Shown: positions 1-64,000 of the stretch, in pieces
Numbering within the stretch: position 1 is the first letter of the stretch
Layout: each line of letters starts with the position of its first letter
Assembly: GCA_963695555.1 (NCBI GenBank)
Contig: CAVOGR010000001.1
Coordinates: 832,001-896,000, forward strand
Origin: an uncultured Gemmatimonadales bacterium
GTDB lineage: Bacteria > Gemmatimonadota > Gemmatimonadetes > Gemmatimonadales > GWC2-71-9
Length of the DNA stretch: 64,000 nucleotides
Direction of reading: 5' to 3'
The notes under the pieces: model-generated
What the model was told of the DNA's origin: nothing
The model's database searches: none
The model's input: only the letters and a program-made list of their open reading frames with translations
Position numbers and translations under genes: made by a program

Positions 1-890
1 ATGCTTTGGACGACGCCGCGTACCGCCACCTCGTCTTTACCACTGACGCCGACTCGGGTGCGCTCCGGCGCATTGCCACGGACGAGGGGATCCCGGCCTT
101 GGCCGTTCCGGCCAACGTGGGCGGCCGCTTCAGCGTTCTGTCACCGGTCGGGCTCTTGCCGGCGGCACTGGTTGGTATCGACCCGTCGCAATTGATCGAG
201 GGCGCGCGCCGGGCGGTGGAGCGGGCCGAGTCGGACGCACTCGAGACCAACCCGGCCGCGTTGTACGCGGCACTGCTCTGGGCGGCCGATCACGATCTGG
301 GCGCCCGTATTCACGTCCTCATGCCGTATTCCGACCGGCTGCGCTGGTTTGCCGAATGGTTCAGGCAGCTCTGGGCGGAAAGCCTGGGCAAGCGGCTCAG
401 TCGCGGTGGTCAGGACGTGTGGGCCGGTCCGACACCGCTGGGTGCGGTGGGTGCCACCGACCAGCACAGTCAGGTCCAACTCTTCATGGAAGGCCCGTTC
501 GACAAGGCGATAAGCTTCATCGTGGTCGATCGGCCTCGATCCGACCTTCCCATCCCGGACCCGCCCGGTCTCCCTCCCGAGTTGGCCTATCTGGGCGGGC
601 ACACCCTGGGCGAGCTCCTCGCGGTGGAGGCTCGGGCCACGGCGGGGGCGCTGGCGCAGGCGGGGCGGATGAGTCTCACGATCCGGGTGCCCGAGCTCTC
701 GCCGAGTATCATGGGCGAGCTGCTCATGTTCTTTCAGCTGGCAACCGGATACGCCGGGATCTGGTACGGCGTCAATCCGTTCGATCAGCCCGGCGTCGAG
801 TTGGGCAAACGGCTCACCTTCGGGGCCCTGGGCCGCGCCGGATACGACGCGGTCCAGGGTGACGCAATTCCTCCAGGGGATGAGGTTTAG
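1..890 (+). CDS. pgi: glucose-6-phosphate isomerase (5' part outside window)
   Basis: Motifs VGGRFSVLS, QLWAESLGK, GATDQHSQVQL, NPFDQPGVELGK; frame is open to the window edge. Confidence 0.95.
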   Translation, partial: ALDDAAYRHLVFTTDADSGALRRIATDEGIPALAVPANVGGRFSVLSPVGLLPAALVGIDPSQLIEGARRAVERAESDALETNPAALYAALLWAADHDLGARIHVLMPYSDRLRWFAEWFRQLWAESLGKRLSRGGQDVWAGPTPLGAVGATDQHSQVQLFMEGPFDKAISFIVVDRPRSDLPIPDPPGLPPELAYLGGHTLGELLAVEARATAGALAQAGRMSLTIRVPELSPSIMGELLMFFQLATGYAGIWYGVNPFDQPGVELGKRLTFGALGRAGYDAVQGDAIPPGDEV

Positions 891-965
891 CTCGTTTGAC
901 CGGGGTCCGTCCCCGGTCTAAATTTTGCACGATGGGTTGAGGATTCTTCCAAGGCAAGTGGCGAC

Positions 966-2375
966 ATGACCGATCCAATGCAGCAAGTCGTTGACCTGTA
1001 CGCTGGTGCAGTCTCGCTCGTTCCCGGTGGTGTGCGGCTGCGCGATGCGTCCAAGCTACAGTCCGAGGCCACGGATCGCGTGGTCTGGCAAGCGGTATTC
1101 GGCTCCGAATCGGAGCGTGAGGCGGCGCGGTGGCTGCTCTGGGAGCTGGGCCAGTCGACCGGCGCCCGCCCGGCCTCGATCAATGAGCTGTACATGGCCC
1201 GCGGCCGCGGGGAGTGCAGCGGGTTCACAGTGCCGGCCATCAACGTCCGGGCCATGACCTACGATGTGGCTCGGGCCGTCTTCCGGGCCGCCCGCCGCGG
1301 TCAAGCCGGCGCCATCATTCTCGAGATCGCGCGATCGGAAATCAGCTACACCGCCCAGCGTCCGTCCGAGTACGTGGCGGTGTTGATCGCGGCGGCCCTC
1401 CGGGAGGGGTATACCTCGCCGCTCTTCATCCAGGGCGATCATTGCCAGGTCAACGCCAAGAAGTACGCCCAGGATCCGGAGGGCGAGGTCGGTGAGGTCA
1501 AGAAGCTGATTGCCGAGGAGGTCGCCGCGGGCTTCTACAACATCGACGTCGACACCTCGACCCTGGTCGACCTGTCGAAGCCGACGCTGGAAGAGCAGCA
1601 ACGCACCAATTTCGAGCGCGCGGTCGAGATCACCCGCTTCATCCGCGAGCACGAGCCCGACGGCGTCACCGTGTCGGTCGGAGCGGAGATCGGTGAAGTC
1701 GGGCAGAAGAACAGCACGGTCGAGGAACTCCACGCCTTCATGCAGGGCTACAACCGCGCCTTGGGGGACGCGACCGAGGGGATCAGCAAGATCTCCGTCC
1801 AGACCGGAACCAGCCATGGCGGGGTCGTGCTGTCCGACGGGTCCATTGCCGACGTCAAGCTCGACATCGAGGCGCTCGAGGCGCTGTCCGAGGTGGCCCG
1901 GACGGAGTATGGCCTGGCCGGCGCGGTGCAGCATGGTGCCAGCACGCTGCCGAGTACCGCGTTCGGCAACTTCCCCCGGGTCGAGACCTGTGAAATCCAT
2001 CTCGCCACCAATTTCCAGAACATCATCTTCGACCATCCCAAGCTGCCGGCAGACCTGAGCAAACGGATCCACGAGTGGCTCGACGAGCACACTGCCGGCG
2101 AGCGCAAGCCGGAAGACTCCGATGCTCAGTTCTATTACAAGACCCGGAAGAAGGCGATCGGCCCGTTCAAGAAAGAGCTGTGGTCGCTTCCGGCCGATAT
2201 CCGTCAGGCGATAGCTGCAGATTTGGAGAAAACGTTTAGCTTTCTGTTCGACCAATTGAACGTGAACGGCACAGCCACGCTCGTCGATCGCCACATCCAT
2301 GCGCCGGTGCAGCACCATGCGGCGCTGAAGCCAGTTCTGGCCGTGGCCGTCGACGATCCAGACGCGGGAGAGTAG
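966..2375 (+). CDS. class II fructose-bisphosphate aldolase (long form)
   Basis: VPAIN, QGDH, AEIGEVG, GTSHGG and AVQHGAS metal-binding motifs; follows pgi. Confidence 0.9.
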   Translation: MTDPMQQVVDLYAGAVSLVPGGVRLRDASKLQSEATDRVVWQAVFGSESEREAARWLLWELGQSTGARPASINELYMARGRGECSGFTVPAINVRAMTYDVARAVFRAARRGQAGAIILEIARSEISYTAQRPSEYVAVLIAAALREGYTSPLFIQGDHCQVNAKKYAQDPEGEVGEVKKLIAEEVAAGFYNIDVDTSTLVDLSKPTLEEQQRTNFERAVEITRFIREHEPDGVTVSVGAEIGEVGQKNSTVEELHAFMQGYNRALGDATEGISKISVQTGTSHGGVVLSDGSIADVKLDIEALEALSEVARTEYGLAGAVQHGASTLPSTAFGNFPRVETCEIHLATNFQNIIFDHPKLPADLSKRIHEWLDEHTAGERKPEDSDAQFYYKTRKKAIGPFKKELWSLPADIRQAIAADLEKTFSFLFDQLNVNGTATLVDRHIHAPVQHHAALKPVLAVAVDDPDAGE

Positions 2376-2377
2376 GG

Positions 2378-2797
2378 ATGAAAGCCCAAGACGACCACGA
2401 CGACGTGGTGTACGTCGTTCGTGAACAGGAAGCGCCGCTCAAGTACTTGTTCTGGGGGGCCGCCATCGGCGCGGGTCTCGCCCTCCTCTTTGCGCCCAGC
2501 AGCGGCACGGAAACCCGCCGGCAGATTCGCAGCAAGGCTCGCCGGTTCCGCGCCCTGGCCGAAGAGAAATACGATGAGTTCGAGGATCGGCTGGCCGATG
2601 GCAGTTCCCGGGTCAAGGAGTATGTGGAAGACGGGGTCGAAGACCTGAAGATCCAGGCCGGCGAGCTGACCGACGCGGTCAAGGGTGCCGGGTCGACGGC
2701 ACGGGACGAGCTCGAGCGGCGGCTCAAGGACGCACGGGCGCGGCGCCGTGGTCAGCCCGAGGCCGAGTCGGCTGAGGAAGTGGAGCCGGTGACCTGA
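2378..2797 (+). CDS. YtxH domain-containing protein
   Basis: FWGAAIGAGLALLFAPSSGTETR signature followed by charged helical region. Confidence 0.85.
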   Translation: MKAQDDHDDVVYVVREQEAPLKYLFWGAAIGAGLALLFAPSSGTETRRQIRSKARRFRALAEEKYDEFEDRLADGSSRVKEYVEDGVEDLKIQAGELTDAVKGAGSTARDELERRLKDARARRRGQPEAESAEEVEPVT

Positions 2798-3732
2798 CCG
2801 AACTTCGCCTGGGGGGCTGGCACCGCACCGTCCGCGGCTACCTGCGCCGGACCCTCCAGGCGGCCGACGAAAACAACATCTTCTTTCTCTCCAGCGCGTT
2901 GAGCTTCGACGCGCTGCTCACCGCCGCACCGTTCATCCTCCTCCTCCTGATCATCCTGCCCATGATGATCCAGGTGCTGACCGGCGGCCCGGCCCCGCCG
3001 CTGGACCGCCTGGTCGAGCCGTTCATGCCGCCGCATCAGGCGGTGCAAGGCACTGACCCGTTCGAGGTCTTCGTCGAGCGGCTCCGGCTCGTCACTGCCT
3101 ACCGCGGCCAGATTTCGCTCTACGCCATTCCGTTGTTCATTTGGTTCAGCAGCCGCCTGTTTGCCGGCATGCGCACGGCGCTGAACCACATCTTCGACGT
3201 GTCGGGCCGGCGCACCTTCCGCGGCGGCATCATCCGGAGCTATCTGCTGGGCAAGGCCCGCGACGTCGTGATGGTGTTCGTGACCCTGGGCCTCTTCGTC
3301 GCCAACACCGCCTTCAGCGCTTGGCTTCGGGTCCTCGAGCTGCGGAGCCAGCAGGCGGTGCCCGATTTCCACTTCTTCGTGACCAGCGTGGGTCGCCTGC
3401 TCGCGCTGCTCTTGGCCTACGGCTTCTCACTCTCCCTCTTCTTCGTGCTGTACAAATTTGCGTCCAGCCGGCCGTTGGGGTGGCGGCCGGCGCTGGTGGC
3501 CGCCGCCTTTGCCGCGGTGGCGTTCGAGCTGGCCAAGCAGGTATTCGGGTGGTACATGCAGAACGGGGCCGCGGGACCCGAACGCCTCTCGGTCGGGTTC
3601 AACGTGGGTGCCATCATCCTGTTCGTGTTGTGGGTCTGGTATACCGCGCTGGTGTTCCTGCTCGGCGGGGTGGTGGCGGAGACCTGGAAGCTACGGGCGC
3701 TCCAGCGCGAGCAGCGCGCCATGCTGGCTTGA
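2794..3732 (+). CDS. YihY/virulence factor BrkB family membrane protein
   Basis: Multi-TM protein, LLGGVVAE C-terminal motif; frame open upstream of 2899 (…LQAADENNIFFLSSALSFD), probable CTG start overlapping the ytxH stop. Confidence 0.8.
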   Translation: MTELRLGGWHRTVRGYLRRTLQAADENNIFFLSSALSFDALLTAAPFILLLLIILPMMIQVLTGGPAPPLDRLVEPFMPPHQAVQGTDPFEVFVERLRLVTAYRGQISLYAIPLFIWFSSRLFAGMRTALNHIFDVSGRRTFRGGIIRSYLLGKARDVVMVFVTLGLFVANTAFSAWLRVLELRSQQAVPDFHFFVTSVGRLLALLLAYGFSLSLFFVLYKFASSRPLGWRPALVAAAFAAVAFELAKQVFGWYMQNGAAGPERLSVGFNVGAIILFVLWVWYTALVFLLGGVVAETWKLRALQREQRAMLA

Positions 3733-3879
3733 CCCTTCCCCCAACCGCCCCCCCGCCCGCTATCAGCTACCTCCCTACTCCCCACCCCCCGGTCGGGGTT
3801 CGCGTGACCGAGAAGATCTTCCCCACCGCGGCGGACTTCTGGCGCCAGCGGTTCAGACCGCTAACCAACCCGGTTCCTT

Positions 3880-3927
3880 CTATAGCACCGGTAGACCTGC
3901 CGGCTATAGCACCGGTAGACCTGCCGG
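3880..3927. repeat. perfect 24-bp tandem duplication (CTATAGCACCGGTAGACCTGCCGG x2), each unit with an internal hairpin
   Basis: Direct read of 3880-3903 and 3904-3927; abuts the stop codon of the usher-like gene. Confidence 0.95.
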
Positions 3928-6547
3928 TCAGTCACGGCGTCGGATGATCAGCTCGATGCCTTGGAGGCTAGCCCCTCCGGAGGTCGGTTGGACCCGGAGC
4001 CGAATTGGCTCCGTGGTCTCTGCGGAGGCGTCCAGGAAACCCTCGCTCACGCTCATCTCGTACTCGCCTGGCCGTACACCCAAGGCATAGAACTCACCAT
4101 CGCTGAAGGTCGAGATTTCCCGGCGTTCGCCGGTCTTCAGGTTCGTGAGAAGGAGGATGAGGGAGCCGGCGGGCACGGTGACACCGTCGAAGTGACGGAG
4201 CACGCGTCCCTCGAGTACCCCCGCTTCGATGAGAGGAAGGTCCAACACCCGATAGGAATTCGGGCTTGGCACGATGCTGACCGCCTGGTACTGCGAGACG
4301 AAGAGGGGATTGGGCAGGCTCAGCGAGTCGATCTGGACGATGAGGGGCTCGAACGGCACCAGGTCCCATCGGTCGAAGCGGCCGGTCGAGTCGGTTCGTG
4401 CAATGCTCGACCCTACGATCACCCGCACGTTGGCAATGCCGTCTTCTCCTGGGTCCTGTAACCCGTTCGCATTTTCGTCGAGAACATTCTGCCCGAAGAG
4501 CCGCTACGGTCGACCGACAGGTTAGGAAAGAACTCCATCCGGTCTGCCGCTTGGTTCCAGACTGCCGATCCGCGCATGAGCTGGTAGCCCGTCATCTTGC
4601 CCCCCCCGGGTGCGCTGATTGCCGTGGATGAAGAATGGGAGGCTAACTCAGATGTGAGGGCCAGTGCGAACGTCGTTCCCATTCCGCCATGCTGCCGCCG
4701 GACGCCGCCTTCGATGTGGCTTCCCAACCCGAGGGACCGGGTCGCCGAGAGGCCGGCCCGCATCGGGCGAAGCGAGGTCTCAACCTCGAGGTCGGTCCGA
4801 ACCCAGAATCTTGCCGAGCGACCGGGCCCACGCCGAGGTTGGGGCAGCGAGGTGCGGTCGTGCGGCGAAGCCCTTCGAAGGGGCTGTGGGCTCGCGCTCG
4901 GCCGATCCCAGCTCCCGGCGACGAAGGGGGAGGAAGTGCACCCCATGCGCTCGCGCGGATGCGCCCAGGGTGGCGCGGGTGAGGTCCGCTCGCAGTGTGG
5001 GAGCCGATTGAGGGCTTCCCTCGGAAGTTACCAGGCGCGGTTCTCCCGGTTCGGGCGGTCGAGTTCTTCCGGAGGACTCCACTGGTCGATCCGTTCTGCC
5101 GACGACGTGGGGCGGCGGGGCGGTGGTGTGTAGGGCAAACCCACGACCTCGGCGGCATGCGAGATGAATTCGCCGACGGCTCCGTCACGGACCATGCCTC
5201 GCCCGAACGCCTCTGTTCGACCTCCACCTCCAGTGTCCATCCGTTGCTGGGCCTGCTGCAGCGAGAGGTCCGAGATCATGGAGGTTGCCCAGGGAGCGTG
5301 TCGCGCGAGCGGCAGCGGTGGGAGCACCGACCCGAAGGTGGGGGCGTTGGTGTCGCACCACGTGGCGGAGTCGACGTTGAGGTTCACCTGGCCCGCGCGA
5401 GCGCCCGCGCGTGCGCACGTGCCACCGTGCCACATTCCCCCACCGACCTTTCGGTAGGAGGGCTCCAAGGCTCACGCCACGGTGGGTGGGGTTTGAAACG
5501 CCGTATCCTCACCAGACCATGTGGCGACGCGGATCAATGACTGGGGTCTCTCCACCGTCTGAAGCCGGAGACTCAACCCGTCATCCCGTCTTCCGACGAG
5601 GAGCTGCAAGCAGCGACGAGGCGCCACCTGTTGGTATGCCTCGACCTGCCACCCGGATCGACCGGCCGTCGGTCGACGATGCTGCCCAGGATGAGGACGG
5701 AGGAACGGGGAAGTCGTGGTGCGCGAGGACACCGCGCAGCCCACGGAACCTCGGACCGGTCGCGATCCGTCCCCCACGCGGAGTTGTTGAGCCAGGGGTC
5801 GTCTTGCCGCACCCGGACCCGGGCCCGGACGCGAACACGACCTTCGCCCGCGCGGCCTTCACTTTCGGCCGTCAGGGCCAGTGATCCGCCGAAGGCATCG
5901 TTCCGAGGCCCATCCGATACTGGCTCCCGGCGAGCGGCTCGTCGCTCGGCAGGAGGCCACGATAGTCCATGACCGATCCATCCCACGGGTCCGCACGGTC
6001 CCAGCGTGAGGTCCGGCTCGAGGCCGTCATCGCGACGGAGCAGCGCATTGCGAGCGTGCTACCGCGTGTATCGCCGGGCAATGGGCAGTCCGTCAGCGTC
6101 CATCAACGTAACCCGCGACTCGGACCAGTCGACATCGAAGGCGAAGCCCCGGGCACCCCGGCGACCCGTTGCGTCGTAGTACTCGCCGTCTTGCACGAGA
6201 GCTGCGACGGGCCGGTTTGTATGAACGGTCCGCCATCTGCACTTTGTATCGCCGGGCGTCGATGAGAAAGTCGGTCCCACTCGGTTCGAACCTGGCTTCG
6301 AGCCGCCCGTCGTCATGGACTGGTAGCTCACCTCGGCCAGGTCGAGGAACTGGTCGCGGGTGAGCACGTCATCTCCACCCCGAAATCCCGACACGGTCCG
6401 GGACACCAGTAGTCCCAGGCGGAGACTCGATGATGACCGGCTCGGCACTGGGCAGGCCGCGGCGGACTCGCGCTCGATGGCGATGGACCCGGCGATTGTC
6501 CAACCGAGCGCCACCAGAACCGGTCGATGCCCGTTGGAGACTCGCAT
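3928..6547 (-). pseudogene. usher-like outer-membrane protein with C-terminal carboxypeptidase-regulatory-like (Ig) domains; many frameshifts (decay or read errors)
   Basis: Fragments joined across frames: EPVIIE..LRLGLLVSRTVSGF..QFLDLAEV, FDVDWSE, WQVEAY; intact C-terminus RVIVGS..TDSTGRF..WDLVPFEP..TFSDGEFYALGVRPGEY; last gene of a pilin/chaperone cluster. Confidence 0.65.
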
Positions 6548-6554
6548 GCGTCGG

Positions 6555-7102
6555 CGTGGGGCTCGGTGGATAACCGTGAGGACGACCGTACCGGTGTAAG
6601 ACCGTCGCCTGGGCTGGGCACGGTGTCAGGTCCCGCCGAGCCACACGTACGTGAACGGTAGATGGCGGCGGACCCAGGCGCCCGACCGTGACAACCGATG
6701 GATCGAGGGGATGCCGGCGGCGGGGTCGTTCTGCTGCCTAGCCACGGGCCGAGGTTGGTCCAGAACTGATGGGGGAGCGTGGTGCCGGGCGGGCCCGTGG
6801 TGCTTGGCAGCACTGTCGGCAGGGTGGAGGTCATCGTCATGAAGCGTGGGATTGCCCGTCACCGGGGGAGGGGTCCGGCGGCTCGCATCCGTAGGGGGAG
6901 CACGGTCGTGGCGGGAGACGCCGCCCGGCGCGGTTCCAAGTCGAGGTGGGACAGTCCCCATCTCACTGTGATGCTCAAGCGTGACGACGGTGGCACGTGC
7001 GGTTGCCACGCGCAGGGAGGAGCCCTGGCACGCGGACAGGCGTGGCAGCATCAATGCCCCCGTGCACACCCACAGCCGGGCCAGCCCCTCGGGTCGGATC
7101 AC
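6555..7102 (-). pseudogene. DUF4402/spore-coat-U-like pilin subunit 3 (frameshifted); ends approximate
   Basis: GTG overlaps upstream stop; signal peptide, ARATVV..LSITV, TLPTVL, YVWLGGT..AQATG.YTGTVVLTV C-terminal strand seen across frames. Confidence 0.6.
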
Positions 7103-7934
7103 GGCACGACGACGACGACTACGGTGCGGCGGCTCAATCGGCGGCGGCACCGTATTTCCGACGAAGGTCGTCTCGCTCGCTCACCAGTTCGGTCGCGAGG
7201 GTGTAGCGACCTGCTGGGAGCTTACCTACGGAAGAGCGAAGCCTCGGGGCCGGCGTGTGGTGACGGCGAGCGGCACCGTCGGACTCCGCCTCGGTTTGGC
7301 CCTCGGCGTTCTGGAGCTGCCACTTGAGCGTTCCGATGAACACGCCCTCGCCCTGGCGTTCGAGGTTCATCCCGATCTCGAGCGGGAGGTCGATCCCAGG
7401 CACCTGGGCCCGCGAGTCCGACACGGCGAGGCCAGTCGTCACGTTTCCCTTCCGGTAGCTCAGCGCGATGACCGTCCGCACCTCGAGCGTGGACCGACCT
7501 GGATACCGAGGTCGCTTCCCCCGCGACACCGGACACAGGCACCTGTCCTCCCTTGGCGGCGATGATCGCCGCGTCCAGGTACTTCCCGTCCTCGAGATTC
7601 TGGGGCGGGCGAGCCAGCAGCCGGATGGTCTCGGCACCGTCGCGGCGGCGATCGTGACACGGCGGGGAAAGGCTTGGATCACGTCCGAGCGCCGAGGGGT
7701 GGGTGAGTCGGGTGATTCGATCATGCGGAGCGTCGGTGGCCGGTTGAGTCGGTGACCGGGAATCCGAACGTCGTCGAGCCGGACCTCGACAGGCTCAGTC
7801 CGGGTTGTAGGCCTGGAGCGGTTCGCTTCCGTGTCTGGTCGTCGTCTAGGTGGCATGCGCGCCACCAGCACCCTTGGGCCCGAGCACGCGGGGCGGGCAC
7901 GCGGTACGACTGCGAGTATCAAGAGGTCTCTCAT
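7099..7934 (-). pseudogene. fimbrial biogenesis (PapD-like) periplasmic chaperone (frameshifted)
   Basis: ATGA-coupled start; across frames AQGVLVA, YNP..TEPVEV, FGFPVTDSTG, IQAFPRRVTI, TIRLLARPPQNLEDG.Y, TLEVRTVIALSYRKGNVTTG, LPAGRYTL. Confidence 0.7.
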
Positions 7935-8401
7935 GTCCCGGGACCGCAACGATGAGGGTGACCGTCGCCGGTAGTTCCCGGCGGGCTGGCTCGACACGTG
8001 GCTGGGCCGTCCCACCGATGAACACCGGGCCGTCCCGTTGTGGGGAGGATCGCCGTGTAGGGAGCGCTGGGATCGGATCCCTGTTCGCTGCCCGTCGCTG
8101 GGATCCGGCAAAGCCAGCGTCGTCGGGGCCGATACAAGGGGTATGACCGCCCCATTGGGGCCCGTTCATCTCCTGAGGCTTCCGGACTCGATCATCAGCT
8201 GCGCATTCTTCGCGCCCCGAATCTCTAACTGACCGCTTCTCGCAGGGTCGGTTCTGTGGAACCTGCTCGGGCACGCCGGGAGCAACGTGTAAGTGCGAGC
8301 GATTGCTGTCCCTTCACTCGTAGTGGGGGGCCGCGTCCCTGGAGCGCCGAGCTGTTCGGCGGCAGGAGGGAAAGGGCGGCAGCGACCGCGAGCATCTTCA
8401 C
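7931..8401 (-). pseudogene. DUF4402-like pilin subunit 2 (frameshifted)
   Basis: Signal peptide then LRVKGQQSLA..TLLPGVP..TDPARSGQLEIRG..GAVIPL..GPDDAGF..VFIGGTAQP..AGNY.ATVTLIVA; paralogous to pilins 1 and 3. Confidence 0.65.
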
Positions 8402-8429
8402 GGGATCGGTCTCCGAGAACCTAGCGGGG

Positions 8430-8464
8430 ACCGATGGAGGCCCCAGCTTCGGGCCTCCACCGAT
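8430..8464 (-). terminator. 14-bp stem-loop after the major pilin gene (attenuator or mRNA-stabilising hairpin)
   Basis: ATCGGTGGAGGCCC-gaagctg-GGGCCTCCATCGGT pairs fully (two G-U) only on the minus strand; no clear U-tract. Confidence 0.6.
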
Positions 8465-8484
8465 CTTGGTGTCAGATGGAACCG

Positions 8485-9008
8485 CTGCGGTCCCGTTGTA
8501 GACCACCGTCATCGTGACCGGGGCCGTGTAGATCGCTCGGCGGGCTGGCTGGCGCACGGGGCTCACGGTACGCCAACGAAGACGTGAGCTCCGCCGGGGG
8601 TCGCACCGGTGCTCAACCGGAGACCTAACGGCCGCGGATGGCGTGAATGCCGTGCCGCCGGCCGCAGAGTCGTGGTGTGTGCACACCGGTCCGCCTGCGA
8701 TCGGGAGCACGTTGGCCGCGAAGACCAAGTCCGTCGGAGGCGCAAAGGTGATGTCCAGCACCCACGTTATCTGTTCACGGTGACGGGAAAGTGTCCTGCG
8801 GTCGGATCGGTGACGGCCACGTCACGGGCACGCCCGGAAACACATTGCCGAAGTCGAGGTCCGCGTCCCCTACCACCGCCAGCGGCGTGAGCACCGTCGC
8901 TCGGGCGGTGATGAAATCGGAGTTCTGGGCCTGCGCGGTGGCCGTGGCAAAGCCTGCAACGAGCGCCAGGGCCAAAGCGGCCTTGCAGAAGGTCCTCATG
9001 CTGGTCAT
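8485..9008 (-). pseudogene. DUF4402-like major pilin subunit 1 (frameshifted; start may be 8999; end approximate)
   Basis: Signal peptide ..ATAQA|QNSDFITARATVLTPLAVVGDADLDFGNVFPGV; later frames give LDITFAPPTDL..LPI..GTAFTPS..VFVG.TVSP..IYTAPVTMTVVY. Confidence 0.75.
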
Positions 9009-9079
9009 CCTCTCTCGTGGTTCAGGTAATCATGATGGGGTACTAGGGTGTCCCCACCTAGGCACTTCCCTAGCTCCTG

Positions 9080-9096
9080 AGCAATCCATATGCCAG
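9080..9096 (-). promoter_or_regulatory. sigma54 (-24/-12) promoter for the pilin operon
   Basis: CTGGCATATGGATTGCT on minus strand matches YTGGCA-N6-TTGCW with exact GG-N10-GC spacing, ~70 bp upstream of pilin 1. Confidence 0.75.
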
Positions 9097-9122
9097 GTGC
9101 CTCACACCCCTCATGAAATGTC

Positions 9123-9135
9123 GAATTACTTGATA
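9123..9135 (-). promoter_or_regulatory. IHF-like binding site
   Basis: TATCAAGTAATTC vs consensus WATCAANNNNTTR (1 mismatch), in an AT-rich tract between the sigma54 site and the palindrome. Confidence 0.45.
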
Positions 9136-9176
9136 GTAGTTGGCAGGAAAAATGCTCTAAGTCATTGTACTATATA

Positions 9177-9196
9177 GACTAGGGTAAACCCTAGTC
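9177..9196. promoter_or_regulatory. perfect inverted repeat GACTAGGGT-AA-ACCCTAGTC, candidate activator/enhancer site
   Basis: 9-bp perfect arms; related CTAGGG/CCCTAG half-sites recur at 9042-9073. Confidence 0.6.
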
Positions 9197-9352
9197 AGCG
9201 TATTGGCTTTCGTCGGTTGTTCCTGTTGGCCTGTCGGTAATAGGAGGCGATTTATCGCCTTGGGTGGTAATGAGTTAGCTCGAGGCCTTCTCAGGAGACC
9301 TGGGAGAACGACGCCCGTCGGCTGGGGCTGAATCCTTCGCCTTGGAGGATGG

Positions 9353-9679
9353 ATGGCCACTCGTACCGCAGTTTGCCACGGCTTCGCGGTCCTGACCTTG
9401 GGCATGCTCCTGCTGTTGGCCCCAACGGCACTCGAGGCCCAGGAGAAGCGCTCGGTGACGGTGGGTGCCGCAATCGTCGAGTGTCCCAACCGGCAGGCCC
9501 TCGAGACGGCCATGCGGCTCCTTGCCGATCGACCGATTGCGTTGCTCAATCTCGAAGCGGTGGTCGTCGAGGACACACCCCTGGTCAACGTCACCGTGCT
9601 GGTTCGCCCTCTCGAGCAGAGACCATCGACCGACGCCGAGGCGGAGATCGTGGCGACGATTCACTTCCCGAGGAACTGA
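9353..9679 (+). CDS. small secreted hypothetical protein divergent from the pilin operon
   Basis: GGAGG RBS, Sec signal peptide ending LEA|Q, intact 108-aa ORF. Confidence 0.75.
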
Positions 9680-9771
9680 CTCGGGGCCTCGCTGCCGTTC
9701 GTCCCCTCGAGAGCCCTTGGGGGCGTCCAGTTCAGCATCTTTCCCTCGTTGCACCAGCGGGTTATATTCCC

Positions 9772-9873
9772 GGTGCCTCAGGTCCGAAGGGCGCCGGCGC
9801 GTGAACCGCGTCAGGACCTCGCCGGTAGCAGCGCTAAGCGATGTCCGGTGTCGCTTCGGGGTGCCTGAGGCAT
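9772..9873 (+). ncRNA. ffs: signal recognition particle RNA (4.5S)
   Basis: ~100-nt hairpin closed by GTGCCTCAGG/CCTGAGGCAT; domain IV TCAGG-ACC…GGT-AGCAGC; TATATT -10 just upstream; typical position before dnaX. Confidence 0.88.
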
Positions 9874-9905
9874 TTCCTCATCATCCCGAGTCGCCGCTCG
9901 CGCCC

Positions 9906-11572
9906 ATGACCATCGCGCTCGCCCGTCGCTACCGCCCCAAACAGTTCAGCGATCTCCTGGTCCAAGACCACGTCGCGGCCGTGCTGCGCGGTGCGGTCGA
10001 GCACCGCCGGGTCGGCCACGGCTACCTCCTCACCGGCCCGCGCGGCGTCGGGAAGACCACCGCCGCCCGGCTCCTCGCCATGGCCCTCAACTGCGAGCGG
10101 CCCGATGCGGCGCGCCGCCCCCGGCGAGCCCTGCGGAGAGTGCGACGGCTGCCGCCGCATCTGGACCGGTTCCACCAGCCTGGATGTGGTCGAGATCGAT
10201 GCCGCGAGCAACCGCGGGGTCGATGACGCCCGCGATCTCCGGGAGCGGGCCATGTATGCCTCCTCGAAGGAGGGCGGCTACAAGATCTACATCGTGGACG
10301 AAGCGCACATGCTGACCCGCGAGGCTTGGAACGCGCTCTTGAAGATCCTCGAAGAGCCGCCGCCGCGCGTGGTGTTCGTCTTCGCCACCACCGATCCGCA
10401 GAAGATCGCGTCGACGGCGGCACCGGTCCTGTCTCGGCTGCAGCGGTTCGACTTCCGTCGCATCGGCCCGGCGGCCATTCGGCAGCGGCTACGTGAGGTG
10501 GTCGATGCCGAGGGCATCGCGGCCGAGGACGACGCGCTGACCCTGATCGCCCGTCGGGCGGATGGCGGCATGCGCGACGCGCTGTCGGTGCTGGACCAGT
10601 GCTTGAGCCTGGGAGAAGGCGCCGTCACGACGGAGCGGGTGCGGGATGTGTTGGGCGCGGTGGATGACGAGCTCTATGCCGAGTTGCTCGACGCGGTCGC
10701 GGATCGTCGACCGGGCCTCGTCTTTCCCCTGGTCGACCGGCTCATGGACGCGGGCGTCGATCTCGGGGAGTTCATGGCCGGAGCCGCCGACACGCTCCGT
10801 GCCCTGCTCATGGTCAAACTCGGCGCAACGCCGAACGAGCTGACCGACGCCATGCGAGACACGCTCGACCCGGTTCGCGCCGCGGTTCGAGGCGGGCGAC
10901 CTGATCCGGATGCTCAAGCTGCTCGCGGACGACGAAACCAGCATCCGGCGAAGCGTCAATCCGCGCCTCATCGTGGAGACCCTCCTGCTGCGCTGGGCTC
11001 TGCTGGATCGCATCGTCGATCTGGCCCAGGTCCTGTCCGGAGAGTCGGGTTCCACGGCCCCGCAGCATCCTCGGCCAGACACGGGGTCGGCCAAGCCGGC
11101 GCCAATCCCCGCCGTCGACCCGGGCACTGTCGACCCGGACGCTCCTCCCACGGGCCAGCTGAGCGAGGAATGGTTGTCGGGCCACTGGAGCGACTTGGTC
11201 GCCACCGCGCGGACCAAGAGCCCGTTTCTGGGCGAAGCGCTCGCCTCGGCGCGGCCGGTTGCGGTATCGGGGTCCCGCGTGACGCTGGAGATGGCCGACA
11301 TCAATCCCATTTTCCAAGAGACGCTCGAGCGCCAAGTGCGGCAGGTCGAAGCGCTCCTGGCGGCCCACGTGGGGAAGGCCGTGACGGTCGCGGTCACGGC
11401 CGGTGGCACGGAGGCCGCGCCGGCGGGTTCGAAGCCACAGGCAGGGCAGGGTGCACGGCCTCGGCGGCTGTCCGATGCCCAGCTCAAGGCCGAACGACTC
11501 AAGGCCACCCGGGCCGCAGATGCCGCCCTGGATGCGGCGGCCGATGCATTAGATTTAGAGATTGTAGACTAG
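9906..11572 (+). CDS. dnaX: DNA polymerase III subunit gamma/tau (apparent frameshifts near 10115 and 10870, probably read errors)
   Basis: [49 protein letters not shown] spread over three frames. Confidence 0.93.
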
Positions 11573-11580
11573 CCGACCTT

Positions 11581-11597
11581 CTGGCACCCGGTTTGCT
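11581..11597 (+). promoter_or_regulatory. sigma54-like promoter upstream of ybaB-recR-mglBA
   Basis: CTGGCACCCGGTTTGCT matches TGGCAC-N5-TTGCW, intergenic and correctly oriented. Confidence 0.6.
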
Positions 11598-11654
11598 TGT
11601 CCGGGCTGGTGTGCCGGCCTACTTTTGTCCGTTCAGCGTGAAACGACGAGACCA

Positions 11655-11963
11655 ATGGCAGATCTTCAGCAGCTTCTCCAGCTCGGCCAACAGATGCAGG
11701 GTAAGCTCCAGCAGCTCCAGACCGAGCTTGCCGACCGGACCATCGAAGCCTCGGCCGGAGGCGGCATGGTACGGGTGACGGCGGACGGCAGAGGAATGAT
11801 CCGCACGCTCGACATCGATCAAACAGTGTTTGCCGATCACGACGCGGAATTCCTGGCTGACCTGGTGCTGGCCGCCATGTCCGAGGTACAGCGGCGCGCC
11901 GCCGACATCCTCCAGGCGGAAATGCGGAAGGCGCAGTCGTTGCCCATCGCACCGCAACTTTGA
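11655..11963 (+). CDS. ybaB: YbaB/EbfC nucleoid-associated protein
   Basis: QQMQGKLQQLQ..EASAGGGMVRVTADG; between dnaX and recR. Confidence 0.92.
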   Translation: MADLQQLLQLGQQMQGKLQQLQTELADRTIEASAGGGMVRVTADGRGMIRTLDIDQTVFADHDAEFLADLVLAAMSEVQRRAADILQAEMRKAQSLPIAPQL

Positions 11964-11966
11964 GCT

Positions 11967-12560
11967 GTGAGCGTCATCGAGGATCTCATCACCGAACTGG
12001 CGAGGCTGCCGGGCATCGGCCGGAAGACGGCCCAGCGGTTGACCTACCATCTGTTGCGGCAGCCGGGCGAACAGACGGTGCGGCTGGCCGAGTGCCTCCA
12101 GACGGTGGCCGAGCGGGTGGCGCCCTGTTCTGAGTGCGGGATGCCCACCGAGCACGAACGCTGCGGATACTGCAGCGACCCGCGACGGGATGACGGGCTT
12201 CTCTGCGTGGTCGAGGAACCCTCGGGGGTGGAAGTAGTGGAGCGGAGCACTGAATTCCGTGGGCGCTACCACGTCCTTGGCGGCCATTTGTCACCGCTCG
12301 ATGGGATCGGCCCGGATGCGCTCCGGCTCGATCCCCTCGTCCAGCGCGTACGAGGCGGCCGGGTCCAAGAAGTGATCCTGGCGACGAACCCCTCGATGGA
12401 GGGAGAGGCAACGGCAACCTACATCCAGCAGTTGTTGGCGGGCTCAGATGTGAAGGTCACTCGGTTGGCGCGAGGGCTGCCCATGGGCGGCGATCTCGAG
12501 TACGTCGATGGCGTGACCCTGTCACACGCGCTCTTGGCCCGCGAGGAAGTCCGGTCGTGA
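11967..12560 (+). CDS. recR: recombination mediator RecR
   Basis: LPGIGRKTAQRL, C4 zinc finger, YHVLGG.LSPLDGIGP, ILATNPSMEGEATA. Confidence 0.97.
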   Translation: MSVIEDLITELARLPGIGRKTAQRLTYHLLRQPGEQTVRLAECLQTVAERVAPCSECGMPTEHERCGYCSDPRRDDGLLCVVEEPSGVEVVERSTEFRGRYHVLGGHLSPLDGIGPDALRLDPLVQRVRGGRVQEVILATNPSMEGEATATYIQQLLAGSDVKVTRLARGLPMGGDLEYVDGVTLSHALLAREEVRS

Positions 12561-12826
12561 GACCGCGTGCGGCATTCGTCGCCGCCGGGGCAGTGGCCGG
12601 CATCGCCACCGGGTGGCTGTTCGCGCGGCAGCACCTCGTGCGCCACCGACGCGACCTGTTCCACCCCAGTCCACTTCGGCGGCTGGCCGCCATCGGGTTC
12701 CTCGCCGGCCACCCGGGGGTGGATGCATTGGCGACGCTTCGGGACTACCTGCGATGGGAACCCCAACTCTTGCTGCGCCGCCGCGCGGGCTACGTGCTGC
12801 GACGCATGGAAGCGCGACTCGGGTGA
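12557..12826 (+). CDS. small membrane-anchored protein with HEAT-like helices
   Basis: GTGA overlaps with both recR and mglB; N-terminal TM, LRRLAAIGFL…LRDYLRWE. Confidence 0.7.
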   Translation: MRPRAAFVAAGAVAGIATGWLFARQHLVRHRRDLFHPSPLRRLAAIGFLAGHPGVDALATLRDYLRWEPQLLLRRRAGYVLRRMEARLG

Positions 12827-13329
12827 CGGGTCAAGACAGAACGGGCGCCTCGAGTTGGTCGTTCCGGGAGGAAGATTCCCGCCGGATTACGAGCATCCTC
12901 AACGAATTCTTGCAGGTATCGCGGGCCCGGACCGCGCTCATCGTCGACCGAAACGGGCAGATGATCGCGACGGTCGGTGAGCAGACCGCCTTCGATCCGC
13001 TCGCGTTTGCGTCCCTCACAGCGGCGGACTTCAGTGCGAACGACCAACTGGCGCGCCTGATCGGCGAGCCGGAGTTCGGGTCCCTCTTTCACCAGGGCGA
13101 GAAGGACTCGATGTACCTGGCTGACATTGCCCGCCGTGTGATCCTGGTGGTGCTCTTCGACAATCAAACCACGTTGGGATTGGTGAAGTTGCGGGTCAAA
13201 TCGGCCGTCGGGTCGCTCAATCACGTGTTCATCGAAATGCAGGCGCGGGAGGAAGCCGGTGCCAATCGGGTCGAGTCTGGATTTGTCGGCGATGCAGAAG
13301 ACGAAATCGACAGGCTCTTCGGAGAATAG
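12823..13329 (+). CDS. mglB: roadblock/LC7 domain protein MglB (GAP for MglA)
   Basis: ALIVDRNGQMIA, FASLTAADFSA, LFHQGEKDSMY, LVVLFDNQTTLGLVKLR; precedes mglA. Confidence 0.92.
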   Translation: MTGQDRTGASSWSFREEDSRRITSILNEFLQVSRARTALIVDRNGQMIATVGEQTAFDPLAFASLTAADFSANDQLARLIGEPEFGSLFHQGEKDSMYLADIARRVILVVLFDNQTTLGLVKLRVKSAVGSLNHVFIEMQAREEAGANRVESGFVGDAEDEIDRLFGE

Positions 13330-13344
13330 GGAGACGAGCCGCTC

Positions 13345-14019
13345 ATGTCGATGATCAACTACGCGTCCCGCGAGATCAACTGCAAGCTCGTCTACTACGG
13401 CCCCGGGCTGGGCGGGAAGACGACGAACTTGGAGCACGTGTTCTCGAAGATCGCGCCGACGGCCAAGGGGAAGATGATCTCGCTCGCCACCGAAACCGAG
13501 CGAACCCTCTTCTTCGATTTCCTCCCGGTCGATCTCGGAACCATCCGCGGCTTCAAGACGCGGTTCCACCTGTATACGGTGCCCGGGCAGGTCTACTACA
13601 ATGCATCGCGGAAGTTGATTCTCAAAGGCGTCGATGGCGTCGCGTTCGTGGCCGACAGCCAGATCGAGCGCATGGAGGCCAACATCGAGTCGATGCAGAA
13701 TCTCTATTCCAATCTGGCGGAGCATGGCTACGACCTCACGCAGATTCCGTTCGTCATCCAGTACAACAAACGGGACTTGCCGAACGCCGCTCCAATCCAG
13801 GAGCTCCAGGCGGCGATCAACCCGGGCTGGCCGGTGGAGGACGTTACCCGCCAGCGACTGACGCCGGATCCGCTGCACGAAGGCGAGTTCTTCATCGAGC
13901 AGGTCGATGGTCACTGGGTCGAGCGGGCTCCCTATTTCGAATCGGTCGCAACCAGTGGCGACGGCGTGTTCGACACCCTCAAAGCGCTGAGCAAGCTTGT
14001 CATCAAGACTCTAGGGTAA
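13345..14019 (+). CDS. mglA: small GTPase MglA
   Basis: [44 protein letters not shown]. Confidence 0.96.
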
Positions 14020-14029
14020 GGGGTTCCCC

Positions 14030-14668
14030 ATGTGGACCCTGCCGAACATCATCACCATCATCCGCATCGCGATGACACCGGTCATCGCCCTGCTCCCCTT
14101 CATTGACGGATACTGGCCCAAGCTCATCGCCTTCGTGGTGTTCATCTTGGTCGCGGTGACCGATGTGTGGGATGGGTACCTGGCTCGCTCCAGAAATCAG
14201 GTCACCGATCTCGGTAAAGTGCTGGATCCGCTCGCAGACAAATTGCTCCTGGTCGCGGCCCTCGTTCCCATCTACTGGATATCCAAGCACCGGCAAGATC
14301 TCTATGGCATCCCGATCTGGGGTAGCATCCCGCTCTGGGTCTGCTTCCTTCTGCTCGGCCGCGAGTTTGCCATGACCGGATTCCGCGCCTGGGCCCAACG
14401 CCGAGGCGTGGTCATCGCCGCCGGGCCGGCCGGCAAGCTCAAGACCACGTTTCAGAATATCTTCATCGGGGCCATGATGGCCTGGTTCGCCTTTCGCGAT
14501 GCCCGCCGCCCGCTGGGGTGGGAAGGCAACAGCGTGGCCAACTTCTGGAACGAATTTCATGGGGGCTTCGTTGCCATTACGCTCGGGACGGCGGCACTCC
14601 TGACCGTATACTCATTCGTGGTCTACGTCTTCCGCTACCGCGCCCTCTTCTCCTCACGCCCGCACTAG
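14030..14668 (+). CDS. pgsA: CDP-alcohol phosphatidyltransferase (PgsA-like)
   Basis: LPNIIT..R, D..DGYLAR..QVTDLGKVLDPLADK. Confidence 0.88.
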   Translation: MWTLPNIITIIRIAMTPVIALLPFIDGYWPKLIAFVVFILVAVTDVWDGYLARSRNQVTDLGKVLDPLADKLLLVAALVPIYWISKHRQDLYGIPIWGSIPLWVCFLLLGREFAMTGFRAWAQRRGVVIAAGPAGKLKTTFQNIFIGAMMAWFAFRDARRPLGWEGNSVANFWNEFHGGFVAITLGTAALLTVYSFVVYVFRYRALFSSRPH

Positions 14669-14673
14669 CGCTC

Positions 14674-15912
14674 TTGGACCTCGAACTCGTTACCATCGGC
14701 ACCGAGCTCCTGCTCGGCCTGACCGTCGATAGCAACACCGCGGACCTCGCCCAGATCCTCGCGCCGCACGGAATCCGGATCGTGCGACGAACCACCGTGC
14801 CAGACACGGTGACGAGCATTCACGATGCGGTGCATGAGGCGCTCGGGCGAACCGGCCGAGTGATCACCGTCGGCGGACTGGGCCCCACGAAGGACGACCT
14901 GACCCGGGACGTCGTGGCCCGGCTGTTCGACGCGCCGGTCACGTTCGACGAGCACGTGTGGAACGACCTCCTCACGCGATATCGCCGCGTCGGCCGTGAG
15001 CCGTCCGGCAGTAATCGCTCCCAAGCGATGATTCCGCGGGGCGCGACCGTGCTGCCGAACCGCTGGGGCACCGCCCCCGGTCTCTGGCTCGAGGGTCCCC
15101 TCGGGCTCGTGGTGATGCTGCCCGGCGTCCCGCACGAGATGCGGAAGCTGGCCAAGCACGAAGTCGGTCCACGCTTGGCCCCAGAAGATGGAGCTCAGGC
15201 GCCGATTGTGTCGCACGTGCTTCGGACCGCCGGCATCGCGGAATCCATGCTGGCTGACCGGCTCGGCGACATCGAGGACGTCATTCGGCCCGTCACCCTG
15301 GCGTATCTGCCACAAGTTGCCGGCGTGGACCTGCGCCTCACCTCCTGGAACGCGCCCCGGGCCCAAGCGGAGCAACGGTTTCGCGATGCCGCAGTGGAGG
15401 TCCGGAGGCGTGCCGGCGACCACTGCTACGGCGAGGGCGCGACCGACCTCGCCGCGGTAGTGCTCGACCGCGCGCGCCGGGCCGGGCTGACCATCGCCGT
15501 GGCGGAGTCCTGTACGGGTGGCTTGCTCGCCGGCCGCCTGACCGCGGTACCGGGGAGTTCCGATGTGTTCATCGGCGGTGTCGTCGCCTATCACAATCGG
15601 GTGAAGACCGACTTCCTCGGGGTCACTGAGGAGCTGATCGCCGACCACGGGGCGGTGAGTGAGGCCGTGGCACGAGCCATGGTCCAGGGCACCCGGGCGC
15701 GGTTCCTGCCCGACATTGCGCTCAGTATCACCGGTATCGCCGGCCCGGACGGCGGCTCGGCCGAGAAACCGGTCGGGACGGTGTGGATCGGGCTCTCCGT
15801 CGGGGCGGAGGAAGGCGCACTCCATCGCATCTACCATGGCAGCCGCTGGCAGATCCGGGAGCGGGCGGTGGCAGGAACACTGTACGAACTGCTCCTCCGC
15901 CTGCCAGTGTGA
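14674..15912 (+). CDS. cinA: competence/damage-inducible protein A (MoCF + PncC domains)
   Basis: TTG start; IGTELLLG..DSN, GGLGPTKDD, AESCTGG, HGAVS, ITGIAGPDGG..KPVGTV. Confidence 0.93.
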   Translation: MDLELVTIGTELLLGLTVDSNTADLAQILAPHGIRIVRRTTVPDTVTSIHDAVHEALGRTGRVITVGGLGPTKDDLTRDVVARLFDAPVTFDEHVWNDLLTRYRRVGREPSGSNRSQAMIPRGATVLPNRWGTAPGLWLEGPLGLVVMLPGVPHEMRKLAKHEVGPRLAPEDGAQAPIVSHVLRTAGIAESMLADRLGDIEDVIRPVTLAYLPQVAGVDLRLTSWNAPRAQAEQRFRDAAVEVRRRAGDHCYGEGATDLAAVVLDRARRAGLTIAVAESCTGGLLAGRLTAVPGSSDVFIGGVVAYHNRVKTDFLGVTEELIADHGAVSEAVARAMVQGTRARFLPDIALSITGIAGPDGGSAEKPVGTVWIGLSVGAEEGALHRIYHGSRWQIRERAVAGTLYELLLRLPV

Positions 15913-15921
15913 CCGGCATTC

Positions 15922-15938
15922 CTGGTATGTGGTTTGCC
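15922..15938 (+). promoter_or_regulatory. possible sigma54 promoter upstream of grpE-dnaJ
   Basis: CTGGTATGTGGTTTGCC has GG-N10-GC spacing, intergenic, 45 bp before grpE. Confidence 0.45.
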
Positions 15939-15982
15939 ATTATCTTCCTGAGTCCATTTGATACATCAGGAGAAGACGACTA

Positions 15983-16642
15983 GTGACCAAGAAACGCCGC
16001 CCCCATCCGCCCCACGACCCGCCTGCCTACGACGCGGACGGCCCGGACGCCGCGCTCGACGAGGGGCCAGTGGCTGAAGACCTGCTGGCACCAGACGAAC
16101 TGGTAATGAGCCCGGATGCGGAGGCCCCGCCGAGGTCGGAGCATGGCGAGCCGGCGGACGGTGTGCCGTTCGAGATGCCACTCGCGGCGGTCAAGCGCCT
16201 CCAGGAAACGCTAGATGAGCTCCAGGACCGCCACGCGCGCCTGGCGGCCGAGTTCGATAATTACCGGAAGCGGGTCAATCGGGAGAAGCTCGAATTGGGC
16301 GATCGCGCCCAAGGTGCCTTCGCCAATCGGCTGCTCGAGGTGCTGGACGATCTGGATCGGTTGCTGGCGGAATCGGAAACCGCAAAGCCGGCGCATACCC
16401 TGCACGAGGCTCTGGTGCTGGTGGATCGGAAGCTCAGGAAGGAGCTGGAAGGGGCAGGCCTCGAGCGGATCCATTCGGATGGCGCCCCGTTCGACCCGAG
16501 CCAGCATGAAGCGGTGGCCGCGCTTCCACCGCCCGAGCCCGAACTCGACCATCACGTTGCCGCGACGTTTCAGGCCGGCTATCGCTTCAAAGGCAACCTG
16601 ATCCGGCCGGCTCGCGTTCAAGTCTACACGGATCAAGGTTAG
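15983..16642 (+). CDS. grpE: nucleotide exchange factor GrpE
   Basis: AEFDNYRKR, FDPSQHEAV, GYRFKGNLIRPARVQV. Confidence 0.95.
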   Translation: MTKKRRPHPPHDPPAYDADGPDAALDEGPVAEDLLAPDELVMSPDAEAPPRSEHGEPADGVPFEMPLAAVKRLQETLDELQDRHARLAAEFDNYRKRVNREKLELGDRAQGAFANRLLEVLDDLDRLLAESETAKPAHTLHEALVLVDRKLRKELEGAGLERIHSDGAPFDPSQHEAVAALPPPEPELDHHVAATFQAGYRFKGNLIRPARVQVYTDQG

Positions 16643-16650
16643 AGGCGGGC

Positions 16651-17739
16651 GTGGCCGCGAAGGATTATTACCAGGTACTCGGCGTCTCGAGCAGCGCCTC
16701 GCAGGACGAGATCAAGAAGGCCTACCGGCGCCTGGCCAAGCAGTTCCACCCGGACGCGAACCTGGGCAATCCCACGGTGGGCGAGCGCTTCAAGGAGGTA
16801 TCGGAAGCGCACGCGGTTCTGTCCGATCCCGAGAAGCGCAAACAGTACGATCGCATGCGTCGGTTCGGCGCGTTCACCGGGGCCGGCGGCCGGGCCCAGC
16901 CTGGGTTTGGCGGGACTGCGCGAGGCCAGGGGGTCGAGTACGAAGATTTCGACTTTGGTGGCCTGGGCGGCCTCGGGGACATCTTCTCGTCGATCTTCGG
17001 CCGTGGCCGACCCAAGGAACGTCGCGGCGAGAACATCGAGACCGTGCTCGAGGTTCCGTTCCGGGTGGCGGCGCTCGGTGGGAAGATCCCGATTACCCTG
17101 CCGATGACCGAGAATTGCCCCACCTGTGGTGGGAGCGGCGCCGCCCCCGGCAGCAAGGTGAGCACCTGCCAGGAATGCGGCGGCCGCGGAACGGTTTCAT
17201 TCGGTCAGGGTGGCTTTGCCGTGAACCGGCCATGCCCCGCATGCCGGGGACGGGGCAAGCTGCCAGCCCAGCCCTGTCCCAAATGTCAGGGCGCGGGTGA
17301 GACGCGCGTCGAGCGCAAGATCATGATCACCGTGCCGCCCGCCACCGACACCGGAACCAAGGTCCGCCTCAAGGGCCACGGCAACCCGGCGGCGGGCGGA
17401 GGCGGTCAGGCCGGAGACCTCTACGTCACGTTCCAGGTCCAACCGGACCGGTTTTTCCAGCGTGACGGGCTCGATGTGACCTGCGAGATCCCGGTGGACA
17501 TGGTGCAGGCCATCCTCGGCACCAAGCTCCGGGTGCGCACGCTAGCCGGGAAGAAGATCGTGCTCAGGATCCCTCCGGGCACACAACCTGGCCGGAAGTT
17601 CCGGATCAAGGGGATGGGAATCGAGAAGAACGGGCGGAAGGGTGACCAGCTCGTCCAGATTCGGGTCCGGTTGCCGGAGAAGGTCACCGAAGAGCAGGCG
17701 GCGCTGCTACAGCAATTCGAGCAATCACCCGACAGCTGA
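16651..17739 (+). CDS. dnaJ: molecular chaperone DnaJ
   Basis: J-domain HPD, G/F region, four CxxCxGxG repeats. Confidence 0.96.
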   Translation: MAAKDYYQVLGVSSSASQDEIKKAYRRLAKQFHPDANLGNPTVGERFKEVSEAHAVLSDPEKRKQYDRMRRFGAFTGAGGRAQPGFGGTARGQGVEYEDFDFGGLGGLGDIFSSIFGRGRPKERRGENIETVLEVPFRVAALGGKIPITLPMTENCPTCGGSGAAPGSKVSTCQECGGRGTVSFGQGGFAVNRPCPACRGRGKLPAQPCPKCQGAGETRVERKIMITVPPATDTGTKVRLKGHGNPAAGGGGQAGDLYVTFQVQPDRFFQRDGLDVTCEIPVDMVQAILGTKLRVRTLAGKKIVLRIPPGTQPGRKFRIKGMGIEKNGRKGDQLVQIRVRLPEKVTEEQAALLQQFEQSPDS

Positions 17740-17741
17740 CG

Positions 17742-19877
17742 CTACGCGAAGGGATCTTCCGCCTGCGCCGCGCGGTGCCGTTCCAATAACATCCGGTGGG
17801 TGGCGCGCTCCTCCTCGGGGCGCGGCGGGCGCCGTTGGCGGTAGGTCCCATCGGCCTGAAGATCCCAGGCCTGCCGGTTGTCCTGCAGCATCAGCTCCAA
17901 CAAGTCCCGGACGGCACGACGGTGCTGCGGCGTATCGAGGGGAACCACCGCCTCGATGCGCCGGTCGAGATTGCGCGGCATCCAATCGGCCGACCCGATG
18001 TAGACCTCCTCCCGGCCGGCATTGTGGAAATAGAAGGCGCGGGAGTGCTCGAGGAATCGGCCGAGGATGCTGATGACACGAATCGTGTCACTCACGTCCG
18101 GGATGCCGGGACGCAGACAACAGATGCCCCGAATAATGAGGTCGATCTCGACCCCGGCCCGGGATGCTTCGTACAGGGCGACGATCAACTCGGCGTCCAC
18201 CAACGCGTTCATCTTCGCGATGATCCGCGCCTTGCGTCCGCTCTTCGCATGATGGATCTCCCGACGGATCATGGACACAAACCGCTCCCGCATGCCGCGG
18301 GGCGCCACCAACAGCTTGCGGTAGCTCGTGGGCTGGCCGAACCCGGTCAGGACGTTGAACAGGTCTGTCAGGTCCGCCCCGAGATCGGGGTCGTCGGACA
18401 GGAGTCCGAAGTCGGTATAGAGGCGCGCAGTGCGAGCGTTGTAGTTCCCGGTTCCGATGTGCAAATAACGTTGGATCGTTTGGCCCTCACGCCGCACCAC
18501 CAACAAGATCTTGGTGTGGGTCTTGAGCCCGGCGACGCCATACGACACGTGGACGCCGACGTCCTCCAGCCGTTGCGCCCAGCTGATGTTGTTCTCTTCA
18601 TCGAACCGGGCCTGGAGCTCGATCAGGACCGCGACCTGCTTCCCCTGCTCGGCGGCGTGTGCCAGGAGCCGCGGAATGCCCGAGTCGTTTCCCGTCCGAT
18701 AGAGCGTCAGCTTGATGGCCAACACGTCCGGATCGTCCGCTGCCTGCTGGATGAAGCGCTCGATCGAGCTGGTGAAGCTGTCGTACGGATGGTGCAGGAA
18801 GAGATCGCCGTCTCGAATGATGTCGAAGATGCTGCGGGGGTCGGCGAGTCGGGCCTGGGTTGTCGGGAAATACGGCGGGTCGTGCAACTCCGGAATGCCA
18901 ATCGCTCCCGCCAGTTCCATGAGATCCGCCGCGTCGAGCAGACCCGGCACCTCGTAGATGTCGTCGGTGTTGGGGAGCAGGATGCCGGGGTCCTGCTCCT
19001 CGCTGAACTCACGCAGCAGGAGGGTGCGTAGATTCTGCGGCATGGTCGGCGACACCTCGATCCGAACCACCTCGGCAAAACGCTGATTGCGGACTTCTTC
19101 CTGGATCAAGCTCAGGAGATCCTCCGCCTCATCGTGATCAATTTGCAGATCGGTATTGCGGGTGATCCGGAAGAGGTGCCACGTGAGGATCTCGACACCC
19201 GGGAACAGCGCGGGCAGGTTCTCGCCGATGATGTACTCGAGCGGGATGAAGTCGTGCGGTGTGGTGAGCGGTACCCAGCGTGGCAGGATTTTGGGAACCT
19301 TCACGCGCGCAAAACGTTCCTCGCCGGTCGGTCCCCTGAGCGTGACGGCAATCGACAGGCTCAGGTTGGAGATGTAGGGAAACGGGTGTGCGGGATCGAC
19401 CGCCAACGGGGTCAGCACGGGGAAGACCACCTGCCGGAAATGCTGGTCCACATGAGCGCGCTCGCGGCTCGACAGCTCCGAGAGGTCCGTGATGAGCCGG
19501 ATCCCATGGCTCTCCAACGCCGGCAGGAGGTGGGTGCGCAGATGGCCGAGCTGTTGGCGCTGGAGGTCGTGCACGACGCGGGAAATGGCCTGGAGTTGCT
19601 CGCCCGGCGTCAAGCCATCCGCGGTCCGCTCGGTGTACCCGGCCGCCACCTGTTGCCGCAGGCCTGCCACCCGCACCTGGAAGAACTCGTCCAGGTTGCT
19701 GCTGAAGATGGCGATGAACTTGAGCTGCTCGAGCAGCGGGGTGCGGGGATCCATCGCTTCATGGAGCACGCGACGGTTGAATTCGAGCCAGGACAACTCC
19801 CGATTGGCGAACAGCGTGGGGTCGCGGAGATCGATCTGGCCAACCTCACCCAATGCCTGCGGGCGAACATCGGTCAT
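17742..19877 (-). CDS. ppk1: polyphosphate kinase 1
   Basis: NRELSWLEFNRRVL, SSNLDEFF.VRVAG, HHPYDSF, KTHTK, RFLEHSR, SADWMPRN. Confidence 0.97.
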   Translation of the reverse strand: MTDVRPQALGEVGQIDLRDPTLFANRELSWLEFNRRVLHEAMDPRTPLLEQLKFIAIFSSNLDEFFQVRVAGLRQQVAAGYTERTADGLTPGEQLQAISRVVHDLQRQQLGHLRTHLLPALESHGIRLITDLSELSSRERAHVDQHFRQVVFPVLTPLAVDPAHPFPYISNLSLSIAVTLRGPTGEERFARVKVPKILPRWVPLTTPHDFIPLEYIIGENLPALFPGVEILTWHLFRITRNTDLQIDHDEAEDLLSLIQEEVRNQRFAEVVRIEVSPTMPQNLRTLLLREFSEEQDPGILLPNTDDIYEVPGLLDAADLMELAGAIGIPELHDPPYFPTTQARLADPRSIFDIIRDGDLFLHHPYDSFTSSIERFIQQAADDPDVLAIKLTLYRTGNDSGIPRLLAHAAEQGKQVAVLIELQARFDEENNISWAQRLEDVGVHVSYGVAGLKTHTKILLVVRREGQTIQRYLHIGTGNYNARTARLYTDFGLLSDDPDLGADLTDLFNVLTGFGQPTSYRKLLVAPRGMRERFVSMIRREIHHAKSGRKARIIAKMNALVDAELIVALYEASRAGVEIDLIIRGICCLRPGIPDVSDTIRVISILGRFLEHSRAFYFHNAGREEVYIGSADWMPRNLDRRIEAVVPLDTPQHRRAVRDLLELMLQDNRQAWDLQADGTYRQRRPPRPEEERATHRMLLERHRAAQAEDPFA

Positions 19878-19908
19878 CCGGTCAACCCTCCACCATCGGT
19901 CGCGCTCG

Positions 19909-20304
19909 TCATGAGTGCCAGGAGTGGGTCCGCACCGTAACCTTCCGGGGCCCACCCACGAACAGCGACAGCAAGGTGCTCACGAAGGAGATCACCAGCG
20001 CCCCCCAGAAGGCCGCCCAGAAGCCGGCAACGTGGAAGCCCAACCCCAGCTGATCGGAGAGCCACGCCGTCAGCTGAAGCAGCACCGCGTTGATGACGAT
20101 GGTAAACAGTCCTAGCGTCACGAGGACCAAGGGGCAGGTGAGGACGGCCAGCACCGGGCGCAGCAGGCTGTTCACCATGCCGAGCAGGGCCGCCACCGCC
20201 AAGAACCTGAGTGGCCCACGGTCGAAATCGATGCCCGGGAGCAGGCTCACCGCCGCGAAGATCGCGACGGTGTTGACCAGGAGTCGCAGGATGACGCCCC
20301 TCAT
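19909..20304 (-). CDS. 4-TM phage-holin-family (YvlD/DUF360) membrane protein
   Basis: NSLLRPVL..LT.PL..VTLGLF..VINA..GFWAAFWGAL. Confidence 0.88.
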   Translation of the reverse strand: MRGVILRLLVNTVAIFAAVSLLPGIDFDRGPLRFLAVAALLGMVNSLLRPVLAVLTCPLVLVTLGLFTIVINAVLLQLTAWLSDQLGLGFHVAGFWAAFWGALVISFVSTLLSLFVGGPRKVTVRTHSWHS

Positions 20305-20331
20305 GTCCGGGGGCCCTCTGGTACACGTTGC

Positions 20332-21396
20332 TCAGGCAATGATCCCTCCACCAAGGACGCGCCCACCGTCGGCCTCGTCATACAGGACACCGGATTGGCC
20401 CGGCGCTATCGCTCGCGCCGGCGCGCCGAGTGCGAGCGATAGCGAGTGATCCACGCGGGAAAGCACCGTCGCCGGAACCGGACGGGACCGATACCGGATC
20501 TGGACGTGGCACTCCGCTCCGGGCTCGAGCGGCGGCGCGAGCCAGTTGACCTCCTCCAATGTGACGCGCTGTCCCGCCAAATCTTCGGCGCTCCCAATCA
20601 CGACGGCGCGATCCTCCGGCCGGATGGCCACGACGTAGCGTGGCTCCGAGTGCCCTCCGGGCAGCCCGCGTCGCTGGCCGATGGTGTACCGGGCGTACCC
20701 GTCGTGCTGGCCCACCGTCTGCCCCCCGGTCGTCACGAAGGGGCCCGGGGCCAACGCCGGTGCGTCAGCGGGCAGATGTTGCTCCAACACTCGGGCGTAG
20801 TCGCCGTCGGGGACGAAGCAGATCTCGACCGACTCCACCTTATCCGCGGTGCCGAGGCCCAATTTGCGTGCGTAGGCTCGGGTTTCCTCCTTCGTCATCC
20901 GACCGACCGGGGTGCGCATCCTGGGCAGCACCTGGCGATCAATGCCCCAGAGGAAATAGCTCTGATCCTTGTTGGGGTCGTCGCCGCGGTAGAGCGCACC
21001 CCGGTCTGCGACGACGTAGTGCCCGGTGGCGATCGCATCGCATCCCATGGCATCGGCGTGGGCGAGCAAGTCGCGGAACTTCGTGAACGAATTGCACCGC
21101 ACGCAGGGAATCGGAGTCCGGCCGCGGGAATACTCGTCCACGAAATTCTGGATGACGAATTGACTGAACCGATCCTCGAGATTCAGCACGTAATGCGGAA
21201 TGCCGAGCAGGTGCGCGACATCTCGGGCGTCAGTGATCGAATCGAGCGAACAACATGGCCGGTCGGGCACCGTGTCGCCGTAGCAGAACAGCTTCATTGT
21301 GGCGCCGATGACCTCGTGGCCTTCCTCGACCAGCCGGGCGGCGGCAACCGAGCTGTCGACCCCGCCGGACATGGCAACGAGCACGCGCTCAGGCAT
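20332..21396 (-). CDS. mnmA: tRNA 2-thiouridine(34) synthase
   Basis: AMSGGVDSS, RTPIPCVRCN, ATGHY, KDQSYFL, EICFVP, YTIGQRRG, APGQSGV. Confidence 0.96.
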   Translation of the reverse strand: MPERVLVAMSGGVDSSVAAARLVEEGHEVIGATMKLFCYGDTVPDRPCCSLDSITDARDVAHLLGIPHYVLNLEDRFSQFVIQNFVDEYSRGRTPIPCVRCNSFTKFRDLLAHADAMGCDAIATGHYVVADRGALYRGDDPNKDQSYFLWGIDRQVLPRMRTPVGRMTKEETRAYARKLGLGTADKVESVEICFVPDGDYARVLEQHLPADAPALAPGPFVTTGGQTVGQHDGYARYTIGQRRGLPGGHSEPRYVVAIRPEDRAVVIGSAEDLAGQRVTLEEVNWLAPPLEPGAECHVQIRYRSRPVPATVLSRVDHSLSLALGAPARAIAPGQSGVLYDEADGGRVLGGGIIA

Positions 21397-22567
21397 GCCC
21401 GAGCACCCCGGCCAAACGCCGGACTTTGCCAACGCACCCGGGAAACACGGCTGCGGCGCGGGCGATATCGTCGTCGGTCGACTCATGGCCAAGACTGAAT
21501 CGGATGGCGGCACGGGCGAGCGGCGTCGGCACGCCCATCGCCGACAACACATGTGACGGCTCCACCGACCCCGTGGTACAGGCCGATCCACTGGACACGG
21601 CGACGCCGGCCAGGTCGAGGTGCATCAGCATCGCCTCGCTGTCGGTGCCCGGGACCGCGACCTGGAGAATGTGCGGTGCACGCGGGCCGGCCTGAGCGAG
21701 GATGACGAGGTCGGGGGTCGACGCCCGGAGGCGCGCTTCGAGCTCATCACGCAGCTTCTCGATGCGGCTCGCCTCGGCGGCCTGTTCCGTCACGGCAAGC
21801 GCGACGGCGCTCCCGAGCCCGACGATGCCGACCACGTTTTCCGTACCCGGTCGGATACCCGACTGCTGACCGCCGCCATGAATCAGGGGGTGAATATCCG
21901 GTTGGCCGCGGACGATCAGCGCGCCTACGCCCTTTGGAGCGCCCAGCTTGTGCCCGGAGAGAGCCAGGAGGATGGAACTGAATCCCGCCAACGCAACCGG
22001 AAGCTTCCCGATGGCTTGGACCGCGTCGGTGTGAAACCAGACATCACGGGCCTGGCAGCGTTGGGCCACCGGCTCGACCGGTTGAATGACGCCCGTCTCG
22101 TTGTTCACCCACATGATGGACATCACGGCCGGGCGCTGCTCGAGGGCCCGGTCGAGCGCGTCGAGATCGACGACGCCGTCGCGGCCGGTTGGCACGAGGT
22201 CACAGGTGCCGCCGAGCCGTTCGACCTCGTGTGCGGCTGCGAGAACGGCCTTGTGCTCGATGGCTGACACCGCAACCCGCATGGCCTTCCCGCGTGCGGC
22301 CGCTGCCTGCGCCGTACCCAGGATTGCCAGATTGTCCGCCTCCGTCCCGCCGGAGGTGAACACCACCTCTCGCGGGTCGGCGCCGAGCGCGTCGGCTACC
22401 TGGCGCCGGGCCCGCTCGACCCCCGCGCGGGCCTGCCGCCCGAAGCGGTGGGCGCTCGAGGGATTGCCGAAGGCCTCGCGGCCGAGGTAGGGCAGCATGG
22501 CCTCGAGCACCTCGGGCCGGACCGGCGTTGTGGCGGCGTGATCGAGGTAAACGGGTGTCTCAGGCAT
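21389..22567 (-). CDS. cysteine desulfurase (IscS/NifS family)
   Basis: YLDHAATTP, FTSGGTEADN, HTDAVQ, SGHKLGAPKG, SSGSACT. Confidence 0.94.
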   Translation of the reverse strand: MPETPVYLDHAATTPVRPEVLEAMLPYLGREAFGNPSSAHRFGRQARAGVERARRQVADALGADPREVVFTSGGTEADNLAILGTAQAAAARGKAMRVAVSAIEHKAVLAAAHEVERLGGTCDLVPTGRDGVVDLDALDRALEQRPAVMSIMWVNNETGVIQPVEPVAQRCQARDVWFHTDAVQAIGKLPVALAGFSSILLALSGHKLGAPKGVGALIVRGQPDIHPLIHGGGQQSGIRPGTENVVGIVGLGSAVALAVTEQAAEASRIEKLRDELEARLRASTPDLVILAQAGPRAPHILQVAVPGTDSEAMLMHLDLAGVAVSSGSACTTGSVEPSHVLSAMGVPTPLARAAIRFSLGHESTDDDIARAAAVFPGCVGKVRRLAGVLGHA

Positions 22568-22595
22568 AACAAAGAAAGATAACCCGCGTGCGGCG

Positions 22596-23333
22596 TTACA
22601 TGCTCTGCACGTCGAGCCGCACCACGTCGTCGACCGCCATGGTCTCGTCGGTCACGAAGGGTTCGCCGTAGCGAGTCCGAATGAGGGACCCGTAGTGCTC
22701 GTTTTGGGTCTCGATGAGGGAGTAGAGATCCTGCCCGGTGGGGAAGATCTCGCCCGCCGCGACGGCGCCGTCGAACTGGCTCGCGTAGCAGCGGATGGCG
22801 GCCATCTTGCGCTCGAACTGGTCGGTGATGTCCACCACGAAGGTGGGCTTTACAGGGTCCTCGCGGTAGGCGAGGGCGTACAGGATCTTGAACGGCCGAT
22901 GCGGCGTGCCCGTGGCATCGTAGCGGCTGAGCCCGGCTAAGTAGCAGGCGTCGCGCCCGAGTTCGGACGCCACGCGGTGGTCGGGATGCCGCCCGACCGG
23001 ATAGGGGAGAATGACCACCCGTGGGGCGAAGTGACGGATGGCCTCGACCACGATGCGCCGGGATTCCTCCGTGTTGTGAAGGCCCGCATCCGGAAGCCCG
23101 GCATTGCGGCGCTCGGTCAGCCCGAGAATGGTGGTGGCGCGGTCGGCCTCTTGGCCGCGGATGGCGGCGGTGCCGCTGGTTCCCGTCTCTCCCGCCGTGA
23201 GGTCCAGGATGCCGGTGCAATACCCCTGGTCGGCCGCGCGCAGCAGGGTGCCGGCGCAGGTCAGCTCGACGTCGTCCCGGTGCGCGGCGATCGCGAGAAT
23301 GTCGACAGGCATGGCGTTCTGGTCCTCACTCAT
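22596..23333 (-). CDS. bshB1: bacillithiol biosynthesis deacetylase BshB1 (PIG-L family)
   Basis: DILAIAAHRDDVELTCAGT, DLTAGE.GT.GT, RHPDH, FVVDIT..FERK..AI.CY.SQF, YGEPF. Confidence 0.85.
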   Translation of the reverse strand: MSEDQNAMPVDILAIAAHRDDVELTCAGTLLRAADQGYCTGILDLTAGETGTSGTAAIRGQEADRATTILGLTERRNAGLPDAGLHNTEESRRIVVEAIRHFAPRVVILPYPVGRHPDHRVASELGRDACYLAGLSRYDATGTPHRPFKILYALAYREDPVKPTFVVDITDQFERKMAAIRCYASQFDGAVAAGEIFPTGQDLYSLIETQNEHYGSLIRTRYGEPFVTDETMAVDDVVRLDVQSM

Positions 23334-24564
23334 GACGTAGAGCCTCCACCGGATCCATTCGTGCGGCACGGTTTGCCGGGTACATGCCGAAGATCAACCC
23401 GATGGCGACGCTCACACCCGTCGCGAGCACGGCGCTCCAGAGTGGGACTTCCGCCGAAATCCCGAGCGTGTGCTTGAGCAGGGCCCCGGCCGAAAGGCCG
23501 AGGGCGATGCCGAGCAGCCCACCGACCAAGGTCAAGGTGGCCGCCTCGACCAGGAATTGCCACAAGATCTCCCGGCGGGTCGCGCCAACCGCCTTGCGGA
23601 TTCCGATTTCTCGGGTCCGGTCCGTCACGGACACCATCATGATGGCCATGACCCCGATGCCGCCCACCATGAGGGCCACGCTGGAGAGGGCGACCATAAT
23701 GAGGAAGAACACCGAGGTGAGGTCGTTGACCATTTCCAGGATCTGGTCCTGCGAGATGAGGTCGAAGGTGTTGGGGATGCCCGGCCGGAGCTGTCGCGCG
23801 CGGCGGAGCGCCACCGTCACCAGATCCTGCGCGCGGTCGGCCGGCACTCCCGGTTTCGGCCTGACGGCGATGAAGAGGGCGTTGGTCTCGTCGTAGCGGA
23901 ATTTGGCGCGCCCCGTTTCGTACGGGATGATCCCGGCGGTCTCCTGGCTGGGAGGCTCGAAGATATTCTCCGGCTTCTGGTACACCCCGATCACGGTCAG
24001 CGCCTTGCCACCGATCCGGATGACCTCGCCGAGCGGGTCGCGGCTGCCGAACAGCCGCTCGGCGGCCAGCGTCTCGAGTACCACCACGTCGCGCCCCGCC
24101 AACTCGGCGCGCGAGAAGAACCGGCCGCTGAGGAGCGTGCCGCCCTGGATGTCCATGTAGCGGTCGTCCGCGGCGAATATGGTCATGGTCTGGGTCCTGA
24201 CCCCGCGGTACTCCAGCCGTTCGAACAGCTGAATCCAGAGGCCGGCATACCCGATCTCGGACACCCGCTTGACGGCGTCGAGATCGTCGCGGTCGAGCAC
24301 CGGACGGATGCGGACCTCGTAGGGCAGGTTGTCGGGGTTGAGCGGTGTCTGGGAGAAGTACCGCACGACATAGAAAGTCGTGGGACCTGCCACTTCGATG
24401 GTATTGAAGATCTGCGACCGCACGCCTTGGACGATCGACGCCATGGCCATCACGGTGGTGACCCCGATCACGACACCGAGGATGGTCAGCGCGGAGCGGA
24501 GCTTGTTGGTGCGGAGGGCGTCCAGCGCGAGGCGGACGCCTTCGTCGAGGTTATGGAAGATCAT
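23326..24564 (-). CDS. MacB/FtsX-family ABC permease 4
   Basis: NKLRSALTILGVVIG; VGGIGVMAIMMVSVTDRTREIGIRKA; PVEALRHE. Confidence 0.93.
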   Translation of the reverse strand: MIFHNLDEGVRLALDALRTNKLRSALTILGVVIGVTTVMAMASIVQGVRSQIFNTIEVAGPTTFYVVRYFSQTPLNPDNLPYEVRIRPVLDRDDLDAVKRVSEIGYAGLWIQLFERLEYRGVRTQTMTIFAADDRYMDIQGGTLLSGRFFSRAELAGRDVVVLETLAAERLFGSRDPLGEVIRIGGKALTVIGVYQKPENIFEPPSQETAGIIPYETGRAKFRYDETNALFIAVRPKPGVPADRAQDLVTVALRRARQLRPGIPNTFDLISQDQILEMVNDLTSVFFLIMVALSSVALMVGGIGVMAIMMVSVTDRTREIGIRKAVGATRREILWQFLVEAATLTLVGGLLGIALGLSAGALLKHTLGISAEVPLWSAVLATGVSVAIGLIFGMYPANRAARMDPVEALRHE

Positions 24565-24567
24565 GGC

Positions 24568-25812
24568 CTATTCCCGCCGCAACGCCGTGATCGGGTCGAG
24601 TCGGGCGGCGCGGGTTGCGGGGTACACACCGAACAGGATGCCGGTTGCCGCACCGAGGCTGAGCGCCACCGCTACCGACCAGAGCGTGATCCTGGCCGGC
24701 AGGGGACTGACGGTGGACACCACGGTGGCGAGCCCCCAGCCGGCCATCACCCCGAGCGCGCCGCCGAGTGTCGACAGGGTGATGGCCTCGACCAGAAACT
24801 GGCGCCGGATGTCGGCCCGGGTGGCGCCGAGCGACTTGCGGATGCCGATCTCCCGGGTCCGTTCGTTGACGCTCATCAACATGATGTTCATGATGACGAT
24901 CCCGCCCACGACGATGCCGATGGCGACGACCGCCGGGATGACGGTGAACAGCACGCGCGTCAGGTTCCGCCAAAACTCGACCAGCGCGTCGGCCTTGTCC
25001 ACCGTGAAGTCGTTGTCCTCACCTGGTCTGAGCCGGTGGGCCAGACGCATCGCCTCCTCGGCCCGGGCCATGGCGGGCTCCACCGCCTCGGCATCGGCCA
25101 TCTTGACCGAGATCACCGTGGTCTTCCGCCGGCCGTAGATCGACTCGAAGGTCGACAGCGGCAAGAGGACGAACCCGTCGAACGACTGACCCAGCACCCG
25201 TCCCTTCTTGGCGATCACGCCCTTGACCGTCACCTCCCGGCCGGCCACGCGCACCTTCCGGCCGATGGCCATGGCCGGATCGCCAAACAGCTTGTCCGCC
25301 ACGTCGTGCCCCAGGGCGCAGACGTAGCGTCGTTCGCTGATGTCGGGGTCGGTGAGCGGCGTGCCGGCGGCGAACACGTAATCCTGCACGATCTGATACG
25401 GCGGGGTCACCCCAAACACCAGCACATCGCCGACGGTTTGGTTGCGATACCGCACATCGCTTGCCGGCGTCGGCCATCCGGACTGCAGCGCCACCGCGCG
25501 CGCCTCCGGGAGTGCCCGGCCGACGGCGACGGCATCGCGTTGGGTAATGCGGGGGCGGCGCTGGATGGCTCGCACCTGGTCGTCGTCGAGCAGCCCGACC
25601 GTGATGGGGGTGCGGCGCACCTGGAACGCATTCGTGCCGATCACGGCGCCGGCGATGTTTTCCTTGACGTACGCGTTCATGCCCTGGATGATGGCGACCA
25701 CGGCCACCAGGAACCCGACGGACACGATGATCCCGAGCAGGGTGAAGAATGAGCGGAGCTTATTGCTCAGGATGACTTGGAAGGCGAGGCGCCAGGCTTC
25801 GAAGAAGGGCAT
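24568..25812 (-). CDS. MacB/FtsX-family ABC permease 3
   Basis: NKLRSFFTLLG; IMLMSVNERTREIGIRKS; PITALRRE. Confidence 0.93.
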   Translation of the reverse strand: MPFFEAWRLAFQVILSNKLRSFFTLLGIIVSVGFLVAVVAIIQGMNAYVKENIAGAVIGTNAFQVRRTPITVGLLDDDQVRAIQRRPRITQRDAVAVGRALPEARAVALQSGWPTPASDVRYRNQTVGDVLVFGVTPPYQIVQDYVFAAGTPLTDPDISERRYVCALGHDVADKLFGDPAMAIGRKVRVAGREVTVKGVIAKKGRVLGQSFDGFVLLPLSTFESIYGRRKTTVISVKMADAEAVEPAMARAEEAMRLAHRLRPGEDNDFTVDKADALVEFWRNLTRVLFTVIPAVVAIGIVVGGIVIMNIMLMSVNERTREIGIRKSLGATRADIRRQFLVEAITLSTLGGALGVMAGWGLATVVSTVSPLPARITLWSVAVALSLGAATGILFGVYPATRAARLDPITALRRE

Positions 25813-25836
25813 GAGATGGTGAAGCTTGGCGCCGGC

Positions 25837-27078
25837 TCACTCGTATCGCAACGCCTCGATCGGGTCGAGCTTGGAGGCCCGCAGTGCCGGGTAGAGCCCG
25901 AAGCACACGCCCGTGATGACCGAGGCGGAGAGCGCCAGGACGATGGACCAAAGCGGAATGGCGGCCGGAATCGGGGTGAAGTGGCGAATCCCGCTCGCGA
26001 GCAACGCGCCTAACGCCAGCCCGAAGATGCCGCCGACCAGGGTCAGGGTGGCGGCCTCGACCAGGAACTGGAACATGATTTCCCGGCGCGTGGCACCGAG
26101 CGCCTTGCGCACGCCGATCTCCCGGGTCCGCTCCGTGACCGAGATGAGCATGATGGCCACGACCCCGACCCCCCCCACCATGAGGGCCACGGCGGAGAGC
26201 GCGAACATGACCAGGAAGAAGCCCTGGGTGATGTTGTTGAAGGCGTCGAGGAAGCGATCCTGGGTCACAACGGCGAAATTATTGTCCTCCTGCGGCTTGA
26301 GTCCGCGCACGCTTCGCATGGCGGAAATGACCTGGTCTTGCGCTTCGAGGACCGTGGCTTCCTCGGTCGGCATGACGGCCATCTCCATCCATCCCTTCCA
26401 GTAGTCGGCCACCTTGGTGAAGGTGGTGTGCGGCATGGCGAGGCGCGCCTGACCTCCGCCTCCGAACAACGACGAGGCCTCGATATGCAGGCCGATGACC
26501 TCGAACGGCTGACCGAAGATTTTGATCTTCCGTCCGAGGGGGTCGAGGCCGGGGAACAGCGTTTCGGCCAGCTTATCGTTGATCACCGCGACGCGCGCGG
26601 ACGCCGCGTACTCGAGCTGGGTGAAACTCCGGCCGGCGCGGATTTCCCCACCGGTCACGTAGATCCAGCTGGGGCTGAAGCCCGCGATGCTCACGTCGGT
26701 CAAGTTGGTCGTGCCATAGCTGACCGGCCCCGAGGTACCCTCCTGGACCGTCACGTCGCGGATCAGCGGAAGCTGTCGCACCGCGTCGGCTTCGTCGACC
26801 GTGATCCACGGATTGCGACGCCACGGCGACAATTCATCCGAGCCGTCCGAGATCGTGATCCCGCCTGACCAGAAGCGCGTCACGAAGAAGGTCTTGGGTC
26901 CGGCCGACTCGAGCATGCTGGTGACGCTTTGGTTGATGCCGGTAATGGCCGAGGCCATGCCGATCACCACCGTCACACCGATCCCGATGCCCAGGATGGT
27001 GAGCGAAGCGCGGATCTTGTTGCTCCAGATCGAAGTCAGCGCGATCCCGACGCCTTCGAAGAGCCGAAAGAAGGACAT
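25837..27078 (-). CDS. MacB/FtsX-family ABC permease 2
   Basis: NKIRASLTILG; SVTERTREIGVRKA; PIEALRYE. Confidence 0.93.
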   Translation of the reverse strand: MSFFRLFEGVGIALTSIWSNKIRASLTILGIGIGVTVVIGMASAITGINQSVTSMLESAGPKTFFVTRFWSGGITISDGSDELSPWRRNPWITVDEADAVRQLPLIRDVTVQEGTSGPVSYGTTNLTDVSIAGFSPSWIYVTGGEIRAGRSFTQLEYAASARVAVINDKLAETLFPGLDPLGRKIKIFGQPFEVIGLHIEASSLFGGGGQARLAMPHTTFTKVADYWKGWMEMAVMPTEEATVLEAQDQVISAMRSVRGLKPQEDNNFAVVTQDRFLDAFNNITQGFFLVMFALSAVALMVGGVGVVAIMLISVTERTREIGVRKALGATRREIMFQFLVEAATLTLVGGIFGLALGALLASGIRHFTPIPAAIPLWSIVLALSASVITGVCFGLYPALRASKLDPIEALRYE

Positions 27079-27090
27079 GGCGTCTCGTTC

Positions 27091-28332
27091 CTATTCCGCC
27101 CGCAGGGCCACGATCGGGTCGAGCCTGGCCGCCCGGTAGGCCGGGTAGACACCGGCCACGATCCCGACCAGCATGCCAAGGCTCACGCCGAGCACGATCG
27201 ACATGGGGACGACCACGGCGGGCAGCGGGCTCAAGGCCCGGACCACCATGGCAAGGGTGATCCCGAGCACGATGCCGAAGGCCGCGCCGACAGTGGAGAC
27301 CGTGGCGGCCTCGACGAGGAACTGACTGAGAATGTCGGACCGCTTGGCGCCCAGGGCTTTTCTGATGCCGATTTCCCGGGTGCGTTCCGTGACCGACATC
27401 AGCATGATGTTCATGATGACGATGCCGCCCACCACCAGGCTGATCCCCACCAGGAGCGGCAATCCGATCGAGAGATATTGTGAGACTTTGTTCCAGCCCT
27501 CGAGGGCACCCTCGGCCGTCTGGAGGAAGAAGTTGTTCTCTTGGTCCGGCTTGAGTCGCCGCCGGCCCCGCATCAACGCCTCGACCTCATTCATCGCCAC
27601 CACCATGCTGGCCGGGTTGTCGGCCTTGACCAGCAGCTCGTCGAGCACGTTGATCGGGCAGATCAGCCGACGACCCTGCGAGGTGTACGGCATGATGGCG
27701 AACTTGTCCATCGAGATTCCGAACGCCGTGCCCTGCTTCTCCACCACGCCGATCACGCGGTAGTGAATGCCGCCCACGTTCACGGCCTTCCCGATCGGGT
27801 CCGCCCCCTCGAACAGACGTTCGGCGAGAAGGTCGCCGATCACCAAGACCGGACGCGCCGCGCGCATCTCCTGCACGGTGAAGGCACGCCCGGAGGTGAT
27901 CGCGTAGTCGCGGATATTGAAGTACTCGGGCTCGGTCCCGATGAGATCGATGTCCTTGGCGGTCTTCCCGCCATAGCTGATGTTGACCCGATCCTGGCAG
28001 AATTTGGCGGTGCGGACCGGCGTCTGGATGCGGGCGGCGACGTACTCGGCGTCGGCGACGGTTACCCGGGGCCGGCGCCGCCAGGAGAGCCACTCCTCAC
28101 GGGTGATGTTGCCGGTGGTGATGCTGGGTCGCTGGCGCAATTGAAAGGAGTTGGCCCCGATCAGTCGGTTGGCGATGCGGTCTTCGACGTAGTCGTTCAT
28201 GCCCGATACGATTGACCAGACTGCGATCAGGAACATGACGCCAATGAGCACGCCGATCAGGGAAAAGAAGCTCTTGAGCTTTTGCGCTCGGATCATCTGG
28301 AAGGCCATGCGGATGGCCTCGATGAGGCGCAT
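27091..28332 (-). CDS. MacB/FtsX-family ABC permease 1
   Basis: QKLKSFFSLIG; SVTERTREIGIRKA; PIVALRAE. Confidence 0.93.
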   Translation of the reverse strand: MRLIEAIRMAFQMIRAQKLKSFFSLIGVLIGVMFLIAVWSIVSGMNDYVEDRIANRLIGANSFQLRQRPSITTGNITREEWLSWRRRPRVTVADAEYVAARIQTPVRTAKFCQDRVNISYGGKTAKDIDLIGTEPEYFNIRDYAITSGRAFTVQEMRAARPVLVIGDLLAERLFEGADPIGKAVNVGGIHYRVIGVVEKQGTAFGISMDKFAIMPYTSQGRRLICPINVLDELLVKADNPASMVVAMNEVEALMRGRRRLKPDQENNFFLQTAEGALEGWNKVSQYLSIGLPLLVGISLVVGGIVIMNIMLMSVTERTREIGIRKALGAKRSDILSQFLVEAATVSTVGAAFGIVLGITLAMVVRALSPLPAVVVPMSIVLGVSLGMLVGIVAGVYPAYRAARLDPIVALRAE

Positions 28333-29039
28333 TAGGCGGCGCTCCGCGTACGCTCGTCGGTGGCAACACGACCATCCCGGAGCGTCACCACCCGTTCGGC
28401 GTGGGCGGCGATGTCGAGTTCATGTGTCACCAGGACGATCGTTTGACCGTCCGCGTGCAGCCGGTGGAAGACCTGCATGATCTCGTGGCTGGTTCCGCTA
28501 TCGAGGTTCCCGGTGGGTTCATCGGCCAACAGGATAGACGGCCGGCTGACCAGCGCGCGGGCGATGGCCACGCGTTGCCGCTGCCCGCCGGACAGCTCGT
28601 TGGGCCGGTGATCCATGCGATCGGCCAGGCCCACGCGCTCGAGGGCCTCCCCCGCGCGGTGGCGCCGCTCACGCGACGTGTTGCCCCCGTACACCAAGGG
28701 CAGCTCGACGTTGTGCAGCGCCGTGGCCCGGGGCAGCAGGTTGAAGGTCTGGAAGACAAAGCCGATCTCGCGATTCCGGACCCGGGCCAGCGCCAGGTCC
28801 CCCATGCGCGACACCTCCTGCCCGTTGAGCCAGTATTCGCCGGCAGTCGGCGAATCGAGGCAGCCGATCACATTGAGCAGGGTCGACTTGCCCGAGCCGG
28901 ACGGTCCCATGATGGCGACGTACTCGTTGCGCCGGATCGCGAGGGTCACGTCACGCAGGGCGTGAATCCGCTCGGACCCGAGCACGTATTCGCGGGTGAG
29001 ATCCAGCGTCTGGATCACGCAGTCCGACATCGCGCTCAC
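28332..29039 (-). CDS. ABC ATP-binding protein (LolD/MacB NBD type)
   Basis: [30 protein letters not shown]. Confidence 0.95.
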
Positions 29040-30295
29040 TCGGCCCGGGCGCCGGTTGGGGTATTCCGGACCTTCGTGCTGTCCTTCATGTCGCGGATCG
29101 CCTGAAACGGGCCGGCCACGATGGTGTCGCCCTCGCGCAGGCCTTCCAGCACTTCGAAGTGCTCCTCGCCCGCGATCCCCACTTTGACCGGCACGAACTG
29201 GGCGAGGTCATCGTGGATGACGAACACCCCCTCGGTGTCCTTCTTCTTCCCGGTACCCGTGGTGTCCCGATCGACCGACTCGTTGGGCACCACCTCATGT
29301 TCGCGGACCGTCAAGGCAATGATAGGAACGCTCAACGCCTCGTCACGGATATTGGTGACGATCCGGGCCGTACAACTCAAGTCGGGACGGATGTCCGGCG
29401 GAGGATTGGTGAGCGTGATTTCGACCTCGAAATCCACCGCGCGATCGGACGATCCCGCGGCCGTTTGTGTGGCCGTCAAGAGGGCGCTGTTGCTGATCTT
29501 GGTGACGCGCCCGACGAATGTTGTGTCGGGATAGGCGTCGATGGTGACTTCCACCGAGTCGCCCATCTCCAGCCGGATGACGTCGGTCTCGTCCACCTTG
29601 ATCGTCGCGAGGATGACCGACAAGTCCGCGACCGTCATCAACAGGCCGGTCTCGCGGGAGAAGGTGCCGGGAACGGCCACCTCGCCCTCCTCGACGGCCA
29701 ATCGCACGACGCGGCCGTCGATCGGCGACGTGAGTCGGGTCTTGGCCAGCTGGTCCTTCGACTCGCGGAGGCCGGCCCGGTATTGCTCGACCTGGGCACG
29801 GCTCGCGTTGTGATTGGCCACCGCGACGTCATAGGACGTCTGCGCGATTTCCACATCCTGGTCGGAGATCAAGGAGTTTCCCGCCGCCTTGAGGCTCTTG
29901 GCCCGCTGGAGGGCGCGATCGGCCTGATCCAGGTTGGCTTTGGCCTGCACCATGGAGGCCTGGCCCGTGGCCAAGAGCGCCTCCCCGCGGGCCACCGCCG
30001 CCTCGTATTGGGACGGATCGATTCGGATCAGGAAGTCGCCCTTCTTGACGGCATCGCCTTCCCGCACCGCGATCCGGGTGATGCGTCCGGTGATGTCGGC
30101 GCTGATGTCGACCTTGGTCTTGGCCTCGATATTCCCGCTGGCCGTAACCGTGGCGACGAGATTGCGCTTGGTCACCTCTTCATAGCGAACCTCGGTCCCC
30201 CGACTGCCGCGTTTCGCAGCGCTCAGGGCGAAGATGCCGCCGACAACGACCAGAAGGACGATGCCGATAATTCCCAGCTTGGCACGACGGGACAT
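29036..30295 (-). CDS. MacA-like periplasmic adaptor (membrane fusion protein)
   Basis: N-terminal TM, lipoyl halves, coiled coil, SPIDG, VDETD, VLEGL.EGD. Confidence 0.92.
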
Positions 30296-30305
30296 GATGT
30301 TCCTC

Positions 30306-31844
30306 TTAGCGGAGCGGCCGTCCCACCGCGGCTTCAAGCGCGGCGAGGGCCCGGTGGTAAGCGTACACGGCGTTTACGTAATCTCCTTCGGCTCGCTGGA
30401 CCGCGTTCTGCGCATCGGATAACTCGAGCGATGTGCCGCTGCCGAGTCGGTAGCGATCCTGGGCCAGCCTGAGCTGCTCCCGCGCGGCGACGCGGCTCTT
30501 TTCCTGGACCGCGATGGCTTGATACGCGGTCTTCAAGGCAAGGAACCTGGTATTGACCTGGGCCCGAACCTGCAGCGCGCCGGCCCGGAGACTCTCGTCG
30601 GCGTCTTGTTGCGCTGCCTTGGCCTGCGACAGCTGGAGCGACCGGCCGAACCCGGTGAAGATGGGGAGCGAGATCGAGATGCTGGCCTGGAACGGCTGGG
30701 CCGTAAAATCGAATGGGAACACGTCGTTCGCATCCACGATCTGCTGCTCGAGCGCCGGGTCCAATGCCGTGCCGCCGGCATTGAGCCCCGTGGCGCCATT
30801 GCAGTCGGGCACTGTGCCCGCCGGGTGCGGCGACGTGAGCCGGGTCAGGATGTCGTTTTGGTACTGGCAATCGGCCGCGGCGCCTTGGGCGCCCAAGAGG
30901 GTCGATTGAATGAGCGCATTGCGATCGGTCAACTCCTGGGAGAACCCGCTCCAGCCGGCCTGCGCAAACAGGGACGGTAGGAACGCCGACTTGGCCGATC
31001 GGACCGACCAGGCCGCCGCCCGCTCGCGTGCTTCCAGGGCGCGAAGCGCCGGGTTCTGTTCCCCGGCGATCTCCAGAAGTTCGTCCAGCTGGTACTCCGG
31101 CGGAACCACGGGAAACGGATCCGTCAACCCAACCTGGTCGACCGGCACGGGAGGCGTGACGCCCATTCGTCGATACAGCTCGATCTTGGCGGCATTCTCG
31201 CTTTGAATATTCTCGAGCAGCGCCACCTCAGACTGACCCTGGGTCACCTCCGCTTGGCGAACGTCCAACAGGGTCGCCTGTCCCACCGCAAGTCTGGCCT
31301 GCGCCAGCTCCAGGAATACCCGATTGCGCGCGACCTGCTGCCGCGCCACCTCGACCTGGGCGGCTGCCTGGAGCGCCGCGAGGTACTGATCCGTGATGTC
31401 GTTTTCGAGCAACACCCCGGCGTTGTTGATGTCTTCCTCGACCGCACGCCGGTTGGCCTTCTGAAGCCCGGGGCCAGAAATGACGCGCCCGTCGAGCTGC
31501 CACTGAAGTCCCACGGTGTAGCTCGAGCTCAGGATCGAGGGCGTCGCGTTCGTGAGATTGCCGCCGAATCGTGAGGATCCCGTTCCGGTATATCCGATGC
31601 CGCTCGAAACGCTGGCTGACGGCAGCAAGCTGCCCCAGGCATTCCGGACCGCCCAGGAGGCGGGCGAGGCATCATTCAACACCTGCCGGTAGCCGGGGCT
31701 GTTCGCACGGGCTTCTGCCAAGGCCTCGGCCAGGGTAAGGGAGGCGAGGACCGGAGGACGCTCCGGGATGACCAGCGTATCCTGGGCGAGGGCCCCTCCG
31801 GGCAAGGCGATGACGAGGGCAAACGAGAGCTGCCAGCGGCACAT
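30306..31844 (-). CDS. TolC family outer-membrane efflux protein
   Basis: Signal peptide ALA|Q, LTLAEAL..A..NSP, two OEP repeats, RY..GSGT.LEL.DAQ. Confidence 0.92.
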   Translation of the reverse strand: MCRWQLSFALVIALPGGALAQDTLVIPERPPVLASLTLAEALAEARANSPGYRQVLNDASPASWAVRNAWGSLLPSASVSSGIGYTGTGSSRFGGNLTNATPSILSSSYTVGLQWQLDGRVISGPGLQKANRRAVEEDINNAGVLLENDITDQYLAALQAAAQVEVARQQVARNRVFLELAQARLAVGQATLLDVRQAEVTQGQSEVALLENIQSENAAKIELYRRMGVTPPVPVDQVGLTDPFPVVPPEYQLDELLEIAGEQNPALRALEARERAAAWSVRSAKSAFLPSLFAQAGWSGFSQELTDRNALIQSTLLGAQGAAADCQYQNDILTRLTSPHPAGTVPDCNGATGLNAGGTALDPALEQQIVDANDVFPFDFTAQPFQASISISLPIFTGFGRSLQLSQAKAAQQDADESLRAGALQVRAQVNTRFLALKTAYQAIAVQEKSRVAAREQLRLAQDRYRLGSGTSLELSDAQNAVQRAEGDYVNAVYAYHRALAALEAAVGRPLR

Positions 31845-31993
31845 GGATCGGGTTCCCCTAGGTGGGTGGATGCTCGGTGAGCCACCGACTCATACGGCCG
31901 AATTCGGACCCAAGTTTCACCTTGGGACACGGAGCGGCACCAGTCTGGCCAGGCCGGGGCTCGAGGAAGGTAGCGATCCCGAGTGTGTCTGGC

Positions 31994-32644
31994 TTAATCG
32001 GGCCGTCGGACCACGGAAATACCATTGGGCAGGTCCAGCCGCTCCAGGTGGCCGGCCGCATCGAGCGTGACCGTGCCGGTGAGACCCCCGCTCAGCTGGA
32101 CGATCGTTTCGGTGGGACGGCTCCCCGGGAGCCGCGTTGCGGTGAAGCCGATCCTGGCTCCGGTCCGGGGAAAGACGGCGGTGAGGCTCGAGCCCCCGGA
32201 TGTTGCCAGGTCGGCGACGGCGGCGTACAGCACGAAGACGCTGTCCGTGAGGAGCACCATGGAAGAAGTGGCGGGCCACTGGCGGGCCGCCTCCATGTGC
32301 TCGCCCAGACTGCGTACCGTCAGGCGCCCTCCATCGGTCGCGGCGAGAATGCGTCGCGTGGCCGACGTCGGAGGAAGGTCATACTGGAATGCGGCGATGG
32401 AGCCGGCAGGCGTGCGCTGAAGCACGGCAACGAACGTCCGCACCGAGTCGCCACTCCTGAATCGTGCGGTGGAGGTGAGGGTCGTGCCAGGTCCGTCACC
32501 GCGGCCCCGACCCTGGCGGAGGACGAATTGCTCACGCCCAACCTCACGGCCGTCCTGCCGGATCGACAAGGTGCCTTGGTCGAGGGCTTGAGCCGAGGCC
32601 GTCCCCAGAGGAACGGCGAGGAGGAGCAGCAACACGACGATCAT
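31994..32644 (-). CDS. secreted hypothetical protein (beta-rich)
   Basis: ATGA-coupled to creatininase stop; signal peptide ASA|Q; GREVGREQF motif. Confidence 0.75.
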   Translation of the reverse strand: MIVVLLLLLAVPLGTASAQALDQGTLSIRQDGREVGREQFVLRQGRGRGDGPGTTLTSTARFRSGDSVRTFVAVLQRTPAGSIAAFQYDLPPTSATRRILAATDGGRLTVRSLGEHMEAARQWPATSSMVLLTDSVFVLYAAVADLATSGGSSLTAVFPRTGARIGFTATRLPGSRPTETIVQLSGGLTGTVTLDAAGHLERLDLPNGISVVRRPD

Positions 32645-33372
32645 CGACTCTCCGGCATGAAACATCTTCCCGCCACACGTTCAAACATAAACTGATAGAG
32701 CGCCTGACCCTTCTCGGCCGAGGCCAAGCTCGGATGGCCAATCCCGCTGTGGAGCCCGACGGCTCGTCGCATCCTCCCACCCCGGCTGTACTTGGCAGCG
32801 GTCTTGGCCGGCATCTCGGTATCCTGCGCGACCTCCATGCGCACCAAATGGGGAGCGATGAACAGCAGGAGCGACGTGTCGAGCTCCCCACCGTGTACTG
32901 GACCACCGGGCCGTTCCAGGAGATGGCCGAACTGCATGGCGAAAACATCGATGACCTGAACCTGTGCCTTGGTGACAACCACGGTGCTCAAGGCCTCCTG
33001 GTGAGGTTCATATCCTTCGGCGGTCAGAATGAAAAACTCTCGGATGCCTGCCCCCTCCTCCCAAGATTCGATAAGTTCGTTCATGAATCGGTGGAGGGTC
33101 TTGCGCCTGAGCGATGCCCCCCCGCCCACGGGAGGTCCGGCAGTCACATTGACCCCAAATTCAATGGCGGGAGCCCGGAGGATCTGGAACCGAGCCGAGA
33201 GGTCGTCGGCCAGGCGGTCCACGATCAAGGTGTCGGTACCGAGCGGCAGGTGGGCCCCGTGCTGCTCGGTGCTGCCAACCGGGATGATCAACGCCGGCCG
33301 GTGCGAGATCCGTGCACGCACGTCGGTCGGGTGCATTTCCTTGATTCGTAACGGACGGGATTCGTGATCCAT
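32641..33372 (-). CDS. creatininase family amidohydrolase
   Basis: PVGSTEQHGAHLPLGTD, HGGELDTS, ASAEKG. Confidence 0.9.
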   Translation of the reverse strand: MDHESRPLRIKEMHPTDVRARISHRPALIIPVGSTEQHGAHLPLGTDTLIVDRLADDLSARFQILRAPAIEFGVNVTAGPPVGGGASLRRKTLHRFMNELIESWEEGAGIREFFILTAEGYEPHQEALSTVVVTKAQVQVIDVFAMQFGHLLERPGGPVHGGELDTSLLLFIAPHLVRMEVAQDTEMPAKTAAKYSRGGRMRRAVGLHSGIGHPSLASAEKGQALYQFMFERVAGRCFMPESR

Positions 33373-36300
33373 CGCTCTCGATGGTGGCCTGGGCTACTCA
33401 TTGCCCTGGCGTTGGTCGCCGGGGAATGGCTCCGGCAGCCGGCACCCCTTTGGGTTTGGCTCGCGCTCGGGTTCGGCGTCTCGGCGGTGCTCGTGCTCGG
33501 TCGCGAGCGTGGCTGGCGCGGGCGATTCCTCACACTGGTCGTCGCGGCCCTCTTGGCGGCGCTGGCCGTGACGCAGTACCGGCTGAGCGCAGTCGAGCAC
33601 CGCTGGCCCGAGCTGCGCGAGCAGCGCGTGACGGATGCCTCCCGGCGTCTAGCCGGGGAACTTCGCGCGGCCTTCCTCCAGACCATCCAGCTCGCTGCCA
33701 TCGCCGCCGACGCAGCCGAGTTGGATCAGGGTGACGCGTTCGCGCGCTTGGCCGACGCCGTCCCAGCGCGCGGCCCCGAACTCGGTGTCGCTATCCTCGA
33801 ACCCACCGGGGCTCCGTGGGCGTGGGCCGGACGCTACCGGCTTCGACCCGAGGTTAGTGGTGACTCGATCACCACCCGCTGGAACGGATATTACCTGTTT
33901 CTCGAGACCCGGCGCCACTCCACGAATGGACGGGTGGCTGTGGTCTCCACTTTGGTGTGGGCCCACAGGGCGGTTCCACAGCATGGCCGGAGCTTAGCCG
34001 AGCTGTTCCATCGGAATACCGGCGTCGGGCTGCAGGTCTTTCCTCCCGGTCGGGCACCGCCGGGCCCCGATGTATTCGACTACGCGGAGCCGACGACCGC
34101 CGGCCCGCGCCTCCTCTTCAGCGTCGAGCCGGTTCCGCCCGAGCAGGGTGAAACGAGACGTCAGACGCTCGAAGGGGGAAGCGCCGTTGTCGCTGCGATT
34201 CTCCTGCTGCTGCTTCTCCTGGCTCTTGGCTGGGGCGAGACGCCGTTGCTGCGCTATCTCGCCATCGCGACCGCGCTGTGGGTGGCGATCCGATCGCCGG
34301 TCGGCGCCGCCCTGGGATTGGAATCGCTGTTCTCGCCGGCAACGTTCTTCCGCCCCGCACTCGGCCCCTTTTCCTCCTCCGCCGGCGTGCTATTGCTGAG
34401 CAGCATTGCCGTCACCATCGCCGGGGTTGCCCTCTGGCGCCGCGCGCTGCCACGCCATCCCCTCGGCATTCTGGTCGGTGTCGCCAGCCTTCTTGCCGCA
34501 CCCTATCTGGTGCGCGAGTTGGGTCGAGGCATCACGCCCCCAGCGAACGGCGTCTCGATGGGACTCTGGCTCGTCTGGGAGGTGGTGCTGCTCTCGACCT
34601 CCGCGGCCCTCATCGTCATTGCGGCGGCCCTATTCCGTGGCAAGGCGAATGGAGCCGGCGGTGGCTGGCGAGTCCGGGTCGGTTTGGGCATCGGACTCGC
34701 GTTCCTCGCGACGCTGGTGGGGATCCTGATTTGGAGCCCGCGGGGGGGATGGCCGCCGTGGTACACCTTCCTCTGGACTCCTGCGCTCTTTCTGGCGGCC
34801 ATGCCGGCCCCGCGTCTCGCGGCCATCACCTCGATCGCGCTCGTGGCCGGCAGTGCCAGCGCTCTCGTTACCTGGGGGGCAGTGCTGGAGGGACGGCTCG
34901 AAGTAGCCCGCCGCGACGTGACACGGTTGGGAGTGGAACCCGACCCGCTCGCGCTCCCGCTGCTCGAGAATTTCGCGGAGCAACTCGCGGCCGACCCGAT
35001 TCCGGGTGGGGCGAGGCCGGCCGCGCTGTTTGTTCGCTGGCACGCGTCCTCGGCACGACGTCAGGGCTATCCAGCGCATCTGGCCATCTGGTCCAACGAG
35101 GGGACGCTCGAGGGTGAACTCTCGCTCGACTCGACCGACGTCTCCAATCGACTCAGACAGGAGCTCGTGCGGGCGATGCCCGCCGATTCCATCCGCACGA
35201 TTACCGAGGTGCGTCGCTCCCCTGGCATTCACTATCTGCTGCTGGCCCGCACCGATTCGCTGTCCGTGGTGTCGCTCACGCTCGGTCCGCGAACGCGCCT
35301 CATCGGCCCGAGCCGGGTCAGCCAGCTTCTTACACCGAAAGACGAGCAATCCGAGTTGTATCAGCTGGCGATCTCGCCGCCCACGCCAGGGGTGTCCGAT
35401 GAAGCAGCGCGGCAGATGCGGTGGCGGCGTGAGGGGTGGGTCGTCCATGCTGAGCAGTCGGTAGAGCTTCCGGGCGGTCACCGCAGGGTGCATGCGGAAG
35501 TCGACCTGCGCGGTGCCACACCCGTGCTGGTGCGTGGCGCATTGGTGGTTCTGTTGGACGTGGTCGCGCTTTGGATCATCTGGGCCTTGGCCGAGCTGAT
35601 CGACGGAGCAACGCTTCGCCGGCCGGCGTGGCTTACGTGGCGCGGATCGTTTCGGGTCCGGTTGGGGGCGGCGCTCGCCGGATTCTTCATTGTTCCGGCT
35701 GTCGGGTTCTCGGCCTGGAGCTTCGCGCGGTTGGAGGATGAAGCGAGACAGAGCGCAGACCTGCTGGCGATCCGGACCCTACGTGATCCTGCGGTCACGG
35801 CCACTGGGGCAAGTTTGTTGTCACAGGAGCCCGAGCGGGCGACGGCGGCGGTCGAAGGCCTGAGCCAGCGGCTGGGTGCCGAACTGTTCGCCTACTCGGG
35901 CGGAGCCCTCGTGGCGACCAGCGCCCCGATCCTCCAGGAACTCGCGGTCGTCGCGCCTCTCATGGACCCGGGTGTGTTCGCGACCCTCGCCTTCGGGCGG
36001 GAACTGGAGACCAATCGCGACGGAGCAGGAATCGGCCTGGCGGAGCGGGTGGCATACCGGGTGACACAGTCCGGTCCGCCCGGCGGTTTCGGAACATTAG
36101 GGACTCCGCAACTGACCCATGAGCCGCATTTGGAGGAGCGGCAGGTGGATCTGGCGCTGGTGCTCCTGCTCGCCACCCTCGCGGGGTTGGCAGCGGCACT
36201 GTTGGGCGCGCAGGTCGCGGCCCGGGCGTTGTCGCGCCCGGTAGCCGATCTTCGCCGCGCCGCGCTCGCGATAGGACAGGGTCAGGCTGTGCCGCTTCCT

Positions 36301-37378
36301 GCGACCGTTCCTCTACAGGAATTCGAGCCGGTCTTCGGGGCATTCGATCGGATGGCCACGGACATTCGCCAGAGTCAGGCCGCGCTCGAAGCCGCTCGGC
36401 AGCGAACCGCGACAGTGTTGGCCACCGTCGCCACGGGCGTGGTCGGCCTAGATCCACAGGGCGACGTGATCATCGCCAACCCGAGGGCGCGCGAGTTGTT
36501 TGGGGTCGCCCTTCCCGCCGGCGAGCGATTCGAATCGCTGCTCGGAGTGGAGTGGACGCCGGTCCTGGCCGCTGTCCGGGCGTACGGACGCCGTCCCTCC
36601 GCAGCCGGAAGCAGCACCGAGCTCGACATCGGGACGCAGCGCTTCAGCCTCCAACTCGCATCGCTCGGGCAGGATCCCGGCGGCGTGGTGCTCGCCCTCC
36701 ACGACATCACCGAAGCCTCGCGTGCCGAACGGATCCTGGCGTGGGGTGAGATGGCCCATCAGGTAGCGCACGAAATCAAGAATCCGCTGACCCCGATGCG
36801 GCTTGGCATCCAACATCTCCGGCGGGTCTATGCCGACCGGGGAGCGGATTTCGATCGGACGCTCAGCGAAACGTCGGACCGCATCCTGGCGGAGATCGAT
36901 CGCCTCGATCGCATCGCCCGCGCATTCGGCCGGTTCGCTGCCCCGGTGGACGAGGCCACGCCGCTGGATCAGGTGGACCTCGCGGCCGTCGCCGGCGAGG
37001 TGGTGCAGCTCTATCAGTTGGCGGGTGGAGACGGCACGGAGGTCCGGCTGGACGTGCGTGGAGACGCGCGCGGACCAGCCAGAACGGATGAAGTCAAAGA
37101 AGTGCTGGTCAATCTGCTCGAGAATGCGCGCAACGCCGGGGCCAAGCGAATCACGGTGCGGGTCGGTCCGGGTGGAATCGAAGTGTCGGATGATGGAAGA
37201 GGGATTCCACCTGATCTCATCCCACGGGTGTTCGAGCCTCGCTTCTCGGCCACGACCAGCGGTGCCGGGCTCGGCCTCGCCATCGCGCGCCGCGTAGTGG
37301 AGAGCTGGGGCGGGCACGATCGAACTCACCAGTGCGGTCGGGAAGGGGACCACCGTCGTCGTTCGGCTCGTGGAGTGA
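33364..37378 (+). CDS. large multi-TM sensor histidine kinase (HAMP-PAS-HisKA-HATPase, NtrY-like); +1 indel near 37310
   Basis: AHEIKNPLTP H-box, NLLENA, DDGRGI, GAGLGLAI; the true C-terminus GTIELTSAVGKGTTVVVRLVE* is in a shifted frame ending 37378. Confidence 0.88.
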
Positions 37379-37401
37379 TGGTGCGCGCCACGGGCGCGTC
37401 G

Positions 37402-38169
37402 TCAGGTGAGCAGGTGGGGCACGATGACGCCTGCGGGACCTCGCAGCAGTATCTCGGCGTCGCGATCGAGCGCCGTGGGTCCGGGATCGACGATCACCAA
37501 CATCGCTCCGGTGCTGCGCGCCTGGTAGGCCAAGCCGGCGGCCGGGTAGACCACCCCGCTGGTTCCGACCACCAGGCACACCTCGGCCGCCGTTGCAGCG
37601 CGGGCGGCGTTGGTGAGCTGATCGGCCGGCAAGACCTCGCCGAACCAGACCACATCCGGACGGAGCAGCGCGGCGCATGCCGGGCACCTGGGCGGCGCAC
37701 CCTCCCAGGCCCCAGCCGGGGCACGGTAGTCACACCGGGTGCATCGGTCGTGCACGATCGAGCCGTGCAGCGTGATCGGATCGGGCAGCGGTCGACCCCC
37801 CTCCACCGACGCAATCCGTGCCGCTCGATGGTGAAGACCGTCCACATTCTGGGTCACCAATGTGACGCCGGTTCTGGACGCCATCCATCGGGCGATGGAG
37901 ACATGTGCGGCATTGGGTTGGCACTCGGCGAGCCGGCCCCGCCGCCATGCATACCACTCCCACACCAAACCCGGGTCGCGCGCAAAGGCCTGGGGCGTCG
38001 CCAGGTCTTCGGGCTTGAAGTTCCGCCATAACCCGTCCGCGCCGCGAAAGGTGGGCACGCCCGATTCCGCGCTCACACCGGCCCCGGTCAGCACCAATAC
38101 GTGCGATGCCCCGGCGAGCAACTGGCGGGCCCGTGAAAGGTTCCGATCAGACGTCGCGTCGTGCGGCAT
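37402..38169 (-). CDS. cobB: NAD-dependent protein deacylase (class III sirtuin)
   Basis: GAGVSAESGVPTFRG, TQNVDGLH, HGS, CxxC…CxxC, RPDVVWFGE; YxxR (YAWR) acidic-acyl pocket. Confidence 0.93.
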   Translation of the reverse strand: MPHDATSDRNLSRARQLLAGASHVLVLTGAGVSAESGVPTFRGADGLWRNFKPEDLATPQAFARDPGLVWEWYAWRRGRLAECQPNAAHVSIARWMASRTGVTLVTQNVDGLHHRAARIASVEGGRPLPDPITLHGSIVHDRCTRCDYRAPAGAWEGAPPRCPACAALLRPDVVWFGEVLPADQLTNAARAATAAEVCLVVGTSGVVYPAAGLAYQARSTGAMLVIVDPGPTALDRDAEILLRGPAGVIVPHLLT

Positions 38170-38238
38170 GGTTCTGGCCTAGACGATTAGTTTCCGTGAC
38201 AGTCCCGGCCCAGGTTTGTGAGAGAGGAACGTCACTCG

Positions 38239-39148
38239 ATGGATCTGCTCAACAGGAAATTAGTCTATCGCGCGGTGTCGAGCGCCGTCTTCGCGACGGC
38301 ATCGATTGGCGCGGCCACGACCCTCGCCGCCCAACAGGAGATGCCGGCCGGAATCAGTTGGCAGCCCGATTCCCTGGTTCAGGGTTCCATCGTCCGGTTG
38401 GATTTGCGGCCGGTGTCCGGTTCGACCGTGCTGCAGGTCACCGGCGTGGTCGCGGGCGAGCAACTCCATTTCGAAGTGGATTCGACCGGTTCCTACTGGA
38501 CTCTCGCAGGCCTCCCCATCGATGCCGCGGAGCGCTACCCGGTGTCCCTCACCGTTCGCTATGCCGATCGGACCGACACCGTGAGCGTTCGCCTTCCGGT
38601 TCGGCCGAGGAACGCGCCGATGGAGCGGCTGACCGTGGCGCCCAAGTTTGGCCGCCCGCTCGACAAGGCACTCGCGGCACGGGTCGAGCGGGAGCGAGCG
38701 CGGTCACGCCAGGTGTCTCGCGAGGCCCACCAAACACCGCGGCTTTGGAACTGGACCGTTCGTGCGCCCTCGGGAGAGCCGGGTGACCGGACAATTCGGC
38801 CGCGGCCGTCTGTATAACGGCCAGGTGACCGGTCGGCACATGGGGGTCGACCTGGCCGGCGACATGGGTGCTCCGGTCTACGCCGCCAACGATGGCGTGG
38901 TGGCGCTGGTGGCGGATTTCTACCTGGCCGGGAAGGCAGTCTATATCGACCATGGGGCCGGTTTGGTGACGGCCTACTTCCATTTGAGCAGCACCGATGT
39001 GTGGCAAGGAGATCTGGTCTCCAAGGGACAGCAGATCGGCGCCGTCGGCGCGTCCGGTCGGGTCACCGGCCCCCACCTGCACTGGGTGGCCCGCTATGGC
39101 GAGGTGACGGTGGACGCGGAGAGCCTCTTGGAGTTGGTAGGTAAGTAG
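38239..39148 (+). CDS. M23 family metallopeptidase (frameshift near 38750)
   Basis: Signal peptide; second frame has HMGVD, IDHG, YFHL, GASGRVTGPHLHW. Confidence 0.88.
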
Positions 39149-39152
39149 GGTT

Positions 39153-39190
39153 GTGGGATGGTAGGATACAGGGTCTACCGTCCTACCCAC
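39153..39190. terminator. stem-loop between convergent genes (GGATGGTAGG…TCTACCGTCC)
   Basis: Inverted repeat with G-U pairs between the M23 gene stop and the lipoprotein gene stop. Confidence 0.5.
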
Positions 39191-39197
39191 TGCGGCC

Positions 39198-40562
39198 CTA
39201 CTCAGTTCCTAGCCGTATCACCGTCACACCATCTCCCGCTTCGGTCCGCGCACCGCGGAAGCGCGCCACCATCCCATCCCCCTCGACGATCACAACGCCA
39301 CTCGAGTCCCGGACCGTTGGAGACCTGGGCAGGCCGGTGACGGTCAACCTGAGAACGCCGGCGAAGAGCGGATGGCCGGAGTCGCCGAGCGTGAGACCCG
39401 ACCGGTTCAAGATCTCGATGGTTCCAGTCTCGTTGCCAAGCTGGAGGTGTCGGGAATGCAGCACCTCCAAGTCGGCGACGCGCAGGACGTTCAGGGGGTC
39501 GAACCGCTGCGGGAAGAGTGGCGCGTTGGCCGCTTCAACAATGAGTCGCCACCCGGGTGCAGTCAGAAACTCCTCGCGGCGGGCCCTGAGCCTCGCGCCG
39601 AGGTCAGCGATGTCCGCCCGCGCGGCCGTCTTGAGGACTCGAAGGTCTTCGGGCACGGGCCCGCAGAAGCGGCGGCTCTCAGGTCTCGCCGCGGCCCGCT
39701 CGAGCAACTCGTCCAGGTGCCGGTCCGGATGCGCGGCGAGCGTTGCCTTCCATGCCGGGTCCAGGCGATCGAGCAGGTCGCTCATGGCCGCGCCAATGGC
39801 GTAGCTTCTGGCCCGCACGTCCTCCGGGGCGTAACTCGGGGCCGGGACCGAGATCGCGGTCCCGCTGGCACGCGCGCCGATGTATTCCGCCAGGCCCTCG
39901 AGCATTTCGGTGCCGCGTTCGTACGCGACCGACGCCGAGTCGAGGAATCCGAAGCGCTCCTTCCTGGCGTGGACCGCCGCCCGGGCCCAACAGGCCGCGT
40001 CGTCGCGATCGGGGCTCAGCATGGCCGCGCGAAGGCTCAGGGTCTCGAGCCGCCGGAGCTCCAGGTTGAGCGTGTCCGTCATCGGATACACGAACAGGTG
40101 CACGTCGTTCCCGCCCCAGGTGGGGTAGCGTACCCGTTGGAAGACGTGAAACGCCTCGTGCACCGCGACACGCGACCAGGCCCGGGGTGAAGGGTTGCTG
40201 AGCGTGTCGAGCAGGAGCGTGGCTGTCGGTATCCCGTCCCAGTCGAGGCTGGTATTCGCCCGCATGAGGTGGTGCTGGCCGCGGTATACTTGGGTCTCGG
40301 GCAGGCTATCGACCGGATGAAACCCTGCGAGTTCATGTGGATGGCGGAACATCCATGTGGTGGCGCCGTCGTACACGGCCAGCGGGATGGCCCGGGGGTC
40401 GAAGCCAGGCCAGGCCGATTCGGCGGCGACCGAATCGAAGGCGGAGGCCAGATCATAGGCCCGTGGCGCCGGACCGTCGGACGCCGGTCTGGCGCACGAT
40501 GCCGCGAGCCAGAGAACGCCCACCCACCAGCTATGTTGACCGCCTCCCCGCCATCGCGTCAC
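39198..40562 (-). CDS. putative lipoprotein with zinc-metallopeptidase (gluzincin-like) motif
   Basis: GGAGG + GTG start; lipobox-like LAASC; HEAFH and downstream EGLAEY. Confidence 0.7.
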   Translation of the reverse strand: MTRWRGGGQHSWWVGVLWLAASCARPASDGPAPRAYDLASAFDSVAAESAWPGFDPRAIPLAVYDGATTWMFRHPHELAGFHPVDSLPETQVYRGQHHLMRANTSLDWDGIPTATLLLDTLSNPSPRAWSRVAVHEAFHVFQRVRYPTWGGNDVHLFVYPMTDTLNLELRRLETLSLRAAMLSPDRDDAACWARAAVHARKERFGFLDSASVAYERGTEMLEGLAEYIGARASGTAISVPAPSYAPEDVRARSYAIGAAMSDLLDRLDPAWKATLAAHPDRHLDELLERAAARPESRRFCGPVPEDLRVLKTAARADIADLGARLRARREEFLTAPGWRLIVEAANAPLFPQRFDPLNVLRVADLEVLHSRHLQLGNETGTIEILNRSGLTLGDSGHPLFAGVLRLTVTGLPRSPTVRDSSGVVIVEGDGMVARFRGARTEAGDGVTVIRLGTE

Positions 40563-40900
40563 GAGCACCTCCAAAAAGTGTCTGCTCTCCTCGACGATTC
40601 GCCGCTCATCGGAATCGTTGCAGGATCCGGCGGCCATCCGTCGGTGGGCCGACTTCGAGCCCCCGTTGGAGAGACGTCGACAGGGCAGATGCCCCCACTG
40701 GGAGCAACCAGGCAGGGTCCTCCCACCATGGGTACCTGACGGCTCACGATTCTCACTGGCTGCCTGCGCTGTTCTGATGCAGCCTGGTATGGCAAAATCC
40801 CGAGCGCATTCGTAGGTTAGCGGATGCACCGTGCAACGCCCCGTCGCAGGCTCGGTGCCTCGTGAGGAACCAACCAGCACAATATCCGTGGAGCTCCTGC

Positions 40901-42043
40901 ATGAAACATGCTGCCATCTGTGCGCTAATCCTCGTGTGTGGGTTGCCGAGCACTCTGATCGCGCAGCGTGACTCGATCAGACTACCGTTCCCGACGGGCC
41001 CGTATCCTGTGGGAACGGTCACATTTCATTGGGAAGATCAATCTCGCACGCACAGGTCTTCGTCATTTGAGGACGACCTCCGGCAGATCGTCGTTCAACT
41101 CTGGTACCCAGGAGAGGACGACTCGACAGCGCAACGTGCACCTTATTCGGCCCTCTCTCCGGACTATCGTCACGTAGAGGGACACAGCAAACTTCGGACG
41201 GCGTTTTCGAGAAGAGTATCGACAAGCCCGCTGGTCCTGATCAGTCCCGGCCGGGGCGTCGAACGATTTGGCTACACGACGATCGCCGAGGCGCTCGCGA
41301 GCAATGGATATGTGGTCGCGGCCGTGGATATGCCGGAAATCGGGTACGTCATCTATCCGGACGGCTATATCGTCAAACCGAACGCCGCGTTTCGACCTTC
41401 CCGCGACCTGATGGCCGGGCCGTACGAGAAGGTCGACGAATTCTTCGAGACGCCGGCCGAGATGGGGCGTCTCGATCTCGAACTGGCACTCGTGAATCTT
41501 CGTCAGTTGAATGACGAGAATCCCACAAGTCGATTTACCAACAAGATCGAGCTCGACAATGTCGGGATATTCGGCCACTCATTGGGCGGGCGGATTGCGG
41601 GTGCATTGGCGGAACGGAACCCGAGTATCAAGGCATACATTTCGATGGAGGGCATCGCTCCACGGCGCGCCAGGTTCAATGGACTGGACATGCCCGTTGC
41701 CATGCTGGTCAGTAGCGGGACGCTTCCGTACGCCAAGGACAATTACCAGACACTGATTGATGGTCGTACGAACACCGTGTTCCTGGTCGAGCTCCAGACC
41801 TTCGGCCATAACTCGGTAACCGACTTTCCCACAGTCACCCCGGGACAATTCGACTACGAGGTGGACCCTCGAGTGGGCCTGGTCACATCGGTGGCGATCG
41901 TGCAGGCGTTCTTCGATGCGTATCTGAAAAAGAGCAGGGGGTTCCGTGAATCAGCCGGCAATCTCGAACACGTACTGGTCACCGAGTACGCCGGACGGGC
42001 GAAGAGATGGTCTGCTGGTTCTGCGGGCCGCCGCATCCCTTAG
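40901..42043 (+). CDS. secreted alpha/beta hydrolase (PAF-acetylhydrolase II-like)
   Basis: PTGPYPVG, VQLWYP, LASNGYVVAAVD, GHSLGG, HNSVTD. Confidence 0.87.
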   Translation: MKHAAICALILVCGLPSTLIAQRDSIRLPFPTGPYPVGTVTFHWEDQSRTHRSSSFEDDLRQIVVQLWYPGEDDSTAQRAPYSALSPDYRHVEGHSKLRTAFSRRVSTSPLVLISPGRGVERFGYTTIAEALASNGYVVAAVDMPEIGYVIYPDGYIVKPNAAFRPSRDLMAGPYEKVDEFFETPAEMGRLDLELALVNLRQLNDENPTSRFTNKIELDNVGIFGHSLGGRIAGALAERNPSIKAYISMEGIAPRRARFNGLDMPVAMLVSSGTLPYAKDNYQTLIDGRTNTVFLVELQTFGHNSVTDFPTVTPGQFDYEVDPRVGLVTSVAIVQAFFDAYLKKSRGFRESAGNLEHVLVTEYAGRAKRWSAGSAGRRIP

Positions 42044-42180
42044 CGGGCTCCGATCCACAATTCGCGCGCCCTAGCAATCACCCCTACGTGGCGGCCAACG
42101 CCCGGCGCTCGCCCGGTCTGGTATGGCGCAATCCCGATCAAATTCATAGGTTATTGAATGCGCTGTTTCCGGACCAGGGC

Positions 42181-44565
42181 ATGACCGAGCGGCTGACGGA
42201 AGTGCCTGTCACGCGGCAGGATGACCCCATCCTCCACGCGCTCCGCGATGCGACCATCGGGGACTATGAAATCCTCGCGGAGTTGGGTCGCGGTGGCATG
42301 GCGGTGGTCTACCTGGCGCACGACCTCGCCCTGGATCGCAAGGTGGCCATCAAGGTCATGTTTCCCGCCTTGCTTGCGGGCGAGGGGACCGCCGAGCGAT
42401 TCAAGCGGGAGGCCCGCACGGCGGCGTCGCTCACCCATCCCAATATCATCCCGATCTACGCCGTCAAGGAACACGAGTCGCTGCTCTATTTCGTCATGCA
42501 GTTCGTCGGAGGGCGGGGTTTGGACTCCGTCATCGAGGAACGCGGGCAGCTGCCGGTTGCCATGGTGCAGGCCATTCTCAATCAGGTCGGGGAGGCGCTC
42601 GAATACGCTCACCACCGCGGCGTCATCCATCGCGGACATCAAGCCCGGGAACATTCTGCTGGACGAGGAAGGCCGGGCGATCGTGACGGACTTCGGCATC
42701 GCGAAGGTCTCGGCCGCGGACAGCATCACGCGGACCGGCGGCGTCGTCGGGACGCCCTCGTATATGAGTCCCGAGCAGTGCACCGCCGGCGAGGTGACCG
42801 GCGCGTCGGACCAATACTCGCTCGGCTTGGTCGGCTACGAGATGTTGACGGGGAGCCGCCCCTTCATGGGCGAGAGCATGATGCAGTTGATGTATCTCCG
42901 GTGCACCGCGGATCCCGCGCCGATTCCCGACACTCGACCCGATTGTCCGCGCGACCTCGAGCAGGCCGTCATGCGGATGCTCCGACGGGAACCGGAACGA
43001 CGCTGGCCCACCGTCGCGGCGGCGGTGACGGCGGTTGGCAGCCCGTCGACCGGCGAGCGCGCCGCTGTTCGGAAGGAAATGGCAGAGCTGGCCAAAGCAG
43101 GGCGCTCCAGGCGAATCAGCATGGGAATCCGCACCCCAACGAGCCCGGTCCCCGATACGAGGCGGCAGGTGGCCGCCCGAGCCGGAGGCGAGTCGCTGGA
43201 TCGCGCCAGACGCTGGCCCTCTTGGCGCTCGGTCCTCCGCTGGGCGGTGCCGGCCCTCGCCGTTCTTGCCGTTGCCATATGGATTCTGGCGCGCGGTCTC
43301 GACTCAGCGGCGCCCGGAAGCACGGTCGTCCCGATCGAGGATGCCGCCGCGCCGCCGCTGACATCGCCGGTCGTCGCGAGCCTCGAACTCATCCCGCCAT
43401 CGCTCACGCTCCAGGCCGGCGACGCGTCCCGGCTCGTTGCACGGGCCGTCGGCGCTGCCGGCGACCCAATCCCCAGGCAACGGTCGAATTGGAGACCAGT
43501 GATCCGTCGATTGCACGGCTCGCGGCCAACGGCATGGTCACCGCGGTTGCTGCCGGCCGCGCCACGATTACCGCTCGGAGCGGAACCGCGCTCGCCAGCG
43601 CCCCGATAACGGTTCTCGCGCCCCCGCCCCCGTCCCCATCCGCTGCTCCACGTGGCCCGGCGGCTACCGCGAGCTCCGCCGTGCGCGCCATCGCGCTTGC
43701 TCCCCTGCTCGATACGCTCGTGGTGGGGACGACCCGGGTCTTCTCCGCGGAGCCACAGAGCGCAACCGGCACGCCCTTGGCGGGACGAACCGTGACCTGG
43801 AATTCGAGCAATCCTGCGGTTGCCGGCGTGTCCCCCGGCGGCGTGGTCACCGCGCTCAGCGAGGGCAGCACGCGCATCACCGTGGAGAGCGAAGGGGTGT
43901 CTCGAGGTGCCACCCTGGTGGTCGTACCCGCTCCCGTCGCAACAGTGGAGATCACCCCCAACGCACCGACGATTCCGGTCGGGGGGAGCGTTGCCTTGAT
44001 GGCCGTTCTCAGGGACGCCGTGGGACGGGCACTCGGAGACCGTGCGATCGCCTGGTCGTCCGACGCCCCAGGCATCGCGTCGGTCTCGCCGACGGGCAGC
44101 GTCTCGGGCGTTGCCATGGGAACCGCTCGCATTACGGCATCCAGCTCCGGCCGTGCCGGACAGGTGACGGTGACCGTCACCGCCGGCCCGTCGGCTTCGG
44201 CCGCGCCGGTCGAAGCTCCGCCCACGGCCGAGGACATCCGCCGCGGCGTCGAGCGCGCGATCCTGGCCTTTGGTCGGGCGGTCGAGTCGCGGGATATCGC
44301 CGAGCTCCGCCGGGTCTATCCGGGCATGTCGCAGGCGCAGGAGCAAGCGTATGCCGGGCTCTTTCGAAACGTGCCACGGTTCACCGTGGCGCTGACGGTG
44401 GATCGCGCACTGGATGTCCAGGGTAGTGTCGCACGCGCGACCGGGATTGCCCGCTATCACTATTACGAGCCGCGCGATCTCGAGCGAACGTTTCCCTACA
44501 GCGCCGCCCTCGAGTACGTGGCCGGGGTGTGGCGGCTCACCTCCATGGTCTTCGCCGAGGAGTAG
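42181..44565 (+). CDS. membrane Ser/Thr protein kinase with three Ig-like (Big_2) repeats and a C-terminal NTF2-like domain (frameshifts near 42633 and 43480)
   Basis: GRGGMAVVY, VAIK, HR|DIKPGN, DFGIA, GTPSYMSPE; one TM; W.SS.P..A.V repeats; helix-plus-sheet C-terminus ending GVWRL. Confidence 0.85.
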   Translation: MTERLTEVPVTRQDDPILHALRDATIGDYEILAELGRGGMAVVYLAHDLALDRKVAIKVMFPALLAGEGTAERFKREARTAASLTHPNIIPIYAVKEHESLLYFVMQFVGGRGLDSVIEERGQLPVAMVQAILNQVGEALEYAHHRGVIHRGHQAREHSAGRGRPGDRDGLRHREGLGRGQHHADRRRRRDALVYESRAVHRRRGDRRVGPILARLGRLRDVDGEPPLHGREHDAVDVSPVHRGSRADSRHSTRLSARPRAGRHADAPTGTGTTLAHRRGGGDGGWQPVDRRARRCSEGNGRAGQSRALQANQHGNPHPNEPGPRYEAAGGRPSRRRVAGSRQTLALLALGPPLGGAGPRRSCRCHMDSGARSRLSGARKHGRPDRGCRRAAADIAGRREPRTHPAIAHAPGRRRVPARCTGRRRCRRPNPQATVELETSDPSIARLAANGMVTAVAAGRATITARSGTALASAPITVLAPPPPSPSAAPRGPAATASSAVRAIALAPLLDTLVVGTTRVFSAEPQSATGTPLAGRTVTWNSSNPAVAGVSPGGVVTALSEGSTRITVESEGVSRGATLVVVPAPVATVEITPNAPTIPVGGSVALMAVLRDAVGRALGDRAIAWSSDAPGIASVSPTGSVSGVAMGTARITASSSGRAGQVTVTVTAGPSASAAPVEAPPTAEDIRRGVERAILAFGRAVESRDIAELRRVYPGMSQAQEQAYAGLFRNVPRFTVALTVDRALDVQGSVARATGIARYHYYEPRDLERTFPYSAALEYVAGVWRLTSMVFAEE

Positions 44566-44576
44566 CGACATTCGCA

Positions 44577-45914
44577 ATGATGAACCGATACGTTGTGGTA
44601 CTGCTTGCCGGGTTGACGCTGGCGCCGTCCATCCAGGCCCAGGCGTTGCGCGATCAGATCAATGAATTGTTCATCTTCGGTTCCGGCGAGGACCAACTCT
44701 TCCTTGCCGGCACGGCCGATCCTAATAACCCTGCGTCGGTCCAGGCGCACGGCGCGCATTTCGTGCCGTCAGCGGTATCTAGTAACGGGAACCTGATTTC
44801 CTTTCTCACGTCCTCGCTTGGGGCCAACGTCTCGAACATTCCAATCAGCGCAACCAGCAGCGGGACGACGTTCCGCTTCCAGGCAGGCGTGCCGGTCCCG
44901 ACGTCCACCTCCGCCGGGCCGATCTTTGCGGAGCGCGCGCAGACCTTGGGACGCGGGCGGGTGTTGATCGGCGCCAGCGTGAGCTCGCTTCACTTCAAGA
45001 GCCTCCGCGGGGTGGACCTCGATGCCATCCGGCTCAACTTCACGCACGCGAACACGGATTTTCCGGGGTGCGATAGCATCTTCGGGGGCGATTGTAGCCT
45101 CCAGGGCATCCCGGTGCTCGAAAACGACTTCATCGAAATGGATCTCGACCTGGACATCAACGTCCGGGCGATCTCGTTCGTGGTGACGTATGGCCTGCTG
45201 GACCGGGTCGATATCGGCGTCGCCCTGCCGATCATCACCACATCGCTCCGCGGCCGCAGCGAGGCCCAGGTGGTACCCTTTGGGGGCAATCAGGCCGCCC
45301 ACTTCTTCGGTGGCACCGTCGACAATCCGGATCTCTTTGCCTCACGGTTCGTGGAGGGATCGGCGACGGGCATCGGCGACCTCGCGGTCCGGGCGAAGGT
45401 GGCGGTCAGCGAGGCGCAGCGGGCGAAGTTCGCCGTGCTGGCCGACGCGAGGTTTGCCACCGGCACCGCCGAGGATTTTCTTGGCTCAGGCGAGTTCGCC
45501 CTGCGGGGAATCGGGATTCTCTCAGCCCAGTTCGGCGCGTTTTCGCCTCACGCCAACCTGGGATACCTGTATCGTTCAGGGGAGCTGTCCAATGACGCGG
45601 TCTTGGCGACGGCCGGATTCGATCAATTGATGGCGCCCTGGGCCACGCTTGCGGTGGACATCGTGTCGGAATTCCAGGTGGGAGCCAATCGCCTTCAATT
45701 GCCTGGTGAGGTGGTGATCCAGGCGCCGTTTCGGCGCGTGATCCAGCCGACGACCATCCCGAACACGCGCGATGACCTCGTCAACGCCTCGCTCGGGTTC
45801 AAGTTCCTGACCTCGGCCGGGTTGAGCATCATCACCAACGCCATCTGGCCGCTCAATCGCGACGGGCTGCGCCCGGATGTGGTCTGGACCGCAGCGCTCG
45901 AGTACGGTTTCTGA
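44577..45914 (+). CDS. outer-membrane beta-barrel protein (MetA-pathway/transporter-like)
   Basis: Signal peptide IQA|Q, AERAQTLGRG, YGLLDRVDIGVALP, GIGDL, amphipathic strands, terminal LEYGF. Confidence 0.75.
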   Translation: MMNRYVVVLLAGLTLAPSIQAQALRDQINELFIFGSGEDQLFLAGTADPNNPASVQAHGAHFVPSAVSSNGNLISFLTSSLGANVSNIPISATSSGTTFRFQAGVPVPTSTSAGPIFAERAQTLGRGRVLIGASVSSLHFKSLRGVDLDAIRLNFTHANTDFPGCDSIFGGDCSLQGIPVLENDFIEMDLDLDINVRAISFVVTYGLLDRVDIGVALPIITTSLRGRSEAQVVPFGGNQAAHFFGGTVDNPDLFASRFVEGSATGIGDLAVRAKVAVSEAQRAKFAVLADARFATGTAEDFLGSGEFALRGIGILSAQFGAFSPHANLGYLYRSGELSNDAVLATAGFDQLMAPWATLAVDIVSEFQVGANRLQLPGEVVIQAPFRRVIQPTTIPNTRDDLVNASLGFKFLTSAGLSIITNAIWPLNRDGLRPDVVWTAALEYGF

Positions 45915-46375
45915 TGTCTGAGCCAACCAAGGGTCGAGCCGTGGACCAATCGACAACCGGCGCAGCTAAAACGAAGGCAATGTCCGACCTGGCGCGAGCA
46001 AGCTATGAGCGATGCTGCGCCGAGCCGGACTTCATCCCCGCGTTCTATCGGAATTTCTTTGCAGTGTGTCCGGAGGCGAGGCCACAGTTCGCCCACACCG
46101 ATTTCCGCCGGCAGCACAACCTGCTGCGTCACGCGTTGAGCCTGCTGCTGCTCTTTCCCAACAAGCCGGACCCAGAGGCGCGGAACCTGCTCCGGCGCGT
46201 GGCCGAACGGCACGGCCGGAATGATCTTGCGATCGACCCGTCGCTCTATGCACCGTTCGTTGACAGTTTGGTCACCACCGTGGGACAGTACGACCCCGAC
46301 TATTCTCCTGAGATCGAAGCCGCGTGGCGGGGCACGGTTGCGAAGGGCGTGGACTACATGATCTCCAAGTATTAG
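45914..46375 (+). CDS. single-domain globin (start may be 45980)
   Basis: FY..FF..CPE.RP.F..TDF.RQ, proximal His (AERHG), F.DSL…AW. Confidence 0.88.
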   Translation: MSEPTKGRAVDQSTTGAAKTKAMSDLARASYERCCAEPDFIPAFYRNFFAVCPEARPQFAHTDFRRQHNLLRHALSLLLLFPNKPDPEARNLLRRVAERHGRNDLAIDPSLYAPFVDSLVTTVGQYDPDYSPEIEAAWRGTVAKGVDYMISKY

Positions 46376-46522
46376 GGAATCGGCTCAGAGGTCGTGAGAA
46401 CGGCGGTCATTCGGGTTTTCCCGAGTTGGTCTCTCGGGCCGCGGCGTGTATCTTGGCTGTTCCGCCGGCGCCTGACAGGGGCGCACGCAGACACAGGGCT
46501 CTTCATGACGGAGGTGTGGTAG

Positions 46523-46750
46523 ATGCCAGAGAGGAGGCACGGCGATCGCCGGGAACTCTACGCCCGCGTGCATGCCCTCTATTCTAAGCAGTACCGTGGG
46601 ATCGATCCTAACCGCTGGTATAGGCTGAGTCCCCAGGGCCTCACGCCCGACGGACATTTCTGGATCGTCGACTACGGTGTCAAGGTCTACGCATCGAGAA
46701 AGCACTTCGAGATCGTGGACCGGCGTCCTGATCCTTCCATCGCATCCTAG
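46523..46750 (+). CDS. small hypothetical protein
   Basis: GGAGG RBS, 75 aa, protein-like composition, fills the gap between globin and the convergent kinase. Confidence 0.55.
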   Translation: MPERRHGDRRELYARVHALYSKQYRGIDPNRWYRLSPQGLTPDGHFWIVDYGVKVYASRKHFEIVDRRPDPSIAS

Positions 46751-46803
46751 ATCGACGCCGCTAACGGCGCACACGGCGTGCCCAGCCCGACATCCTCGCA
46801 GAT

Positions 46804-49704
46804 CTAGCGTCCTCGCTCGCCAGCCAGGGCTTCGATCATCGTATTCGCCTCTTCCACGAAGGGTCGGAGTTCCGGATCGGCGTTCCGCCACGCGTCCGTA
46901 ACGAATGAGAATGCCCGGATGGCTTCCTCTCTGTGACCCAGGCGCTCATGCACCCGGCCCCGTTCGAGCGCTACCATGACCGCCTCGACCGGCGGCACCT
47001 GTTCGAGGAGGAACGGCATGTGGTCGAGGAGCTCGATGGCTTCGGTGTCTCCCCCCGAGGCAACGAGAATGCGCGCCCGGGCCAGTTGCTCGTGAAAACA
47101 CGTGGAGCAGGGCCAGTTGGGGAGTACGGCGAAGCGTTCGAGCGCCCCAGCAGAATCGCCTCGTGCCAAAGTGAGATAGGCTTCTGTCGCCCGGGCGAAG
47201 AATCCTGCGGCGGCCTTCAAGGCGGCGGGGCCCTCCGCACTGAGCGAATCCCACCAAGTTGCGGCGATCTTCAGTGAGCTGGTATCGCGCGCCTCCGCCC
47301 AGGAGGGCAGAGCCGCATAGATCCCGGACCATCGCCGCTCGCGGAGCCATCGGTCGAACACCGCGCGCGCCGTATCGGCCGGGATCCGCCCCAGTCGGGC
47401 GAGCCCGGCGAAGAGCGCCGGGATACTGTCTCCCGCCAGCTCATAGGCCGCAGCGAGGTGCCCGCGGAACGCCAGCGATTGTCCTAAGGTGAGCGGTAAG
47501 GTCAGCCTTGCGTCCGATGCCGCCCAGGCGCGAGCGACCCGGATGGCGCTCTCAGCGGTATCCGGCCACCACTTGACGTCGTACCAGACCTGATAGAACT
47601 CCTCGGTCGAGAGCCCCTGCAGCATCTGGGCGACCTCCAGTGTTTCGGCGGTCTGCGGGTCGAGTAGGGCATAGGTCACGCGTTCCGCATTGGTGATCTG
47701 GCCCGGGCCCGCCCGCGCGAGATAGGCTTCCAGTACGACTCGGGCGGCCTCCGGGCCGTCGAGCCGCAAGGTCAGCTCCACCAGATGGCGGTAGGCCGGC
47801 ACAAAGGCCGAATCCAATCTGACCGCTCGAGCGAACGCGTCGCGAGCCTCCTCGCTCGTGACGCCAACCTCCGGACCGCGGTGATAGCGTGTCTCACCGA
47901 GCTGGTACCACACCTGCGGATCTAAGGGGTACTCACGCGCTGCCATCTCCACGGTGCGGAGTTCTCGCAGCCACATGGACCAGCTCGCCGAGTCGCCCGA
48001 AAACGCGCGCAAGGCTCCGCTCAGCGAATCTGCCGCAATCAGCAGACTCTCGCGACGGGCCAGGCCGTGATTGAGCTCGCCGGCACGGAGGAAGGAGGCG
48101 GAGACGGCAGGGTCACCCCTGAGGCTCCAGCCGAGGGTGTAGGCGAGGCGGTTGTACGCCAGCGCGAAGGTCGTGTCCAGCTCGATCGACCGCTCGTAAT
48201 GCTGCTGCGCCGAATCCAACTCGAAGCGTCGATAGTGCTGCTCTCCTTGCAGGAACTCCTTGAGGGCGGCTGGAGAGGCTGATCCGAGCGAGGCGAGGCG
48301 CCATGCCCCGAGTGCCCGGCGTCGGCTCAACTCCGTCATGATCCCCAAGGCGACGGAATCGGCCAGCCGGTCCACGCGATCGGCGACATCACGGAAGCCG
48401 AACTCGGCGATGATCTGCCTGAGTGAGGCGTCGTACAGCGTGGCGGCCACGCGCGCCGAATCGGCGCCGGCCGCAACGAGCCGCCCATAGACCACCAACC
48501 CCGCCCCAAGGCGTCGAGCCAGCTCTGCAGCCGCCCTCGGCTCGGTCCGCCCGCTCCAGTCCTTGATGACGGCGGATGGTGAAACGGCTTTGAGCGGACC
48601 TGCCCCATCGAGGCTCGCCGATAGCATGTCGACCAGCCCCTCCCGCCAAGTATCGAGACCGCCGCCCAGCACATCGAAGGGGGTCACTGCAATGATGTTG
48701 GGGTCGAGGGCCGGTCGAGAGCGGGAGCGCAGCACGACAACCGAGACGACGACAGCGGCCAGGAGTGTAGCGGCCGCGAGAATGCGAATCCTAGTTCGCC
48801 GCCCCCAAATCGGTCGCTTCTCAGCCAGGGGCCTCGTGGCGGTCGGGGTCGACAGCATCGCGAGTTGGGCCGTCAGCTGCTCCGCACTCTGATAGCGATC
48901 GGCCGGGTCCTTCTCCAGGCACCGCATGACGATCTGGGCCAGACCCGGGGGCAGAGCCGACTGGTGGGCCGTTACGGGGGGCGGCGTCTTGGTCACGTGC
49001 GCCGAGAGGATCGACTGCGGGGAGAGATCCACGAACGGCGGCCGACCGGTCAGAATCTCGTAGGCGACCACGCCGAAGGAATAAATGTCCGCACGATGGT
49101 CGACGTTTGGATCGCCAACCGCCTGCTCCGGCGAGCAATAGGCGGGCGTGCCGATGGAGAGCCCCCCGGTCGTGAGCGTTTCGGACTGTGCCGCCTCACG
49201 GAGCGCCTTGGCCACCCCGAAGTCGGTTACCAAGGCGTGCTGCCCCGACAACATGATGTTGCCGGGCTTGATGTCTCGGTGGATAACCCCGTGTGCGTGC
49301 GCGTATGCCAGGGCATCGGCGATGTCCCGCAGAATGCGGACACAATCTCCGACTGGCAGTGGACCGTCCCGCACGACCCGCTGCCGCAACGACTCGCCTT
49401 CGATGAGGGGCATCACGTAATAGAGGAAACCGCCCGCCTCGCCCGATTCGAGGAGAGGAACGATGTGCGGATGGACGAGATTGGCGGCGATCTGGATTTC
49501 CCGGAGGAACCGGTCCGGTCCAACGCCGGCCGACAACTCGGGGTGGAGCACTTTGATCGCAACCGTGCGGCCGTGCTTCAGGTCCCGGGCGAGATAGACC
49601 GTGGCCATTCCGCCGGTCCCGAGGGTGCCTTCAATGGCGTAGCGGTCACCCAGGACCGATTGGAAGCGGTTTAGTTGCTCGGCCGCTCTGCCTCTCAGGG
49701 CCAC
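46804..49704 (-). CDS. Ser/Thr protein kinase with TM, TolB-N-like and TPR-like domains
   Basis: GTGGMATVY, VAIK, HRDIKPGN, DFGVAK, GTPAYCSPE; IAVTPF domain; TPR-like helices. Confidence 0.92.
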   Translation of the reverse strand: MALRGRAAEQLNRFQSVLGDRYAIEGTLGTGGMATVYLARDLKHGRTVAIKVLHPELSAGVGPDRFLREIQIAANLVHPHIVPLLESGEAGGFLYYVMPLIEGESLRQRVVRDGPLPVGDCVRILRDIADALAYAHAHGVIHRDIKPGNIMLSGQHALVTDFGVAKALREAAQSETLTTGGLSIGTPAYCSPEQAVGDPNVDHRADIYSFGVVAYEILTGRPPFVDLSPQSILSAHVTKTPPPVTAHQSALPPGLAQIVMRCLEKDPADRYQSAEQLTAQLAMLSTPTATRPLAEKRPIWGRRTRIRILAAATLLAAVVVSVVVLRSRSRPALDPNIIAVTPFDVLGGGLDTWREGLVDMLSASLDGAGPLKAVSPSAVIKDWSGRTEPRAAAELARRLGAGLVVYGRLVAAGADSARVAATLYDASLRQIIAEFGFRDVADRVDRLADSVALGIMTELSRRRALGAWRLASLGSASPAALKEFLQGEQHYRRFELDSAQQHYERSIELDTTFALAYNRLAYTLGWSLRGDPAVSASFLRAGELNHGLARRESLLIAADSLSGALRAFSGDSASWSMWLRELRTVEMAAREYPLDPQVWYQLGETRYHRGPEVGVTSEEARDAFARAVRLDSAFVPAYRHLVELTLRLDGPEAARVVLEAYLARAGPGQITNAERVTYALLDPQTAETLEVAQMLQGLSTEEFYQVWYDVKWWPDTAESAIRVARAWAASDARLTLPLTLGQSLAFRGHLAAAYELAGDSIPALFAGLARLGRIPADTARAVFDRWLRERRWSGIYAALPSWAEARDTSSLKIAATWWDSLSAEGPAALKAAAGFFARATEAYLTLARGDSAGALERFAVLPNWPCSTCFHEQLARARILVASGGDTEAIELLDHMPFLLEQVPPVEAVMVALERGRVHERLGHREEAIRAFSFVTDAWRNADPELRPFVEEANTMIEALAGERGR

Positions 49705-49923
49705 GGACCATGCTCCGGTCGGAGTCGACGCAATGGGGCTGGTTCCCTACGAGGTCGTCCTCGCACGGGATTCCCAAATGTCGCGCCGCGAGGAGGATTA
49801 GGGAACCTGTCCACAGGTCCACCAGCGAGGGTGCACACCCTCGTGCCTGCATGCGTGCGAAGGGTTCGCGTGCTCTCAGTTCGTGGTTTACCGTGTGATG
49901 TCCCAGCCACCGGTTCCTCCACC

Positions 49924-51462
49924 ATGCTTGCACGCGTCTTTTCCGCAGCCGTGCTCGGCATCGACGCCTATCTGGTCGACGTCGAGGCCGACATCTCGAA
50001 CGGGCTGCCGTCCTTCTCGACCGTCGGGCTTCCGCAGGGCGCGGTCAAGGAAGGCCGCGAGCGGGTAAGCGCGGCTTTGGGCAACGCGGGCTTTACCTTC
50101 CCGCTCAAGCGCACCACCATCAACCTGGCCCCGGCCGACATCCCGAAGCAGGGCTCGGCGTTCGATCTGCCCATCGCGCTCGGGATTCTCGCGGCGAGCG
50201 GCCAGGTCCCGCCCGACCTGCTCGAGCGTCACGCCTTCGTGGGCGAAGTGGGCCTCGAAGGCGGTCTCCGCCCCGTGCGAGGCGCCCTCTCCATGGCGCT
50301 GGCCGCCCGTGCGGCTGGCCTCAGCGGGATGGTGCTTCCGCTGGCGAACGCGGCCGAGGCCGCGGTGGTGGAGGGGTTCGAAGTGCGTGGGGCGCAGACC
50401 CTGCTCGAAGTATGCGGTTTTCTGACCGGGCAGCGCCCGCTGGTGCCGCACCGGGTCGATCTCGCGGCGCTCATGCGGGAGCGCGCCGCCGACACCGTCG
50501 ATTTCGCTGATGTCAAAGCCCAGCATGTCGCCAAGCGCGCGCTCGAGATAGCCGCAGCCGGCGGGCACAATATCCTGATGATCGGGCCGCCCGGGGCGGG
50601 GAAGACCATGTTGGCGCGCCGCCTCCCCACCATCCTGCCGACCATGTCGCTCGAAGAGGCGATCGAGACGACCAAAATCCACAGTGTCGCGGGCACGCTC
50701 CGGGCGGGCCACGCACTCTCGGCTGTGCGGCCGTTCCGGGCGCCGCATCACACCATCAGCGATGCCGGGCTCATCGGCGGCGGATCGCATCCGCGCCCGG
50801 GAGAGGTGAGCCTGGCCCACGGCGGCGTCTTGTTTCTGGATGAGCTGCCGGAGTTCAGGAAGAACGTGCTCGAGGTCATGCGGCAGCCCATGGAAGACGG
50901 CGTCGTGACGCTGAGCCGGGCTGCCATGAGCCTGACCTATCCCGCGCGGTTCATGCTCGCGGCTGCGATGAACCCGTGCCCGTGCGGGTATTACGGCGAC
51001 ACGACCCGCACCTGCCGCTGCGGGCCGATCGCGGTGGAGCGGTACTTGTCCCGTGTGTCGGGCCCGTTGCTCGACCGCATCGATATTCACCTTTCTGTGC
51101 CCGCCGTTGCCTATCAAGACCTCGCTGCCAAGCAATCCGGCGAGTTGAGTGTCGCAATCCGCGAGCGCGTGGAAGCGGCACGCCAACGGCAGCGCGAGCG
51201 GTTCCAGGGTCAGCAGGGCGTCCACGCCAATGCGCACATGACCCCGCGCGACCTCCGGCGCACCTGCCGGATCACCAGCGGCATCGACGCCCTGCTCAAG
51301 ACCGCCATCACCCGGCTCGGCCTCTCGGCCCGGGCCTATCATCGCGTGTTAAAAATTGCGCGGACCATTGCCGACTTGGCGGCGGTGCCGGAGCTCACGA
51401 CGGAGCACGTGAGCGAGGCCATTCAGTACCGGAGCCTGGATCGGGGCGTGGCGCGCGTGTGA
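49924..51462 (+). CDS. comM: YifB/ComM Mg-chelatase-like AAA ATPase
   Basis: NLAPADI.K.GS.FDLPIA, GPPGAGKT, PFRAPHHT, LFLDELPEF, NPCPCG, SARAYHR..K.ARTIAD. Confidence 0.94.
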   Translation: MLARVFSAAVLGIDAYLVDVEADISNGLPSFSTVGLPQGAVKEGRERVSAALGNAGFTFPLKRTTINLAPADIPKQGSAFDLPIALGILAASGQVPPDLLERHAFVGEVGLEGGLRPVRGALSMALAARAAGLSGMVLPLANAAEAAVVEGFEVRGAQTLLEVCGFLTGQRPLVPHRVDLAALMRERAADTVDFADVKAQHVAKRALEIAAAGGHNILMIGPPGAGKTMLARRLPTILPTMSLEEAIETTKIHSVAGTLRAGHALSAVRPFRAPHHTISDAGLIGGGSHPRPGEVSLAHGGVLFLDELPEFRKNVLEVMRQPMEDGVVTLSRAAMSLTYPARFMLAAAMNPCPCGYYGDTTRTCRCGPIAVERYLSRVSGPLLDRIDIHLSVPAVAYQDLAAKQSGELSVAIRERVEAARQRQRERFQGQQGVHANAHMTPRDLRRTCRITSGIDALLKTAITRLGLSARAYHRVLKIARTIADLAAVPELTTEHVSEAIQYRSLDRGVARV

Positions 51463-51716
51463 CGCGGGGAGGGAGGAGTGAGGAGTTGGAAGGACGGTGC
51501 GCTAGTCATCGCGGGGCTACCAGCCTCGAGCGGCGTCCCTTCGTGACTCCCTCGCTTGCCATCCTCCCGATTCGCCGGTAAATAGACTGTCGGACCCCGG
51601 GAGCTGCCCTGGCTCGCGGGCTCCGCCGTGACTCCCGTGATCGTCAGGCTCAGCTTGTCGGCCACGGGGTCGCGACATCCATGTTGGCACTCCGCTACGC
51701 GGTAGGAGAAGCGACA

Positions 51717-52205
51717 ATGAAACTTCGTAATCTGATGCTCGGCCTCACCTCGGCGCTCGTCCTCGCGGCCTGCACGCCCGAAGCCGCACCGGACACCTCA
51801 GCGGCCGACGAGGCGGCGATCCGGACCCTGGTAGGCGAGTTCGTGGCGGCGTGGAACACGGTGGACGACGCGACGTACGGTCCGATGATTGCCGAAGGCG
51901 CCATCCTGATGCAGCCGGACGGCCCGCCGACCCAGGGTCGTGACGCGATCCTCGCGATCATGGTCGAGGGATACGACCCCGCCATGAGCCAACAGACCGC
52001 CATGGTCGATGGAGTCATCCCGATGGGCGACTACGCCTACGCGTACGGCACCTGGAATATCGATCCGACGCCAGCTGCCGGAGCCGACGTCGTGGCCCGG
52101 AACGGCAAATGGTCCGTGCTGTACATGCGCGGGGCCGACGGTGCTTGGCAGACCTATCGCTGGATGTGGAATGAGGCCTCGCCGGCGGTCCCAGCCGGCG
52201 GGTGA
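51717..52205 (+). CDS. NTF2-like (SnoaL/DUF4440) lipoprotein
   Basis: AGGAG RBS; lipobox LAAC; DEAAIR..F.AAWN, GRDAI, GKW…DGAW. Confidence 0.85.
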   Translation: MKLRNLMLGLTSALVLAACTPEAAPDTSAADEAAIRTLVGEFVAAWNTVDDATYGPMIAEGAILMQPDGPPTQGRDAILAIMVEGYDPAMSQQTAMVDGVIPMGDYAYAYGTWNIDPTPAAGADVVARNGKWSVLYMRGADGAWQTYRWMWNEASPAVPAGG

Positions 52206-52217
52206 TGCTGAGCGGCA

Positions 52218-52418
52218 TCAGCCCTCGGCGTTGAAGTCGGACAGCACCTCTCGAGCGGACTCGAAGTCCTCGTCGTGCACCACGAGGACCGACGCCCCCT
52301 GGGCGGTCGTGCCGATCAGGTTCTCACCCTGCACCACGGACTCGATCCCGGCGGCCTCGAGGGCCGTATGAATCGAGTAGGCGAGGCTCAGCGACACGGT
52401 GCGGATCACTTCCTTCAT
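52218..52418 (-). CDS. DUF2007 putative signal-transducing protein
   Basis: ALEAAGIE..VQGE…VLV..EDFE.AREVL. Confidence 0.8.
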   Translation of the reverse strand: MKEVIRTVSLSLAYSIHTALEAAGIESVVQGENLIGTTAQGASVLVVHDEDFESAREVLSDFNAEG

Positions 52419-52524
52419 GATCCCACCATTCACCCGTCGGCCGGCAAAAGCAACCACGGCGGCGGTCAGCGGAACAGGTCCTCGCATCCAAGGGAGTAAG
52501 CCCAGGCTGCCTGCCCACCCACGC

Positions 52525-53097
52525 GTGCCAACGTCGGAGTTTCGCGCGCTCGATCTTCGGGCACACGAATTCCTGTCCGACGTGCCGCTCCATGACGTGT
52601 GGCGCATCCAGCTCCACCGTGGCAGTCCGGGCCTCACTGTACCGGACGTCCTCGACGCGTTCGTTGATGTGGCGCGCTCGGGGGCGGGTCCGGTGGCCCG
52701 GGCGCTCTTCGGCCTCCGCTCGATGTTGGGGCGAGCGTTCGGCTGGGACCGAGAGGTCGCGGACGCCGCCGCCCGATCTTACTTCAATCGCCTGTCCGAC
52801 GATGATCGCGCGCGATCGCTCGAGGCGCCGGGCTCGAAGCGCTTCTTCTGGACCACGCTCTACAGCTTCGAGCGCGAGGGGGTGGGCGAGGTCATCAACC
52901 AGACCGTCCACTCGTTTCTACTCTTTGCGCTGGTACCTTCTGCTGGCGGGCACATCCTGTATTGGGCCACATACGTAAAGCCGGTCAGCCGGTTCACATC
53001 GTTCTATATGGCGATGATCGATCCGTTCCGGCGGCTACTGATTTATCCGGCCCTCATCGGGCGGTTTGAGGAAATCTGGAACGCGGATATGGGCTAG
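52525..53097 (+). CDS. DUF2867 domain-containing protein (start uncertain)
   Basis: LFGLRSMLGRAFGWD, EVINQTVH, YM.MIDPFRRLLIYP. Confidence 0.75.
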   Translation: MPTSEFRALDLRAHEFLSDVPLHDVWRIQLHRGSPGLTVPDVLDAFVDVARSGAGPVARALFGLRSMLGRAFGWDREVADAAARSYFNRLSDDDRARSLEAPGSKRFFWTTLYSFEREGVGEVINQTVHSFLLFALVPSAGGHILYWATYVKPVSRFTSFYMAMIDPFRRLLIYPALIGRFEEIWNADMG

Positions 53098-54209
53098 TCG
53101 GTTGCCGTCCGAAAACGCCGGGCCGCAAACCAGAGCACTGTCGGCCCCATCACCAAGAGGGCCAGGTGTTGCGGCCAGAGTTCCGCCAAACCGGTGCCCT
53201 TCAAGAACACCCCTCGAATGATCTCCAGGTAGTGACGCAGCGGGTTGAGCAGCGTCAACCACTGGAACACCTCCGGCATGCTGCTCACCGGAAACATGAA
53301 CCCCGACAGGAGGATCGTCGGCATGAACAAGAGGAATGTGGCCATGAAGGCCTCTTGCTGGGTGTTCGAGATGGTCGAAATGAGGAGACCTGCACCCAGG
53401 GCCGGCAGGAGATAGAGCACGCTGCTCCCAACCAGGAGCGGTAGCGCTCCCCTGAACGGGATCCCAAACCAGAGGAGCGCCACGGTGGTGACGAAGGCGA
53501 GGTCGGCCAGGCCTATCAGTCCGAACGGGATGGTCTTCCCGGCGATCAGCTCCCCGGCGGAGAGCGGGCTCACCCGGAGCTGTTCCAAGGTGCCGATCTC
53601 CCGCTCCCGCACCACGGCGAGGGCCGTGAGCAGGAGGCACACCAGCGTGATGATGACGCCGATCACCGCCGGCACATTGTAGTTCCGGCTGGCCAGGTCG
53701 GGGTTGAACCAGGCCCGCTCGTCGAGCACGATGGTCTGGCTTGGATCGGCCGCCGTGACGCGGGCGCCGAATTGTTGCACGATCCGCTCGGCGTAGCCCC
53801 GGGCCAGCAGCGCCGTGTTGGAATTGGTGCCGTCGACCAGCACCTGGACTTTCGCGCTTCCACCGCTCTCGAGATCGGCGGTAAAGCCCCGCGGGATCAC
53901 CAGGCCGATCACCGCATCGCCATGATCGAGCGCCGAGACCACGTCGTGAGGACGAGCGGAGGCCTGGTCGATACGGAAATACCCGGACGCCGTGAATGCC
54001 TCGAGCAGCTCGCGGGAACGCTGGGTCCGGTCGTGATCCACTACCACCGTACTGGTGTGGCGGACGTCGGTCGACACGGCGTACCCGAATACGATGAGCT
54101 GGATCATCGGCGCCACAAAGATGACGCGCCGCATCCGCGGATCGCGGAAGATCTGGCGGAACTCCTTCCGCATCATCTCGAACACACGCTCCGCCCACCC
54201 GGGGCTCAC
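53094..54209 (-). CDS. ABC-2 type permease (YbhR-like)
   Basis: KEFRQIFRD, WFNPDL.S, VREREIGTLEQL, LSGFMFP..SMP. Confidence 0.92.
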   Translation of the reverse strand: MSPGWAERVFEMMRKEFRQIFRDPRMRRVIFVAPMIQLIVFGYAVSTDVRHTSTVVVDHDRTQRSRELLEAFTASGYFRIDQASARPHDVVSALDHGDAVIGLVIPRGFTADLESGGSAKVQVLVDGTNSNTALLARGYAERIVQQFGARVTAADPSQTIVLDERAWFNPDLASRNYNVPAVIGVIITLVCLLLTALAVVREREIGTLEQLRVSPLSAGELIAGKTIPFGLIGLADLAFVTTVALLWFGIPFRGALPLLVGSSVLYLLPALGAGLLISTISNTQQEAFMATFLLFMPTILLSGFMFPVSSMPEVFQWLTLLNPLRHYLEIIRGVFLKGTGLAELWPQHLALLVMGPTVLWFAARRFRTATD

Positions 54210-55324
54210 AGGATCCTCTTCTGGAAGACGCGGGTGGCCAACGACAAGCCCACGACGGCGAACGCGATCATCAGGAGACCCTGTACCCGGAGCACCTCCA
54301 CGCCGACACCCTTCAAGAAGATGCCGCGCGTGACCACCAGGAAATACCGCGCCGGCACCAGGTAGGTGATGGCTTGGAGCGGGGCCGGCATGACGGAAAT
54401 GGCGAACATGAAGCCGGACAGGAGAAACGCCGGCAGGAAGGTCGCGATCATGGCGAGCTGGGTCGCGAGCACTTGGCTCTTGGCCACGGCCGAGATGAAC
54501 ATCCCCAGCCCAAGCGCGCCGATCAGGAATGCGGTCGCCAGGATCATGAGCAGGGCGGCGTTGCCCCGGAACGGTACCCCGAACAAGAGGATGCCGAGCA
54601 CGGACACCACCACGACATCGATCAGGCCGATCGCGAGGTAGGGTAGGAGCTTCCCGATTACAACTTCCAATCGATGGACCGGTGTGGCGGCGAGCTGTTC
54701 CATCGTCCCGCGCTCCCACTCCCGCGCGATGGTAAGGGAGGTGAGCATGGCGGCGATGATCATCATGATCACCGCCACGAGACCCGGCACGATCATGTTC
54801 CGGCTGGACAGGTCCTCGTTATACCATACCCGGCTCTCGGTGGTCGCCGGCACGGAGCGCACCCGCCCTTCGAGCCGGAGGGCCGAGGAATAGGCCAGCG
54901 TCACCGCTTGGGTGTAGCCCAGGATGATGCCCGCCGTATTCGCATCGCTGCCGTCGACGATGGCCTGGAGTTTGGCCGGTCGGCCCGTGCGGATCGCGGC
55001 TGAGAAGTCGGGTGGAATCACCAACGCAAGTTGAATCGTGCTCCGGTCGAGCAGCGGGCCGATATCTCCGGGTCGCTCGAGGGAACGCGTCACGGTGAAG
55101 TAGCCCGACGAGCGAAAGGCGTCGATCAAATCGCGGCTTCGAGCTGATTGATCTTGATCCACCACCGCCGTCGCGATGTCATCCACATCCCACGTGATCG
55201 CGTAGCCGAAGAGGACGACGAGCAGCACGGGCAAGAGAAACGCGAGGGTCAGGCTCCGCGAATCGCGACGGAGTTGAATGATCTCCTTTCGCGCCACGGC
55301 GCCCAGACGACGCCGGCTCAGCAT
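54206..55324 (-). CDS. ABC-2 type permease (YbhS-like)
   Basis: KEIIQLRRD, AREWERGTMEQL, LSGFMF. Confidence 0.92.
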   Translation of the reverse strand: MLSRRRLGAVARKEIIQLRRDSRSLTLAFLLPVLLVVLFGYAITWDVDDIATAVVDQDQSARSRDLIDAFRSSGYFTVTRSLERPGDIGPLLDRSTIQLALVIPPDFSAAIRTGRPAKLQAIVDGSDANTAGIILGYTQAVTLAYSSALRLEGRVRSVPATTESRVWYNEDLSSRNMIVPGLVAVIMMIIAAMLTSLTIAREWERGTMEQLAATPVHRLEVVIGKLLPYLAIGLIDVVVVSVLGILLFGVPFRGNAALLMILATAFLIGALGLGMFISAVAKSQVLATQLAMIATFLPAFLLSGFMFAISVMPAPLQAITYLVPARYFLVVTRGIFLKGVGVEVLRVQGLLMIAFAVVGLSLATRVFQKRIL

Positions 55325-55348
55325 GGCACTCGCTCCACCCCGCCACGC

Positions 55349-56299
55349 CTACTCATCGGGGGCGCCTCCGGCGCGCCGGACCAGCGCCACGAACACGTCC
55401 TCGAGCGATGGTGTGATGTCGGCCATGCCGCCAACCTCGACGCCCGACTGCTTGAGCGCGGTCGCAATCGTTCTCCGCGCGGCGGTCGCATCGTCGACCG
55501 TCGCGTGGATCCGGCGGCCGAACATGGCCGCGTCGCGGATGCCGGGTGTGTTGCGGAGCGCTGCGACGGCCCGCGGGGCATCGTTGGTCTCGATGTCGAG
55601 CATCGGGACATGCAGCCCCTCACGCAGCGCGACGGGAGTGTCCAGCGCGATCAGCGCGCCGCGGTTCATCAGTGCCAGGCGGTGGCAGTACTCGGCTTCT
55701 TCCATGTAGTGGGTGGAAACGAAGACGGTCGTGCCGTCTCCCGCCAACTGGTAGATGAGATCCCAGAAGCGTCGCCGTGAGATCGGGTCGACTCCCGACG
55801 TCGGCTCGTCGAGGAACAACGTCGTCGGCTCGTGAATCACCGCGCATCCGAGCGCCAGTCGCTGTTTCCAGCCGAGCGGGAGCTGGCCGGTGAGCCGCCG
55901 CCGATGCGCGGTCAGGCCGGCGATGTCGAGCACCCAGTCCCGCCGTTCGAGGCGCCGCGTGCGGTCCACGCCGTAGAGCCCCGAGAAGAAGCGGATGTTT
56001 TCTTCCACCGTCAGGTCGGCGTACAGCGAAAACAGCTGCGACATGTAACCGATCTGGTGTTTGAGGCGATTCGCCTGGGTCGCGATGTCCAGTCCCGCGA
56101 CCGTGCCGCTTCCCTCGCTCGGGGTGAGGAGACCGGTCAGCATTTTGATGGTGGTCGTCTTGCCGGCGCCGTTCGGGCCGAGGAAGCCGAAGATCTCCCC
56201 TGGTCGTACGTCAAACGTGACGTGATCGACTGCGACGAAATCACCGAAGCGCTTGGTCAGTCCATCCACGCGAACAGCCGCACCTGGTTCCGGACTCAC
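55349..56299 (-). CDS. ABC ATP-binding protein (C-terminal-half YbhF-like)
   Basis: GPNGAGKTT, LPLGWKQRL, LDEPTSGVDP, STHYMEEAE. Confidence 0.93.
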   Translation of the reverse strand: MSPEPGAAVRVDGLTKRFGDFVAVDHVTFDVRPGEIFGFLGPNGAGKTTTIKMLTGLLTPSEGSGTVAGLDIATQANRLKHQIGYMSQLFSLYADLTVEENIRFFSGLYGVDRTRRLERRDWVLDIAGLTAHRRRLTGQLPLGWKQRLALGCAVIHEPTTLFLDEPTSGVDPISRRRFWDLIYQLAGDGTTVFVSTHYMEEAEYCHRLALMNRGALIALDTPVALREGLHVPMLDIETNDAPRAVAALRNTPGIRDAAMFGRRIHATVDDATAARRTIATALKQSGVEVGGMADITPSLEDVFVALVRRAGGAPDE

Positions 56300-57231
56300 G
56301 CCTCGCCCGCCCGTATGATCTGGTGAATGAAGACATCTTCCATCGATGCGTCGATGAGCGTGACATTCCCGACCGCAAAGCGTTCGTCGTCAAGCGCATT
56401 CGCAATCGCAGATGCACCGTCCGGGCCAGTCATTGTCACGTGAAGCCGATTGCCGAACACCGCAGCCCGCTCCACCTCCGCCACCGGCTGGAGCCGGTCG
56501 CGCGCCTCACGCAGGGGTTCCACATCCACGGCGTACACCCGACCGTCGAGTTCCTGCTGCATGTCGGTCGGCGTTGCTAAGGCCAATAGCCTCCCCTCGT
56601 TGAGCAGCGCCACCCGGTCGAAGCGCTCCGCCTCGTCCATGTAGGCGGTACTGACGATCACCGTGACGCCCTCCGCCACCATCTCGTGCACGATCAACCA
56701 GAGGTCGCGCCGGGAAATCGGGTCTACCCCGAACGTCGGCTCGTCCAACAACAGAATGGTCGGCTGGTGAATGAGGGCGCACGAGAGGCCGAGCTTTTGC
56801 TTCATCCCGCCGGACAGCTGCCCGGCGAGGCGCTCTGTAAACGGGCCGAGGTTTGAAAAGCGGAACAGCCGCTCCATCCGCGCGTCGCGCTCCGCCCGCG
56901 GGACTTCGTAGAGGTCGGCATAGAAGTGGAGGTTCTCGAGCACGGTGAGGTCGGTATAGAGGCCGAATCGCTGCGACATATAGGCGAGGCTCGGCTTCGC
57001 AGCCTCGGGATTCCGCGCGATGCTTATGCCGTTGACGATGGCGTCGCCCTCGCTCGGCAGGAGGACGCCGGCCAGCATACGCAGCGTCGTGGTCTTGCCG
57101 GCCCCGTCCGGACCGACCAGGCCGAACAGCTCGCCTCGCGCGACCGCGAAGCTGAGTCCGTCCACCGCCGTCACATCGCCGAAGCGGCGCGTGAGCCGCT
57201 CCAACGAGACCATCGCGTCCGCCGGAGTCAC
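56296..57231 (-). CDS. ABC ATP-binding protein (N-terminal-half YbhF-like)
   Basis: GPDGAGKTT, LSGGMKQKL, DEPTFGVDP, STAYMDEAE. Confidence 0.93.
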   Translation of the reverse strand: MTPADAMVSLERLTRRFGDVTAVDGLSFAVARGELFGLVGPDGAGKTTTLRMLAGVLLPSEGDAIVNGISIARNPEAAKPSLAYMSQRFGLYTDLTVLENLHFYADLYEVPRAERDARMERLFRFSNLGPFTERLAGQLSGGMKQKLGLSCALIHQPTILLLDEPTFGVDPISRRDLWLIVHEMVAEGVTVIVSTAYMDEAERFDRVALLNEGRLLALATPTDMQQELDGRVYAVDVEPLREARDRLQPVAEVERAAVFGNRLHVTMTGPDGASAIANALDDERFAVGNVTLIDASMEDVFIHQIIRAGEA

Positions 57232-58229
57232 GAGGGTTGATTCTCGAGCGCGAGGCGCACGTCCGCCGGCATGCCGGGCTTCAGCACCAGGGCCGAATCG
57301 CCGATGACGCGAACCTTGACGGCATACACCAGCCGCACGCGTTCCTCGCTGGTCTGTACGCTCTTCGGCGTGAACTCGGCCTCGCTCGCGATGTACATCA
57401 CCTCCCCGGCGAATTCCCGATCTGGGTAGGTGTCGGAGGTAATGGTGGCAGACGCGCCCAGCCCCACGGCACCGAGCCGGTTCTCGGGCACGTAGATGCG
57501 GACCCATCGGTCGCCGGGGTCCATGACCGTAATGACCGGGCTGCCTCCCGCGACGATCTCCCCTGGCTCCCGATGCTTGACCGTGACGATACCGTCGAAC
57601 GGTGCACGGATGGTCATGTTGGCGAGCCCGGCCTCGATGGCCTGAACCGCGGCCGCCGCCTGCGCCAGCCGGCCGCGTTGGGCCTGGATCTGTTCGCCTC
57701 TGGGCCCGGCTTCCATCAGCTGCAATTGCTCGGCGGCCCTGGTCCGTTCGCTCTCGGCAATGTCCAAGGCAATCTGGGCCCGATCGAACGCCTCCTGACT
57801 TACGGCCCCACCCTCGAGCAGGCGCCTGGTGCGGTCGAAGGCCTGCCTCGCGTCGTCGACCCGTCGGTTGGCCGCGTCGAGCGCCGCGCGAGCCTGGGCG
57901 ACTTCTTCCTGGCGGAACCCGCGCTCCAGCTCGCGGAGCAGGGCACGCGCGGACGAGACGCTCGCCTGAGCCTGGTCGAGACGAGCCTGCATCTCGAGGC
58001 GGTCCAGGTGCGCGAGCTCGGCACCGTGACGCACCGCATCGCCCTCACGAGCCATGATCGACTCGACACGTCCCGTGGCGGGGAAGCCGAGCCGGGCCTC
58101 GGTAGCCTCGACGGTGCCCGAGGCGATGAGGCTGTCGCCGGGCCCCTGGTTGCGAGACAGGATCCACCAGAGTGCCACGGCGAGGAGCACCACCAGCGCG
58201 ACGGGAATGAAACGTTTGGGGCCGGTCAT
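57228..58229 (-). CDS. HlyD/YbhG-like periplasmic adaptor
   Basis: ASGTVEA, APFDG, AEFTPKSVQT.EER..LVYAVK, LKPGMPAD. Confidence 0.92.
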   Translation of the reverse strand: MTGPKRFIPVALVVLLAVALWWILSRNQGPGDSLIASGTVEATEARLGFPATGRVESIMAREGDAVRHGAELAHLDRLEMQARLDQAQASVSSARALLRELERGFRQEEVAQARAALDAANRRVDDARQAFDRTRRLLEGGAVSQEAFDRAQIALDIAESERTRAAEQLQLMEAGPRGEQIQAQRGRLAQAAAAVQAIEAGLANMTIRAPFDGIVTVKHREPGEIVAGGSPVITVMDPGDRWVRIYVPENRLGAVGLGASATITSDTYPDREFAGEVMYIASEAEFTPKSVQTSEERVRLVYAVKVRVIGDSALVLKPGMPADVRLALENQPS

Positions 58230-59593
58230 GGTTCGATCTCCAAATTGGCCGAGAGCCAGGCCGGGCTGAGCTGGCCGGTAGCAAATGCGAAGGTCACCCG
58301 CGCGGTGAGGAGTCCGTACTGTGCTCCAGCGAGGTTTGCCCGCGCGTTCAGCAGGTCGGCCTCGGCCGTGAGGTAGTCGGTCTGGATGCCCGTGCCGGTG
58401 TCGAGCCGAAGCTTCTCCACTCGTGCGACCTCACGGAAACCGGCAACGGCGGCCATCAGGCTCACCACGCGTGCGCGGGTCTCCTCCACTCGGGACCAGG
58501 CGCGGTCGACCCGTTCGGCGGCATCGAACTCGGCGAGGCGAAGCTTTTCCGACGTGCCGGCCAAGCGCGCCTCCGCCTCGGACACTTGGTTGCTTATGGC
58601 TCCACCGGTGAAGATGGGATACGACAGCTGAACGCCGGCGTCCCACTCGCCGGTGAAGTTTCCCTGCGAGCTGCCGCGGTCGATATAGCGCCCAACCAAC
58701 GCCAGCGCCGGCCAGCGTGCCCCCTTGGCCACTCCGACGCCGGCCCGGGCGGCGGCGACGGTGCGACGCGCGCGCTCGACCGCAGGGCTCGACCCGAGTG
58801 CCAGGGTGTGACTCTCAGGACGGCTCGGCAGATCCGACTCGCGGAGGTCGACGGGCGAGAGCTCGTCTGGTGCAATCGAATCGGGCGGGCTGCCGATCAG
58901 CCGCGCGAGATTTCGAACCGTAAGGTCCAATTCCGCGGCCAACGACACCCGCACCGCAGTGGCTTCGGCCGCCGCCGCGTCCGCGCGCAAAACGGCGACT
59001 TCTGCACCCCGACCTGCGTCGAGGAACTGCGCGGCCCGACTCCGTTCGGTCACGAGGGCCCGAAGCCGCTCGTCGTGCGCGGCGAGCGTCTCACGCTGGG
59101 CCAGCGCTTGGGCGTAGGTCTGGACCACTGAGGCGATCAACTCCTGCTCGCTTCCGGCGACGGACGCCTGGGCCGCCCCGACCGCCTGCCGCGCGGCATT
59201 GATTCTGGCGCCACGCGCGCCGCCATCGAACAGGGTGAACGACAACGTGGCCGCGCCCTGGATCAGGGTCGCGTCGAACGGCGGGGTGGCACCGGGGGTA
59301 AAGCCGTGGATCGGTGTGACAATCATCGGCTCCTCGAACCGGGTCGCCGAGGCGGTGAGGTAGAGGGCAGGGAACCAACTGGCCTTGGCTTGGCCCAGGC
59401 TGCTCGTGGCCGCGTCGTATCCCGCTCTGGCCGCCCCAACGGTCGGAAACACGGCGAGCGCCCGCTCGACGGCCGTCATGAGCGTCAGTCGGTTGGGAGC
59501 GGTGGCGGCTTGGGCCTCGAGGTCCCACCCGGGCCCTGGCCGCACCAGGAGCACCGCCGCAAATGCGGCACTCGCGTGGAGCCGAATGGTCAT
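58226..59593 (-). CDS. TolC family protein
   Basis: Signal peptide, two OEP repeats, G.G..TDYL.AEA. Confidence 0.9.
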   Translation of the reverse strand: MTIRLHASAAFAAVLLVRPGPGWDLEAQAATAPNRLTLMTAVERALAVFPTVGAARAGYDAATSSLGQAKASWFPALYLTASATRFEEPMIVTPIHGFTPGATPPFDATLIQGAATLSFTLFDGGARGARINAARQAVGAAQASVAGSEQELIASVVQTYAQALAQRETLAAHDERLRALVTERSRAAQFLDAGRGAEVAVLRADAAAAEATAVRVSLAAELDLTVRNLARLIGSPPDSIAPDELSPVDLRESDLPSRPESHTLALGSSPAVERARRTVAAARAGVGVAKGARWPALALVGRYIDRGSSQGNFTGEWDAGVQLSYPIFTGGAISNQVSEAEARLAGTSEKLRLAEFDAAERVDRAWSRVEETRARVVSLMAAVAGFREVARVEKLRLDTGTGIQTDYLTAEADLLNARANLAGAQYGLLTARVTFAFATGQLSPAWLSANLEIEP

Positions 59594-60249
59594 GGCGAAC
59601 CTCCACGTCCTCCGCCGAGCGCGCGGCGCAGCACGGTGAGCATGCTCACGGCGCGTTGGCGCAGGGGATACGCCCGTTGCGACATGACGTACCTGAGGGC
59701 GGACGATTGGATGATGGCGATGGCGAGGTCGGCCAGGTTGTCCGGGTCGACGCCCGGTGGGCTGCCGGCCTCGCTCACCGCCTCGGAGAAGAGCGCGCGA
59801 AACGTGTCACGGACCAGCTGGACCGTGGCGAGTATATCCTGCCGGATCTCCGGTGAGACGCGGATGACCTGCCCGGTCAGGATGACGATCGGCCCGCCCC
59901 CGGTCGCCGCGAAGTAGTCGACGATCGTGAGCAGCAAGCCCTCCGCACGGTTCCAGGCGTCGCCCGCGCCGTGATAGTTCCGGACCAGTTCCCTGGCGGC
60001 TTCGGCCTCGCGTTGGACGGCGGCGGAGAGGATTTCCTCCTTATTGGCGAAGTGTCGGAACAGGGTCGGCTCCGACACCCCCACTCGGCGTGCCAGTTCG
60101 GCGGTCTTCCAGGCCGCGAGTCCTTGTTCGGCGATGATGGCGATGGTGGCGTCGACGATTTGCCGGCGCCGCTCCGGGCGGGAGCGGTATGGTCGGGTCC
60201 GGGTGGGGTGGCGCGGTGCCGGGGTGCCGGATTCGGGAGAGATATCCAC
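59590..60249 (-). CDS. TetR/AcrR family transcriptional regulator
   Basis: RRRQIVDA..EQG…ELARRVGVSEPTLFRHFANKEEI. Confidence 0.93.
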   Translation of the reverse strand: MDISPESGTPAPRHPTRTRPYRSRPERRRQIVDATIAIIAEQGLAAWKTAELARRVGVSEPTLFRHFANKEEILSAAVQREAEAARELVRNYHGAGDAWNRAEGLLLTIVDYFAATGGGPIVILTGQVIRVSPEIRQDILATVQLVRDTFRALFSEAVSEAGSPPGVDPDNLADLAIAIIQSSALRYVMSQRAYPLRQRAVSMLTVLRRALGGGRGGSP

Positions 60250-60273
60250 GGATTCTGCTCCTAGGCTGGTACA

Positions 60274-60307
60274 AAAGTAAATATTTACTTTGCTCGCATA
60301 ATGTCAA
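60274..60307 (-). promoter_or_regulatory. TetR operator palindrome AAAGTAAAT|ATTTACTTT (60274-60291) overlapping a sigma70 promoter (TTGACA at 60307-60302)
   Basis: Perfect 18-bp AT-rich palindrome 25 bp upstream of tetR, at the -10 position relative to TTGACA. Confidence 0.8.
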
Positions 60308-60577
60308 GTGGAGCGCGGCATTGCCGCAACGCCCGTTGCGGCGCCGAGTCCACCTGACAGATCGATTTTCGGGAGTACTCCGCAGGGCAGGTGGCGGGGA
60401 GGTGGGGTCCCGAGCCGGAGCCGGGACCCCTGAGACGAGGAACCGTCGCCCCCCCGCCGACAACGATTAACTTTGGGTGCCGCCCGCCCGGGAACTGCGA
60501 GGAGCGTGCCAACGACGCGCCCCGAATCCGACACTCTTGTGCGGCCATGTCATCCCGTTCAATGAGGACAGCAGACG

Positions 60578-63350
<2,773 letters not shown>

Positions 63351-63355
63351 GACGG

Positions 63356-63802
63356 CTACTCGTGGTCACTCGGCTTGCGGCGCTCTGCCTTCAGTTTGGC
63401 GCGGCGCCGTTTGTCTTCCAGCCGGGCCCGCTTGGCGCGTTTCGGCACGCGGGTCTTCTTCCGGGTCTTGGGAGGGCGGACGGCGTCCGCCAGCAGGTGC
63501 TGAAACCGCTCGGTGACCCGCTCCTTGTTCTGCTTTTGACTCCGGCTCGATGCCGCGGTCAGCCGGATCCGGCCCGTGGTGTCCAGGCGTGAGCCGAGGC
63601 GCTCAAGCACGCGGGCTCGCTCGGTCTCGGTCAGGGTGGGAGATGCGGCCGCGTTCCACCAGAGCTCGACCTTGGTCGCCGAGCGATTGACATGCTGGCC
63701 GCCTGGCCCGCCCGCTCGGGTGGCACGATAGGTCAGCTCCGACAGGGGAAGGCACAGGGTCGGGGTGATCGGGAGGCAGTCAGGAGTTGACGACCGCGGC
63801 AT
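63356..63802 (-). CDS. arfB: alternative ribosome rescue peptidyl-tRNA hydrolase ArfB
   Basis: GGPGGQHVN, RSQKQN, basic C-terminal tail. Confidence 0.93.
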   Translation of the reverse strand: MPRSSTPDCLPITPTLCLPLSELTYRATRAGGPGGQHVNRSATKVELWWNAAASPTLTETERARVLERLGSRLDTTGRIRLTAASSRSQKQNKERVTERFQHLLADAVRPPKTRKKTRVPKRAKRARLEDKRRRAKLKAERRKPSDHE

Positions 63803-63903
63803 GGCATTGAAGGTAGGGCAGGGCGTTGCCCGCCGATACCCTCTACCCGCACCGATCGGGCACGCAGGAACCTTCCCTTGTTCTCGCCGCCCATTACGTT
63901 TCC

Positions 63904-64000
63904 ATGATGCATGACATCTCGCCGCTCGCGCGCCGGCTCGATTCGTTGGGCCGAGTGTTGCTTGGCTATTCAGGAGGCGTGGATTCCGCCTTCCTCGCCG
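63904..64000 (+). CDS. larE: LarE-like ATP-dependent sulfur transferase, PP-loop family (5' fragment)
   Basis: Hand translation MMHDISPLARRLDSLGRVLLGYSGGVDSAFLA; runs off the window. Confidence 0.7.
   Translation, partial: MMHDISPLARRLDSLGRVLLGYSGGVDSAFLA

What the first reader, a model, noticed from the sequence alone, without database searches (positions are those of the whole stretch)
3928..9008. Hidden non-classical chaperone-usher-like pilus operon: three DUF4402-type pilins, a chaperone and an usher-like protein
Seen: the ORF track is fragmentary, but joining frames on the minus strand gives five consecutive genes: pilin1 (9008-~8485), pilin2 (8401-7931), chaperone (7934-7099), pilin3 (7102-~6555) and a ~870-aa outer-membrane protein (6547-3928). 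Two junctions are ATGA/GTGA-coupled. The three small proteins share a signal peptide, an LDFG-like motif (clear in pilin1, degraded in the others), an LP(I/T) core, a V(F/W)xGGT-like motif and a terminal Y-x-x-x-VT/VLTV strand. Established: signal peptide, N-terminal donor strand and an alternating C-terminal strand is the architecture of chaperone-usher pilins such as the Csu/spore-coat-U family. Inference: this is an atypical fimbrial/adhesion secretion system with an usher unlike FimD/PapC in its readable parts. I know of no characterised example in this lineage, and automated annotation would miss it here.
Basis: partly seen in the sequence, partly recalled or inferred. Interest (0 to 1): 0.82.

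Follow-up and report, generated by a model that had tools for sequence, protein, structure and literature searches.

The report
Divergent chaperone-usher pilus operon, assembly-damaged
This five-gene cluster most likely builds a hair-like surface fibre by the well-known chaperone-usher route, using parts too diverged for standard annotation; the kit is common and apparently unstudied in Gemmatimonadota, and this particular copy looks shredded most likely because of sequence-assembly errors.

Summary
Observation confirmed. Five minus-strand genes (pilin, pilin, chaperone, pilin, usher) align end to end with intact homologues but carry 83 frameshifts. The indels are confined to a ~6-kb variable island and are most likely assembly errors; source reads were not seen. 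In intact same-genus homologues the large protein folds like the FimD/PapC usher (Foldseek E 1.5e-27; Z 22.3, 614 residues) despite no Usher Pfam match. The pilins are DUF4402 (120 of 122) and fold like CfaE/CsuE/CsuA/B (Z 8.0-8.6). The chaperone's only two invariant residues match the non-classical Pro/Arg89 signature. A chaperone-pilin model shows donor-strand complementation (0.77 vs 0.00 controls). The operon is conserved in 51 of 51 well-flanked Gemmatimonadota loci. It differs from Csu: no conserved pilin disulfide, no two-domain adhesin in the operon, one pilin lacking a donor strand, and an SdrD-B-like usher C-terminal domain. No paper in the searched library names DUF4402. This scan already found the class in at least 24 other genomes. 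Verdict: new variant of a known kind.

The parts
8486..9008 (-). Pilin 1 (DUF4402), probable major subunit: signal peptide, about 15-residue N-terminal extension (putative donor strand), Ig-like core. Start at 8999 or 9008; 7 frameshifts in this assembly
   Evidence: intact homologues DUF4402 E 2.9e-7 and 1.9e-6; model of the G004 copy closest to CfaE, CsuE, CsuA/B. 'Major' is inferred from gene order
7931..8401 (-). Pilin 2 (DUF4402-like) without the N-terminal extension: probable single-domain tip/initiator subunit; 9 frameshifts
   Evidence: the last pilin before the chaperone is short in 58 of 59 assigned cases (18 unassigned). Tip role is inferred
7099..7934 (-). Periplasmic chaperone of the non-classical (CsuC/EcpB/CfaA-like) type, 276 aa in homologues; ATGA-coupled to pilin 2; 16 frameshifts
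6563..7102 (-). Pilin 3 (DUF4402), minor subunit with N-terminal extension, optional in the family; GTGA-coupled to the chaperone; 14 frameshifts
   Evidence: present in 16 of 51 well-flanked loci
3928..6557 (-). Outer-membrane usher, 869 aa in homologues: N-terminal domain (~42-182), barrel with plug (~198-661), SdrD-B-like CTD1 (~677-772), CnaB/CarboxypepD_reg-like CTD2 (~771-869); 37 frameshifts, last 166 codons in one open frame
9169..9198 (-). Sigma-70-like consensus site upstream of pilin 1 (9 of 12 matches); consensus match only
   Evidence: 1 found, 0.1 expected from shuffles
9353..9679 (+). Divergent 108-aa ORF with a signal-peptide-like N-terminus, on the same island; function unknown; no pilin similarity
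   Evidence: homologues in 2 of 80 loci, both same genus; 0 of 80 other family genomes with this query
3790..9757 (.). Variable island between a YihY/BrkB-family gene (2899-3732) and the SRP RNA gene (9776-9873); indels are dense inside (about 4480-9010) and nearly absent outside

Best explanation
The locus is a genuine chaperone-usher (CU) pilus operon of a divergent, uncharacterised DUF4402 clade, and its frameshifts are most likely assembly errors in a low-depth variable island. Likely mechanism: Sec exports the pilins (inferred from signal peptides). The chaperone completes each pilin's Ig fold by laying its G1 strand parallel to the pilin's last strand (modelled) and holds the pilin's C-terminal region with the non-classical Arg89-type residue (conserved; contact modelled). 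The usher recruits chaperone-pilin complexes. The extension-less pilin 2 enters first and caps the tip; pilin 1, with some pilin 3, then polymerises by donor-strand exchange and is threaded through the barrel (inferred from known CU systems and from which pilins have the extension). The product is a thin surface fibre for attachment or biofilm formation (inferred, not shown).
For: Usher: AlphaFold model of the G001 copy (pLDDT 84.4). The top 15 Foldseek ranks and the next listed row are FimD/PapC (E 1.5e-27 to 2.4e-10). In the unbiased search of 48,161 chains the top four are FimD/PapC (Z 21.1-18.8; next 13.9). FimD 9fw9_D aligns over model 190-865 (Z 22.3, rmsd 10.9, 614 residues). Pilin: 120 of 122 aligned homologues match DUF4402; model pLDDT 88.9; four of the top five structural matches are CU pilins (CfaE Z 8.6, rmsd 2.7, 116 residues; CsuE 8.1; CsuA/B 8.0). 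Chaperone: P93 and R124 are the only invariant columns in 131 homologues; R124 aligns with the EcpB arginine in hhalign (probability 60.7, E 8.3e-5); PMC4654587 (passages) names this Pro and Arg89 as the two residues shared by archaic and alternative chaperones; Y224 is kept in 118 of 131; PapD_N matches 21 of 131 at E<=0.01. Complex: score 0.77, best of 3 controls 0.00 (mark reached by 116 of 157 solved complexes and 2 of 215 mismatched pairs); runs agree in at least 52% of contacts, partner pLDDT at least 79; chaperone 146-156 pairs in parallel register with pilin 157-167, and R124 is in the interface. Synteny: pilins-chaperone-(pilin)-usher on one strand in 51 of 51 loci with enough flank, of 80 examined. 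Assembly error: 175 indel events and 460 substitutions in 4,387 aligned bases at 4480-9010 against same-genus G004, 83 extra and 92 missing; 5 gap columns in 14,942 at 10313-25254 and 6 at 1-3768. G004 has four intact ORFs plus the usher start. Contigs in runs X2 and X3 skip the island (joints 3854>9757 and 3732>9773).
Against: All structural tests were on homologues, not on the window's own broken genes. The complex paired a G001 chaperone with a G004 pilin (pilins 89% identical); one of three runs scored only 0.15, and CU chaperone-pilin complexes are solved, so the pass may reflect likeness. Pilin Z-scores (8.0-8.6) are only just above the level common for beta-sandwiches, and an archaeal cannula subunit ties at 8.1. 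No equivalent of CsuC Arg174 is evident at the expected spacing, Y224 is not among the confident interface residues, and pilins 1 and 2 run about 3 residues past the terminal aromatic position, so the carboxylate anchor may differ. The usher N-terminal domain (42-182) was not matched to FimD/PapC and could not be folded alone. No run held more than 23% of the stretch's words, so the assembly-error reading was not checked on source reads. No fibre has been seen.
Confidence: 0.85

Rival explanations
1. The operon is a real CU system in relatives, but this genome's copy is a decaying pseudogene cluster and the frameshifts are biological.
For: The damage is confined to a dispensable island while flanking genes are clean. 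Same-genus G002 lacks the operon. Source reads were not seen.
Against: One indel per about 25 bases, an indel-to-substitution ratio of 175:460, and extra bases about as common as missing ones fit raw long-read error better than decay (general knowledge, not tested here). The last 500 bases of the usher gene are almost clean (1 non-triplet indel in bin 4001-4500). A short-read contig in run X2 matches 3888-4291 with no difference, while another X2 contig inside the damaged part (8040-8382) differs by 18 letters and 9 gaps.
Confidence: 0.1
2. The CU machinery secretes a non-fibrillar product (capsule, coat or surface layer, as described for Yersinia F1 or the Myxococcus spore-coat CU system) rather than a pilus.
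For: No two-domain adhesin in the operon. PMC13734109 (passages) notes CU operons that secrete capsule or spore-coat material.
Against: An extension-less subunit plus extension-bearing subunits is the layout of a capped linear polymer. Such a polymer could still collapse into a coat, so this evidence is not decisive.
Confidence: 0.2
3. The large protein is not an usher but an unrelated outer-membrane barrel with SdrD-B/carboxypeptidase-regulatory domains, as Pfam labels suggest, and the small proteins are unrelated secreted Ig-like proteins.
For: 0 of 23 homologues match Usher, PapC_N or PapC_C at E<=1; no NCBIfam usher match; hhalign to single FimD and EcpC sequences is not significant.
Against: FimD/PapC stand 5 Z units or more above all other barrels and the match includes plug and C-terminal domains. 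ESM Atlas structure neighbours include PF00577 clusters (TM 0.51-0.52). Co-location with chaperone and pilins in 51 of 51 loci.
Confidence: 0.02

Closest known systems
Archaic (sigma) CU pili: Acinetobacter baumannii Csu (CsuA/B-A-B-C-D-E), Pseudomonas aeruginosa CupE
   Same: Several single-domain pilins plus chaperone and usher in one operon; chaperone with the invariant Pro and Arg89-type residue and a conserved domain-2 Tyr; pilin model matches CsuE (Z 8.1), CsuA/B (8.0) and CupE1 (7.2).
   Different: Pilins are DUF4402, not SCPU (120 vs 2 of 122). No conserved disulfide: 71 of 122 mature pilins have no Cys, whereas CsuA/B and CupE1 have one. No two-domain CsuE/CupE6-like adhesin in the operon. 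No evident Arg174 equivalent. The usher has no PF00577 match.
Alternative (alpha) CU pili: E. coli ECP (EcpABCDE), CFA/I (CfaABCE)
   Same: Best pairwise chaperone match is EcpB (hhalign probability 60.7, E 8.3e-5; weak PDB sequence hit 5dfk E 1.3). Best pilin structural match is the CfaE pilin domain (Z 8.6). CFA/I pilins lack the disulfide (recalled).
   Different: No significant sequence match of usher to EcpC or of pilin to EcpA; no two-domain tip adhesin (EcpD/CfaE) in the operon.
Classical CU ushers FimD and PapC (type 1 and P pili)
   Same: Barrel, plug and two C-terminal domains superpose.
   Different: 11-13% identity in structural alignments. In the weak FimC alignment (probability 1.3%) the classical Arg8/Lys112 anchor positions fall on variable small residues. 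CTD1 resembles the SdrD B domain (4jdz, Z 11.2, rmsd 1.8, 92 residues) and keeps a conserved D-x-N-x-N-G-x-x-D-x-x-E loop, which in SdrD binds calcium (recalled).
FGL-type polyadhesins (Saf, Afa/Dr, Caf1)
   Same: Fibre of single-domain subunits with no lectin-type adhesin, in some cases capped by a subunit without a donor strand (recalled for SafD/AfaD); Caf1 is among the pilin structural matches.
   Different: Those use classical chaperones; here the chaperone has the non-classical signature.

Membership tests
Chaperone-usher pathway (superfamily) | Outer-membrane usher with barrel, plug and C-terminal domains | tested here: met
   Model of the G001 homologue vs FimD/PapC: E 1.5e-27; Z 21.1, rmsd 4.8, 355 residues to the FimD barrel; Z 22.3, rmsd 10.9, 614 residues, model 190-865
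Chaperone-usher pathway (superfamily) | Usher N-terminal domain of PapC_N type | tested here: inconclusive
   A ~140-residue folded N-terminal domain is present but lies outside the aligned ranges; no PapC_N hit in 23 homologues; not folded alone
Chaperone-usher pathway (superfamily) | Periplasmic chaperone with the superfamily-invariant proline | tested here: met
   P93 in 131 of 131; PapD_N in 21 of 131 at E<=0.01; criterion from PMC4654587 passages
Chaperone-usher pathway (superfamily) | Pilins with an incomplete Ig fold completed by the chaperone G1 strand | tested here: met
   By prediction only: pilin model matches CU pilins; complex 0.77 vs best control 0.00 with parallel pairing of chaperone 146-156 and pilin 157-167; may reflect likeness to solved complexes
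Chaperone-usher pathway (superfamily) | Genes co-located in one operon | tested here: met
   51 of 51 well-flanked loci, of 80 examined
Chaperone-usher pathway (superfamily) | Donor-strand exchange polymer on the cell surface | not testable with these tools
   Needs expression and EM; pilin-pilin pairing was not modelled
Non-classical (archaic + alternative) chaperones | Arg89-type residue on strand F1 | tested here: met
   R124 in 131 of 131, 31 residues after the invariant Pro (30 in CsuC, 29 in EcpB); aligned to the EcpB Arg; in the modelled interface
Non-classical (archaic + alternative) chaperones | Domain-2 Tyr196/Arg174 pair completing the carboxylate anchor | tested here: inconclusive
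   Y224 in 118 of 131; no conserved Arg 21-22 residues before it; Y224 not among confident contacts; equivalence is by spacing only
Archaic (sigma) Csu/CupE family | SCPU (PF05229) pilins | tested here: not met
   SCPU in 2 of 122, DUF4402 in 120 of 122 at E<=0.01
Archaic (sigma) Csu/CupE family | Conserved pilin disulfide | tested here: not met
   71 of 122 mature pilins have no Cys, 33 have one, 18 have two; no conserved Cys column
Archaic (sigma) Csu/CupE family | Two-domain tip adhesin in the operon | tested here: not met
   None in the window or in G001/G003/G004; no conserved gene directly after the usher in 64 loci; upstream flanks and unlinked genes were not surveyed systematically
Archaic (sigma) Csu/CupE family | Usher falls in the sigma clade of the usher phylogeny | not tested
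   The usher does not align to known ushers by sequence, so no tree was built
Classical CU (Fim/Pap) | Chaperone Arg8/Lys112-type anchor | tested here: inconclusive
   The FimC alignment is weak; the corresponding columns hold mostly small residues (positions 29 and 158)

The most novel reading that the evidence does not exclude
DUF4402 operons form a separate major clade of chaperone-usher pili, outside the alpha-sigma scheme and widespread in environmental phyla. They would build disulfide-free fibres capped by a single-domain, donor-strand-less pilin in place of a two-domain adhesin, through an usher whose first C-terminal domain carries an SdrD-like calcium-binding loop that may regulate chaperone-pilin handover.
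Probability: 0.35. Interest if true: 0.65.

Novelty: new variant of a known kind. Interest (0 to 1): 0.45.

Why it matters
It gives DUF4402, and a large set of proteins labelled 'hypothetical' or 'carboxypeptidase regulatory-like', a testable role as a CU pilus kit that HMM-based annotation misses. A chaperone profile finds 2,771 clusters at 50% identity with E<=0.001 and 446 at E<=1e-30; strong hits occur in 58 of 200 sampled Gemmatimonadota genomes. It offers a candidate attachment organelle for an abundant, mostly uncultured phylum, and a test of whether CU fibres can be built without pilin disulfides or a two-domain adhesin. The mechanism itself is a known one, this scan has reported the class many times, and the copy in this window is the worst one to work on: use G001, G003 or G004.

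Tried and rejected
Pfam on the window's own fragmentary ORFs gave nothing for pilins or chaperone. NCBIfam gave no usher or pilin match in 14 proteins; one distant chaperone hit PRK09918 at E 0.005. Sequence searches of the PDB: pilin profile 0 hits at E<=10; usher profile hit only NOMO2/SdrD/UafA-type domains and one WW domain; chaperone profile gave SafB (E 0.87) and EcpB (E 1.3), while its top two rows (abrin A chain, E 0.011-0.022, 60 residues) were judged chance and not followed. hhalign of usher to FimD/EcpC, of pilin to FimA/EcpA and of chaperone to FimC was not significant; the targets were single sequences. A self-trained frame-switch model did NOT flag the island (1 switch in bin C1:835001, genome median 2), probably because it treats such dense damage as non-coding. 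The simpler coding-coverage measure did (0.4% covered vs median 86% over 1,409 bins). Rfam found no riboswitch in the window, only the SRP RNA, so the c-di-GMP riboswitch noted for another genome (e1-5226164) has no support here. The divergent ORF at 9353-9679 is not pilin-like. RNA run X1 has contigs over most of the operon of a related strain, but contigs cannot show expression and DNA carry-over was not controlled; not used as evidence. Small-share runs were not used for habitat. Programmed frameshifting was rejected: 83 breaks, none present in the intact homologues used. Literature: 8 searches found no description of this clade in their listings; 'DUF4402' occurs in 0 papers. The library lacks most subscription papers, and supplements were not searched.

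Full report
Observation. The plain ORF track over 3928-9008 is fragmentary; only the last 166 codons of the large gene are open. That piece found 14 longer homologues, 12 of them 815-869 aa, and matches in 18 of 41 genomes, the window's own included. Same-genus G001 and G003 carry an intact pilin-pilin-chaperone-pilin-large gene cluster, and G004 carries it at the same chromosomal site. A frameshift-aware alignment recovers all five window genes over their full length at 67-77% identity, with 7, 9, 16, 14 and 37 frameshifts. The usher starts near 6557, not 6547. Record titles of the closest loci name Gemmatimonadales/Gemmatimonadota.

Why the frames are broken. Against G004, 4480-9010 holds 175 indel events (83 extra, 92 missing; 140 of one base) and 460 substitutions in 4,387 aligned bases. 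The flanks hold 6 gap columns in 1-3768 and 5 in 14,942 columns at 10313-25254. Coding coverage of the damaged part is 0.4% against a genome median of 86%; a frame-switch model failed to flag it. The region is a variable island between a YihY/BrkB gene and the SRP RNA: G002 has a different cassette there, encoding DUF11 and OmpA-domain proteins, and contigs in runs X2 and X3 join across it. In run X2 summed contig depth is 8-22 on the left flank and 0-4 over the operon; this is a rough measure that includes other organisms. One X2 contig equals the clean end of the usher gene exactly (404 bases), and another inside the damaged part differs by 18 letters and 9 gaps. The simplest reading is an island carried by part of the population, assembled from few noisy long reads and left unpolished. 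This is inferred: no run held more than 23% of the words, so a pseudogene stays possible (about 0.1).

Usher. The G001 protein (869 aa, 23-sequence alignment) folds with pLDDT 84.4. Foldseek's best hits are FimD and PapC (E 1.5e-27 to 2.4e-10). A search of 48,161 representative chains puts four FimD/PapC chains on top (Z 21.1-18.8; next 13.9). FimD 9fw9_D aligns over residues 190-865 (Z 22.3, rmsd 10.9, 614 residues). Yet 0 of 23 homologues match Usher/PapC Pfam models; 23 match CarboxypepD_reg and 22 SdrD_B. CTD1 superposes on SdrD B (Z 11.2, rmsd 1.8, 92 residues) and keeps D687, N689, N691, G692 and E698; a calcium site is inferred from recalled SdrD biology. The N-terminal domain (about 42-182) was not matched and remains untested.

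Chaperone. Among 131 homologues only P93 and R124 are invariant. [quoted passage not shown] Y224 (118 of 131) may be the domain-2 tyrosine; an Arg174 equivalent is not evident. PapD_N matches 21 of 131 weakly.

Pilins. 120 of 122 aligned homologues match DUF4402 and 2 match SCPU; the set was gathered with a pilin profile, so this describes the family, not an independent sample. The G004 pilin 1 model (pLDDT 88.9) is closest to CfaE, CsuE and CsuA/B, tied with an archaeal cannula subunit (Z 8.0-8.6); these scores are modest. There is no conserved cysteine. Two length classes exist. The pilin just before the chaperone is short in 58 of 59 assigned cases (18 unassigned). Earlier pilins are long in 56 of 72 (14 short, of which 10 look like motif mis-picks; 2 intermediate; 7 unassigned). 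Pilins after the chaperone are long in 20 of 26 (2 unassigned). A subunit with no donor strand can only start the fibre, so pilin 2 is the likely tip (inference).

Complex. Chaperone (G001, 22-276) with pilin 1 (G004, 25-171) scored 0.77, best of 3 controls 0.00; the mark was reached by 116 of 157 solved complexes and 2 of 215 mismatched pairs. Runs agree in at least 52% of contacts, partner pLDDT is at least 79, and one run scored 0.15. Chaperone 146-156 pairs in parallel with pilin 157-167, with residues 22-29 and R124 also in the interface. This is the donor-strand-complementation geometry, but like complexes are solved, so the pass shows likeness, not binding.

Distribution. Of 80 loci kept from 332 in the genome collection, the 51 with enough flank all read pilins-chaperone-(pilin)-usher: PPCU 32, PPCPU 16, PPPCU 2, PPPPCU 1. 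These were picked by chaperone similarity and are kin. No conserved gene follows the usher in 64 loci. The chaperone profile hits 58 of 200 other phylum genomes at E<=1e-60 (my count; 76 of 201 at E<=0.001) and 2,771 clusters overall. ESM Atlas look-alike clusters are commonest in Gemmatimonadota, with others in Balneolota, Bacteroidota, Pseudomonadota, Fusobacteriota and Cyanobacteriota; these are leads only.

Comparison and novelty. It works like a non-classical CU system and meets the CU superfamily tests that could be run. It fails three Csu/CupE features (SCPU pilins, disulfide, in-operon two-domain adhesin; PMC4654587, PMC10104325 passages), so I do not file it as a sigma member. PMC13734109 (passages) says the archaic clade holds many divergent operons of unknown function, so nesting within or beside sigma is not excluded. 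PMC9452303 (passages) was read for the Csu clinch mechanism; whether this fibre has one was not tested. 'DUF4402' occurs in 0 papers of the searched library, and seven other searches (listings only) showed no description of this clade. This scan has noted the class in at least 24 other genomes, including another Gemmatimonadales; I had reached this reading before looking.

Verdict. A real, widespread, uncharacterised variant of chaperone-usher pili; mechanism confidence 0.85; interest 0.45. This copy adds little beyond showing that such loci can hide in error-rich islands of long-contig assemblies.

Noticed in passing
L034 (G002:C10:144500-163000), same site as window 3790-9757: Same-genus G002 carries a different ~16-kb cassette at this site: several DUF11 proteins, a 1,907-aa ORF with DUF11, SdrD_B and OmpA domains, and a 780-aa Ig-like ORF on the other strand. 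The YihY-to-SRP-RNA gap looks like a hotspot for swappable surface-structure cassettes.
   Followed up: partly
window 9353-9679 (+): 108-aa ORF with a signal-peptide-like start, divergent from the operon; homologues only beside the operon in two same-genus genomes (93% and 64%), none in 80 other family genomes with this query.
   Followed up: partly
window about 3880-3930: A ~24-base stretch is present twice head to tail just after the usher stop, each copy with an inverted repeat (read); it may be a terminator duplicated by the assembly.
   Followed up: no
window 9991-11778 (+), dnaX-like gene: The gene is split over two frames near 10870-10910; contigs of all four runs lack one base at 10868 relative to the window, so this is probably a single assembly error, not a programmed shift.
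   Followed up: partly
G000 C5:430001-442500, C8:40001-52500, C7:250001-260000, C1:392501-400000: Other stretches with very low coding coverage, some also rich in frame switches; they may be further error-rich islands hiding genes, or RNA operons.
   Followed up: no
G199 and G109: These genomes have 10 and 8 matches to the chaperone profile, one strong and the rest weaker, suggesting several divergent CU chaperone paralogues.
   Followed up: no
L027:9084-9716 (G010); L020 chaperone (G020): G010 has an extra pilin after the usher; the G020 chaperone is split in two frames.
   Followed up: no
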